This document shows, one piece after another, positions 1 through 64,000 of a stretch of DNA of 64,000 nt. The position numbers and the translations under genes are program-made. This stretch comes from Malacoraja senta (taxonomy: Eukaryota): the NCBI GenBank assembly GCA_038087875.1, contig CM075980.1, positions 14,880,001-14,944,000 on the forward strand. The letters are read 5' to 3'. The notes beneath the pieces are model-generated. The model saw nothing but the letters and a program-made list of their open reading frames with translations, was not told where the DNA came from and did no database searches. Every line of letters begins with the position of its first letter. Positions within the stretch are counted from its first letter, which is position 1.

Positions 1-950
1 ATCCTCACTCACAAGATGATTTAAATGCCCATTAATTTACAGGTATTAAACATTCAATTCCTTTAATTTGGCCTGTAAATTCATGAAAATGAGAGTTAAA
101 AATTATGTTATATTGTGAATTATTGTGTGAATGTTATTTGGACACTTAGGCTATTTAAAAATGTTAATCTATTCTTAAGAAATTGATAGATGTTTAGATC
201 TAGTAATTGAATTTTGTAATTAGCTACAATTAGGTAACTAACTCATTATATGCTTTACTTTCATGTCTTCTAAGTAAGATTGTTTCATATTTGTTTCAGA
301 ATGCTTCAATCTATAATAACTGAAAATTTCTTTCAGTTATCTTAATTTTTAAGAAAGTTATGGGCTTTTAACTGTCCTCGATCACAGCTTTTGTGTTAAG
401 TCAATGGAAAAGCAATAGGGAACAAGATGCTAATTTCCAAGTATGAAAATGGCCATAACTTCTTTAATACTGAAGATATGAAAGTGAATTAGGTGTCAAA
501 TTAAACTTCTTTTTATGCTTTATCTGATGGGATAAATTGCAGACTTTATTTTGAAAATCTCAAAATTTTGTAACATTGCTAGTAAATGTACTGTGTCACT
601 TCTTGTAGAATCCAATATGTAGTTATAATTTCTGGTCCTGGTCACTTCTTGAAGTAATATATTTTTGCTCTGTAGGAAGTTGTGCCCTGCTCTGCATAAC
701 TTCCTGTTTTAATAATTGCCTTTTTGTATCAGCTCCTGCAGCACCAGTTTTAGATTACTTCTTGCTGTAATCCCTTTCTGAAACATTAAACCATTTATGT
801 AAAACAACGGAATATATCACTTTGCATTAAATATTATAAATAGTTTCCCAACCTAAAATGTTACTGAGCTTCTACCAGCTGAAAGGTAGAGTAACATGTT
901 TGTGTTATTCCATGCACAAGTATAATAATGATGTTTCACTTGTTTTGCAG

Positions 951-1042
951 CTAACAATGAATGACTTCAGTGTACATCGAATAATTGGAAGGGGAGGATT
1001 CGGAGAAGTATATGGATGCAGGAAAGCTGATACTGGAAAAAT
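951..1042 (+). CDS. GRK3: GRK3 coding exon 8 (human numbering): [30 protein letters not shown](M), kinase Gly-rich loop
   Basis: ttttgcag acceptor ends at 950; AT|gtaatt donor; 92 nt; GxGxxG motif of GRK2/3. Confidence 0.97.
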
Positions 1043-1070
1043 GTAATTTTTTCCCTGTTTTTAGTATTTA

Positions 1071-2606
1071 CAGTGGCTTGCAAAAGTATTCATACCCCTT
1101 GAACTTTTCCACATTTGTCACGTTACAACCACAAACGTAAATGTATTTTATTGGGATTTTATGTGATAGACCAACATAAAGTGGCGCATAATTGTGAAGT
1201 GGAAGGAAAATGATACATGGTTTTCAAATTTTTTTACAAATAAAAAACTGAAAAGTGTCGCGTGCAAAAGTATTCAGCCCCCTTTACTCTGATACCCCTA
1301 AATAAAATCCAGTGCAACCAATTGCCTTCAGAAGTCACCTAATTAGTAAATAGAGTCCACTTGTGTGTAATCTAATCTCAGTATAAATACAGCTGTTCTG
1401 TGAAGACCTCAGAGGTTTGTTAGAGAACATTAGTGAACAAACAGCATCATGAAGCCCAAGGAACACACCAGACAGGTCAGGGATAAAGTTGTGGAGAAGT
1501 TTAAAGCAGGGTTAGGTTATAAACAAATATCCCAAGCTTTGAACATCTCACGGAGCACTGTTCAATCCAATATCCGAAAATGGAAAGAGTATGGCACAAC
1601 TGCAAACCTACCAAGACATGGCCGTCCACCTAAACTGACAGGCCGGGCAAGGAGAGCATTGATCAGAGAAGCAGCCAAGAGGCCCATGGTAACTCTGGAG
1701 GAGCTGCAGCGATCCACAGCTCAGGTGGGAGAATCTGTCCACAGGACAACTATTAGTCGTGCACTCCACAAATCGGGCCTTTATGGAAGAGTGCAAGAAG
1801 AAAGCCATTGTTGAAAAAAAGCCATGAGAAGTCCCGTTTGCAGTTTGCCACAAGCCATGTGGGGGACACAGCAAACATGTGGAGGAAGGTGCTCTGGTCA
1901 GATGAGACCAAAATTGAAGTTTTTGGCCTAAATGCAAAACGCTATGTGTGGCAGAAACCTAACACTGCACATCACCCTGAACACACCATCCCCACTGTGA
2001 AACATGGTGGTGGCAGCATCATGCTGTGGGGATGCTTTTCTTCAGCAGGGACAGGGAAGCTGGTCAGAGTTGATGGGAAGATGGATGGAGCCAAATACAG
2101 GGCAATCTTGGAAGAAAACCTGTTGGAGTCTGCAAAAGACTTGAGACTGGGGCGGAGGTTCACCTTCCAGCAGGACAATGACCCTAAACATACAGCCAGA
2201 GTTACAATGGAATGGTTTAGATAAAAGCATATTCATGTGTTAGAATGGCCCAGTCAAAGTCCAGACCTAAATCCAATTGAGAATCTCTGGCAAGACTTGA
2301 AAATTGCTGTTCACAGACGCTCTCCATCCAATCTGACTGAGCTTGAGCTATTTTGCAAAGAAGAATGGGCAAAAATTTCAGTCTCTAGATGTGCAAAGCT
2401 GGTAGAGACATACCCCAAAAGACTTGCAGCTGTTATTTGTAAAAAAATTTGAAAACCATGTATCATTTTCCTTCCACTTCACAATTATGCACCACTTTGT
2501 GTTGGTCTATCACATAAAATCCCAATAAAATACATTTACGTTTGTGGTTGTAACGTGACAAAATGTGGAAAAGTTCAAGGGGTATGAAAACTTTTGCAAG
2601 CCACTG
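1071..2606 (+). mobile_element. Tc1 DD34E transposon, family 1 (TIR CAGTGGCTTGCAAAAG...)
   Basis: TA at 1069-1070 and 2607-2608; about 170 bp of matching inverted repeat; inner direct repeat near 1263 in the left IR only. Confidence 0.96.
1449..2435 (+). pseudogene. Tc1 transposase pseudogene (paired-like HTH, GRPPK, WSDETK / QQDNDPKH / LNPIE, 34 residues between second D and E)
   Basis: ORFs 1449-1814, 1808-2224, 2237-2452; one frameshift near 1793, one TAA at 2222-2224, C-terminal deletion near 2433. Confidence 0.93.
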
Positions 2607-3329
2607 TAATTCCATAAGATTCAGTTATAATTTAAAAATCTTTCGACATATAAAATAATGTGTAGCATGGAGGATGGCAAGGAGATTGGAATATGAAATT
2701 GATTAACACAAGCTGAAATGATTTCACAACAGGTTATGGTATCAGCTGATGTGCATTAAATGCAGAATAATATACAAAGATGGATGTGTACTGCCTGCAA
2801 AATAGCATGGCGCCAGAATGCATTCAGGATAATAAGAAGGCTAGATTGTTAGATCTTGGAAAATACTGCATAGTTGTTCTCAGAGCCTTTTGGCTGCTTT
2901 ACAGCCGAGGAACCTAAATGTAATCTGCTCGCAGACCAAATACTCTGTCCAAGCATTCACATAAAAAACGAATTAAAACAAGAATGCCATAGCCATTACT
3001 GAAAAGTCAAGATTGTCCCTCCTAGTGCAAATCAGTGAGGATTAAGAATTGCATCTGTTAGTGATTAATGAATACCGGGGATAAGTTAGTGGCAGTGTAC
3101 GTGTTTGTCTTTGTTACAGATTTTAACTCCACATTCACGCTTACTCAATCTAAATGCTTTAAAGAAAATATAATTTTCTTCAGCAAATGAGAATTTATAA
3201 CAGCATGCTTTAGCCAAGAAAAAAGTAATACTATTTACGACCATTGAATAACTTAATTCAGTCTTGACCAAAGTGGTTTTGTGTGAGATTTCTATGTCTT
3301 TGGGAATATCATATTTGTGTCAATAGGTT

Positions 3330-4055
3330 CATCAGGGAGGGTTGCACTATTACCAAGGATGCTGCCTGGCTCGCTTTGCAGCCAGTTATAGTATTCGGGC
3401 CTTGCCGCAGTCTGCAGGTGTCCAAATGATTATACTGGGACTCAGTTTGTCCTGGTGTTGTCCCTTGGCATTCTTGATAGCTTTACGAAGATCGTCACAA
3501 GCTTTCTTGTTCCTCTCGGGGTCGTTTGACATGTATGCAACCATCTTGGCCTTCACCTGGGAATGTACCTCACGGTTCATCCATGGTTTCTGGTTAGGTA
3601 ACACTTGGATTGTCTTCTTCGGCATGCATTCCTCTACACTCTTGCTGATGAAGTCAGTCTCAGCAGTGGTGTACTCATTCAGGTTGGCCGCAGATTCCCT
3701 GAATGTGGTCCAGTCCACGGACTCAAAGCAGTCGCATAGAATGTCATCTGTATCTGCAGACCAGCACTGAACAACTTTCTATACTGAATCTTCCCGCTTC
3801 AGTTTCGTTTGTAGGCAGTGAGTAAAAGCACAGCTAGATGGTCAGATTTCCTGAAATGTGGCCAGGGAATGGAGCGGTAGGTATTTTTTATGGATGTGTA
3901 GCAGAGATCGAGGGTGTTCTGGTGTGTCAAGACACATGCTGATAGTATTTAGGTAGTACACTCTTGAGGGTGGCTAGATTGAAGTGCCCTGCTGTAATGA
4001 CCAGGGCTACGGGGTATTTTGCCTTAAGGCTATTGATAGTGGAATAAACCTCCTC
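3330..4055 (-). mobile_element. Rex-Babar-like LINE fragment (endonuclease end and EN-RT linker)
   Basis: ORF 3386-3718(-) DWTTF...PNQKPWMN...LRKAIKNAK; upstream TLDLCYT...KSDH motif. Confidence 0.75.
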
Positions 4056-4074
4056 CACTATTATCCACTGTTTT

Positions 4075-4480
4075 CTCTGACAAACCAATTTTGAATCCAA
4101 TCAACAAGTTTCAGTGGATCCCCTGTTCCTCAGTCTTTTGGATCAGCTTACCCGAAGAAACCGTGTTGATTGCTTTACTAAAGTCCATGTTGACGACAGC
4201 CCCTGCCCTACACATTCATCTTCATAACCTCCTCAAGAAATTCAATCAAGTTTGGAGGTATGACTTCTCCTGCAGAAAACCATGATGGCTATGCCTTCCT
4301 ATATTTGAGTAAATCCTATCCCTAAGAATCTTCTCCAAAAAAATCCCTGATGCAAGGCTCACCAGCCTATAGTTCCCTGGTTTGACTCCTCTTCTTAAAT
4401 AGAAGAGCAACATTGGCTAATCTCCAGTCCTCTGGGACCTAGGCTGCGGCTGAATAGGATACAAAGATCTCAACCAAGTA
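4075..4480 (-). mobile_element. CR1 LINE RT fragment, degraded
   Basis: minus strand reads GRAV..MDFSKA....WIQNW. Confidence 0.7.
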
Positions 4481-5067
4481 TCTCTGTCTTTATCCAAAAA
4501 GTTCCATAAAAAGAACTCAACACTGCACCCGTTATCAGTTAATATCCCTGTATTGACCTGATGATGGAGTGAAAAGGATTGATAAAGCAGCTGAAGATAG
4601 TTGAGCCTCACATCATGCCGAAGAACTCCCGCTGCCAGTGTCCTGGGTGATTGGCCTATAATTACCTTACTTTGTGTTGAGCGAATAGAGTTTTCCATGT
4701 GAAAATTCCATTCCTAAAATACACTGAATGTCATCTTAAAGACAAATTGAATTCAAAATACAAGTCATTTTCTTTTTTGCTTCTTCCAACCAAGGGGTAA
4801 AGGACACCAATTTAATAATATATTATCTTGTTTTGGGGGAATCATGTTTGGTATATAATCAAAAGCAGTTTGCCTTTCTGTTGGATATTCTGCTGTAGGT
4901 ATGAATAATGAAAGAATTGATTGTACTTGCACTTCTCACTTCTTTTACTTTCATTCTGTACCTAGATCATAAATCTATTTCATTACCTTTGTTTACTTTT
5001 AGTGATAAATAATACTGTATTACATTCTGATGAATTACCAAATTGTCCTCTTGTATTTTGTTTTCAG

Positions 5068-5167
5068 GTATGCCATGAAATGCTTGGATAAAAAGCGAAT
5101 CAAGATGAAACAGGGAGAAACATTAGCCCTTAATGAACGAATCATGTTGTCCCTGGTCAGCACTGGG
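5068..5167 (+). CDS. GRK3: GRK3 exon 9: (M)[33 protein letters not shown]
   Basis: ttttcag acceptor, gtaagt donor, 100 nt; completes the split ATG; contains catalytic Lys (AMK). Confidence 0.97.
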
Positions 5168-6254
5168 GTAAGTCCAATCATATGCACGTTGTTTGCAGAA
5201 GTGTTATGTACAATTTAACATATTAAGAAAAGCTCATTGCATTCATAATTCATTCACTCCTGGTTCTCCTGGTCATCAAACCAGTCTCTCTGTTTTCTGG
5301 GAGAAAAACAGAGTCACTTTTAATCTTGTCTCTTATTTATTATGGACTAGGGTGGTTCAGTAATTCTGTTGATTGGGAGTTGTTAGATTGACACCAAGCT
5401 ATTGACAGAACAGAGTTATCTTTATGGAGCCCATCAAGTTCATTAATTTTGATCTTCCCAAGGCATTTATGTTGCCATCCCCATTTAGTTGCTGATGGAG
5501 CAGATTAGATGATGGTTAATCTAACTTTCATCAGGACCAGAAACAGTAATCTAACAGTCTCTTATTTTCCAAATGCAGCTGTTTCTCCTCCTTAGTTTGA
5601 ACAATTCACCCATGCTTTCTTTTTTAGTGAAGCAGCATGGATTGGTATGTCACAGAATGGGAGCTAAGATGATTTTTGTTGACAAAATTGTTGCAACATA
5701 TTCAGTTAGTTACTTACAGTCACATTTCAACCTCTACGCTATTTCAGGTGTAACAGCTTTCTTGGAACATTGACTGGGACATGTAATCATGTTGTTCTGC
5801 AAGTCATTGCCAGAAGAATCATATTTTATTAATATTATGTTAGAAAATAATTCCTTTATTTGAGAAAGTTTGCTGCTTATCTTTGTATCAAGGTGTAACC
5901 TAACACAAGACCAAACCTTCCCTTCCACCGACTCCTCACCCAGCCCCTGATCAATACTAACCACACAACCCCATAAAAAACCTCTGACTGATCTTACTCC
6001 CAACCTTCAACCCAAATCAGGAAACCCCACCATTCATAGCAATCACTGATTCCACTGAAAATCCCTGATTAACTGTCTCTCTGTTCCACATCAAGCTGCA
6101 ATCACCACAAATCACTAGTTCCATGTGTCTTCGACTCAGCATCCAACTTTGCCCTTGGCACAGTTATTACAAATTAGCTTATGTTGATGCTCCTGATCCT
6201 GATTGGTCCTTTGCAATCTGACATTCCCTCACAACTGTAGCACCATCCAATCAC

Positions 6255-6590
6255 CAACTGGAGAATTGTCCTGACCTACCATCTACTTCATGAGAGACCC
6301 TCAGACTATCTTTAATCTGAAGAAGGGTCTCGACCCAAAACATCACCCATTCCTTCTCTCCAGAGATGCTGCCTGTCCCGCTGAGTTTCTCTGGCATATT
6401 GTGTCTACCTTTAATCTGACCTTGCTGGACTTTATCTTGCACTAAATGTTATTCCATTTATCCTGTGTCTGTACACCGTGGACAGCTTGATTGTAATCAT
6501 GTATAGTCTTTCCGCTGACTGGATAGTACGCAACAAAAAAGCTTTTCACTGTACGTCAGTACATATAATACAAAACTAAACTAAAACTCG
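6255..6590 (+). mobile_element. LINE 3' end with (AACTA)n-like tail, interrupted by a PLE terminal fragment at 6321-6408
   Basis: CTTTAATCTGA repeated at 6310-6320 and 6409-6419 around the PLE piece. Confidence 0.6.
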
Positions 6591-6634
6591 TTAGATCACA
6601 CTAAATTCAACTGGACACCTCCTATCATGAACCA

Positions 6635-6735
6635 TTTGCCTATTTCCTTCGCTCCATTGATGCTGCCGCACCCGCTGAGTTTCTTCAGCATTTTTGTCTA
6701 CCTTCGATTTTCCAGCATCTGCAGTTCCTTCTTGA
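6635..6735 (+). mobile_element. PLE 3'-terminal fragment including tail
   Basis: matches terminal sequence ...CATTTTTGTCTACCTTCGATTTTCCAGCATCTGCAGTTCCTTCTT of the other copies. Confidence 0.8.
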
Positions 6736-7559
6736 ACATTTTATCTACTCCTTTGGAACACTACTTGGGGAACTGGATCACAGTATTCAATGTTGCACCT
6801 GTTGTTGGGCACTCCCAGAACAGTCAACTATTGCTGTGATTCAGATCAGGCCTCCCTGAACAGCCCAAGTCTGGCATTATGGTAACTTAGTTCAGCTCAG
6901 TCGTCCCCTTTCATTTATTAACTTACCGTGGATTTTTCAACAATACAGGAAGCCTACTCACAATTTTCCTTACCCTTCTCAACGCTGATCCATGACCTTT
7001 CTTACCCCCCAATCTTTGCGCCTCTTTCCTCCAACCATAGTTAATAGTAACTATCGGTTCCAAAGCATAACCCTATTGGTCCAAATCCAGTACCAATCCA
7101 GACTATGACTGCCTCTTCAATCCATGATTTGGCACCAACCCCTTCCTGCCCATCAGGCCTGTCCGCCCTGTAATGCTGTGCCACAAAGAATCTCCAGGTT
7201 AATGTTTTCAAGTTGTTGACTTCAAAGTGTTAACAAGCCAGCTTGATGTCTAATTTGTGCAGTCACTGGTTACTTTGGCAGATGAAAGTGTGAGTGTCTC
7301 ACTGCTGCTGAGCTTAATGAGCCGTGCTTTATTGCCCTGTTGAAAAAATGCAGTGCTCACTGGTAACAAAGTGGCTTTCTCATGCTCTCAATAGCCAGCA
7401 TCAAATCGAATCAAGCTGTTTCCTACTGTTATCCTAAAGCAAATTATATATATTTAAAAAAAAAGCTAAATAAGGGTGGCTCTTTCAGAATCACTGAGCC
7501 CTAAAAGCATACCATAGAATATTGTATGAGTTCATGTTTAATGTATTGTGTTTAATGAA

Positions 7560-8130
7560 TTCTTTGTGTTGTGGATAAAGAAGAACCATTGGATGTGCTA
7601 CACTCTGATTTCCAGAAAGCATTTCATAAGATGGTGCAGAAAATAAATGCGGTGTAGGAGGTGATGTATTGGCATTAATCAAAGATCGGCTGACTAACAG
7701 AAACAGAGAGTAGACATGAATATGTATGTTGCTGCTTGGCAAGATGCAATTGGCAGTATGCTATGGGTAACGTTGTGGGATTCTAACTGCTTACAATTTA
7801 TATAAAATGATTTGGATGGAAAGACTGAAGGTATAGATGCAAAATTTGTTGATGACGCAATGATGTATGGGAAAGTATGTTATGAAGACGACATCATGTA
7901 GCTAGAGAGCGATGCAGATAGGTTAACTCCACGGGGAAACATTTGGCAAATGAGATCTAATGTGGCAAAATGTGAAATTATCTATATTGGTCGGAAAAAT
8001 AAAATGTATATTTTCTAAATAGTAAGAAATTGTGAAAGTCTGAGAGCTGAAGCAACTGGATGTCCAGGTGCAGAAACATATAGGCCAACACACAAGTATT
8101 GCAGGTCATTAGGAAAGCTAACAGAATTTT
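7560..8130 (+). mobile_element. Degraded CR1 RT fragment, apparently resuming at about 9935-10160
   Basis: DFQKAF, KFVDD and WQM..NVAKCE..IG motifs. Confidence 0.65.
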
Positions 8131-8132
8131 AT

Positions 8133-9552
8133 TGTAGAAACAAGGAACTGCAGATGCTGGTTTACAAAAAAAGATACAAAGTGCTGGAGTAACTCAGTGG
8201 GTCAGGCAGAGTCTCTGGAGAATCACTTGGACCATCTCCGACATCTCCCTACCTTTTCTTGATCTCCATCATAGGAGATAGACTACCAACTAACATCCAT
8301 TCTAAATCCACTGACTCCCACAGCTATCTAGACTACACGTCTTCCCACCCTGCTTCCTGTAACGACTATATTCCCAATTCCTCCGTCTACGCCGCATCTG
8401 CGCCCAAGATGAGGTGTGTAGGAAGGAACTGTAGATGCTGGTTTAAACTGAAGATAGACACAAAAAGCTAAAGTAACTCAGTGGGACAGGCAGCATCTCT
8501 GGAGAGAAGGAATGGGTGACGTTTCAGGTCGACGAGGTGTTCCATAACCAGGACATCGGAGATGTCCTCATTCTTCAGGGAACGGGGGTTCCCCTCCTCC
8601 ATCATAGATGAGGCCCTCACTAGGGTCTCCTTGATAACCCACAGCTCCGCTCTTGCTCCCCCTCCCTCCCCTTCCCCCCAGTCATAATAGGGACGGAGTC
8701 CCCCTAGTCAACACCTTCCACCCGATCAGCCGTCTTATACAGCACATAATCCTCCAACATTTTGCCACCTCCAAAGGGATCCCACCACTAGCCACATCTT
8801 CCCATCTCCAACGCTTTCCGAAAAGACCGTTCCCTCCGCAACTACCTGGTCAACTCGTCCCTTCCCATCCAAACCACCCCCTCCCCAGGTATTTTCCCCT
8901 GCAACCGCAGGAGACGCAACACCTGTCCCTATACCTCCCCCCCTCGACTCCGTCCAAGGACCTTGACAGTCTTTTCAGGTTAAGCAGAGGTTCACTTGCA
9001 CATCCTCCAACCTCATCTACTGTATCCGCTGTTCCAGGTGTGGACTCCTATATATCGGTGAGACCAAGCGCAGGCTCGGCGATCGTTTCGCTGAACACCT
9101 CTGCTCAGTCAGACTAAACCTACCTGATCTCCCAGTTGCTAAACACTTTAACTCCCCCTCCCACACTGACCTTTCTGTCCTGGGCCTCCTCCATTGTCAG
9201 AGTGAGGCACAGTGCAAATTGGAAGAACAGCACCTCATATTTCGCTTGGGCAGCTTACACCCCAGCGGTATGAACATTGACCTCTCTGACTTCAAGTAAC
9301 CCTTGCATTCCCTCCCTCTCCATCGCTCCCCTTCCCAGTTCTCCAACCAGTCTTACTGTCTCTGACTACATTTTATCTCCGTTTGCTTTGTTAACTTCTC
9401 CCAGCTAACAATGATCTATTCTACATTTGAACTATTCTACATTCCCTTTGTCCTATGTTCACACCTTGCACTTCCTTATCTATGTATCTCCCTCTCCCCT
9501 GACATGAGTCTGAAGAAGAGTCTCGACCCGAAACATCACCCATTCCTTCTCT
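8133..9552 (+). mobile_element. Penelope-like element, 5'-truncated: RT C-terminus, linker and GIY-YIG endonuclease; inverted terminal piece 8133-8222; nested PLE end 8418-8530
   Basis: LPFLD, YLDYTSSHP, NLIYCIRCSRCGLLYIGETKRRLGDRFAEH, HFN, GMN motifs; hammerhead-like core at 9510-9537. Confidence 0.9.
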
Positions 9553-9589
9553 ACAAATGTAAGTGAAATGCACCAGTCAGCTGAGACAG

Positions 9590-9790
9590 CAATCACTGCA
9601 GGGAAACAGAAGGTTGGGACTTCACTCCAGGCAAACAGGTCTGGGCAAACAGGTCTGAACATCACTACAGGCAAAGAACAGAGATTGGCATCATCACAGG
9701 CAGAACAAAGGTCTGGACATCACTACACGCAAAGACAAGAGGTCAAGGCATCACTACAGGCAAAGGACAGAGGAAAGGTCTGAGCATTAG
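9590..9790. repeat. Degenerate minisatellite, about 28-31 bp unit (AGGTCTGRACATCACTACAGGCAAAGAAC-like)
   Basis: catcactacaggcaaa recurs several times. Confidence 0.7.
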
Positions 9791-10259
9791 AATTACAAGA
9801 CATTTTAAAGATTTTTATTGCACTTTCAAGTTTTTGTTGTACTAAACTAAACTAAACTTTGCTCTAGACTCTGAGCAGCTTAAGTTCTATCCCCATGCAC
9901 CAGCTGGGTCTCTTTTTTTGAGAAAATAAGTTTATGGGTTGGAAGCAGTTCAGAAGATTCAGTACACAAATACCTAGATTGAGTGTGGTGCTCATGATGA
10001 AAGGTGGACAGGCTCTGTTTGTATCCATTGGAGCTTAGAAGAGGAGACTTGATTGAGACATACAAGATACTAATGGATCTTGATGATAGGATATTTCCTC
10101 GTGTGGAGAATCTAGAATGTGGTATAATTGTTTGAAGTTGAAAATTTGCCTTTTCTTCTTGATACCTTTCTCAGGCATTATACTTTCTTATCTTAAGAAC
10201 CATTGCCACATTTTCTGTCAACCTTTTTATGCTCAAAGGAGAACATACCCAGCTTCTCA

Positions 10260-10302
10260 GTCTGATGAAGGGTCTTGACCCGAAACATCACCCATTCCTA
10301 CC
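10260..10302 (+). ncRNA. Isolated PLE-derived hammerhead-like core flanked by a 12-bp TSD
   Basis: CTGATGA-A-GGGTC-TT-GACCC-GAAA-C-ATC; CCCAGCTTCTCA at 10248-10259 and 10303-10314. Confidence 0.6.
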
Positions 10303-10344
10303 CCCAGCTTCTCAAAGTTCCCCTGAGACATAAATCCCTAATTT

Positions 10345-10482
10345 CAAGTCAAGGGTTCTCAAGAGTTATAGGGAGAAGGCAGGGGAATGGGGTTAGGAGG
10401 AAGTGATAGATAGGCCATGATTGAATGGGCTTGATGGGCCGAATGGCCTAATTCTTTTCTTATCACTTATGACATGACCTCA
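10345..10482 (+). mobile_element. CR1 3' end
   Basis: gccatgattgaatgg...gggccgaatggcct 3' UTR hairpin and short tail. Confidence 0.7.
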
Positions 10483-11359
10483 TCCTAGAAATAATGCTCA
10501 TTCAGGTCATCCCCAGGTAATGAAAGGGTTTCAGTTTTCGGATGCCCATAAGCCGTTTTTGTCCATGTCGGAAAATACCCCAAAATCACTTGATCTAGTG
10601 ACCATACCTCCATAGTGTGGTAATGAATCGCATCACAAACATCTGTGACATATAAGGAAGAACAATTATAAAAAGTGAAGAGGGTGAGGAATTTAGTTAT
10701 ATCGTTCATAAGAATGGAAATATGTGCATATATCAGATTTTTTAATTTAGTAACATTAAATTATTAATATAATTAATGATTATAATAAGGGTGACCATAG
10801 GTCAGGCATTTGTTCCCTAATATGGCCTGCAAATCTTTGTTGCCATACTGGATTGAACCTCAAAAGTCTGCCCCATACAAATTTTCCCTGCAAATATTGA
10901 GTAAATGGACTAATCTAAACACTGTTCAAGTGCTAACATGACTTGCTTTTACTCTGGGCAGTGCAGTTATTAACTAGGTGTCAGGAGACTTGAATGAGTT
11001 TCTCAATGTCTTTATTCCCTTTTTATATTGTGCCTTATGGTGGTGATATTTATTATGAGCGAGTGTTACTCAGTTGAATTGTTGTTTAAATAATTCACTC
11101 TCATTGCCTATGGTAGATTGCTTTCCCTGTACAAATTGGTATATCACATTTATTTTCTTACGTTTTGATTAATGTTTTTTGTAAAAACATAATGTAAGAA
11201 ATATAAATAATTAACTATTTGACTCCTTTTGTTTGTTCTGCCATTCAACAGGATTGTAGCTGATATTTTACCTCGCTGCCACTAAACTCATTCCCCTTAA
11301 TTCACTTAATATCTGAAAATAAATATCAATAATATATATTAAAAGTTTTTATGTAGGTA

Positions 11360-12917
11360 CAGTGCCCTCCATAATGTTTAGGACAAAGACCCATCACTTA
11401 TTTATTTGCCTCTGTATTCCACAATTTGAGATTTGTAATAGAAAAAATCACATGTGGTTAAAGTGCACATTGTCAGATTTTGATAAAGGCCATTTTAATG
11501 AATTTTGGGTTCACCATGTAGAAATTACAGCAGTGTTTATACATGGTCTCCCCATTTCAGGGCACCATAATGTTTGGGACACAGCAATGTCATGTAAATG
11601 AAAGTAGTCATGTTTAGTATTTTGTTGCATATCCTTTGCATGCAATGACTGCTTGAAATCTGCAATTCATGGACATCATCAGTTGCTGGATGTCTTCTCT
11701 GGTGATGCTCTGCCAGGCCTGTATTGCAGCCATCTTTAGCTTATGCTTGTTTTGGGGGCAAGTCCCCTTCAGTTTTCTCTTCAGCATATAAAAGGCATGC
11801 TCAATTGGGTTCAGATCGGGTGATTGACTTGGCCACAAGAATTTACCATTTTTTAGCTTTTAAAAATTATTTTGTTGCTTTAGCAGTATGTTTGGGATTA
11901 TTGTCTTGCTGTAGAATGAACCGCCGGCCAATGGGTTTTGAGGCATTTGTTTGAACTTGAGCAGATAGGATGTGTCTATTCACTTCAGAATTCATTATGC
12001 TACTACCATCAGCTGTGGTATCATCAATGAAGATAAGTGAGCCAGTACTTTCAGCAGCCATACATGCCCAGGCCATAACACCCCACCACCGTGTTTCACT
12101 GTGAGGTGGTATGCTTTGGATCTTGGACAGTTCCTTCTCCCCTCCATACTTTGCTCTTGCAATCACTCTGATATGTTAATCTTTGTCTCATCTGTCCACA
12201 AGAACTTTTTTCCAGAACTGTGGTTGCTCTTTTAAGTACTTCTTGGCCAACACTAACCTGGCCATCCTATTTTTGCAGCTAACCAGTGGTTTGCATCTTG
12301 CAGTGTAGCCTCTGTGTTTCTGTTCATGAAGTCTGCTGTGGACAATGGTCATTGACAAATCCACACCTGACTCTTGAAGGGTGTTTCTGATCTGTCGGAC
12401 AGGTGGGTTTTTTCCTCTTTATTATAGAGAGAATTCCTTTGTCATCAGCTGTGGATGTCTTCCTTGGCCTGCCAGTCCCTTTGCGATTAGTAAGCTCACC
12501 AGTGCTCTCTTTCTTCTTAATGATGTTCCAAACAGTTGATTTTGGTAAGCCTAAGGTTTGGCTGATGTCTCTAACAGTTTTATACTTGTTTCTCAGTCTC
12601 ATAGTGGCGTCTTTGACTTTCATTGGCACAACTATGGTCCTCATTTTGATAAACAGCAATAAAAGTTTCCAAAGGTGATGGAAAGACTAGAGGAAAGACT
12701 AGGTGCTGAGAGCTCTCTTATAGCTGCATCAAGGAGGCAATTAAACACACCTGAGTAATTACAAATGCCTGTGAAACCGTGTGTCCCAAACATTATGGTG
12801 CCCTGAAATGGGGGGACTATGTATAAACACAGCTGTAATATCTACAAGGTGAAACCAAAATGTATAAAAATGGCCTTTATTAAAATCTGACAATGTGCAC
12901 TTTAACCACATGTGATT
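11360..12917 (-). mobile_element. Tc1 family 2, copy A (TIR CAGTGCCCTCCATAATG), outer part of one TIR missing; sits within an old minus-strand CR1 (about 11190-11310 and 12920-13520)
   Basis: TA then TIR at 11360; transposase pieces MKVKDAT...GRPRK, QQDNNPKH, LNPIEH. Confidence 0.93.
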
Positions 12918-13782
12918 TTAATGGTTCAGCCTCAACAGATCTTTTGGGTGAGAAACTCCAAAGATTTACTGTTCTCTGGATGAGGGAATTTATTCTTATC
13001 TCTGTTTTAAATGGCCATTCCCTTATTTTGAGGCTCCTGGTATGAGATATCTTAGCAAGGAGAAATATAATTCCCCTATCTATCCTATCAAACTCAGTAA
13101 GAATTTTGTATGTTTCAGTGGGATCATGTCTCATTCTTCTAAATCATAGGAAATACAGACCCAGACAGCATCATATTGTATACATATGAAAAACCCACCA
13201 TCCCTATAATCAATCTGATTAATGTTTGCTGGGCCCCTCTTATCACAATTATACCCTTACTTGGGTAAGAAGACCAGACCTATCACAGTATTTCCAATGC
13301 AGTCTTCCCAGGATTCTATGCTATTGGAACAATGAAAGCCAAAATACCTAGTAACTTACTGATTGCTGTAATTCCAAATTTTCTTTTCATAAATCATGTA
13401 CACGATATCCAGGTCCAACTGAACACCAACATCTTTCAATCGTTCACCAATTAAAACATGCTCCAATTTCGATTTATTCCACCAAATGAATGACCTTGCA
13501 TTTTTCTACATTATATTCCATCATCAGCATTCATTTTGTTTAAATCCACTAAACTTCTCTACATACTCCCCTCACCCCATGTTGCCAGCTAGCTTTATAG
13601 ACATAGTTTTACAACCTGGCTCCTAAATATGTTAATGATGTATAATTGTGTCACAGCCTAATTAACAGAAGCTGTTAATAGTTAGAATGTGCTGTGGTGC
13701 TCCATTCTTCCGGAGACATGTTCAAAATGTGTGGAAAGCTATCCTGAGTACAGGATAGATAACACAATCTCAACAATATGGA

Positions 13783-14621
13783 GTTTTAAAGAAGGAACTG
13801 CAGATGCTGGAAAATCGAAGGTACACAAAAATGCTGGAGAAACTCAGCGGGTGCAGCAGCATCTATGGAGCGAAGGAAATAGGCAACGTTTCGGGCCGAA
13901 ACCCTTCTTCAGACTGATAGGGGGTGGGGGGAAGAAAGGAAAAAAGGAAAAAGGCGGAGGAGGAGCCCGAGGGCTGGGGGAGGAGACAACCAGAGGGCTG
14001 ATGAAGGGGAGGGGACAGCAAGGGCTAGCAGAATTGGGAGAATTCAATGTTCAAGCCCCCAGGATGTAGACTGCCCAAGCGGAATATGAGGTGCATTTAC
14101 TCCAATTTACAGTGTTGCTCGCTGTGGCCATGGAGGAGACCCAGGACAGAGAGGTCAGATACGGAATGGGAGGGGGAGTTGAAGTGCTGAGCCACCGGGA
14201 GCTCAGGTTGGTTATTGCGGACCGACCGGAGGTGTTCGGCGTTCGGCGAAACGATCGCCAAGCCTCCGCTTGGTCTCACCGATGTAGATCAGCTGGCATC
14301 TAGAGCAGCAGATGCAATAGATGAGGTTGGAGGAGATGCAGGTGAACCTCTGTACCTCATATGCACCTCATATTCCGCTTGGGCAGTCTACATCCTGGGG
14401 GCTTGAACATTGAATTCTCCCAATTCTGCTAGCCCTTGCTGTCCCCTCTGGTTGTCTCCTCCCCCAGGCCTCGGGCTCCTCCTCCGCCTTTTTCCTTTTT
14501 TCCTTTCTTCCCCCCACCCCCTATCAGTCTGAAGAAGGGTTTCGGCCCGAAACGTTGTCTATTTCCTTCGCTCCATAGATGCTGCTGCACCCGCTGAGTT
14601 TCTCCAGCATTTTTGTGTACC
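13783..14621. mobile_element. Palindromic PLE insertion: minus-strand GIY-YIG and 3' end, plus inverted arm
   Basis: 14-bp TSD CTCAACAATATGGA at 13769-13782 and 14622-14635; arms about 13819-14093 and 14361-14621; cores at 13885-13912(-) and 14529-14556(+). Confidence 0.9.
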
Positions 14622-15039
14622 CTCAACAATATGGATATAGCTGGGCATTGTTATCGTCACCCAAAGCTAAGTGCAAGCATTCTGATAGTTATCCCTTTGG
14701 GTTTGAATCTATTCCTCTCCAGCTTCTCATTATCATTCTCTCCATGCACATGTACTCTGCAATCTCGTACCATCTATGTGTTTTTGCTTATTAAATGGTA
14801 CTTCTGCATTTACTTGCAAAGTGTAAACAGTAATGTCGGTCATAATTTACACAGAATGAGAAGAATAGCATTGTGCAATATATTTGCATAGATTGGTCTT
14901 ATTGATTTGCAAAGTGTAACAGCATACCTGCTGTAAATGCCATACTTCAGCTGTGGACCAGATTGCATTTTGTGATTTTTTTTAATTATCCAAGTCTCAA
15001 ATGAGTATAAGGCTTACAACATTTAGGACTGGCGATCCA

Positions 15040-15390
15040 GTATGATACAAGAAGTCCAGGTACAACTTCCTGAAGGCTAGCCAAGAAGACCAAGATGATA
15101 TGCTTTAATGACTACTGACCAGTGCACTTGTATCCATTGTGCTGAAGTGCTTCAAGATATCAACTCATATCAACCCTGCCTTGGCAAGGACCTGGACCCA
15201 CTTAATTTGCCTACCACTGCAACGGATCAACAGTGGATGTGATCTTGCGGGCTCTTCATTCTGCATTAGACCACTTGGACAACATGAAGATGTACATGAG
15301 GCTGATGTTCATCGACCATGGCTCCGCGTTCAACACCATCTTCCCCTCTCAATTTATTGTCAATCTCTGGGAACTCGGTCTCTGCTTGTT
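15040..15390 (+). mobile_element. Degraded Rex-Babar RT fragment (duplicated at about 16740-17085)
   Basis: LDPL.FAY, ALHSALDHLD...RLMFID..SAFNTI motifs. Confidence 0.75.
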
Positions 15391-15549
15391 CCTATCTGAT
15401 ATGTTATTCCCCAAGAGAAATTACTTCTCATCTGCCCATTCTGTGTTACAGCTGGATTGTGAAAAGTTTTATAATTGGAACAATGTATTTCAGTGTCTGC
15501 TACACCTCTCTTTGCAATATTTAATGTTAAGACAGCACTGAATTTGGAG

Positions 15550-16318
15550 GCAGCAGCATCTATGGAGCGAAGGAAATAGGCAACGTTTCGGGCCGAAACC
15601 CTTCTTCAGACTGATAGGGGGTGGGGGGAAGAAAGGAAAAAAGGAAAAAGGCGGAGGAGGAGCCCGAGGGCTGGGGGAGGAGACAACCAGAGGGCTAATG
15701 AAGGGGAGGGGACAGCAAGGGCTAGCAGAATTGGGAGAATTCAATGTGCAAGCCCCCAGGATGTAGACTGCCCAAGCGGAATATGAGGTGCATTTACTCC
15801 AATTTACAGTGTTGCTCGCTGTGGCCATGGAGGAGACCCAGGACAGAGAGGTCAGATATGGAATGGGAGGGGGAGTTGAAGTGCTGAGCCACCGGGAGCT
15901 CAGGTTGGTTATTGCGGACCGACCGGAGGTGTTCGGCGTTCGGCGAAACGATCGCCAAGCCTCCGCTTGGTCTCACCGATGTAGATCAGCTGGCATCTAG
16001 AGCAGCGGATGCAATAGATGAGGTTGGAGGAGATGCAGGTGAACCTCTGTACCTCATATGCACCTCATATTCCGCTTGGGCAGTCTACATCCTGGGGGCT
16101 TGAACATTGAATTCTCCCAATTCTGCTAGCCCTTGCTGTCCCCTCTGGTTGTCTCCTCCCCCAGCCCTCGGGCTCCTCCTCCACCTTTTTCCTTTTTTCC
16201 TTTCTTCCCCCCACCCCCTATCAGTCTGAAGAAGGGTTTCGGCCCGAAACGTTGTCTATTTCCTTCGCTCCATAGATGCTGCTGCACCCGCTGAGTTTCT
16301 CCAGCATTTTTGTGTACC
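15550..16318. mobile_element. Second, left-truncated copy of the palindromic PLE
   Basis: near-identical to 13853-14621. Confidence 0.9.
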
Positions 16319-17639
16319 CTCAACAATATGGATATAGCTGGGCATTGTTATCATCACCCAAAGCTAAGTGCAAGCATTCTGATAGTTATCCCTTTGGGTT
16401 TGAATCTATTCCTCTCCAGCTTCTCATTATCATTCTCTCCATGCACATGTACTCTGCAATCTCGTACCATCTATGTGTTTTTGCTTATTAAATGGTACTT
16501 CTGCATTTACTTGCAAAGTGTAAACAGTAATGTCGGTCATAATTTACACAGAATGAGAAGAATAGCATTGTGCAATATATTTGCATAGATTGGTCTTATT
16601 GATTTGCAAAGTGTAACAGCATACCTGCTGTAAATGCCATACTTCAGCTGTGGACCAGATTGCATTTTGTGATTTTTTTTAATTATCCAAGTCTCAAATG
16701 AGTATAAGGCTTACAACATTTAGGACTGGCGATCCAGTATGATACAAGAAGTCCAGGTACAACTTCCTGAAGGCTAGCCAAGAAGACCAAGATGATATGC
16801 CTTAATGACTACTGACCAGTGCACTTGTATCCATTGTGCTGAAGTGCTTCAAGATATCAACTCATATCAACCCCTGCCTTGGCAAGGACCTGGACCCACT
16901 TAATTTGCCTACCACTGCAACGGATCAACAGTGGATGTGATCTTGCGGGCTCTTCACTCTGCATTAGACCACTTGGACAACATGAAGATGTACATGAGGC
17001 TGATGTTCATCGACCATGGCTCCACGTTCAACACCATCTTCCCCTCTCAAGTTATTGTCAATCTCTGGGAACTCGGTCTCTGCTTGTTCCTATCTGATAT
17101 GTTATTCCCCAAGAGAAATTACTTCTCATCTGCCCATTCTGTGTTACAGCTGGATTGTGAAAAGTTTTATAATTGGAACAATGTATTTCAGTGTCTGCTA
17201 CACCTCTCTTTGCAATATTTAATGTTAAGACAGCACTGAATTTGGAGGCATAGCACCTTTTATATCTTATCAAATCCCGACCATATGCCAAAGCAGTTTA
17301 AGACAATTATATGTTGAAGTAAAGTCATCTTTATTTCAGTAAACAAGACAGGCAATTAATGCATTACAAAATCCAATGATAAACAGCAATGAATGAGAAG
17401 TTGGGGGAATCAACATTTGGTGATCTTGGTTAAAAAAGAAAAAATGTGATAGAAAGATGGAGAATCTGCTATTATTCAAATAATGCTTAGTTTAATCACT
17501 AGGAATGTCAGATGAGTCCTCGATTCTTTCAAAAGATCCACCTGATCTCAGCCACATTCCAAAACCAATATAGTATATCTCAAGTCCATGCTTGCATTCA
17601 AGACACTGTGTCTCACTGATATCTTTTTTTTTTAAATTT

Positions 17640-17750
17640 CTATATTGCACTACTACTACGGACTGACGCAAAACTGCATTTCGTTGTACCCATACTCAGT
17701 ATTTGTGCAATGACATTAAAGTTGAATTGAATTGAATTGAATTGAATTGA
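17640..17750 (+). repeat. LINE 3' end with (TTGAA)n tail
   Basis: ATTAAA followed by six TTGAA units. Confidence 0.6.
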
Positions 17751-18121
17751 ATATTTGCCTAATTTTTGGAAAGGATTTAAGATCTTTAAAATGCTTATTG
17801 CAGCCACCAAGGGTGTCTGCACCATGAAGAGATAGGCAGTTGAAACCTTCTTGTCACCAAGTTGTGCTTTCTCTCTGAAACGATGAAGGAGAAAAGAAAC
17901 ATAACATTGCATTAGCTTGTTAATCATTTTTAATTTGAAGAATCCTTGGAAAATCTTCCATGCATATAAAAACATTTTGTCCCCTTTGAATTTACAAGTG
18001 TTATTGTAGATTGCAAAAATGAGAGGATTCATGTTGTCAGTCATTTCATTCAATGGTACTTTGCTGCAATATTCAACAACAAGATATATCTGATCACGTA
18101 TTTGTGTCTCTCTTTCAACAG

Positions 18122-18200
18122 GATTGCCCCTTTATCGTCTGTATGACCTATGCTTTCCATACACCAGACAAGCTGTGCTTTATTCTCGATCTGATGAACG
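18122..18200 (+). CDS. GRK3: GRK3 exon 10: [26 protein letters not shown](G)
   Basis: aacag acceptor, gtaaga donor, 79 nt; CMTY and DKLCF are GRK3-type (GRK2 has CMSY, DKLSF). Confidence 0.97.
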
Positions 18201-18588
18201 GTAAGAAACACATTTTGAACTTTGCTCACTTGAATGACACCCAAATTAGTTTCACTCTCAAACGGCTCAGCTGGTAGTGTGTTGAGGCGTGAGGGATAAG
18301 TTTAAAACACAGTAAATTAATCTCTGATTATTTTCATCCCTGATATGAGTAGCTTTATGAAGGTTAAAGTGCATTCATCTTTTGTTAGTACAGTATCTAA
18401 ATAAATGCAAATATTTATCCTTCCTTACTTCCCAGATTAACCAGGTTACTAATTTCATGGGGTCATCCCGAAGGCAGGGATTATGCAGCAAACTGTTACG
18501 GTTACCAGCTCATTGATGTGTACAGGGCATATTTGGCATGCTATATGTTTCAGAAGATCACAAAACATGTTGCTCTTTCTGCTTGTAG

Positions 18589-18719
18589 GTGGAGATCTGC
18601 ATTATCATCTTTCACAGCATGGAGTGTTCTCCGAGAAGGAGATGAGATTCTATGCTGCAGAGATTATGCTGGGCCTGGAACATATGCACAATAGATTTGT
18701 AGTCTACAGAGACTTGAAG
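18589..18719 (+). CDS. GRK3: GRK3 exon 11: [43 protein letters not shown]
   Basis: ttgtag acceptor, gtagga donor, 131 nt; YRDLK catalytic loop; FSEKEM is GRK3-type. Confidence 0.97.
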
Positions 18720-19444
18720 GTAGGATGAGATTGATCTAAACACAGGTATAATTTAAATTTAAGTGTAATATAAAAAGATAATATGCAGCAAGTCAAATCA
18801 CCTGCAGAAATTTGCTTGGAAAAAAAAGTAGATTTTAGTTCTTTTTTTCAGCAGAGCAAATATGGGAATGATAACCAAGTAATTTCATTATAAATGTACA
18901 GAAGATGCAAGGACTAACCAGTATTTCATTTGCAGTGAGCTATTAAATGATTTGGATGTTTTAAATTATACGATCTCAACCGGTGGTGAGGGCAGCATTT
19001 TATGCCCAGCTCTAATTATCATTGGGAAATTGATGTTGAAGTACTGCTATCTTAATGATGGAGATACTCTCCACAGCATTGTTGGGTAGATGAATCTGTG
19101 ACTTACACCTAATGATGATGAAGGAACCGGAACCTGTTTCCGAGTATTTCCATAAATGACCTGTAAACTGTTTGAGATGCTATTAGAAAATAATGGTGCG
19201 AAATACAGAAAGGTCGCAGTTGGTATGTGATGAAGAACTAAAGTGATTCTCTGGGATGGAGGTTAATGTTGTCTGTGCAAGGACTGTGTCTCAAGGTCAC
19301 TAAGCCTTTGACCCATTGTATCTGCATCTGCATTGACTATCAAGCACTTTTTTACACTAATCCCATTTCTTCCTCTCGCAATCCCATCAGCTCCCCAGTG
19401 TGCTCTCATATCAGTGGGTTGATCAAAGCTTTAGTTGCTGCCTA

Positions 19445-19812
19445 TTGAATTGAATTGAATACTTTATTGTCACATGTGACGAGTCACAGTGAAATTCTTT
19501 GCTTGCATCCGGTCCCCCCACGCCGCATCCTCCTTTGTTCCTTCCCTCACCAGCAGTGTCCTCACTTCCACGTGTCCGTCCTCGTCCGCGGTCATCGACC
19601 GCCGCACCGACCTTTCCACTATCGCTGCAGGGTCCTCTCCGGTCACCTCCGTGGCGCAGACTCAGACCCCAGCCGCGAGCTCCGTCGACCCAGGCACTGA
19701 ATGCCGCGGGCTTCGTCGACCCGCAGGCTCCACCTCCATCTCCGAACCCCGAGGTTACAGCCGCGAGGTCCAGGCTCCGACCCATGAGGCCTGAGCCGCG
19801 AGGCTCCACCGC
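19445..19812 (-). mobile_element. GC-rich retroposon 3' fragment with (ATTCA)n tail
   Basis: minus strand ends ACAATAAAGT(ATTCA)n; sharp GC/CpG contrast with the intron. Confidence 0.55.
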
Positions 19813-20477
19813 TGATAATTAACTGGATGCAAAAGATTGCTTAAGAGTTCAAATTCCATACAATATAAATATTTCTTTCTTTACAAATAATTGCATTGTT
19901 AAAATGATATTGACAGCAAGATAGGGATTGACTCATGCCCTGTGGGTTCTATTGATCTGTCACACTGTTCTTCATACCAGAAACCCAGGTTGGGTAATTT
20001 CTGATTATAAATCACACTGTCTTTTGTCCCCATGCCCAATATTTGTAAAACTAATTAACCAAAATGTTAAATGCGTAATTTTTATCGTATGGTTTTTCTC
20101 CAGATTGCTAGCAACACCTCCGTGGAGATTAGGCATTAATTTGTAGAGAATCCAGCACATCCCAGGGAGATAACAATCCTAATTGAAAAGGGATGGTTTG
20201 AAAACTTGTTTTCTCTGCAGGGAATAGACAGATCAACAAGGTTTCCTGCTTTCATTTGTCACACACCACTGCTTCTCCCCGAAAGCAACTAATCTGACAC
20301 AATGACACTTAATGAGAACCACATGGAAACGATGGAGAGGAATGGCAACTGGGAAGTCAGATAGGTGTTTGTTGATTAATTCATTACATTCTGTTTTCCT
20401 GTTTTAAGAAGAGAGAACCACAACATTAGTGTTTCTTTAAAAAATAGCTGTTTGAAAATAATTAAAATTAGCTATTT

Positions 20478-20757
20478 TACGATACGGTAGAATTTTATTT
20501 ATCCCAGGAGGGAAATTGATCTGCCAACAGTCATAAAACACAAGATACATGAAGCATGAAATGAAAGTGATGAGTGGAAAGGATTGGGGATGTGCAAAGA
20601 TTTGTGGAGGGGAGTCAGTCTACCTCATGACAGAAGGGGGAGGAGTTGTATAGTTTGATAGCCACAGGGAAGAAGGATCTCCTGTGGTGTTCTGTACTGC
20701 ATCTTGGTGGAACCAGTCTGTTGCTGAAGGTACTCCTCAGGTTGACTGGTGTGTCAT
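20478..20757 (-). mobile_element. Rex1-type LINE 3' end
   Basis: minus strand STFSNRLVPPRCSTEHHRRSFFPVAIKLYNSS, then UTR and short tail. Confidence 0.75.
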
Positions 20758-20832
20758 CTTACCTTCATAGGTCGTTGAAATTAACTATCAGAGGAATAGA
20801 GACACATATTTGGGGATTTAGCATTTCCCAAC

Positions 20833-21148
20833 TTTAGTTTGAAATACAGCATTAAAATATACCCAACGGCCCTCCAAGTCCAAGCCGATCATCAGGTCAC
20901 ACTAGTTCTGTATTATCCTACTTTCGCATCCATTCCCTAATTGCTAGGGGCAATTTTACAGACAGCCAATTAACCTACAAACCCTAACATCATTGGAATG
21001 TGGGAAGACACCAGAGTACCCGGAGGAAACCCACACAGTCACAGGGAGGATATGCAAACTCTGCACAGACAGCTGCCGAGGTCCAGAATGAACCCGGGCC
21101 TCTGGCGCTGTAAGGCAGCCGTTCTACCCACCGAGCCACTGTGTTGCT
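20833..21148 (-). mobile_element. tRNA-derived V-SINE (HE1-like)
   Basis: A/B-box head, V-domain (gaaacccac...cacagggag..a..tgcaaactc) and CR1-like tail. Confidence 0.8.
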
Positions 21149-21671
21149 CTATAAAGATGTTTGATTGGAGGAAGGTACTGATCCTGTTTGCACTGAATGA
21201 AGATTAGGAGATATAATGAGGACACACTGGTGAACTGAGAGGAGGCATGGAGTTTGGCAGAAATCTATTGCATACCAATCTTGCCATCCAGTGTGTGCCT
21301 TTAAGTAATTTATATGTGACGGGCATTTCTTGGATGATCCCTGTTTTCATAAAGAGTGATGGTTTAAGGCTACCATTGTACATAGACATCAGCTCCTTTG
21401 CAAATATCCTCTACTTCACCTCAATCTTGAATGTTTATCTGTCCTTTTGAAAGTGAACCTCTGCTTCTTGGCATTGCATCTGTTCACAGTGTCACAATGA
21501 ATGTTGGCAATATCAGCCAATGAGTGGTCGCGGTAGAAGCCTGACAGGTATACTTTTTAACTGAGTTTTGTGTCTTCTAATATCAAATACAGAGGAGGGA
21601 GTTCCACCACATTGCTCAATTACCCACGATACAACTTTGTCTTTGAAGACAGCAGATAACATACATTATAA

Positions 21672-22230
21672 AGGGCCTGTCCCACTTAGGCGATTTTTTT
21701 CGGCGACTGTCATAACCGTAGCAAGTCGCCGAAAAACTGGCGACTGGATCCCCCTATGACAATGTCTACAACAAGCTATAACAACCTACCACCTAGTCGA
21801 CGTCAAGCTATGGCAGGCTATCAACAAGCGGCGACCCATTAGGACGTCCACCTACGACCACACCTAAGACAACCTAAGTCCACCTACGACAATCGATGAC
21901 CCTGTCTGCGACAACTGAAGACAATTTAAAACAATTCAGTCGCCGGTACCTGTCGCCAGTACCTGTCGCCGGTACCTGTCGCCGGTTGATGTAGGTAGTC
22001 GCCAATGGAATTCACCAAAGTCAGCACCGGCGACAACTTACGTCATCCTGGCGACAACCTACGTCATCTTGGCGAGAACCTACGACAGCACATCAGGAGA
22101 AGTCAAGCTATGCTCATCGGTGTCAAGCCCACTGTCGCCAAAAAATGTTGAACAATTCAAAATCCAGAGGAGACCAGAAAAACGCTATGACTCTTTGGGT
22201 GACTGAGGGGACTATGATTAGATGGGACTC
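21672..22230. mobile_element. Non-autonomous PIF/Harbinger-like element, right end degraded
   Basis: TAA then AGGGCCTGTCCCACT; many GTCGCC/GGCGAC repeats; 13-bp unit repeated 3 times near 21939-21985. Confidence 0.65.
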
Positions 22231-22394
22231 TGGTTCTGATTCCTTGCTAATCCCAAGTCCTCTAATGAAGGCTGATCTTCACAGTGGCTAGGTCACTTCT
22301 ACACTGAAAGTTGGCTGCTTGCCTAAGTTACTTACGGAGTTTTGTATGCATGTTATCCTGGAAACACGCTAAAATATTTTTTCTAAAATACTGC

Positions 22395-22589
22395 CTGCCC
22401 ATGAACATCAAAAGAACAGCAGAGACACCATCTGCACCCACCACCCCACCCACATACTTCGACAGCACACCAGGGACAAAATACAGCAGTCAATTGACCT
22501 ACCAACCACAGCATGCCTTTGACACATGGGAGAAAACTAGAGCGCCAGGAGAAAAAAAAACATGCATTCACAAGGAGAACAAACAACCT
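22395..22589 (-). mobile_element. V-SINE 3' half; its 5' half resumes at 25909-26000
   Basis: collinear with SINEs at 20833 and 36390, split at gagaac...|caaactc. Confidence 0.7.
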
Positions 22590-22959
22590 CAGGGTTGCCA
22601 ACATTAGGTGAGAGTTGGGAGTGAGAAATTGCGAGAAACCAAGCCTGAGGGAGCGTAGCGACCGAGGTGGGGGGGGGGAGAGGGTGTGGGAGGGGAGTGT
22701 CCCCCCTCCCATTAGTACGGAGCTTTCGCATTTTTCAGCTTGAAATTGTGCAATCTGGTGCATACTGTAGCAAGTCTTAACTTACACTTGAATGCAATAT
22801 GTATGCTTTAAATTGGATTAGCTATGAATAAGGTTAGGCTAAATTACATTCCTAATTACATTCCACAATAGAGCCATGCTTTGATCAACAGGTGCAGCAC
22901 ATGAATGATCTCAGTATATTCATGTATGGAAATCAGATTATAATCAAACACTTGGCCCA

Positions 22960-23260
22960 TGTTGACCAACCTGGATCTCACTGCACACCTGGTACTACTC
23001 CTGACCCTGATTCCAGTTGCATACCTTCTCTCATTCCTGACCCTGAGTCCAGCCTTACACCTGGCCCCCTATGCTACCGTGATAATAGCTGCTTACCTGC
23101 TTAGGTTCCCAGTGCTGAACAGTCCCATTGTCCCAGCTTTGACTGCACACCTAGTACTATTCCAGACCTTGATTCTGGATGCACACTTGGCCTTGCTCCT
23201 AGCCCCTCTGCACTGACAATATATCTGCCCCACACATAAAGCCCCATATCTGACCCCCTG
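22960..23260. repeat. Degenerate tandem repeat (ctgcacacctggt.ctactcctgaccctgattccag-like)
   Basis: recurring gcacacct and cctgaccctga motifs. Confidence 0.5.
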
Positions 23261-24727
23261 GACTTAACCTATTACATTCAAGTCCACAGGTGCTTATCTA
23301 ATGCGGTAATCTTTTATGCGGCACTTCATGGACCAAATTTTGTATAACAAAATTTACTACATCCATTGGCTTCCTTGTTATCTAAAATGCTAGTTACTTT
23401 GTCGAAGAAGTCATCCATTGGTTGAACTCAATTTCTCATCTATAAAATTATACTCACTCGGCTGTATAAGTATTCTGTTACCATTTCCTTCATTTTCCTG
23501 TCCTGAAGTCAATTTCACCCTCAATATTTTCAGTATTTTGCTGTCTTCCTCTCAGCTGGGACTTTTCCGAAATGCAAAGTCCAATAACTATATATTTAAG
23601 CAATGTTATTCTATTAAATGTGATCTTGAGAGTACATAATAATTTCTGTGGTATTCATAACACAACAATGATAAAAAATATCTTTGTTTTGATTGCACCT
23701 ACCAACATGCATACATTATTATATTACAGTTAATATGTACCGAGGGGAATTTTTTGTTCCAATGCTCCCCATTCCCAATTACTTTTACATTGAAGTGATA
23801 GAAATCCAAGTGAAGTTTAAATGGCATCTGAAAAATAAAACCTCCGGAATGGATGATATTCATTACGTGGTTGGTTGGAGTCAGTATCAGCACAATTACT
23901 ATATTAAACTTTGAATCTTCGGATGTCCTGGTTCAAGCTAAAACTAAAGACAAAAGTAACCTCCTCACACATTCCCCTGCAAGTATCTCTGTCAATCCTT
24001 TAAAATATGCCCCTTCTTTGAACAAGCTCTTAAACATCGCATCTGAATCAGTTTCCATCTGATTACACTCCTTGAGGATGTTCATCTACGTGTTCAATTA
24101 ATAAAACAATGAGATTGGGGACATTTCTATTCAACCTGTCAAAGGAATTTGGGTGGAGGGGGGGTTTAGAAATAGTCAGTGAGGTAAACAAACATAATAG
24201 TTGAGTGGAAAATGACAATAGTGTTACCTTCCCAATATTTAACTGAAGGAAATAATGGGTTATCGGGGCGGTATGTTGTTACAGACAGCCTGACATCTTG
24301 CATGTCATTTTAATATTACACTTATCTCATCCCCCCTGGATATTCCAGATTAATAAATTAAGGTTTTGTCAACTAATTACAAATCAATAACATTAGCCAA
24401 CTCCGAAACATGAAGTGCTGAGCATTGGGATCCAGACATTACGGACAACTGGGCTCAGTTCCCCTCTCACATCTGGCAGTGCTCTCTGTCTGAACCAGGG
24501 GCCACGGAGCTTTTTTTAAAGTTGGGGGGCTGAGTGATCACTGATCACTTGCCTTGGGGGTACCCGGCGAGGGAGTGGGGCAACCGAGTGGGGGGAGGGT
24601 GTGGGACATTTTGAAATTTGATGTATTAAAATCATGTTTTAGTGCATTGTAGAAGTATGATTTTAATGTTTTTTGTTTGAAGTATTTTTAAGAGGTAACT
24701 TTTTAAGGGGTAACTTTTTAAGGGGTC

Positions 24728-24950
24728 ACATTTTCCACACAAAGGGTGGTGGTGTATGAAACAAGCTGCCAGAGGAGGTAGTTGAGGCAGGGACTATCCC
24801 AACATTTAAGAAACAGTTAGACTGATACATGGATAGGACAGGTTTGGAGGGATATGGACCAAAAGCAGGTAGTGTAGCTGGGACATGTTGGCGGGTTTGG
24901 GCAAGTTGCCCCAAAGGGCCTGTTTTCACACTGTATCACTCTATGACTAC
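24728..24950 (+). mobile_element. CR1 3' end
   Basis: gaggaggtagttgaggcagg...gggcctgtttt...ctctatgact. Confidence 0.75.
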
Positions 24951-25017
24951 ATTATACCTCCACCATGCATGAATGCTTCAAAATCAATTGGTCGAGTTTT
25001 ATTGCCATATACTCAAG

Positions 25018-25360
25018 CATAGAAACATAGAAAATATGTGCATGAATAGGCCATTCGGCCCTTCGAGCCAGCACTGCCATTCAATATGATCATGGCTGTT
25101 CATCTAAAATCGGTACCTCTTTCCTGTTTTTTCCCCATATCCCTTGATTTCGGGAGCCCCAAGAGCTAAATGTAACTCTCCCTTGAAAACATCCAGTGAA
25201 TTGGCTTCCACTGCCTTCTGTGGCAGAGAATTCCACAGATTCACAACTCTCTGGGTGAAGAACGTTTGTCCTCATCTCAGTCCTAACTGGCCTACCCTTT
25301 ATTCTTAAACTGTGACCCCTGGTTCTGAACTCCCCCAACATCGGGAATATCTTTCCTGCA
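25018..25360 (-). mobile_element. CR1 3' end, inside the TIR element
   Basis: IFPMLGEFRTRGHSLRIKGRP.RTEMR; (TCTATGTT)-type tail. Confidence 0.8.
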
Positions 25361-25465
25361 GTTACAGTAAGTGAAAATCTAGCAGGCAAGCAGGATGCTT
25401 TCTCCAACCACCCCCAATTGAAGGCCACTATCTTCCACCGTTTCTACCCAGTGCTTGGTACCTAC

Positions 25466-25736
25466 TTTCAGCAGCCACGGGTTGTCCTCCAGGATGCACC
25501 GAGCCGCAGCCTGATCCATGCCGGTCACCAAGGCGAATTCGGCACAGAGACTCTAACGGCAGCGGCGCAACGCTTCCGACGCCTCCGACGGCCCGGGACT
25601 CTTGCACTGAGGCTGCTCCATGGCCGGAGCTGCAGCGAGTGACTCTCCAGCCCGGCAAACACTCGCCAGCCCGGCAAACACTCGCCAGCCCCGGCTCCCC
25701 GTCCGCATCTGCCCCCGCCGCTGCTTCTGCTTCCAT
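25466..25736 (-). pseudogene. TDP2: Captured TDP2-like exon 1 (acidic Ala/Gly-rich N-terminus and UBA-like domain start)
   Basis: minus-strand translation ...R*SLCAEFALVTGMDQAAARCILEDNPWLLK|GTAGGT; one TAG at 25553-25555; removing a 19-bp tandem duplication puts ATG 25736 in frame. Confidence 0.65.
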
Positions 25737-26809
25737 CCCTCCCTCAGCCCTGGCTCTCCAACACCCGCGGCCTATGAGATTTTGAAATTCTCATTGATCA
25801 CAGAATTTCTCATGACAGAGCGTGAGAAATTTGTGATCAGCGTGAGAGCGTGAGAATTTGTCGAAATGCGTGAGTCTCACGCTTAATACGTGAGAGTTGA
25901 CAGCCCTGCAAACTCTGCACAGACCGCACTCATGATCAGAATCAAAGCTAGATCCCTGCTGCTGTGAGGCAGAAGCTCTAAATGCTGCAGGACTGTGCAA
26001 GAAAATAATAAGACATGTTATAAAGAAGAATGTTCAATACAGGATGTGCACATCATTCTGCTCAAGGAGTATTCTTCTGCCAATCACTCTTGCCTGTTAC
26101 GTTTCTACATATGTTATGGTCGCTCATTGTCAAGTAAAGAGGCTATTGCATTGCCAGCAGCAGTAGCAAATTCACAAGGGAATGTTTACAGATGACACTC
26201 ATTGTGAATTCTTCTGTAGTGTGAAATATTTGTTTTCTTTGCAAAAGAGAAGCATGCACTCAACTAGAAGTGAAAAAAACCCTATCACAACAGGAGAAAA
26301 GAACAGGCCTCAAATGCTGGAGAAGGCATAAGGAAAGTCTAATTGCTGAGCAAGCACATTGAGGAGTGTGTGTGTAATGAAATTGGAGGAAACAGCCCAA
26401 TTCAGGTTGCTAAAATGATGAAGACTCACAATGTGTTGTGAGCTTTATCTGTCTTCATATTTTCAGATTATTTGAAATCTTTACATTATTAATTTATCAG
26501 AATTTCTGATTCACAATAACACACAGCCTCCTAAAATGAATACGCCACTCACTGAACATTCAACAGAAGAAAAAGGTCACCTTCACAGGACCATTTCCCT
26601 ACCTGATTCACCCATGCCACCATGAAACAAGTACTCGCCAAAATACACACAGTAAAGGAAAAGGCGCTTAATAATGTGATTCATGGAGTACCAGTGAACC
26701 ATGATGAGAGGACAGTCATTTATCATTAGTAGGAGAGAAACAGTTGGCCTCAGCTAAGGATCACCAGGATAAGGATTTCAAGGACTCAGACAACTCGTCA
26801 ATCAGTGCA

Positions 26810-27120
26810 ACACACTTGTCTCTGCATCTGAATCTTGGTTTAAATTCCATCTCAGAGACTTGAGCACAAAATCTTATATTGGTAGCACCGTGTAGATGGA
26901 GCAAACATTGAATTTCTAGAGCTTTGTAGATGAGATGTATCTTCTCAGGTGGGCATAACATAGCATCTTCTGAAGTCGCACAGAGGAGATCTCTCCTTTT
27001 GCTAGGCTAAATACATATTTCAATTAAGAATTGCTTTCATTATCATGTTGCTGTTTGAAGGACTATGGTAAAAATTGAGTTTCTTGCATCATAGCAATGG
27101 CTACTTTTCTAAATCCTCTT
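26810..27120 (+). mobile_element. Old Deu-domain-like SINE remnant (similar minus-strand remnant at about 17290-17620)
   Basis: gatgagatg..ctcaggtgg...cattatcatgttgctgtttg resembles the DeuSINE core; heavily diverged. Confidence 0.4.
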
Positions 27121-27640
27121 CTAAAAGTTTTTGTTGATGATCGGAGGGTGGTTGGGGGGTTGGGGGGTGGGAGGGGGGGCATTGCTAGCAAGGCCAGTGT
27201 TGCCCATCCCTAATGTCCTTGAACTAAATGCTTCTTTGGCCATTTCAGAAGGTGTTTAAGAATTAACAATGCCGGGAGGGCCTGACATCAGGTACACCTA
27301 TGGTTGGCAGGTTTCCTACGCTATAGGACATTGATGAGCCACATGGACTTTTGTGAAAAAACAAGTTTTTTTGCGATCATTATTACGAAATGAGTAATTG
27401 TTCTTCAAAAATCTACATTGTTAGATTTTTATTTAAATTTAAATTTAAATTCTACCGCTTCTGTGGAGATGTGAATGTGAGTCTCTGAGAAGTCTTCAGG
27501 AGTCATTTGCAAGCTAACTCCATTTGATCTAACTTCCAGTAATATATTCAAATTACAACGAGCATTGAAGTTATATGGTTTACAAGTGAAATTATATTAT
27601 AGTGATCGCTGCATCATGTTACGTGGTGTTATTTTTGCAG

Positions 27641-27735
27641 CCAGCAAATATTCTACTGGATGAACATGGTCACGTGAGGATATCAGATCTTGGGCTTGCC
27701 TGTGATTTCTCAAAAAAGAAGCCCCACGCCAGCGT
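27641..27735 (+). CDS. GRK3: GRK3 exon 12: [31 protein letters not shown](V)
   Basis: ttttgcag acceptor, gtacgt donor, 95 nt; DLG motif; not in ORF track, translated by hand. Confidence 0.96.
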
Positions 27736-27938
27736 GTACGTACTTGTTAGTCGGTTATTGTGAGCACTGCGTAAACATGACCAGTCTTGAGCTGGCAGAT
27801 AAATGCATTTATCCTACTTACAACCAGATCTACTTAGACAATTCTCTATTTTCAATTACTTTTTAGTTTTAAGTAATTAAAATAGATTTATTTTTTGTTA
27901 TTCTTTTACCCTTTCTTTCCAACATGCACTGATGTTTG

Positions 27939-28132
27939 TAGACAAAAATGCTGGAGAAACTCAGCGGGTGCGGCAGCATCTATGGAGCGAAGGAAATAGG
28001 CAACATTTCGGGCCAAAACCCTCCTTCGAAACGTTGCCTATGTCCTTCGCTCCATAGATGCTGCCGCACCCGCTGAGTTTCTCCAGCATTTTTGTCTACC
28101 TTCGATTTTCCAGCATCTGCAGTTCCTTCTTG
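27939..28132. mobile_element. Short palindromic PLE insertion
   Basis: AACATGCACTGATGTTTG at 27921-27938 and 28133-28150; arms about 75 bp; tail on the right only. Confidence 0.88.
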
Positions 28133-28525
28133 AACATGCACTGATGTTTGCTTGTATACAGTATTATGATTCTCCAGTCCTTAGCCTAAGCATGCAGTAC
28201 AACCAAATTCTTCCTTGTCCAGTTTACACATGTACACTTCTGACATCAATGTTGGATAGCAATCAGAAACTAAAACATTAGCAGTTGCCTAGCGTAAACA
28301 TAACAAGACCATCGTTATCATCGGTGCCATCAATCAGCTGGAGGTCAGTTAATTTCCAAGGGAAGAACAAAATTTAGAGCTTGTCTGTTCTGCATGAATT
28401 GCCACCATAGAATCACTGCTTTTCTGCCATTTTTTATGCGGGTATTAAAAAAGATAATAACATGCAACTGGAAGGACTTGGGTTTATTATTACCTCTGAA
28501 GCTTAGTTTGTTTTTATTGATGCAG

Positions 28526-28633
28526 TGGGACACATGGATACATGGCTCCAGAGGTGTTACAGAAAGGTACAGCGTATGACAGCAGTGCAGATTGGTTTTC
28601 TCTGGGCTGCATGCTCTTCAAGTTACTTCGAGG
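28526..28633 (+). CDS. GRK3: GRK3 exon 13: [35 protein letters not shown](G)
   Basis: tgcag acceptor, gtaagt donor, 108 nt; APE motif; KGTAY is GRK3-type. Confidence 0.97.
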
Positions 28634-29579
28634 GTAAGTCACTTAAACAAATTGCTACACGAAAATAATGCTGCTTGCCTTACTAGTGCTGAAATAAAGA
28701 AATAAAAGAGAAAAGGCAGAAGCATTTAAAATGTTTATTCTCAGTTCTGCTGCTAGTAGTTTTAATAAATTCTTCTAATTCATCAATTCCCTTCACAAAC
28801 AAAGCCTGTCATCGAAACAGAATCCCAGCAATGATAGTCCAATTCACAGGATGAGCAAAGCCTTGAAGTGCCATGCAATGGGAGTCAGAGAAGCCAGAGG
28901 GATTGGAGTTGTGGAAACAGTACACGTCCTCTGACAGCTGATACACTGAGCAACAACAGCACACCTTAGCAGGAAATGAGCCATAGAACCTTTGGATTTA
29001 TATCAAGGCCGTCAAATGGGGACTCTTGCACATGACTGCTGCCTGGTGGTTTTAAAGACAAATTACATCGTTTTAATGAAAATAACCTATGCTATTGTAT
29101 TTCGAGCACTGTGCATACCGTGCATATTGATGAAAATATCTTTAAAAGACCCAGAATATGAAACAGCCTGTTCATAGTTCAAACCAGTTTATTGTTAGAA
29201 TGTTCTGCCTTATGAGAAATAAAGTGAAAAACAAAAAGTTCAAATTCCGCAATTGTAAAAGCAGCAAAAATCCATGCAAGGTCCACAGAGGGGATTACTA
29301 TATATAGCTTAATATAGACTAGAAGGTGCCAGGTTCAGTCCTCAGTGAAACAGCTCCAGCTGTGGCAGCAGATGTGCCACCACAGCTGTTTTAACTCACT
29401 TGCACAAGGACTGGGAAAAATAGCCAGGGTTCAGTTTTTATTAATATTCTTTCGTAACCACTATTGGAAAACGTTTATCTAACTGTCAGGTGGAAAAAAT
29501 GTGTTCAGGTCTGATATTGTAGTTGAAAAAGTTGTCATTCATTCAGTTCATGTTTGAAGCAAGGCATTAAAGGCCTGCT

Positions 29580-29782
29580 AGACACAAAATGCTGGAGTAA
29601 CTCAATGGGACAGGCACACTTCCTTATCTCTGTGTCTCCCCCTCCCTGACCCTCGGTTTGAAGAAGGGTCTCGACCCGAAACATCACCCATTTCTTCTCT
29701 CCAGAGATACTGCCTGTCCCGCTGAGTTACTCCAGTATTTTGTGTCTACGGTTTAAACTAGCATCTGCAGTTCCTTCCTACA
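29580..29782 (+). mobile_element. PLE 3' end with short inverted 5' arm
   Basis: CATTAAAGGCCTGCT at 29565-29579 and 29783-29797; core-like motif 29658-29685. Confidence 0.88.
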
Positions 29783-30714
29783 CATTAAAGGCCTGCTGAT
29801 GTCAATTCAGCCAAAATTGCATTTTTTCTCCTTTCTTCTCCCTAAGGTATTATTGATACAGTATAGACATTTACAAGAACTCTTCCATTCTTCATGTTGG
29901 AGCCTCTGCATTGAAACTTGCTTGGCTAATTCACCTGTGAACATATCAGAAATCCATTGATCAAATCTGGTTCCTGTTGTTTCTTCTGATAAATACTTAT
30001 TGTGAATAGAAGGAAGTTAAAAAGCCACTCTGCTGATAAAGATATATATATACCCTTTCATACTGGGAGAAAGGTGAACCAGCACAGAGCACGAATTGCG
30101 TGTCTGTATGGCTCTTTTACATCCTGGGCAATTGGGAGATCATATATACCGCCTGACCGATTGAGTTCTTCCAGCGTTTAGTTGTCGTTCAAGTTTGCAT
30201 CATACCTCTGGCTACAATTCCTGTATGGAACTAGCTGGAGACTCAACTCCAACCACAGTACTTCTGAATTATAATTTATATTTTAATAAAAGAATGAAAA
30301 CTTCAATGTAACATTGCTTTATTGACAGTGACTGCCCGGAAGTGATCCACAGTGAAACACAGAGGACTGGATTAGGGAGTAGCACACATTTCAAAGGGAG
30401 ATGAGAAAAATAATATTAAAATAAAACATGCAAAGGATGAAAGATTTTGAGTCATTTTCTTAAAACTATGTAAAAAATATATATAACATAAAAGTGCCTT
30501 CCCTTGCATGCTTCATGGTCATTGACATAATATGTCCTTCAGCCATGTCAAACAAAAGGAATTTGTATGTTAACATTAGATGACAAGTTATCAGAGACAT
30601 AAACTTTCCTTTTATTCCTCTTCCCCCCCCAAGATTCCCACGCGATTGACCATCTTCGCGATGTTCAAATCAGTTGCTCCAGTGTCTGATGATAAACTAT
30701 TTTCCTCCCATTAG

Positions 30715-30781
30715 ACACAGCCCTTTCCGGCAGCACAAGACGAAAGACAAGCATGAGATTGATCGCATGACGCTCACAATG
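30715..30781 (+). CDS. GRK3: GRK3 exon 14: [22 protein letters not shown]
   Basis: cattag acceptor, gtaaga donor, 67 nt, phase consistent. Confidence 0.96.
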
Positions 30782-31822
30782 GTAAGAAAACAGATTTCTC
30801 AACAAAAATCCCATTCACAAATGAGACAGTGCAACAGGAAGATTTTTTAAATTGGGTTAGTCACACTGCAGAGATGCTTCAGACTTCGACAAAGAATTGT
30901 TAGGATGTTATATTTAAACTGATTTCATTTATACATTTTGATGATGGAAAATGAGCATTTGTTGCTAATTTTAATTATTTGATATAATGTGGGGGTTTTT
31001 TTGTTACATCATTTTTGGACAGCTTTGAAACACCAATCGAAGAATTATTTGACCAGTTCTTGTCTTCTATGGAGAAGTCTCTCCAGATATCCTTGTTCAA
31101 TGGAAGAAACATGTAAACTTGCATTTTTGCGAACTGCTTCGTCTGTTGGGTTAGTAAAGGAGTAATGTTGACAGCATTGTAGACTAAGAAAATAGTCCAG
31201 ACCCTAATCAGGCCGATGGAGGAAAGATCAGATACATTCATGTTACATTAATGGCAGTGGTGTACATGACTTTTACTAAGTATGTGGATTAGTGCACTTG
31301 CATATTAATTTGAAGTAAAATCAGAAAGCATGTTGCAGAGCAGAGGTTTGTATTACAGATTTTCACAATGCCGAATCATCTATGGGTAGTTAGGGTGAGA
31401 GACAGAAATTACTCAGTAATCCCATAAAACAGTGTGATCTCTGTATGAGACTGCCCATACCTCAGAACTGATCAGCAGTCTGATCAGTTCTGACAGAAAA
31501 GTGGGTTAAAACGAGGCATGGGAGTTGAACTTGAAGTGGAATTGTAAGTATGATGTGGATGCTTGAGGAGGTGGTTGTGTGGTGTGGTGATACAGGGGGA
31601 GAAGAATGGAAAGGAAAATATCGTTGCTTAAAATACACCCTCGTTACATGGTTATCAGGTTGTACTGATTCCACGTGTATGTGTGAGATTTATTTTATGT
31701 AACCAAGAGGAGGTAGTTGAGGCAGGTACAATAACAAAAAAATCAAAAACATTTGGACAGGTACGTGAATAGGAAAGGTTTACAGGGATATGGGCCAAAC
31801 ACAGGCAATAGGGTCTAACATA

Positions 31823-33469
31823 CAGTGCCCTCCATAATGTTTGGGACAAAGACCCATCATTTATTTATTTGCCTCTGTACTCCACAATTTGAGATTTGTA
31901 ATAGGAAAAAATCACATGTGGTTAAAGTGCACATTGTCAGATTTTATTAAAGGGTATTTTTATACATTTTGGATTCACCATGTAGAAATTGCAGCTGTGT
32001 TGATACATAGTCCCCCCCCCATTTCACGGCACCATAATGTTTGGGACACATGGCTTCACAGGTGTTTGTAATTGCTCAGGTGTGTTTAATTGCCTCCTTG
32101 ATGCAGGTATAAGAGATCTCTCAGCACCTAGTCTTTCCTCCGGTCTTTCCATCACCTTTGGAAACTTTTATTGCTGTTTATCAACATGAGGACCAAAGTT
32201 GTGCCAATGAAAGTCAAAGAAGCCATTATGAGACTGAGAAACAAGAATAAAACTGTTAGAGACATCAGCCAAACCTTAGGCTTACCAAAATCATCTGTTT
32301 GGAACATCATTAAGAAGAAAGAGAGCACTGGTGAGCTTACTAATCGCAAAGGGACTGGCAGGCCAAGGAAGACCTCCACAGCTGATGACAGAGGAACTCT
32401 CTCTATAATAAAGAATAATTACCAAACACCTGTCCGACAGATCAGAAACATTCTTCAGGAGTCAGGTATGGATTTGTCAATGACCACTGTCCGGAGAAGA
32501 CTTCATGAACAGAAATACCGAGGCTACTCTGCAAGATGCATGTCACTGGTTAGCTGCAAAAATAGGATGGCCAGGTTACAGTTTGCCAAGATGTGCATAA
32601 AGGAGCAACCACAGTTCTGGAAAAAGGACTTGTGGACAGATGAGACGAATATTAACTTATATCAGAGTGATGGCAAGAGCAAAGTATGGAGGAGAGAAGG
32701 AACTGCCCAAGATCCAAAGCATACCACCTCATCTGAGAAACATGGTGTTGGGGGTGTTATGGCCTGGGCATGTATGGCTGCTAAAGGTACTGGCTCACTT
32801 ATCTTCATTGATGATACAACTGCTGATGATAGTAGCATAATGAATTCTGAAGCGTATAGACACATCCGATCTGCTCAAGTTCAAACAAATGCCTCAAAAC
32901 TCATTGGCTGGCGATTCATTCTACAGCAAGACAATGATCCCAAACAACAATATTGTGCTCTCATTGTGCTAAAGCAACAAAGGAGATTTTCAAAACTAAA
33001 AAATGGTAAATTCTTGAGTGGCCAAGTCAATCACCCGATCTGAACCCAATTGAGCATGCCTTTTATATGCTGAAGACAAAACTGAAGAGGACTAGCCCCC
33101 AAAACAAGCTAAAGATTGCTGCAATACAGGTGTGGCAGAGAAGACACTCAGCAACTGGTGATATCTATGAATCGCAGACTTCAAGCAGTTGTTGCAATCA
33201 AAGGATATGCAACAAAATACTAAACATGACTACTTTAATTTACATGACATTGCAGTCCCAAACATTATGGTGCCCTGAAATTGGGGACCATAAACACCGC
33301 TGTAATTTCTGCATGGTGAAACCAAAATGTGTAAAAATGGCCTTTATTAAAATCTGACAATGTGCACTTTAACCACGTGATTTTTTTCTATTACAAATCT
33401 CAAATTGAGGAGTACAGAGGCAAATAAATAAATGGTGGGTCTTTGTCCCAAACAGTATGGAGGGCACTG
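31823..33469 (+). mobile_element. Tc1 family 2, copy B, near full length, inserted in a CR1 3' UTR
   Basis: both TIRs (about 225 bp); TA left, CA right; ORF 32171-33043 with WTDETN and QQDNDPK, then a frameshifting insert; CR1 UTR continues on both sides. Confidence 0.96.
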
Positions 33470-34875
33470 CAGAAGACGCATCTTGATCAACATGGACAAG
33501 TTGGGTCAAAGGCCTGTTTCCATGCTGTATGACTACCATTCAATGTTTGAACTCATGTGGTCTTGCTACACATTAACATAGTAGGTGGTAGAGTGATTGT
33601 TCAATTGGTGCCAAATCCCAATGTTGGCTTAGAGCTTTAATTCTTGTGAAAATGACATGGAAGAAAGCTTGTGATGTTGGGCCATGAAGAACATATAAGT
33701 CTGTCAACTGGCCTAGAAAATAGATTCCTTGAGTAATAAGGAAGACTATAGTGCTGTGTTGATTGCTCACTTATTCAATTTAAATGAATCAACTGTGCAT
33801 GCTATTAAAAGTGTTACAAGTTAGAGACTGTGTGAAATCAACAACTCCAATGAATCTTGTGTGTTGTTAGTGACAAGAGTTCTTCATTTAGCTATGGTAT
33901 AGAAACTTTGGATCAAAGAACTGATCGGTATTGATGTATCAGTGATTAATGATATTGCAATCATAATTGTTGCTCGGTATCACCCACGTGACTTGAAGTG
34001 AAGGAAAATGTAATGAACCAAGCTATTCACTGTTGGGGGAGATTAACTGTACAGATTGTTCAGCAAAGTGAGAAATTACAAGACAAATTGGGATCTGTGG
34101 ATAGTAATAATGCAATATTAAGCCTGAGCTTTTAAAATGCATTAAAGATAAAAGCTACAAACCTGCTTGAATTTCAACTGTAATCAAACAGTTTTTTTTA
34201 CAAGAAAATGGACAATAGAACTTACTGAACGAACGAAAAAAAACTGCATGCCCATACTTAAGGGGACTTTGCGTGCAAATCCCTTTCGCTGTTCAGAGCT
34301 AAGGATCCACATGCAGTAAAGAGCATAAGCAAGAAATATTGGCCATTCGGGCATTCGGGGAAGAACAGGCAGATCATGTTTTTGTGGACTGGCTGCAGAA
34401 CTGATTTTGGAGAATGGAAATGAAGGAATGCATTGTGAGAAAGGATCTCCCATTCAGAGATTTACTCACATTGACCAAGTACCAACTCGCAACTCAGTCA
34501 TTGTTGATTCTTTCATTTCTGATATGTGTTTGGCTCCCAATATGATGTACTACCTATGGACCAGGCTGTAATTAAGATTTCTAAGTCATTTTTTCCATCT
34601 GGAGGCTCTACAGACAACCATGGGAGCAATTGCCAAAAGAAGAGTTAAGAATCTGATTGTTTTGGAAAAATACAATGTTTCGGACTGTGCAGCATCATCC
34701 AGGAAATATCTCAGAAAGCTAAGAAAGAAGTGTAGAGAAGCTCTTATGCCCTGCCCCACATTTACTTTTTAATCAGTGCCACTCAGAACGTTTGCTTATC
34801 ACATTTCTGCTTGTGGGTTCTTTCTTTGGGTGACTGTCGGATTTGCTTATTTTAAAACATTATGTAAAACAAATT

Positions 34876-35051
34876 TGGGCGAGGCAGCATTTATGGAGGG
34901 AAGGAATTGCCGATGTTTTGGGTCGAGACCCTTCTTCAGCCCGAAACATTGCCAATTCCTTCTCTCCATAGATGCTGCTTCGCCTGCTAAGTTTCTCCAG
35001 AATTTTGTGTCCACCTTCGATTGTACCAGCATCTGCAGTTCTTTCTTAAAC
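34876..35051. mobile_element. Short palindromic PLE insertion
   Basis: ATGTAAAACAAATT at 34862-34875 and 35052-35065. Confidence 0.85.
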
Positions 35052-35267
35052 ATGTAAAACAAATTAATTGGCTCTGAAGTACTTTAAGAATGCGAAAGAT
35101 CCTAGGTATATCAACCTTTTTAGCTTTGTTGATTTTCACAGTATTCCCAAACCCAGACAATCTAAAATGCATTGGAACAATTGAGAAGAATGTGATTAGG
35201 ATCCATTCCATTTACACTGGAAGGCTAAACTTCAATGGTGTTTAATTGTTTTCATTTCCTCTTCCAG

Positions 35268-35368
35268 AACGTGGAATTACCAGATTATTTCTCTGTGGAG
35301 TTGAAGTCTCTTTTGGAAGGTCTGTTACAGCGAGATGTTGCCAAGAGACTGGGATGCCTAGGACGAGG
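35268..35368 (+). CDS. GRK3: GRK3 exon 15: [33 protein letters not shown](G)
   Basis: cttccag acceptor, gtaggt donor, 101 nt. Confidence 0.96.
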
Positions 35369-36389
35369 GTAGGTTGTAGTTTTATGCTTTACTTAAAGGA
35401 GCATATTGGAGACCAGTAGCAGAATGTGTGAAAGATGTTCTCTCTGAAGGGTCGAATACTTTAAATAGTAGGCAGTGACTGTAGTTTTGTGACTCCAATT
35501 GCTTGAAAGCTGGAATACTTATCCCACAGTGCAAAATGTTAAAGTTTATGTTCTTTTTGTTAAACGAAAGACAATTAACATATGCTTATGAAGATTGTCT
35601 TGCCAATATATTTCACCAGTTTTCAACAAGGCTGCGATAAAGGAACTTGATCGTTAAGTTAAGCACCCAATGTGATAAAGTTGAATTTGCCACCATTGCA
35701 TTTCCGCATGGAAGTGTTTTCCTCAATAAATGTATTTTACTTGGATATGTAATTGGTTAATGAATATAAACAGGGGGTGTTGGTCCAGAAACATTCTGAC
35801 GGTTGAGTAGTGGGATGGTTTATTTGGGTCCTATTTTGGTTTACATCTTCATGAAAGATTTGAATATAGAAGTAGAATGAAGACCAAAGAAAGTGCAATG
35901 CAACTCCTGGCATCAATGCACAGTTAACTGCTGAAATACAGGAATTGGTGTCAGTGATTTCTGCACAGGATGCAGTTTTTCATTGCAGGTCCTCCTCTGC
36001 TGACTCGTGTACAAGCCCATACGGAGATGGATTTGCAGGCTGCTGCAAGGCTGCAGGCATCTTCTGACCCATGGGATCTTGGTTCACAGCAGTATCTGAA
36101 TGTTTATTAAATGCTCTGGTTTAACTACATGTTGTCCTAGGTGAGCTTATGTTTTTATTTAAATACATTGCCGGCGGCACGTTTCTTAGTTGCGGGTTAC
36201 GAACAATTCTCAGGAATGGAAACCTTTCGTAATCTGGGAAGCACCTGTATTCCCAGATTCGATCAGTTATTTGATGTTAACCAACTTTTTTACATTCATA
36301 TTCCATTTTTATGATGTCAATTTAGTTTTGCTTTCTGCAAAATGATTGTAAAGTTAATCCATGGCTTTCACTTTGTGGCTTCTACTTTT

Positions 36390-36706
36390 AGTTTTGTTCA
36401 GTTTAGTTTAGAGATACAGCGCGGAAACAGGCCCTTCGTCCCACCGAATGTGAGCCGACCAGCGATCCCCGCACATTAACACTATTCCACACAGACTAGG
36501 GACAATTTACAATTTTACCAATCCAAATAACCTACAAACCTGCACGACTTTGGAGTGTAGAGGAAATTGGAGCTCCCAGGGAAAACCCATGCAGGTCACA
36601 GGGAGAACATACAAACTCCGCACAGACAAGCACCCTTAGTCAGGATTGAACCCTAGTCGCTGGTGCTGTAAGGCAGCAACTCTACCACGATGCCACTGTA
36701 CCGCCC
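36390..36706 (-). mobile_element. tRNA-derived V-SINE (HE1-like)
   Basis: same layout as 20833-21148; (GTTTA)n tail on the + strand. Confidence 0.85.
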
Positions 36707-37049
36707 ACCTGTGTTTTATAATATGATAAAGGATTGGCTACCTCTAACAAAGGCACTAGATTGAGAGTTAAATTAGAGTAAAGGAAATTGACCCCAGAGA
36801 GCCCTCAATCTTTTTGGCAGCTTTTTCTGAAGTCAATAATATGATTCAGTGATTTGCCACTGAACTCAAAAGTTGCCCATTATGTAATGTTCCATGAGTG
36901 GTCAGTAACTGAATTTTTGAGGAAGATTGAGAAAATATATTATTTTGTTGCATCCATAATTCTCATGTCCATGTCTGTTTTGAAGGATCATCCCTTCTTG
37001 CATGCCTCCAAATGTTGTCAGAAGTGATGTTCTTTGGAATTCTGGAAGT

Positions 37050-38785
37050 GAAATGTGCACTGTATTTGATTGTCAAGGTTAATTGTGTTGAGATTGTGTT
37101 GCTGAATGCCAGGATTGATGTTGGTTTCATGCTGCCCCTTGCCAAGTGTAATCTTACCACCTTGTTCATTGGCAATGCTGCTGAGGAATAAGGCTAATGG
37201 AACCATGTTGTTGTAGCATTGCTTAATGTGAAGGCTACTGATAAACCTTTCACTAAATCACTAGGTGTCATGTGTTCTGTATCAAGGCTCATGAAGAAAC
37301 GTTATTATTCAATGTCAGGGGTCCTGCTGACGTCTTGTTGCAGAGTACCAGTGACACTGATGGTAGGGTTAAATTATAACGTCATGGCCACAAGATAATC
37401 AATTATTTTGCTTGTTGAGATATTTTTTAGATGTACATTATCTTTGTAATTGATGGTATAATATTACTCAGTACCTGTACTAGTGACAATATCTTATTGC
37501 TTGATGACAGTGTCAGTGATACTGTTATGTTCAATGCCATGTTATTGATAAAAACCTGTTGCTCGTCATAAGTTATAATAATTGTTGTTGGTCACTACCA
37601 GATTATAAAACCATGTTTTTCACTTACTAAGGCACCTGTCAGATGCTGGCTGTGCTGGGATTATTTTGTTGCTCAGTGTTAATGATTATTTCTCCCCGGA
37701 TAATCAGTGTTAATGATCATATTTTGTTTATTTTCTAGGGTTAATGATCCTATGGCATTTCAGTGTCAGAGCAAATTATGATATTTTGTTGCTCAATCGC
37801 AACAATACTAATAATCTCATGTTGCTCACTGCCTGACTAAATGATTCCCTGCCCCTGAACCCCAGGGTTCCTGATTATATCTTGATGCACAGTTCTTAGT
37901 TATTACTTTTTGTTGCTCAATGCCAGAGTTACTAATTATGTCGTCTTGCGCAGTGCCAGGTTTAATGATTGCATTTTATTGCTTCATCCCAGGTGTAATA
38001 ATTCAATTTTGCCCTGTACTTTATTTTTGATATATTTTGCATACTGCCAGGGGTACTGATGATGTCAGGATCAGTTGAGAAGGTACACCCTGTAAGTGCG
38101 AGGATCTCATGTGATAAATTGTCAAGTAAGAATTACCTGGGTAATGGTGTCCATTTTTGGACAACACAATCTAGAAGTGATGACAGGTCCTTGGAGAGGC
38201 CATGAATAATAACAGGGACTAATTATTTTAATTATCCAGAGAGACTGGAATTGTTCTCTTAAAAACATAGGAGATAGCAGATGACTTAATGGAGAAGTTC
38301 AAACTTAAAATATTTTTTGAGAGGAAAAAAGTATTGTCATGATGGTTGGAACCACAAATTTGAGGTTATTGGAGAACAAAAGCAATTTTTTTTTAATACA
38401 GAGAATTATTATGATCTGGAATTCACAGCCTGAAAAAGCGATTCAATATACAACATTTATAATAATATTGAAAGAATAATTGGAAATGTGCACGATATTG
38501 GTTAAAATGCAGAGAATTTGGTTGGAATTGTCTTTGACAGAGATGGCAGCGGCATGATGGACAATCACTATGTCCTTTGCTAGAATTCTGTGATGCTGTT
38601 GCTCAGTTTCAACATTAAATATTGCTTCCTCGCGCAAGGGTTAATGATGACATTTGATTGTTCAGTGCCAAGATTAAATATTTTATTGACAGTACTATGT
38701 TTATTCATGCTAGGGTTATCAAACCTAATGCAAGGGTCAATTTTTGTTCAACTTTGGGGTTACATGATACTTTTTGTCTCCATAG
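37050..38785 (+). repeat. Old ~33-bp minisatellite (GGGTTAATGATTATATTTTGTTGCTCAGTGCCA-like), interrupted by a CR1 remnant at about 38070-38590
   Basis: recurring ttttgttgctca.tgccaggg and ttaatga motifs. Confidence 0.7.
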
Positions 38786-38852
38786 TGCTGTGGAAGTGAA
38801 AGAACATCCTTTTTTTAAAGGGATTGATTGGCAACAAGTCTACTTGCAGAAG
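38786..38852 (+). CDS. GRK3: GRK3 exon 16: AVEVKEHPFFKGIDWQQVYLQK
   Basis: ccatag acceptor, gtgaga donor, 67 nt. Confidence 0.96.
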
Positions 38853-39770
38853 GTGAGAACTGGCTCATTGTTATGTTTCTTTCGAAACGTAAATTAAGTA
38901 AGAATTGATGAAGTATCGCTGTACTTTGAATCATTATTGCACTTTGAGTGCCAACTGCATCAGTAAGAACAATTAGATTTTCTGCTACATTATTTTAAAT
39001 CCTCTCTTCTGTTTCGCAAATTATATCATCCAGTTTTCATTTCTTGTCCCCAGTACTAGGATATTTACAGGCCAGTTTCTTGGATCTGATCAATGAGTCT
39101 CCAAGCCATGTATTCTTGTAAGACCAAACTATTGTAAGATACCACTTGAACCTACAACATTTGCAACAGATTACAATTATGTCCACACATTACATCATCA
39201 CATGCAACTACTTATTTATTTTTTTACAGTAAAGACATATCAACACGTTCCAAAACATGTCCAAAACAGTGCATGTATGGACCAAAGAGCTGAATAATAA
39301 TACTGTGTAACAATTTATTTTATTCCTCTTCACGACTGCATCAGATGGTAACGTCAAAAATGAATTCCCACATACCATTACTGATCACACTTTACAGAAG
39401 TGAGTCTGGTGCATGAACCACATGGAGTCTCAGAGGAACAATCAAACTTCTCCGTTCTGACTCACAATTATAGTTAACACATTACAATGTGTTTCATTTT
39501 TATTGAGTTCCGTTTCTGTCAGTAAAGTGAAGATTTCTCACTGTCGTAGCTGATGGTGTAGAGTAGAGTCATGCATGGAAATAGGCCCTTCAGCCCAACT
39601 TATCAAGCATCATGATTCTGTCTATTACACTGAACCCATTTCTAAGCGTGATCTTAATTTCACAAACTCTTCCCACCACCGGGAGCAATGTTACAGTTAA
39701 TAAAAATACACGTGCCAAATATCATGGTACACACTATTGTGCTCAACAGTCTCTATCTTTCTGTTTCCAG

Positions 39771-39866
39771 TATGTGCCTCCACTTATTCCTCCCCGGGGA
39801 GAGGTGAATGCAGCTGATGCATTTGACATAGGATCATTTGATGAAGAAGACACAAAGGGCATTAAG
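39771..39866 (+). CDS. GRK3: GRK3 exon 17: [32 protein letters not shown]
   Basis: tttccag acceptor, gtattg donor, 96 nt; AGC C-tail. Confidence 0.97.
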
Positions 39867-40184
39867 GTATTGCCTGCAAGTTCAGAACAGTTCTCTAAAA
39901 GTTGCTCTTGGACTCTTAGAAAAAATGTGAATGCTCATAAAATGTAAAGTGCCAACGGCATAAATGGCGCTCAATAATAATCAGTTGCTAGTGGTGCTTT
40001 TGAAGTGGTTGGTACAGGTGTCTTTCCTGTAACCCGTTGATGCGGGTAGCTGCTTTGTAATGAGTGGTGCTTAAACAGTCACTTTGCAGCTGTGTCGTGT
40101 GGGTGGCACCTGTATTATCAGAAAATGGTGACAATTTGCAACTTCCCTCAGTTGTTAACCATACACAGAGCACAGAACCAAGCT

Positions 40185-40415
40185 CTTTGGCCCATCTCAT
40201 CCATGCCAATCAAGTTTAAAGCTGAGCTCGTCCCATTTACTTGTGTTTGGCCCATATCCCTCCAAAACCTTTCCTACCCACGTATGTCTCAATGTTCTTT
40301 AAACATCACCATTTTACCCATTTCTACAGCTTCCTCTGGCAGCTCGTTCCATATACACACCATTCTCTCCGTTAAGAAATTGCCCCTCGGGTCTCTTTTA
40401 AATCTGTTCGCACCT
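40185..40415 (-). mobile_element. CR1 3' end
   Basis: tttggcccatatccctccaaa...cctctggcagctcgttcca. Confidence 0.7.
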
Positions 40416-40691
40416 TAGTGAAGGAAAGACAAATATTGTGCTGATTTTTAAAAGAATGTTCAACAGAACGTGCTTTCAGATGGCAATCCTACAGAATTAT
40501 AAAATAAACAATCCAGTGTATTATGGAGTAATATGCTGAACAAAGTACAATACTGTATATCGACAGAAGTTAAAAAGGAAATGCGAATATGGTTCTTATC
40601 AAACAGGATTCACAGATTTAAATTAATAACATATAGCGTGGGAGCTTCATTAAACCTTTAATCGCGTTCATAGCAAAAAAGTCTGCACCAG

Positions 40692-40976
40692 TCAACCTAT
40701 GTTAATAATTGTTTCTTAATCCTCTTTAATTTTTGTTGCCGCACTTTTTTCCTTTTGGCTCTTATTTTCCCTTACCCTTTCACCATTTTCTCTTCCCCCT
40801 CCTTGTGTTCTCTTCCTCTTTCTTGCTCTCTCCATCCATATATATTTTCTTCACTGTCTCTATTGTCTTCTGTTTTTGGCTTATCTCAATTCTTGCTCTC
40901 TCTATCATGCACATCTCTTCTTCCCTTCTCCATTTTCTACTTTTCCCTCCCTGCATTTCTTATTTCTCCCTCACAG
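40692..40976 (+). promoter_or_regulatory. Very long polypyrimidine tract / AG-exclusion zone before exon 18
   Basis: no AG dinucleotide from 40692 to 40974. Confidence 0.75.
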
Positions 40977-41139
40977 CTGTTGGATAGTGATCAGGAGCTC
41001 TATAAAAACTTTCCTCTGGTGATATCGGAACGCTGGCAACAGGAGGTGGCGGAAACTGTGTACGATGCGGTCAATAGTGACACTGATAAAAACGAGATCA
41101 GAAAGAGAGCAAAGAATAAGATGCTTGGCCACGAGGAAG
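40977..41139 (+). CDS. GRK3: GRK3 exon 18: [54 protein letters not shown](D)
   Basis: tcacag acceptor, gtagga donor, 163 nt. Confidence 0.97.
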
Positions 41140-41830
41140 GTAGGAAAGTTGATTTCAATATCTGATAGATCATAAACCAATTTCTATTGCATTGTAAAAT
41201 TATTGAAAATGCTACAAAGTACTCAGTGTGATTTAGATGACTTTCTACTAATGCACACCAACTGCTGTATATTTCCTGAATTTCACACTCTATCAATTAA
41301 TGGGATTTTTTGTATATATATATATTTTTATTTCTCATGCATGCTCCACGACTCATGCCAGGAGGATTGATATTGCATGTTAGTGTTCATTAGAATTCAG
41401 TTTTAATGTTTCCACATTTATAAAATATCAAGCCTCTTCCATCGCTTGATTACATTGATGCTTTCCACAGATAAATTTTGGGGCCATGAATTACAGATTC
41501 AATCTACTCTTTGTGTGAAGAAGTGATTTCTAAATTACCACAAATGGCCAGGCTCTAAATATTATATCTTGGACCTGCTCACAGTTGCAGTGATATATCT
41601 TTATCGACTTACCACTCCTTCATTCATTAGAATTCATCTTGAACATATCAATTTTGTTTTCCATTGAAATTCTGTGCCTAGTGCCAAAGACACTCCAGCA
41701 AAGAAAGAATGAAGATATCAGCATGTCCTTGTTGGTCACAGCAGTCTATACTAGATTCACAGAAGGAGGGAGCCACCATTTCGATAGGGCAAAGTGAAAG
41801 AACCAAGCGAAAAAGTCATTAGGAAATCTC

Positions 41831-43186
41831 GTCAAGTCAAGAGAGTTTATTGTCATGTGTCCCAGATAGGACAATGAAATTCTTGCTTGCTGCAGCACAG
41901 AATATTGTAAGCATAAATACAGAACAGTTCAGTGTGTCTATATAGCATAGACCATATATATACACATAAATAAGCAGATAAAGTGCAATAGGCTGTTATA
42001 GTTCAGAGTCTTAAAGAAGGAACTGCAGATGCTGGAAAATCGAAGGTACACAAAAATGCTGGAGAAACTCAGCGGGTGCAGCAGCATCTATGGAGCGAAG
42101 GAAATAGGCAACATTTCGGGCCGAAACCCTTCTTCAGATTGATAGGGGGTGGGGAGAAGAAAGGAAAAAAGGAAAAAGGCGGAGGAGGAGCCTGAGGGCT
42201 GGGGGAGGGGAGGAGACAACCAGAGGGCTGATGAAGGGGAGGGGACAGCAAGGGCTAGCAGAATTGGGAGAAGCTAGCCCTTGCTGTCCCCTCCCCTTCA
42301 TCAGCCCTCTGGTTGTCTCCTCCTCTCCCCCAGCCCTCAGGCTCCTCCTCCGCCTTTTTCCTTTTTTCCTTTCTTCTCCCCACCCCCTATCAGTCTGAAG
42401 AAGGGTTTCGGCCCGAAACGTTGCCTATTTCCTTCGCTCCATAGATGCTGCTGCACCCGCTGAGTTTCTCCAGCATTTTTGTGTACCATAGTTCAGAGTC
42501 TGTTTGTTGGCGAGTTTAATATCCTGATGGCTGTGGGGAAGAAGCTGTTCCTGAACCTGGATGTACCAGATTTCAGGCTCCTCCTGTACCTTCTGCCCGA
42601 TGGTAGCGGAGAGATGAGTGCATGGCCAGGATGGTGTGGGTTCTTGATGATGTTGGCAGCCTTTTTGAGGCAGCGACTGCGATAGATCCCTTCGATGGTG
42701 GGGAGGTCAGAGCCAATGATGGACTGGGCAGTGGTCACAACTTTCTGCATTCTTTTCCGCTCCTGAATACTCAAGTTGCCGAACCAAGCCACGATGCTAC
42801 CAGTCAGCATGCTCTCTACTGTGCACCTGTAGAAGTTCGAGAGAGTCCTCTTTGACATACCGACTCTCCGTAATCTTCTCAGGAAGTAGAGGCGCTGATG
42901 TGCTTTCTTTATAATTGCATGAGTGTGCTGGGCCAGGAAAGATCTTTGGAAATATGCACACCCAGGAATTTGAAGTTCTTGACCCTTTCCACCATCGTCC
43001 CGTTGATATAAACGTGCTTGTGGGTCCCTATCCTACCCCTTCCAAAGTCCACAATCAGTTCCTTGGTTTTGCTGGTGTTGAGAGCTAGGTTATTGTGCTG
43101 GCACCATTTGGTCAGTCGGTCAATCTCACTTCTATTCTCTGACTCGTCACCATCAGTGATTCGTCCCACAACAGTGGTGTCGTCAG
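41831..43186 (-). mobile_element. Rex-Babar LINE, 5'-truncated (RT C-half and 3' UTR), interrupted by a PLE palindrome
   Basis: DDTTVVG, LNTSKTKELIVDF, FKFLG, FYRCTVES, RFRNSFFPTAIR; (CTTGA)n tail. Confidence 0.9.
42012..42487. mobile_element. Near-perfect palindromic PLE insertion
   Basis: ATAGTTCAGAGTCT at 41998-42011 and 42488-42501; arms 42045-42259 and 42273-42487; 13-nt loop. Confidence 0.93.
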
Positions 43187-43401
43187 TGACACAGTCGTCT
43201 TCGAATGTATGTAAATTAGTGCTTAATGTTTGGTCTATTGAAGTGTTGTGGAAATCATAATCACTGGGGAAAATGTAATTGAAACCAACATTAGGATCAA
43301 CCATAATCTTACTGAATGGTGGAGTCTTAAGTGATGTCATGATCTATCCTGATAGTATTGTAAGTTCTAAGACCTGGACTAATATCATCTTTTATATGCA
43401 G

Positions 43402-43538
43402 ATTATGCCTTGGGGAAAGACTGCATCATGCATGGTTATATGCTGAAATTAGGAAACCCTTTCCTGACACAGTGGCAACGTCGTTATTTCTATCTTTTTC
43501 CAAATCGGCTGGAATGGAGAGGAGAAGGCGAGTCACGG
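43402..43538 (+). CDS. GRK3: GRK3 exon 19: [45 protein letters not shown] (PH domain start)
   Basis: atgcag acceptor, gtaagc donor, 137 nt; translated by hand. Confidence 0.97.
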
Positions 43539-43682
43539 GTAAGCACGTTTGCCTGACAGAAAAGAGGAAATTGTTTGTGATCAGGCATATGATTGTCCAG
43601 ATTGCGACAAAAGAATGGAGGTTTAATCAAGATTAATGCTTCATTCAGGATATTTGAGTATTAAATGTAAAGAGCACTGAGG

Positions 43683-43839
43683 TTCGATAGAGCTCTTAAA
43701 GATGACGGAGTCAAGGGATATGGGGAGAAGGCAGGAACAGGGTACTGATTGTAGATGATCAGCCATGATCACAGTGAATGGCGGTGCTGGCTCGAAGGGC
43801 CGACTGGCCTACTCCTGCACCTATTGTCTATTGTCTATT
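43683..43839 (+). mobile_element. CR1 3' end
   Basis: ggctcgaagggccgactggcctactcctg hairpin and (CTATTGT)n tail. Confidence 0.8.
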
Positions 43840-44749
43840 AGGAAAGGTAAGCTTCTATTTATCTGGTTCAAGAGTGTTTCTCAAAAATAGAGGCAGGACC
43901 GTCAAAGTGAGAACTCGCATCTTGTATTATTAGAATAATTTATCACAAATAACTGAAAACAATGATACATGAATGATAGGTCAATGGCTAGTGGGGTATT
44001 AATTACATTCTGCAGCTCCCCTTCATTTATTTTGTTTTCAACTTATTGAAGAATTTAAATCAAAATGGTAGACACACAGACAAGTGCACAAACAGAATTG
44101 TGTTGGTAAGTGTAATGACTTCATTGCGAAACAGTTTTTCTAATGATATGACCTGTTCTTCATTGTGACATTTCCCTTTAGTTGTATGATGTAATTCTGT
44201 GTGGTGAATTATCAGGCCATAAAGATCAAAAGTTACTGCATGGCTAATTTTGAGTTTCTTGCTATCTTACATTTTATAGATTTGTGCATATTGCTTCAAA
44301 GAGGTATTAATTTTATGAATCAAATTGGCTGAATTAATATTAGCATCTCGCTTTATTCATGGGATTAGGAAAGGCTGCATAACAGATGGGCACATGGATA
44401 GGTATCCTTTACATCTCGGACGACTGTTCCCATGGCTTTTTTTTTTTAAATCGAAGCATATTTTTAGTCCCTCAGAGGCAGACTGCATCTTTGACATCTA
44501 CCAGGACAATGTGTATGGCGTTATATATTTTTCACATTATTATCAATAAAATTGTAAATGCAGAAGATCATTCCACACATTGTATTTGTTCAGTGACTGA
44601 AATATTTCCACATTTCAGCATTAGTTAGTTCAAAAACATCCAAAGGATTTGTGTTCGCTGTTCCATTCAGAAATCTATTCCACGTATTGAGGAAATATTT
44701 CAATTTAACAATTCTAAATTTACTATTTACTGTTTCGCTTGTCCAATAG

Positions 44750-45203
44750 TTGACGGAGAAGTGTGAGGTTGCATTTTGGGAAGTTGAGCTAAGGCAGGAC
44801 CAACACAGTCACCCTGTTAGAGGAAAGATGTTGTAAAGCTGGGAAGGGTGCAGAGAAGATTTACGAAGATGTTGCCAGGACTTGAGGGCCTGAGCTTTCA
44901 GGAGAGTTTGAACAGGCTAGAACTTTATTCCTTGGAGCGCTGGAGGATGAGGGAATCTTATAGAGGAATATAAGATTATGAGAGGAATAGATACTGTAAA
45001 TGCACAGTAGTCTTTTACCTAGCGGAATCAAGAACCAGAGCACATAGGTTTAAGATGAGGGGCAGCTTTTTTTATACAAAGTGGTGGTAGGTATATCGAG
45101 CAGGCTGCTGGAGGAGGTAGTTGAGGCAAGTGCTATCACCATATTTAAAAAAACATTTGGACAGGTACATGGATGGGATAGATTTAGAGGCATATGGGCC
45201 AAA
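44750..45203 (+). mobile_element. CR1 3' fragment with internal deletions
   Basis: KCEV.HFG, VQRRFTKMLPGL..LSF.E.L.RL.LYSLE. Confidence 0.75.
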
Positions 45204-47145
45204 CGACCTGTATCTTTACTTCAGCTCCCTATGGGCCTCCACCAGCGACTCCACTGATCCTCCCTCCCCTCCGTCTACCAGCGGGCTGGAGCCGTTCGCT
45301 CACCTGAATTCCAGGCTCAGCACCGGGCTCACAGCCTCCATGCTGCAGACTCCAACACCACGTGGTCTGACTCTCCAGGGTCCAACTGCTCCCCCCCCCT
45401 CCTACAGGGCACCTGAGTCATGATGGGCCTTCTCCCACACCCCACCCATACAATAGTCCTTGTGCCCCCCTCCTCTCTGAACACCCACCATCCCCCCACC
45501 AGACCTCGCCTCGGCCTCTGTCCACTCCCCAGCCCTTCTCTGACCCCGACCCCCACCCTTTTCGTGTCTTCACTATCCCCCCTGACCACCCCCTTTCCGA
45601 TACGGAATGGTCTGTCCTCAACAGAGGCCTCACCTTCATTCCCCTCCGCCCCCACCTCAACGAGTCCCGTGTCTGCCACGACATAGAGCCTTTCTTCCGT
45701 CGCTTCCTCCTCCGTTCCTTTTTCTATGGGAAGGAATCCACACCACCCAGTGATGACCTTTTCTCCCGTCTCCACTGGTCCCCCTCCTCTTGGACTTCCC
45801 CAAAATGGCTTTTTACCCTCTCTAGACCTATTTATTTCTAACGACCGGCGTCACATCAATCGTCTCAACTTTTCCACTCCCCTTACCTACTCTGACCTCA
45901 CCCCCTCTGAACGTACAGCCCTCCGCTCACTGCAGCAACCCAGACATTATAATCAAACCCGCCGACAAGGGAGGTGCCTTGGAAGTCTGGCAAGCCAGCT
46001 CTCGTACACCTCCTCCTACCTATCCTTGGACCATGATCCCACGGATGAGCACCAGGCCATAATCTGACAGACCATTTCTGATGTCATCACTTCTGGCTGT
46101 ATGTCATTCCACAGCCTCCAACCTTATCGTTTCCCAGCCCCGCACATACCAGTTTTATCTACTCCCCAAAATCCATAAATACAACTGCCCTGGCAGACCC
46201 ATTGTTTCTGCCTGCTCCTCTCCCACTGAAATTATTTCCCTGTACCTCGACTCCATCCTATCCCCCATGGTCCAATCTCTCCCGACCTATGTCCAAGATA
46301 CCTCACATGTCCTTCGTCTCTTTAATGACGTCCACTTTCTGAGCCCCCACTACTTCATCTTTACTTTGGACGTTCAGTCACTTGACACCTCCATCCCCCA
46401 CCAGGAAGGCCTTAAAGCTCTTAATTTCTTTCTCAACGGCAGAACCATCCAATTTCCCTCTACTAACACTCTACTCCGCCTAGTGGAGCTTGTCCTCACC
46501 CTTAACATCTCCTTCGACTTCTCCCACTTCCTCCAAGCAGCTTCCTGCAAAGACTATCCCCTACTCCCAATTCCTCTGTCTATGCCGCATCTGTGCCCAA
46601 GATGAGGCATTCCATGCCAGGACATCCGAGATGAGGCATTCCATACCAGGACATCCTCACTCATGTCTCCTCGGTACCCCGCAGCTCCGCCCTGGCTCCC
46701 CCTTCCCCCTAGATGCAACAGAGACAGTCTCCCTAGTCCTTACCTTTCACACCATTAGCTGTCACATACAGCCCAGTGGAATGAATATTGATTTCTCTAA
46801 CTTCAGGTAGCCTGGCATTCCCTCTCTCTCTCTATCTCTCCCCCACCCAAGTCGCACCAGGTTCTCGTTTTCAACCAACAAAGAGCTAACAATGGCCTGT
46901 TTCCTTTATCATCGTAACTTTTTGCATATCTTTCATTCATGGTTCTTTATCGCTCTACTTCCCAACATCTCCCATCGTCTATATCTCTTGTTTTCCTTAT
47001 CCCTAACCAGTCTGAAGAAGTGTCTCGACCCCGAAACGTCACCCATTCCTTCTCTCCAGAGATGCTGCCTGTCCCGCTGAGTTACTCTAGCTTTTTGTGT
47101 CTATCTTTAGTTTAAACCAGCATCTGCAGTTTACTTCCTACACAT
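45204..47145 (+). mobile_element. Penelope-like element with RT N-half, large internal deletions and intact 3' end
   Basis: LNRGLTF.P, IIKPADKGG, FYLLPKIHK..CPGRPIVS, TLDVQSL.TSIP; core at 47012-47040; tail ...CCAGCATCTGCAGTT. Confidence 0.88.
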
Positions 47146-47793
47146 CATGCATTTAAATGATGTGTTCTAAATATTTTTGTATTATTTATGATCTTATGTA
47201 TCCCTACAAGATCTTTTCACCGATACTTAGTTTCAAGACTGATAAGCTGAAGTATATCTAGCTATCCCTCATTACTCAAATCTCTAAAGTGGGAATCATG
47301 TTTGTTCCTTTTGCATCATCAGATCAAAATCTGATCAGAACTGGAAACCTATACTAGGTGTGGTCCGATCAAAGCCTTTTATAATCTGATCATGCTGCTT
47401 TCATCCTGTAGTGTTGTCTTGATGAAATAATGGATACATTTATTTGTCTCTTTTCACAGCCTCATCATTTCCCATGAACATATGATTTTGTTTTTTATGT
47501 GTAATTGCTGTTATTGAGCAAGCATAACAAGGGACTGCAAGCAGCAGTTATTGTTTTGATAGTGATCAGGCATAAATAATGTCCAGAATACCAAGAGCTT
47601 AGCTGGGGTCCTTCACAACGTGTGTCTTTTAGATTCATTTGAATTATCTGATATTTAACTTTTCAAGCCAAATACATCAGCAGCAGCAACAAACTATGCT
47701 GTTAGTAAATGCGTGGGTAAATGGCAAAATACAGTGCCCTCCATAATGTTTGGGACAAAGACCCCTCATTTATTTATTTTCCCCTGTACTCCA

Positions 47794-50700
47794 TGTCGAT
47801 CAGTGCCACTCATCTTATGAGTCATACTTTGTAGTTACGCCCAGGCTGGTGTTCAGCTCGCTCCTGCTGAATCTATTCGAGACCCTGACTGCCTCCTGCG
47901 CAAATTCCGACATTTATGTGAGTTACGTACCAATTTAGTTATTGAGCGGCATTTGTTTTTTTCACGGTGCCAAAGACAAGGAGAACCTGTGGAGTTGTAC
48001 GTCAGTGCACTGAAGCACATCGCAAGTTGGTGCGATTTCAGAGATATATGTGATAGCCTCATCCATGACCGTTTGGTTCATGGCATCTGCAATGATAAAT
48101 TACGCGACGAGCTACTGCGGGATGCTGACCTTACTCTAGAGACTGCTGAAAATCGCTGTCACATTGCTGAAATGGCTGATGCTCACATCAAAGTTTTGGG
48201 ACACTACTGCTCGTGAAATCAATGCTGCCGGTATGTCTTATCAAATCTCGCCTAGTTTTCCTCAAGTGCCTGGTGCCAAGTTGAGACTGATTGACAATTG
48301 CTTTAACTGTGGGGGTTCACATGCTGTTGTTCGTGACCGTTGCCCTGCGCATGGAAAATTATGTCGATTTTGCAACAAAAGAAACAATTTCCTTAAGTGC
48401 TGTCGTTTACGTAACAACAGAGTTCAAACAAGACAATCTGTTAATTCGCTTGGCCGTGAAAGCTCTTTCTCAGAATTCTCTCAACCAGCTCCCATGGATT
48501 TACAGGCAGCTGGCGAATGTGTTGATGTTGATGTACATGCATTGTCTCATTTAATGCATAAACAACTAGACCCCAAGATCGCTTTGCTCATTAATGGCAA
48601 AGCTCTTTATCTGAAAGTAGATTCAGGGGGCCGCTGCAGCGTCATTTGCCTGGCTGTATTCCAAAAGTTACGAAAAACAGAGATTGTTTCTCCAACGGCT
48701 GCCTCCCTTGTTCCATTTGCAGGAGGTCGAGTGCACCCTATCGGTCAAGTTGAGTAACGCTGCTGTCTTAACTCACGTGTCCACAACCTGGATTTCTATG
48801 TGGTTCGTGAAAATGTGCCGTCTCTGCTGGGTGTCAACGCATGTCAAGACATGGGTCTGTTTGCTTTCAGCCCTTCTGTTTGTCATCTGACTACAGACTG
48901 TGACTTTAACCATCAAATCCTGACATAATACAACATTTTGGTTGACGATAAGCTGGGCAGGTTGCCTGTCAGGTATACGATTACCATTGACCCTGAGGCA
49001 ATTCCAGTTGTTCGTCCAGCTCATAAGATCCCCCACGCTATGCGGGATCGTGTTCAAGGTGAACTTAACAGAATGGTGTCTCTAGGTGTGATTGCTACCA
49101 TCGCTGACCCCTTGGATTGGTTCTCCACTATGGTCGTGGCTACCAAGAAGAATAAAGACGAGATACGGATTTGCATCAACCCAAAGGACTTACAGCAATT
49201 AAATGACCCCACTATCCCATGCGCACTGTGGATGAGATTGCTGTGCAGATGGCTGAGGCAACTTTATTCACGGTGCTAGATGCCAAGAGTTCATTCTGGC
49301 AGATTTCCCTGGAACACAACTCCTCCAAGTTAACCACTTTCAGCACTACGTTCGGGCGTTACTAATTTCTTCGCATGCCCTTTGGAATAAGTTCTGCTAG
49401 TGAAGTATTTCAACAAGCTATGGAGCAGTTGTTTGCAGGCTACCCATGCTCCATCGTAGTGGATGACATCCTCGCTGCAGGACGAACGGTCGAAGAACAC
49501 GATGCCAATCTGACGAAGGTCTTGGATCGTGCCAAGGCCATCAATCTCAAGCTGAACTCTCAAAAATGCAAATTCACGGTGAATGAGGTGAAATACATAG
49601 GCCATGTATTTACCAAAAACGGCCTAAAAACGGATCCAGCGAAAACCAGTGCTATCAACGAGCTCCCAGCACCCACAGATGTGCTAAGTTGGTATGGTTA
49701 ACTACTTGAGCAAATTCATTCCGGGTTTCAGTGAAATATCAGCCCCATTGCACCAGCTTACACACAAAGACACTGCTTGGACCTGGCACGGGCAACAACA
49801 AATGCGTTCGACACTCTTAAGCAGCAGATGTCTTGTGCTCATAATCTTGCTTACTTTGACCCTAAACTACCGGTCACACTGACTTGTGACGCCTCACAAC
49901 ATGGACTGGGCACAGCATGTCTTCAAAATGATGGTAACGGCAATAAGCCTGTTGCCTATGCCTCGCACACCATGACTGACACAGAACAACGGTATGCCCA
50001 AATTGAGAAAGAGCTGTTGGCGGTTGTTTTCGCCTACAAGAAATTCAACGATTTTATCTTTGGACACACGGTCACGATTGAAACTGACCACCAACCTCTG
50101 ATCAGCATTTTTAACAAACCAATCCACGCCTCTCCAGTGCACCTACAGCGGATGTTGCTGCAACTTCAAAAATACGACATTGTTCTGATCCACAAACGCG
50201 GTAAGGATATGCACCTGGCTGACACTCTCTCGCGTGCACCCCGGAAGACCTGCGAGGATCCGCCCTGGCCGGATGATGACTTTATCGTAATGGCCGTGTC
50301 TTTTATCCCCTCGTCCTGTATGGAGGACTTGGTTGCCCACACTGCTGCTGACAGTACTGTACGGTCGCTTACTTCCGTCATTAAGCGCGGCTGGCCAGAC
50401 AAACACTACAACATTCCGCTGCCAGTCCGGCCTTTCTTTGCCGTCCGTGATGAGCTAGTGCTGCAGGATGGCATTGTCTTAAAAGGACACAAGGCTGTGG
50501 TCCCTGCTTCGCTGCACAACAAGTATTTTAACGCTGTCCATGCAGGGCACCCAGGCGCTGAAGCTACTGTCCTACGGGCAAGAAGCATGTTTTACTGGCC
50601 AGGCATGGCCGACTACATCACCGAGAATGTGGCATCCTGTGCAGTGTGCAACAGCTTGGCACCTCACCAACAAAAGCAACCACTTCTTTCACATCTGGTT

Positions 50701-52009
50701 CCTGCACTCCCGTGGTCTACAGTGGCAGCTGACATATTTGAGTGGCATGGCAAGCAGTACCTCGTACTCGTCGATTCGTATTCAGGATGGTTTGACATTG
50801 ATCTTCTCAGCAGCCCCACTTATCGCGGGTTGGTTTCGAAGTTAACTCGCCATTTTTCAGTCCACGGATCTCCGGGTAGACTGTTAACTGACAACGGCAG
50901 TCAATTTACCAGCCAACACTTCAGGGAGTTTGCTACACGCTGGAATTTTCGCCACATTACCAGCAGCCTTGTATATCCACAGTCGAATGGACTGGCTGAG
51001 CGGGCTGTCAAGAGTGCCAAACAGCTCATGGAACGTTCACACAGAGCTATTTCCGACGTGTTCCTGGATCTGCTCAACTTACGCAACATCTCCCGTGACC
51101 CCAATTCGGGTTCATCTGCTCGACGTTTATAGTCGAGGCAGACCCGTGCCATGGTGCCTGTGGCAGATCAGGCATTGATCCCACAGGTGGTTCCACCTGA
51201 GGAGGTTCAGTCCAGGTTACAACAAAAGCGTGACAATAAAAAACAATGCATTGACAAAACAAGTAGGCCACTGCCACCATTGACCAAGGGGCAGGTGGTT
51301 CGTTTACAGACTGACAAAGGCCATGACAGTATTGGTGTGATTTCTGGAGTTGCTTCTGAGCCACGCTCGTATATGGTCAGTGCCGATGGCGGCACCTACA
51401 GGCGTAACAGACAACATATCCTGCCTGAGAACGAGCCAGTTCCACCTCCGTATTATCCAGACCATACAAGTATACTTCCGTCTGTGTCTAGCGGCACTCC
51501 TCCTCCTATGCCAGCACAACAACCCACGTCTGCAACGGCTCGTTTGCCATTGATGACTTCGCCTGCTCCACAGTCTCCTACTTCGTCTCCGGGAATGCTG
51601 GTTCATTCTCCCTCACTTGTGAAGCCACCTGCTCTGTCCCCGGGGGGAAAGAACGGAGATGGTCTTTATCGTACACCTGCTGGTCGTGTTTGCAAGCCGG
51701 TTGTGAAGTACCCGGGCTATGTTTGACTTTCCTCCAGTTTATTATCAATTGCTATGCATGCTTTACTTAGTTAATGGTTTTGTACTGATGTTAATTCTTT
51801 AAGAGGGAGGATGTAGATCAGTGTCACTCATGTTATGAGTCATAATTTGTAGTTACGACCACTAGCTTTACAGTAACCCTCCCTGCCTGGTTCCAACATT
51901 ATTAGAGAAACGTACTAGCATGAAGTTACCGATGCTGTAACGTTAATAAAGTCTTTGGACCTTTATCACGGTGTAAGGCTTCAGTTATTTGGACAGCGAC
52001 ATCACAACA
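47794..52009 (+). mobile_element. Gypsy LTR retrotransposon (Mag-like); 5' LTR remnant 47794-47839, 3' LTR 51812-52009
   Basis: 5-bp TSD CTCCA at 47789-47793 and 52010-52014; TG...CA ends; PPT AAGAGGGAGGA at 51801-51811. Confidence 0.95.
47840..51726 (+). pseudogene. Disrupted gag-pol: two Zn knuckles, protease (VDSG), RT (VVDD), RNase H (CDAS, TDHQPL), integrase (HHCC, D-D-E)
   Basis: ORFs 47953-51726 in PR-RT-RH-IN order with several stops and frameshifts. Confidence 0.92.
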
Positions 52010-55000
52010 CTCCACAATTTGAGATTTGTAATAGAAAAAAAAAACACATGTGATTAAAGTACACATTGTCAGATTTTATGAAAGTGCATTTTTATACATT
52101 TTGGTTTCACCATGTAGAAATTACAGCAGTTTTTATACATAGCACCCCCATTTCAGGGCACCTGAATGTTTGGGACACAGCAATGTAATGTAAATGAAAG
52201 TAGTCATGTTTAGTATTTTGTTGCATATCCTTTGCATGCAATGACTGCTTGAAGTCTGCGATTCATGGACATCACCAGTTGCTGGGTGTCTTCTCTGGTG
52301 ATACTTTGCCAGGCCTCTATTGCGGCCATCTTTAACATATGCTTGTATTGGGGGCTAGTCCCCTTCAGCATTTAAAATGCATGCTCAATTGGGTTCAGAT
52401 TGGGTGATTGACTTGGCCACTGATGAATTGACCATTTTTTAGCTTTGAAAAACTTACTTGTTGCTTTAGCAGTATGTTTGGGGTCATTGTCTTGCTGTAG
52501 GATGAAGCATTTGTTTCAACTTGAGCAGATAGGATGTGTCTATACACTTCAGAGTTCATTGTGCTGCTACCATCAGCAGTTGTATCATCAATGAGCCAGT
52601 ACCTTCAGCAGCCATACATGCCCAGGCCATAACACCCCCACCACCGTGTTTCACAGATGAGGTGGTATGCTTTGGATCTTGAGCAGTTCCTTCTCTCCTC
52701 CATACTTTGCTCTTGCCATCACTGATATAAGTAAATCTCCGTCTCCTCTCTCCACAAGACCTTTTTCCACAACTGTGGTTGCTCTTTTAAGTACTTCCTG
52801 GCAAGCTGTAAACTGGCCATCCTAACCAGTGGTTTGCATCTTGCAGTGTAGCCTCTGTATTTCCGTTCATGAAGTCTTCTGCGGACAGTGGTCATTGACA
52901 AATCCACACCTGGCTCCTGAAGGGTGTTTCTGATCTGTCGGACTGATGTTTGGGGATTTTTCTTTATTATAGAGAGAATTCTTCTGTCATCAGCTATGGA
53001 GGTCTTCCTTGGCCTGCCAGTCCCTTTGTGATTTGTAAGTTCACCAGTGCTCTCTTTCTTCTTAATGATGTTCCAACCAGTTGATTTTGGTAAGCCTAAG
53101 GTTGGGTTGATGTCTCTAACAGTTTTATTCTTGTTTCTCAGTCTCATAATGGCTTCTTTGACGTTCATTGGCACAACTTTGGTCCTCATGTTGATAAACA
53201 GCAATAAAAGTTTCCAAAGGTGATGGAAAGACCGGAGGAAAGACTAGGTGCTGAGAGATCTCTTATACCTGCATCAAGGAGGCAATTAAACACACCTGAG
53301 CAATTACAAACACCTGTGAAGCCATGTGTCCCAAACATTATGGTGCCGTGAAATGGGGGGGGGGGGGGACTATGTATCAACACAGCTGCAATTTCTACAT
53401 GGTGAAACTAAAATGTATAAAAATACCCTTTAATAAAATCTGACAATGTGCACTTTAACCACATGTGATTTTTTTCTATTACAAATCTCAAATTGTGGAG
53501 TACAGAGGCAAATAAATAAATGATGGGTCTTTGTCCCAAACATTATGGAGGGCACTGTAATTAAAGGGGAATGAATGGGCCTATGAGAGAGATGATGCTG
53601 CAGGGTCACAGGGCATAAAGACAGGGGATTGGAACTGATGGGATTGCTCTTCTGGGATCCTTAATGGAACCGAGAGACCGAATAGCCTGCTCCTGACTTG
53701 TAATATGTTGCAAATACAATTCTTGATCTTTTTGAACAATGTATTTAACTGCTTCAATGGCAGTGTGTCTATTTTGTCTATATTAAGTTGCCAATATTAA
53801 GTTGTTGGGGCATATCACAGATCTCTGGGATGGCACTTTCTCAAGCAGGAAAGGCAGTGAGGCAGAATCTACCTTAACTGTTAATGATATGTTTCTACTG
53901 ATAATCTTTAGCTTTAACCTAGTAATAGATTTTATTGTAAAAGAGGATTCGGGTAAACATTTGCTTCTCTACTTAACGCCTACTTTTGAAGTTGTGCATG
54001 ATCTTGCCCTATTTACGTAATATGAGTACCTTTGCATTGCTTGGTGACTCTGGCTTTGATTGAGAGCTCACAAGAACAATTGGCCGGTAATAGAAATATC
54101 CCTTGGTACACTAAGGACTCTTCTGTAAATGGGCTGTAGGAAAGTATCCTTATTCAGCAATCAAGATAATTCTGTACCAGATTTAGAGTTGTTCAGTCAG
54201 GCTATGGAATGAGTTTTTGTCTGTGGTTAATGTATTCAGTCCTTAGGTAATGCAGAAAGATCTTTACTCTGCATCCGACGTGTTGTACCTGATCTATCCA
54301 GGTCAACAATGAAAAGGTAAAACCATAAAAACATTTTCTGGAATAATAGGAAGCAAAGTGAAAACTAAAATTAATGATCAGTCAGTGCAGTCAAACAGCA
54401 ATGTGTTTGTGGAACATGGTATTTAACTCAGCCGTGCAGATGCATCATGTCAGGAACAGCTGTCTACCAAGCACGTGCAATAAATGGCATAATTATAAAC
54501 CTATTTAACACTCTCATATACACAGATTTGTGTGCATAATAACAGGCAGATGTTGGGTTCCGTTGAATATAATCCATTGATGTGCATTGTACAGTAAAAC
54601 ATCTATCTATCTTGCTTTTGTTTTAATTTAGTCGCAGCACATAAAACTGTTATTTATCCACAACAGGTCTTTGATTTTGCATTTTCTTTCTGCATTTTTA
54701 CAGAAAATGTTTTGCTTTCTTGGTGTTGAGAGATGTTATTTATTTATTCCTGTCTTCTTATTTTTTATGCATTTTAAACGTAAAGGTCAGGCACAATACG
54801 AGTTAAATACAGAGTAATGATGCTTATACACATTCTGTGGTTTGATCAATCCCTGCAAGATACCATGTTATTTTGCATATTTTGTATTGATAAATTTCAA
54901 ATAAAGGTTCCATTCTCCTGATAGAAAACATAATATTATCCCTAAGATGGTTAACAATCCTTAATTGTTTTGACCTGTTTGATAATATCAATGTCAGCCC

Positions 55001-57197
55001 TCACATGTTAGATCATGCACAATCACACAGTGGTGTTTCATTGCCATGGTAATAAAGTACTCTAGGAAGGTTGACTATTTTGATGTGCACTGTCAGATCT
55101 ATGTGATGCCATTTAAAATATTAAATAAACAATTTAATTTTAACAGAGCTTCTTCATTACTGTGAGTAGATCAGTGCAACAACACCCTATAAAGTGAGAT
55201 CTAATCAAACAAAGGATTTGTCATGTTATTTTCCATTTAGGATGCCTGGATTATTTATAAAAGGCGTAGGCTGGTAAGAACACTGCTATCAAACTATAGC
55301 ATCGACCCAGTCTCCCATGCTATAGTTGAAACTTGGGGTGTATTGTGGGGTCGTCATGATTAGTTTTATTAACATATAACTAGTTTTGTTTTCATTTTAC
55401 ATTGTCTTTCTGGCTCTCATTCTTTCCCCTTCAGCTAGCAACTTAGCTATCGCAAACTTAATTATTCAAGAAGAGAAATGCTTTTAAATGTTGCATATTA
55501 TTTTTAGTTTCTTTAACATTCTCTCATCCCTCTTTTAAGAAGCAAGCACAACAAATTGGGCATTTTCATTGATTTATTTTTCTCCTTTGGCGGCCATCCT
55601 GTTTAACATATTCAGCCTTGCTGCAAGATTAGCCAAAAAACAATGAAATTCAATCAATTTAAGGCGTTTAAACGCTTATGTATCAGGCCACAGGAAGCAG
55701 GGTCATACTAGCACAATCTATCTTAATTGACAGCCTTCCTGTGTGAATCTTTTTGATAGCCCACCCTGGGTTTGTATGGTTGTCCCTTGTGATCCAAAGT
55801 GCTCATACTCGAGCATTTCTGTAATGGTTATTTTTGTGAGGTATTGTTTTCTGATCCAATTTGGAAAGTACAACCTTAAAACCACTATTACATTAGAAAA
55901 TTAAAGTAGTTGCAGGTGGTGATGTTGTTTGCAAATTGGACCAGCTAGATCGGATATGAGCAACGTCTGGGACTCTGACATAATAGCTAGGCCCTTGGGA
56001 ATAAAACTACATTGCACCATCCATTTTCATTTGTATTCAGATCTATCTTTATTCTTTGTTCTTTTCTGCCAATTTTCCTCTGCTTCATCCTCACCTGATA
56101 ATCTTGACAGCTTGCTGGAGTAGTCATGATAATTGCTGACACTTAAAACTTCTGGTAATCTCCAATATTTTTGAAAATTGCAAACTAACATTTCCATGTT
56201 GGCCACAACTATTTAAAAATGCCCACAACATCCAGAAATCCCTGTGTCTATCAATTCACCACCTTGAGACCACAAAACAATAAATAATAAGATCAGATGT
56301 GTTCCTTCAAAGACACGGAACATTGAAGCCAGGTTTGCTACACTCAGCTCAAGTTCAGGCCATTGAATTCTGTGCAGAGCAAGGTTGCCATTTCTTTAAA
56401 CTCCTGCTCACTCGCACCTAGAATTTTACGTTATCAATAAAAATAGTGATTGAAATGAATTGTAGAAGGATGGTGGCATTAAATTCTTTGAAGGATGATG
56501 AGAGAAGTGATCTGAAAATGCAAGACTAAATTGCAATGTTGCATTGTACATGATCTGTTGAAAAGCTGACCTGCAGAGAATTGAATTCTAAGCCTATCTT
56601 TGTCTTGCCAAGATGTGATTTTTTTTTTACAGTATATGGGTAGAAATTTTGTTTTAAATTGAAATGGTTTTCCATGAATTGTGTTTTTGTTTTCAGATGC
56701 TGAAATTGTTTAAAAGGCATAGTGAAATAAAACAACAGTGGGTTTGATTAGCTTAAACAGTGAGTCTGAATGAGTTCCAAGGTTTTTAATCATCAAAGTA
56801 TCACTGGATCTCCAATTTAATTTATTCACACATTATTTTTATGGCTCTTCCTTGAAACTAATGTCTTAATTTTTTTTCATTTCTTTGAATTCCTTATTAA
56901 GCTTAGAAAGGTTCATTTAAAAAAATGTTTTATTGATTTTTAGAGGCAAGATGTTGATGTTTTCAGAAATGCATCAGTAGAAAATCAGGCAAATCGTTAT
57001 TGCCAAAGCCCTAACAAGAGAACGTGTCCAATTCTAAACATAGCATTTAAAAAAGTATGTTGAGACATTAGAAAGAGTTCAGAGGAATTATGCCAGGGAA
57101 TCAGGGAGCTATGTAGAGGTTAAAGGGAGATTGATGAGAAGTTTTCCAAAAATTCTCAAGAATTTTGATTAAAAGAAGAAATGTTTCCACTGGTTTG

Positions 57198-57610
57198 GGA
57201 ATACAATCACAATAATACTTTAATAGCCAAGTATGTTTTGCAACATATGAGGAATTTCATTTGCCAAGTCAGTCATACAAATAAAAAGCAGCGGAACACA
57301 CTAAATACATTTTACCATAAAAATCCACCACAGTGACTCCTCATTCCTCATTGTGATGGAAGGCGGAAAAAAAAGTTCAGATCTCTTCCCTTCTTTGCTC
57401 TCCTGCGGTCAGGTGCCTTGAGCCCTCCATTGACGGGACGATCTTGACTCCGCACTGGCGATCGAACCCCATGTCGGGACTGGTCGAGCCTCTGTTTCGT
57501 TGGAGCTCTCGACTAGCCTCTCCAGAGACTGCAAGCTCACGCTGGTAAAGTCTAAAAGCCGTGGTTGGAGCGATCCCAGGCAAGGGATCAACTCCGATGT
57601 TAAGTCCCTG
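57198..57610 (-). mobile_element. Retroposon 3' fragment (LINE-UTR-like with GC-rich part)
   Basis: minus strand ends gaaattcctc...ctattaaagtattattg; layout like 19445-19812. Confidence 0.45.
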
Positions 57611-57904
57611 CAGTTAATGTGTTAATGTGTCCACCCCCCAAATACCATTCCTCACCTCCCACAATAAATGACTACCCCAGACCTCGACTGCTTTCTGTAA
57701 TGAAACCAGTCAGCATATCCTTTCCGCTGCTTGTCCCCTGACCACTTTCACTGACCTCATTCAGTAGCCTTTAAAGTATGAAGTGTTGTACAAAAGACCT
57801 GAGGCATTTTGTGAATGTTGTGATTTGTGTGATTTGAACCTTTTGTTCTGCTTGGTTGTTTGATAAGGCTTTATTAAAAGCTCAACCCTGCTATCTTCCC
57901 TCTA

Positions 57905-58050
57905 ACCTGGTTGCCACACTATAGGAAGGAAGTAATTAAGCTAGAGAGGGTGCAGAGAAGAATCACAGGAAAGTTGTCTGCACTGGAATGCTTGAGTTAT
58001 GAAGAGGGATTGGATAGGCTGGAACTATTTTCCCAGGACTAAAGGAGGTT
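57905..58050 (+). mobile_element. CR1 fragment
   Basis: PHYRKEVIKLERVQRR...LSYEEGLDRLELFS. Confidence 0.7.
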
Positions 58051-59792
58051 GACCAAGGGAGGTGCTATATTTTGGTTTCTTCAACAGAATATCATGTTTA
58101 ATATTGAAACTGACAGACTGTATCCAAAGGTGTTGTTCCCATTTACATTGTTTGCAAACTCCTTAAATTTTTTCAACTAAATTGGTTAGCCCACCACGGT
58201 TGCATTGGATGTTACCTGGTTTCTCCCTCTTAAGTAATGAAATGATTCTAATCTAGAGCCACAATTCCCCAAAAAGCTGAAGAATTTTGGAAAGTTAGGA
58301 CTGTTTAATCAGCAATACGTTTGTATATTTATTTCAATATTATTATGTCAAAGCAACATCTTAAAATTGGCCTATCTTAATTTTTCATTTGTCTAAACTT
58401 CAGCTAATAATAAACTGTCTAAGTGTTCTCCACTACTGGCTTTTAGTTTCTTGGCATTGTGTGCATTTTGTTCTTATGCTCCATTGTGAAAATGGAATAC
58501 ATTTAATGAGCTTTACATTTTTTTTCCTATGTACTCTCACAAACTTCGTTCTTCAGTGAACCCACATTTTTATTGCTTTCACAGTATATTTGCAGATTAT
58601 TTTAACTTTTTAACTTTTACAGTCAACATTTCAATGTTTTCCTCATATACCATTTCTCATTACGTAGTTGTTCTGATCAACTGGATTCCCACATGTCCAT
58701 ACACCTCTCTCTTGTTGACTGTGGTTACTCAGCTTTGTAATTGGAGCATTGCCCTCTTTTCAATTTATACTGATTTTGTTTTGGAGTAATTGCATTCACA
58801 TTTTTACACCCCCCATTATGTTTAGGTTCATCCATTAACATTTTTGCACTACTATTCCTCATTTATATCTAGTTCCTTTGAAATGTGTCTCATGTATCTT
58901 TGGATTATAAGAATCTCTTCACTCTTTCAAACCTAATAACAAATTCAATCACATTACATTCACATGTTGGAACCTAACAGTTGTGCCTATCTTCTAGATC
59001 AAATGTATCTGATTAACAGTGAATGACCAATTATAGAAAATAAATTACTAATTCAGTGACTTGACTTAATTTTCCAGCAAAGGCTGGAAATTTTTGCATA
59101 TATGATTTGGGGTCATGCCATACGTTATAAGACAAGTTTTGAGATTACTTTGAAGATATGGAAATAGTAAACTAATTTGAAACAATATATTTGATAATCA
59201 TTTTGCGAGTTAGAAAACCTTAATGATATGTTTTGGTTTTCAGACTAATCAGTTTTCTTCTCATGTGATGTCCCAGTAGACACAGAATCGGGAGAACAGT
59301 ACGACATTCTTACAACTGTTGTCCAATTTAACCGGATGACTTTTCTCCTGCGCACCCTTTCAGTTTGTTAGAGTTTTCTGTTGCGCTGGTTTTACCATGA
59401 TGGCCTGCCTACATGTGATTTGGATAGACCAGGCCACTATTGACAACTGACTCCTTTTCTTCACCACATCCATAACAGCAACACAGTTATAGCACCAGGC
59501 CAGGCTTCAGCATCATTATTACCACAATGTCTAAGTTTTGACTTAAAGTAGAACACAGATGCTGTCCATCTAAAATTCCTCTTTTTATGTTTGTTAATGT
59601 GTGGCCTCGTATAATTTGTTAAGTAGCCTCTAAGGCGATTTCTCCCATACCCAGAATGTCTTCCCCTTGGATAGTAAGTAGTAATAGGATGCTTTAATTA
59701 AGCAACCCGCTACAAAACCCAATGTCAAAATTAAGTAAATACTTTGACGTTCATTTCTGAATTTAACTCTTCTTTTCTGTTTTATAATCTAG

Positions 59793-59906
59793 CAAAGCCT
59801 GCTGACAATGGAGCAGATAGTTTCAGTGGAAGAGACTCAGATTAAAGATAAAAAATGTATCCTGCTGCGGTTTAAGGGAGGAAAGCAATTTGTATTGCAG
59901 TGTGAG
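59793..59906 (+). CDS. GRK3: GRK3 exon 20: [38 protein letters not shown]
   Basis: atctag acceptor, gtaagt donor, 114 nt. Confidence 0.96.
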
Positions 59907-60935
59907 GTAAGTGCTTCTGTGGGTCAGGGAGGTCTAGAGATGAGTGGTGTGCCTCACCATTTTAACAATACTAAAAATAGAAAAGCTTTGTTGCTGTACT
60001 GTGACTTACAGGAGTGGGTTTGATTCAGTATATTACATAAAGAAATTGATTAGACAGTTTTTGAAACTATTTGAGTTGGAGAAAGTTAATCATTGTATAT
60101 TGTTCAGTGCAATAATTGATTGAAAATCTAAACAAGAACAGCTTATATGTGGAATAAACTGATTGTTTACTTTACGGCACCAGATGTGAATCCAGTTCAG
60201 ACTAATGAGATGAAAGTTCGATGAAGACATGAGCTGATTAGTTGATCTCAATTCAGTTCCAAGAACTCTTTGCCATCTTGATTCAGAGAAGCTGCACGGA
60301 TGGGTGATGCACAGAATATGTTCCCTCTCATTATTGTTGAGAAGGAAATTTACTCTCCATAGATATAAAGTAACTTTATTTCATGGGGAACAGAATTAGA
60401 ATATGTTAAAATGCTTCTTTGCCTGACCAAAGCAAAAATTCATAATGCTTGTGTTTCAGGCACCTGATACAATATTCACTATGCGTTTTTGTGGTGGATA
60501 ACTACAGTTAAAATATCCCTGGTCCTTCTGAAGAAAATGTTGCTCAGGGTTTAGTCCCTGCAGGTTTCTAAAAATGTTCATTAACAATGTTTATCTGCAA
60601 ACTTCATCTGAGGACAGGACAAAGCCGGGCTAAATACCTCTCATAATTAAATATCTTGCCACAAATTTAGGAAGATGCAAGAAAGCTGTTAGTGATTGTT
60701 GTAATTTTCTATGTCCTATGAATGGAGGGATATGGATCACATACAGGCAGACAAGATTAGTTTAATTTCGCATAATTATCATCATGGACATTGTGGGCTT
60801 AAGGGCCTGTTGCTGTGTTGGACTATATTCTATGTTCAACAACTACCACCGGGAGGAAGACAGTGGAGAAAGTTAGGAAACGTAACTAAAGATTTAAACT
60901 GATGTCCTTGCACTTCCTTTTTGTTGTTTTTCCAG

Positions 60936-61097
60936 AGTGATCCAGAGTTTATCCAATGGAAGAAAGAATTAACGGAAGCTTTCAACGAAGCTCAGAGGGT
61001 GCTGCGGAGAGCCCCTAAGGTGCTGAACAAGTCACGTTCAGCAGTGGTAGAGCTGACCAAACCCCCTCTCAGCCACAGGAACAGCAACGGGCTTTAG
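60936..61097 (+). CDS. GRK3: GRK3 terminal exon 21, coding part: [53 protein letters not shown]
   Basis: tttccag acceptor; TAG at 61095-61097 followed by a second TAG; C-terminus HRNSNGL is GRK3-type. Confidence 0.97.
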
Positions 61098-62550
61098 TAG
61101 AGAGCACTTGTGTGTGAGTGGGGGAAGAGAAACAAGAGACCAGAGGATGGTTTTGTGCAACTACTTCTATATCGCCTCGTACGTGGTCCAGCGTGTTGTT
61201 ATTAGTTAATTATATGATCCCACAAAACAGGGTATATATATATGTATAGATATGTATATCTATATCTATATATATGCATACGTGTATGTATATATGAATG
61301 TAAGACTTTCAGAGCAGTTTGGCTGTTTATTTTCTATTGGAAGTATTGATGAACGAGTGTAGCACCTGTTAAATGCAACCACAGTGATCGCCGTGGTTAA
61401 TGAGCCAACTCCACAGGAAAGGACTGGAGGATGTTGCCAAATAATTTTGGAGAATTTATTTTGTCATGCGTCATTGCGCCCTGGTGGTGTTCTTTGCTTC
61501 ATATCGGAGGGTCGAAGGAACTTACATCGTACAAAGCAAGTGGCTGACTGGACCCGTGTTTCAGTCACTGATTCACTCAACTTTATTTTGCTCCTGGACT
61601 CCAACATATCACAAAAGACATGGACACATATCGGTGGCCCATCCATCGACATGGTTTTCCTGCTATCAAAATGTCAATTGGTGATATATTCTGTCACCAT
61701 TGCACTATGTGCCAATCGTCATCTGTCCTGGGTTTATCTCAGTGTTTCAGACTCAGTGTCTTGCCACATATATCTACCAGCTACTTCTTTTCATATGTAC
61801 CCAATTGTACCCAAGTGATTGTAGACATCAATTGGACGATGGATTGTTTTATCTCCATGGTAACCAGGTGCCAATTCATTTCTTGGTTTCTGGAGCAGTA
61901 ACATTTGATCCTTGTTACACAGACTGTGAAAAACAATGGTGCGTTGGTGCTTAATTCCCTCCACCCTGTCTCATATCCCTGCTGATTGCAATGTTTCTAT
62001 GAAAGACGAGAAAATGATTGCGACCATACTGGATTACCAGGTTTCCAATGTGTTAATATCGCTATCTCTCAGCAGTTGTTAACTTTTCATGGCTACTTGG
62101 ATGTTGCTTTGTGGCCTGTTTTATTGATAGGATTTCACTGGTTGCTAGATATCAATACTGTCACATTTCATTGTCAAGTTTCCATGGATAACGAATTACA
62201 GTATATGGCTCAGTGTGTTTTGCGAAGTGTCTATGGTTACAAGATATATAACTATAGTTACTGATTCATGACTCATTGTGCTTCTGTGATGTCAGGTTCC
62301 AGCCATAGACTATTCTGCTATTGTTGGCAATTTTCTGTTACTATACTTAATTGGATGCTGATGAACAGATCTAGTTTGTTCCTGGTTTCCCTGAACTTCG
62401 ATATTGGTCCAGAATTACTGGACTCCATCCGTCATTAATTACTTGTGATAGTCTGAAGGATTTTGAAATCATTGCGTTGATGGGACATTGCCCCAACCTC
62501 CAACCTGAATCCTTTACTTCAGTGCAATAAAAATATTTAGGAATTCCTGA
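61098..62550 (+). other. GRK3: GRK3 3' UTR (minimum extent) with TA-rich microsatellite at about 61233-61295 and candidate AATAAA at 62526-62531; UTR may be longer
   Basis: TE-poor sequence after the stop; hexamer seen but the cleavage site cannot be verified. Confidence 0.5.
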
Positions 62551-64000
62551 ATTCTACAGTACTTCTGATCCACATTGCACATGATTTGTTTTGTAAAGTC
62601 TTTGCCCCATTCCCACCATGAAGTGCAAAGTGCCAATGGACTTTACAAATTAAGGAAAATTTTAAACAGTGATTTAAGAGAAAGTAAAATATTTATCATA
62701 GGTATTTCTGTGCAAGTGTACATAATGTTAAAAATCTAATATACCAAGAATTTGTGATAACAATGAGAAAATCTGAAAATGGTGATTACATAGCACGAGT
62801 TGCTTTATCAACATGTCTTCGATGAACAGTGACAATGTATTATTACATCTTAATAATTGATCAGTTGCAACAAGGGTCAGCTATTAATCCGAATTTAGGG
62901 AGCAACATCAACGCTGAATTTTATTATTTTATGTTGTATTTTGATTTAGTTACAGTACCACTAAAATGTTTAAACCTCATATTTTGGCTGTAAAAAATAC
63001 AAAAGTGATGAGTATAGTATTTTCTGGTTATATTGTTTAGGACTACTACATTTAATGTGTACTGAAAAATAATAATAACAAGGACGGATTTGACTCAAAA
63101 TGTACCACAGCTATTGCCATAGCCTATTGCTGTAATAGAAGGAGAAACAAAATAGTTTGAAAGTGTGTCAGGACTGAGAGCTAAACTGATTGAGGTCATA
63201 ACAATGAGTTCAGTTCCATTTGGAATTACGTCATTGGCTTCTTCTTGGATTTGTCAGAAGGCTGTGTTATATTTGGATGCATTGTTGAACCTAAACAGGG
63301 TTTAGGTTGCCTGATTTGAGTTAAGCTAATTGTTCGGTTGATTCTGAGGCCTACAACATGAAAGGAAGTTTTGGAAATATTTTCCGCCCTTCAGAAACTT
63401 AATGCCCCATTTAATGGGTTGTTTCTCTTCCTACTATCCTGTTTCTTCTTTTCTACACCCTGCTATATCCCTTGAAAGGAAATTTAAACATGCTTGCTCC
63501 ATTTCACAGTGCCTCTGGAAATGTTCGTACCCAATTATTCAGACAGGTGATTAATTAATTTTCTCAGTATGAAAATACCTTAAGACTTTTTATGTAATAT
63601 CATGTTTGAACCTCATAAAGAAGATATTGGTGCAAATAATTTGTTTCTTAAAGAGAGATACACACTGGGTCTCCTTACGAGAAAGTACAGTACTATATGT
63701 AAATACAAAATTATGTTCACTGATTCAAGCTATTATTGTTCCCGCATTTTATTTTGTCGCAGAAGCTATAAATAATAATGCACTTTGATCTTTTTAGTTT
63801 TATTTTAGGTTCAAAAATTATTTATGTATTCTGGATATTGACCGTTATCAGAGGATGTGGGATTGATGCAGGAAAGTGGTTGAATTAAAGAAAGATCAAA
63901 CATATGGAGTGTGTGAAAATGTCCCATCTTCCCTGTCTACCTACCTTCCTCAGGGCTCTACCCAAGGAATGCGTAGCAAACGTCAAAAATTTATCCCACT

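What the first reader, a model, noticed from the sequence alone, without database searches (positions are those of the whole stretch)
22590..25908. Pack-TIR-like transposon carrying a captured TDP2-like first exon with its splice donor
Seen: the CpG-rich block 25361-25772 translates on the minus strand, in a frame the ORF track misses. After removing one copy of a 19-bp tandem duplication (CCAGCCCGGCAAACACTCG) it reads MEAEAAAGADADGEPGLASVCRAGESLAAAPAMEQPQCKSPGPSEASEALRRCR*SLCAEFALVTGMDQAAARCILEDNPWLLK, followed directly by GTAGGT and intron-like sequence. It lies just inside one end of an element with 13-bp imperfect TIRs and GTGAGA subterminal repeats that splits a V-SINE. Knowledge: the pattern LCxEFAxVxxxDxAxAxCxLxxNxW aligns without gaps to the TDP2 N-terminal UBA-like domain (human LCVEFASVASCDAAVAQCFLAENDW), and from memory TDP2 exon 1 ends in phase 0 three residues after that W, as here. 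Inference: DNA-level capture (the intron start is kept, so not a retrocopy) of a CpG-island first exon of a DNA repair gene. If the family is multicopy it disperses an ATG + UBA-like module + donor cassette and could yield antisense or small RNAs against TDP2.
Basis: partly seen in the sequence, partly recalled or inferred. Interest (0 to 1): 0.85.

Follow-up and report, generated by a model that had tools for sequence, protein, structure and literature searches.

The report
Transposon family carrying TDP2-like first exon
This is a dead copy of a very abundant cut-and-paste DNA transposon that carries, just inside one end, a CpG-rich stretch and a first exon resembling that of the DNA-repair gene TDP2; it is real, but gene-fragment capture is a known kind of event and the source gene could not be located here.

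Summary
Region 22590-25908 is one insertion. Its flanks are the two halves of a single SINE copy, joined by a 6-bp target-site duplication (CAACCT/CAAACT). It ends in 13-bp inverted repeats and clustered GTGAGA motifs.

On the minus strand, just inside the right end, lie a CpG-rich leader, an ATG in Kozak context, a 52-codon exon and a GT donor. The best solved-structure match is the human TDP2 UBA domain (E 4e-5 with a profile of copies); worm TDP2 is second.

Other copies from public contigs begin at exactly the same terminal base with unrelated flanks. They lack this copy's TAG stop, 19-bp duplication and 10-bp deletion.

Whole-genome runs of four differently labelled organisms hold thousands of copies (rough estimate 10^3-10^4). 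The exon is no better conserved than the neighbouring non-coding DNA, so copies decay neutrally.

Capture from the host TDP2 gene is inferred, not shown. No parent locus could be searched for, and the rival that this is the first exon of an autonomous element's own gene is not excluded. Splicing and transcription were not shown.

The scan noted this family in at least 16 other places of this genome. It is a new, unusually amplified member of a known kind (Pack-TIR).

The parts
22450..22589 (-). Left half of the SINE copy that the element split
   Evidence: Aligns colinearly to the intact SINE copy at 36480-36710 up to reference position 138.
22584..22589 (.). Left copy of the 6-bp target-site duplication (CAACCT)
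   Evidence: The joined flanks carry 6 extra bases relative to the intact SINE.
22590..22602 (+). Left terminal inverted repeat CAGGGTTGCCAAC
   Evidence: Multicopy depth starts here (33 in bin 22400-22599 against 1040 in bin 22600-22799, run X15).
22603..22650 (+). Left subterminal region with GTGAGA, GTGAGA and GCGAGA
22651..24689 (.). Internal non-coding body of the element, itself multicopy
   Evidence: No Pfam family at significant level in the ten stop-free segments scanned, nine of 70-90 aa and one of 50 aa. Contigs of other organisms cover it at 95-98% identity with depth similar to the ends (table 8, records 26-29).
24690..25360 (.). Very abundant retroelement-tail repeat in two inverted arms (about 24721-24950 and 25020-25360). 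It belongs to the family rather than being a later nested insertion.
   Evidence: Inverted pairs I1, I2 and I6. Depth 1.5e5-6.8e5. The arm next to the intron-like stretch is present at the same junction in L001 and L003.
25361..25465 (-). Intron-like 105 bp following the exon, starting with the GT donor (25465-25464) and ending in ...CTGCAG
   Evidence: It is 90-98% identical between copies.
25466..25621 (-). TDP2-like first exon: ATG in GCCATGG context, 52 codons, with a private TAG at 25555-25553
   Evidence: Over 98% of depth in four runs has C at 25555(+), giving GAG Glu.
25622..25780 (-). CpG-rich leader with an upstream in-frame ATG (25736). It carries a private 19-bp duplication (25642-25691) and a private 10-bp deletion near 25777-25780.
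   Evidence: (loose ends at 25776/25780 and 25647-25693).
25781..25895 (-). Right subterminal region with clustered GTGAGA/TCTCAC motifs and a 28-bp tandem unit
   Evidence: It is 87-90% identical to L001 and L002.
25896..25908 (-). Right terminal inverted repeat CAGGGCTGTCAAC
   Evidence: L001 and L002 start being homologous exactly here, with unrelated flanks. In run X3, 52 contigs end at 25908 with heterogeneous continuations (agreement 0.36).
25909..25914 (.). Right copy of the target-site duplication (CAAACT)
25909..26000 (-). Right half of the split SINE copy
   Evidence: Aligns to the intact copy from reference position 132 onward.

Best explanation
Region 22590-25908 is a decayed copy of a non-autonomous cut-and-paste (TIR) DNA transposon family.

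How it moves (inferred): a transposase supplied in trans recognises the CAGGG...CCCTG termini and the GTGAGA subterminal repeats, excises the element and reinserts it with a 6-bp target-site duplication. Here it landed in a SINE.

What it carries: an ancestor of the family acquired, at the DNA level, a host fragment of about 410 bp. This comprises a CpG-island-like 5' region, the first coding exon of a TDP2-type gene (ATG, N-terminal tail, first two helices of the UBA-like domain), the splice donor and the first 105 bp of intron 1. Transposition then spread this module to thousands of genomic sites in several related organisms.

State of the copies: they decay neutrally. This copy has a private nonsense codon, a 19-bp duplication and a 10-bp deletion and encodes nothing.

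Shown: the insertion as a unit, the ends, the family, the copy number order of magnitude, the UBA/TDP2 similarity, and the private lesions.

Inferred: host origin of the module, the transposition mechanism and the superfamily.
For: - One insertion with a TSD inside a SINE.
- TIRs unique in the window and a subterminal motif cluster.
- Independent copies L001 and L002 start at the same terminal base with unrelated flanks, and share the leader, exon, donor, 105-bp intron-like stretch and retroelement-tail junction.
- 5,619-9,192 contigs per run lie on 580 bp. Summed word depth over the exon is 2e4-9e5, against 3.5-69 for individual long contigs. Depth collapses beyond 25908. The whole 3.3 kb is multicopy, while the unique flanks have depth 0-41.
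- The best PDB match is the human TDP2 UBA domain: E 6e-4 for this copy, 1.1e-4 for P0002, 4.4e-5 for the profile. C. elegans TDP2 is second and p47 is weaker or absent.
- The P0002 exon passes the Pfam UBA_4 gathering score (26.6 against 21.8).
- The start codon to 'LC' distance (24 residues) is similar to human TDP2 (27, from memory).
- No transposase-like domain inside the element.
- The exon (89-94% between copies) is not better conserved than the intron-like stretch (90-98%) or the retroelement tail (94-97%). CpG transitions make up a third of the substitutions in L001 and L002.
Against: - No parent TDP2 locus was found or could be searched for. phmmer over 1.84 billion representatives found only another copy of the element.
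- The TDP2 match rests on about 30 residues at 47% identity.
- The module sits exactly where the first exon of a transposon's own gene would sit: just inside one end, pointing inward.
- Both ends together were seen only at this locus. The search with the left-end ORF found nothing.
- A second multicopy context for the module exists (L003 type), so the family history is more complex than one capture.
Confidence: 0.62

Rival explanations
1. The exon is not captured. It is the first exon, with promoter and 5' UTR, of the gene of the family's autonomous master element, whose protein has an N-terminal TDP2-type UBA-like domain. This element is an internal-deletion derivative that kept the 5' end of that gene.
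For: The module lies directly behind the subterminal repeats and points inward, as in autonomous DNA transposons. The consensus ORF is open with a good Kozak context and a GTAAGT donor in most copies. No parent locus is known.
Against: No protein in 1.84 billion representatives joins this exon to further exons. There is no transposase remnant in the 3.3 kb. The intron-like stretch runs after 105 bp into a retroelement tail in all copies. No known transposase has a TDP2-type UBA domain (own knowledge). No note of this scan links TDP2 with a transposase (weak evidence).
Confidence: 0.18
2. The module was captured from a host gene, but from another UBA_4-type gene (NSFL1C/p47, FAF, UBXN or DCUN1D type) or a lost TDP2 paralogue, rather than from TDP2 itself.
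For: p47 appears as a weak hit (E 1.4-1.6). Pfam and Atlas only say UBA_4/UBA-like. Only human and worm TDP2 UBA sequences were available for comparison.
Against: Human TDP2 scores 22.6-26.8 bits against about 13 for p47, and p47 drops out with the profile while worm TDP2 stays second. Both cysteines of the LC...C pattern are shared with TDP2 only.
Confidence: 0.12
3. The UBA/TDP2 resemblance is a chance ORF in GC-rich transposon sequence, and there is no gene-derived module.
For: The match is short. This copy is below the Pfam threshold (18.2 against 21.8).
Against: The less decayed copy passes the threshold. E 4.4e-5 against PDB with a profile, with two TDP2 orthologues on top. ATG, Kozak context, an open consensus frame and a consensus donor coincide with the domain boundaries.
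Confidence: 0.05
4. This is the native, possibly decayed, TDP2 exon 1 of this genome, with a transposon end nearby by accident.
For: CpG-island-like composition and first-exon anatomy.
Against: The exon lies inside a unit that splits a SINE with a TSD. The exon exists in thousands of copies. A regex scan for remembered TDP2 catalytic motifs (a weak screen) found none convincing in the window.
Confidence: 0.01

Closest known systems
Pack-TIRs of metazoans (Tan et al. 2021, Nat Commun 12:4280, PMC8277862)
   Same: A non-autonomous TIR DNA transposon with a host-gene fragment between its ends, acquired at the DNA level (intron start kept). One of their multicopy cases also carries a 5' UTR fragment (CAPSL in hAT-N8_XT).
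   Different: They found 370 Pack-TIRs in 100 animal genomes, of which only four were multicopy; the example they describe has three copies. Here there are thousands of copies. Their definition rests on an identified parental gene, which is missing here. The module lies next to one end rather than replacing the centre.
Pack-MULEs of rice and other plants (own knowledge; cited in PMC8277862)
   Same: TIR elements that carry and amplify host gene fragments, often GC-rich 5' parts of genes, and can give chimeric or antisense transcripts.
   Different: They belong to the Mutator superfamily with 9-10-bp TSDs and long TIRs. They usually have low copy number per family and are plant elements.
Helitron families of vespertilionid bats that amplified the NUBPL promoter, 5' UTR and first exon (Pritham and Feschotte 2007; own knowledge, not checked here)
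   Same: A promoter plus first exon plus donor of a housekeeping gene spread to thousands of sites by a DNA transposon.
   Different: Those are rolling-circle Helitrons, which capture by end bypass and have no TIRs or TSDs. Here it is a TIR element with a 6-bp TSD.
Human TDP2 N-terminal UBA-like domain (PDB 6q00/6q01; residues 26-63 according to PMC5778467)
   Same: 15 of 32 aligned residues are identical, including LC-EFA-V...D-A-A-C-L..N-W-..E. It sits at the same place behind a short N-terminal tail.
   Different: Only about the first 30 of the 38 domain residues are encoded, so the third helix is missing. There is no catalytic EEP domain anywhere in the element or the window.

Membership tests
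Pack-type (Pack-TIR) transduplicating DNA transposon | Terminal inverted repeats and a target-site duplication bounding the unit | tested here: met
   13-bp TIRs, 11 of 13 alike. 6-bp TSD inside a colinear SINE. Other copies end at the same base.
Pack-type (Pack-TIR) transduplicating DNA transposon | No transposase inside (non-autonomous) | tested here: met
   Ten stop-free segments (nine of 70-90 aa, one of 50 aa) of 22590-25360 gave no significant Pfam family. Shorter remnants were not excluded.
Pack-type (Pack-TIR) transduplicating DNA transposon | Internal fragment derived from a host gene whose parental locus is identified elsewhere in the genome | not testable with these tools
   Only protein-level similarity to TDP2 of human and worm. 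There is no host-genome search. phmmer found only another copy.
Pack-type (Pack-TIR) transduplicating DNA transposon | DNA-level acquisition (intron or promoter sequence kept, no poly-A) | tested here: met
   The GT donor and a 105-bp non-coding continuation are shared by all four copies.
TDP2 UBA-like domain (Pfam UBA_4, PF14555) | Score at or above the Pfam gathering threshold | tested here: inconclusive
   This copy scores 18.2 against 21.8. Sister copy P0002 scores 26.6 (met) and P0001 19.9.
TDP2 UBA-like domain (Pfam UBA_4, PF14555) | TDP2 rather than other UBA_4 proteins as nearest relative | tested here: met
   Human TDP2 is first and worm TDP2 second in PDB, with p47 weaker. No fish or shark UBA_4 proteins could be compared.
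TDP2 UBA-like domain (Pfam UBA_4, PF14555) | Intron position shared with TDP2 exon 1 (phase 0, three residues after the Trp) | not tested
No gene structure of TDP2 was obtainable.
hAT superfamily (suggested by other first-stage notes) | 8-bp target-site duplication | tested here: not met
   The TSD at this locus is 6 bp. Some hAT families have shorter TSDs (own knowledge), so this does not exclude hAT. The superfamily is left open.
hAT superfamily (suggested by other first-stage notes) | Autonomous partner with a hAT transposase sharing the termini | not testable with these tools
   No genome-wide search was available.

The most novel reading that the evidence does not exclude
The family is by far the most amplified Pack-TIR known in an animal (10^3-10^4 copies, against the four multicopy cases (one described with three copies) in the 100-genome survey). 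Many of its copies still act as CpG-island promoters with an ATG and a strong donor. They would then seed chimeric first exons in host genes and produce antisense or small RNAs that touch the real TDP2.
Probability: 0.12. Interest if true: 0.7.

Novelty: new member of a known kind. Interest (0 to 1): 0.42.

Why it matters
If the host origin is confirmed, this is a vertebrate example of a TIR transposon that spread the promoter, start codon and splice donor of a DNA-repair gene to thousands of loci. That is orders of magnitude beyond the multicopy Pack-TIRs described so far in animals.

Practical consequences:
- The family creates thousands of false CpG islands and false 'TDP2 exon 1' hits that can mislead gene annotation.
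- It offers a natural experiment on how often a dispersed promoter-exon-donor cassette is exapted.

For this particular copy nothing functional is expected.

Tried and rejected
- Native TDP2 locus: rejected by the SINE split and TSD, the copy number and the absence of TDP2 catalytic motifs in six-frame translations (the motifs were remembered, so this is only a weak screen).
- Other copies of either end inside the window: none.
- phmmer of the 57-aa stop-free piece against 1.84e9 representatives: only another copy, P0001.
- Word-indexed protein search with P0001: three ORF calls, all copies of the element. The length filter prevents reaching full-length TDP2 from an exon.
- Left-end ORF search: no candidates.
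- Atlas look-alikes: only generic UBA_4 clusters.
- Metagenome scan with a conserved 20-mer: one chance hit in a 68% GC bacterial contig with no further similarity.
- RNA evidence: the runs guessed to be RNA behave like low-coverage DNA (the tool's own remark). The contigs listed across 25466 (records 15, 23, 32) are unspliced, and no joint at 25466 was among those listed. Transcription and splicing therefore remain untested, not refuted.
- Literature: the human TDP2 exon 1 boundary was not found. TSD lengths of superfamilies were not in the Repbase paper.
- Earlier-findings look-up by sequence: blank.
Full report
**What is in the sequence.**

On the minus strand the CpG-rich block reads as follows:
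- a leader (25780-25622);
- ATG 25621 in a GCCATGG context;
- 22 codons (MEQPQCKSPGPSEASEALRRCR);
- TAG at 25555-25553;
- 29 codons (SLCAEFALVTGMDQAAARCILEDNPWLLK) ending at 25466;
- then GTAGGT and non-coding sequence.

An upstream ATG at 25736 would be in frame but for a 19-bp tandem duplication (TRF 25642-25691, 2.6 copies). The block has GC 0.67 and CpG observed/expected 0.85.

**The 3.3 kb is one insertion.**

- The sequences left of 22590 and right of 25908 align colinearly to an intact SINE copy elsewhere in the window (36480-36710).
- The left flank ends at reference position 138 and the right flank starts at 132, so six bases are duplicated (CAACCT / CAAACT, one mismatch).
- The unit ends in CAGGGTTGCCAAC and the reverse complement of CAGGGCTGTCAAC. 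These are the only two such sites in 64 kb.
- GTGAGA/TCTCAC motifs, 28 in the whole window, are packed 5 within 74 bp at the right end and 2 within 20 bp at the left end.
- A 6-bp TSD is not the usual 8 bp of hAT. I leave the superfamily open.

**It is a family, and a very large one.**

phmmer of the stop-free piece against 1.84 billion representative proteins returned a single hit, P0001. This is a prokaryote-style ORF call on an ENA contig that reads through the exon into the intron-like stretch. A word-indexed search added P0002 (a Logan contig) and P0003 (ENA).

Their contigs (L001-L003) align to the window at 86-90% identity:
- L001 and L002 become homologous at exactly the terminal base of the right TIR (window 25908), and their flanks are unrelated to each other and to the window.
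- All three share the leader, the exon, the donor (GTAAGT or GTAGGT) and the 105-bp intron-like stretch. L001 and L003, whose contigs reach that far, also share the junction to a retroelement tail at window 25360.
- That tail is therefore part of the family and not a later nested insertion.

Laying contigs of four whole-genome runs of differently labelled organisms on 25361-25940 gave the following:
- 5,619-9,192 contigs were laid per run at 80% identity or more.
- Summed word depth over the exon was 2e4-9e5, against 3.5-69 for individual long contigs.
- Depth fell sharply beyond 25908, to 1,000-3,900 in the bin that spans the end and 160-2,300 in the next.
- In run X3, 52 contigs ended at 25908 with heterogeneous continuations (agreement 0.36).

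The tool warns that summed depth is not a copy number. The ratio and the number of distinct contigs nevertheless both point to thousands of copies (order 10^3-10^4).

In four smaller runs the whole stretch 22600-25999 is multicopy, while the unique flanks have depth 0-41. This is the only evidence, beyond this locus, that both ends and the body belong together.

**What is private to this copy.**

- At 25555 more than 98% of the depth in all four runs has C on the plus strand. This makes the codon GAG (Glu), so the TAG is private.
- The 19-bp duplication and a 10-bp deletion near 25777-25780 are also private.
- The family consensus differs further at 25479 (CCG to CAG) and 25468 (AAA to GAA). 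The consensus exon ends ...EDNQWLLE|GTAAGT and is open from the upstream ATG.

**What the exon is.**

| Query | Best PDB hit | Next hits |
|---|---|---|
| 29-aa piece of this copy | human TDP2 UBA domain 6q00, E 6e-4 | C. elegans TDP2 E 0.13; p47 E 1.4 |
| Less decayed P0002 exon | human TDP2, E 1.1e-4 (15 of 32 identical, including both cysteines) | p47 E 1.6 |
| Profile of the copies | human TDP2, E 4.4e-5 | worm TDP2 second; p47 gone |

- Pfam UBA_4 is passed by P0002 (26.6 against the gathering score 21.8) but not by this copy (18.2).
- The Atlas gives only generic UBA-like clusters.
- Human TDP2's UBA-like domain is residues 26-63 (PMC5778467). The exon covers the equivalent of about 25-55, so the third helix is missing. 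The cassette is not a complete folding unit.

**Selection.**

Between the four copies the identities are:
- exon: 89-94%;
- intron-like stretch: 90-98%;
- retroelement tail: 94-97%;
- leader: 83-91%;
- subterminal region: 87-90%.

A third of the substitutions in L001 and L002 are CpG transitions. The exon is not protected. The copies decay like methylated neutral DNA.

**Captured or its own?**

Two readings fit the anatomy.

(a) Capture: an ancestor of the family picked up the 5' end of a host TDP2-type gene at the DNA level. In favour:
- a TDP2-specific best hit;
- CpG-island composition typical of a housekeeping promoter;
- no transposase remnant in the element;
- no predicted protein anywhere that joins this exon to other exons.

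(b) Own gene: the exon is the first exon of the autonomous master's own gene. In favour:
- its place right behind the subterminal repeats and pointing inward;
- the lack of a known parent.

The protein databases hold only three ORF calls of a family with thousands of copies, so their silence about a parent carries no weight. I put (a) at about 0.6-0.65 (plus 0.12 for capture from another UBA_4 gene) and (b) at about 0.18.

An extra complication is a second multicopy context. L003 loses homology at about 25772. In run X2, 23 contigs break at 25766 into the same foreign sequence.

**How it works.**

Inferred from the general mechanism of TIR transposons:
- a trans-acting transposase binds the termini and subterminal GTGAGA repeats;
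- it cuts the element out and integrates it with staggered cuts six bases apart;
- the passenger module rides along.

For this copy no function is expected. Whether intact copies fire as promoters or donate their exon to host transcripts was not testable. The runs guessed to be RNA look like DNA, and the contigs listed across 25466 (records 15, 23, 32) are unspliced.

**Comparison and novelty.**

The closest described kind is the metazoan Pack-TIR (PMC8277862). That survey found 370 cases in 100 genomes, only four of them multicopy, the one described in detail with three copies. Functionally the nearest parallel I know is the bat Helitron family that spread the NUBPL promoter and first exon (own knowledge).

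This is a new and unusually amplified member of a known kind, provided the host origin holds.

First-stage readers of this scan noted 'TDP2 exon 1 in a TIR element' in at least 16 other places of the same genome. That agrees with the copy number but is not independent proof.

**Surroundings.**

By eye, the stop-free segments of 95 aa or more look mostly TE-derived: Tc1/mariner-like and LTR-retrotransposon-like pieces, with no evident host exon. None was scanned against Pfam.

Noticed in passing
window 24690-25360: Two inverted arms of an extremely abundant retroelement tail (depth 1.5e5-6.8e5 in small runs) form a palindromic pair. The arm next to the intron-like stretch is shared by other copies of the transposon, so it predates the amplification. 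It resembles the palindromic Penelope insertions another note describes at 42012-42487.
   Followed up: partly
L003:1-110 and window ~25766-25772: A second multicopy context of the TDP2-like module. Homology breaks at about 25766-25772 and continues into unrelated sequence (23 contigs in run X2 share it). This is either a subfamily with an old insertion or a second carrier element.
   Followed up: partly
window 36480-36710: An intact copy of the SINE that the element split. It was useful as the empty-site reference. The SINE family was not identified (the label 'V-SINE' is untested).
   Followed up: partly
window 19400-19800: Another CpG-rich block (GC up to 0.67, CpG observed/expected about 1.0) with no obvious gene. 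It was not examined and is not similar to the TDP2-like module by BLAST.
   Followed up: no
window 22646-22691 and 24568-24606: A 45-nt G-rich direct repeat (GAGGGAG...ACCGAGGTGGGGGG...GAGGGTGTGGGA) occurs once near the left end and once in the body of the element. Its meaning is unknown.
   Followed up: no
window 1437-2221, 12327-12686, 32132-33040, 52722-53243; 46063-51723: Long stop-free segments that by eye look like several Tc1/mariner transposase copies and a gypsy-like LTR retrotransposon. The window looks like TE-rich non-coding DNA. They were not verified with Pfam.
   Followed up: no
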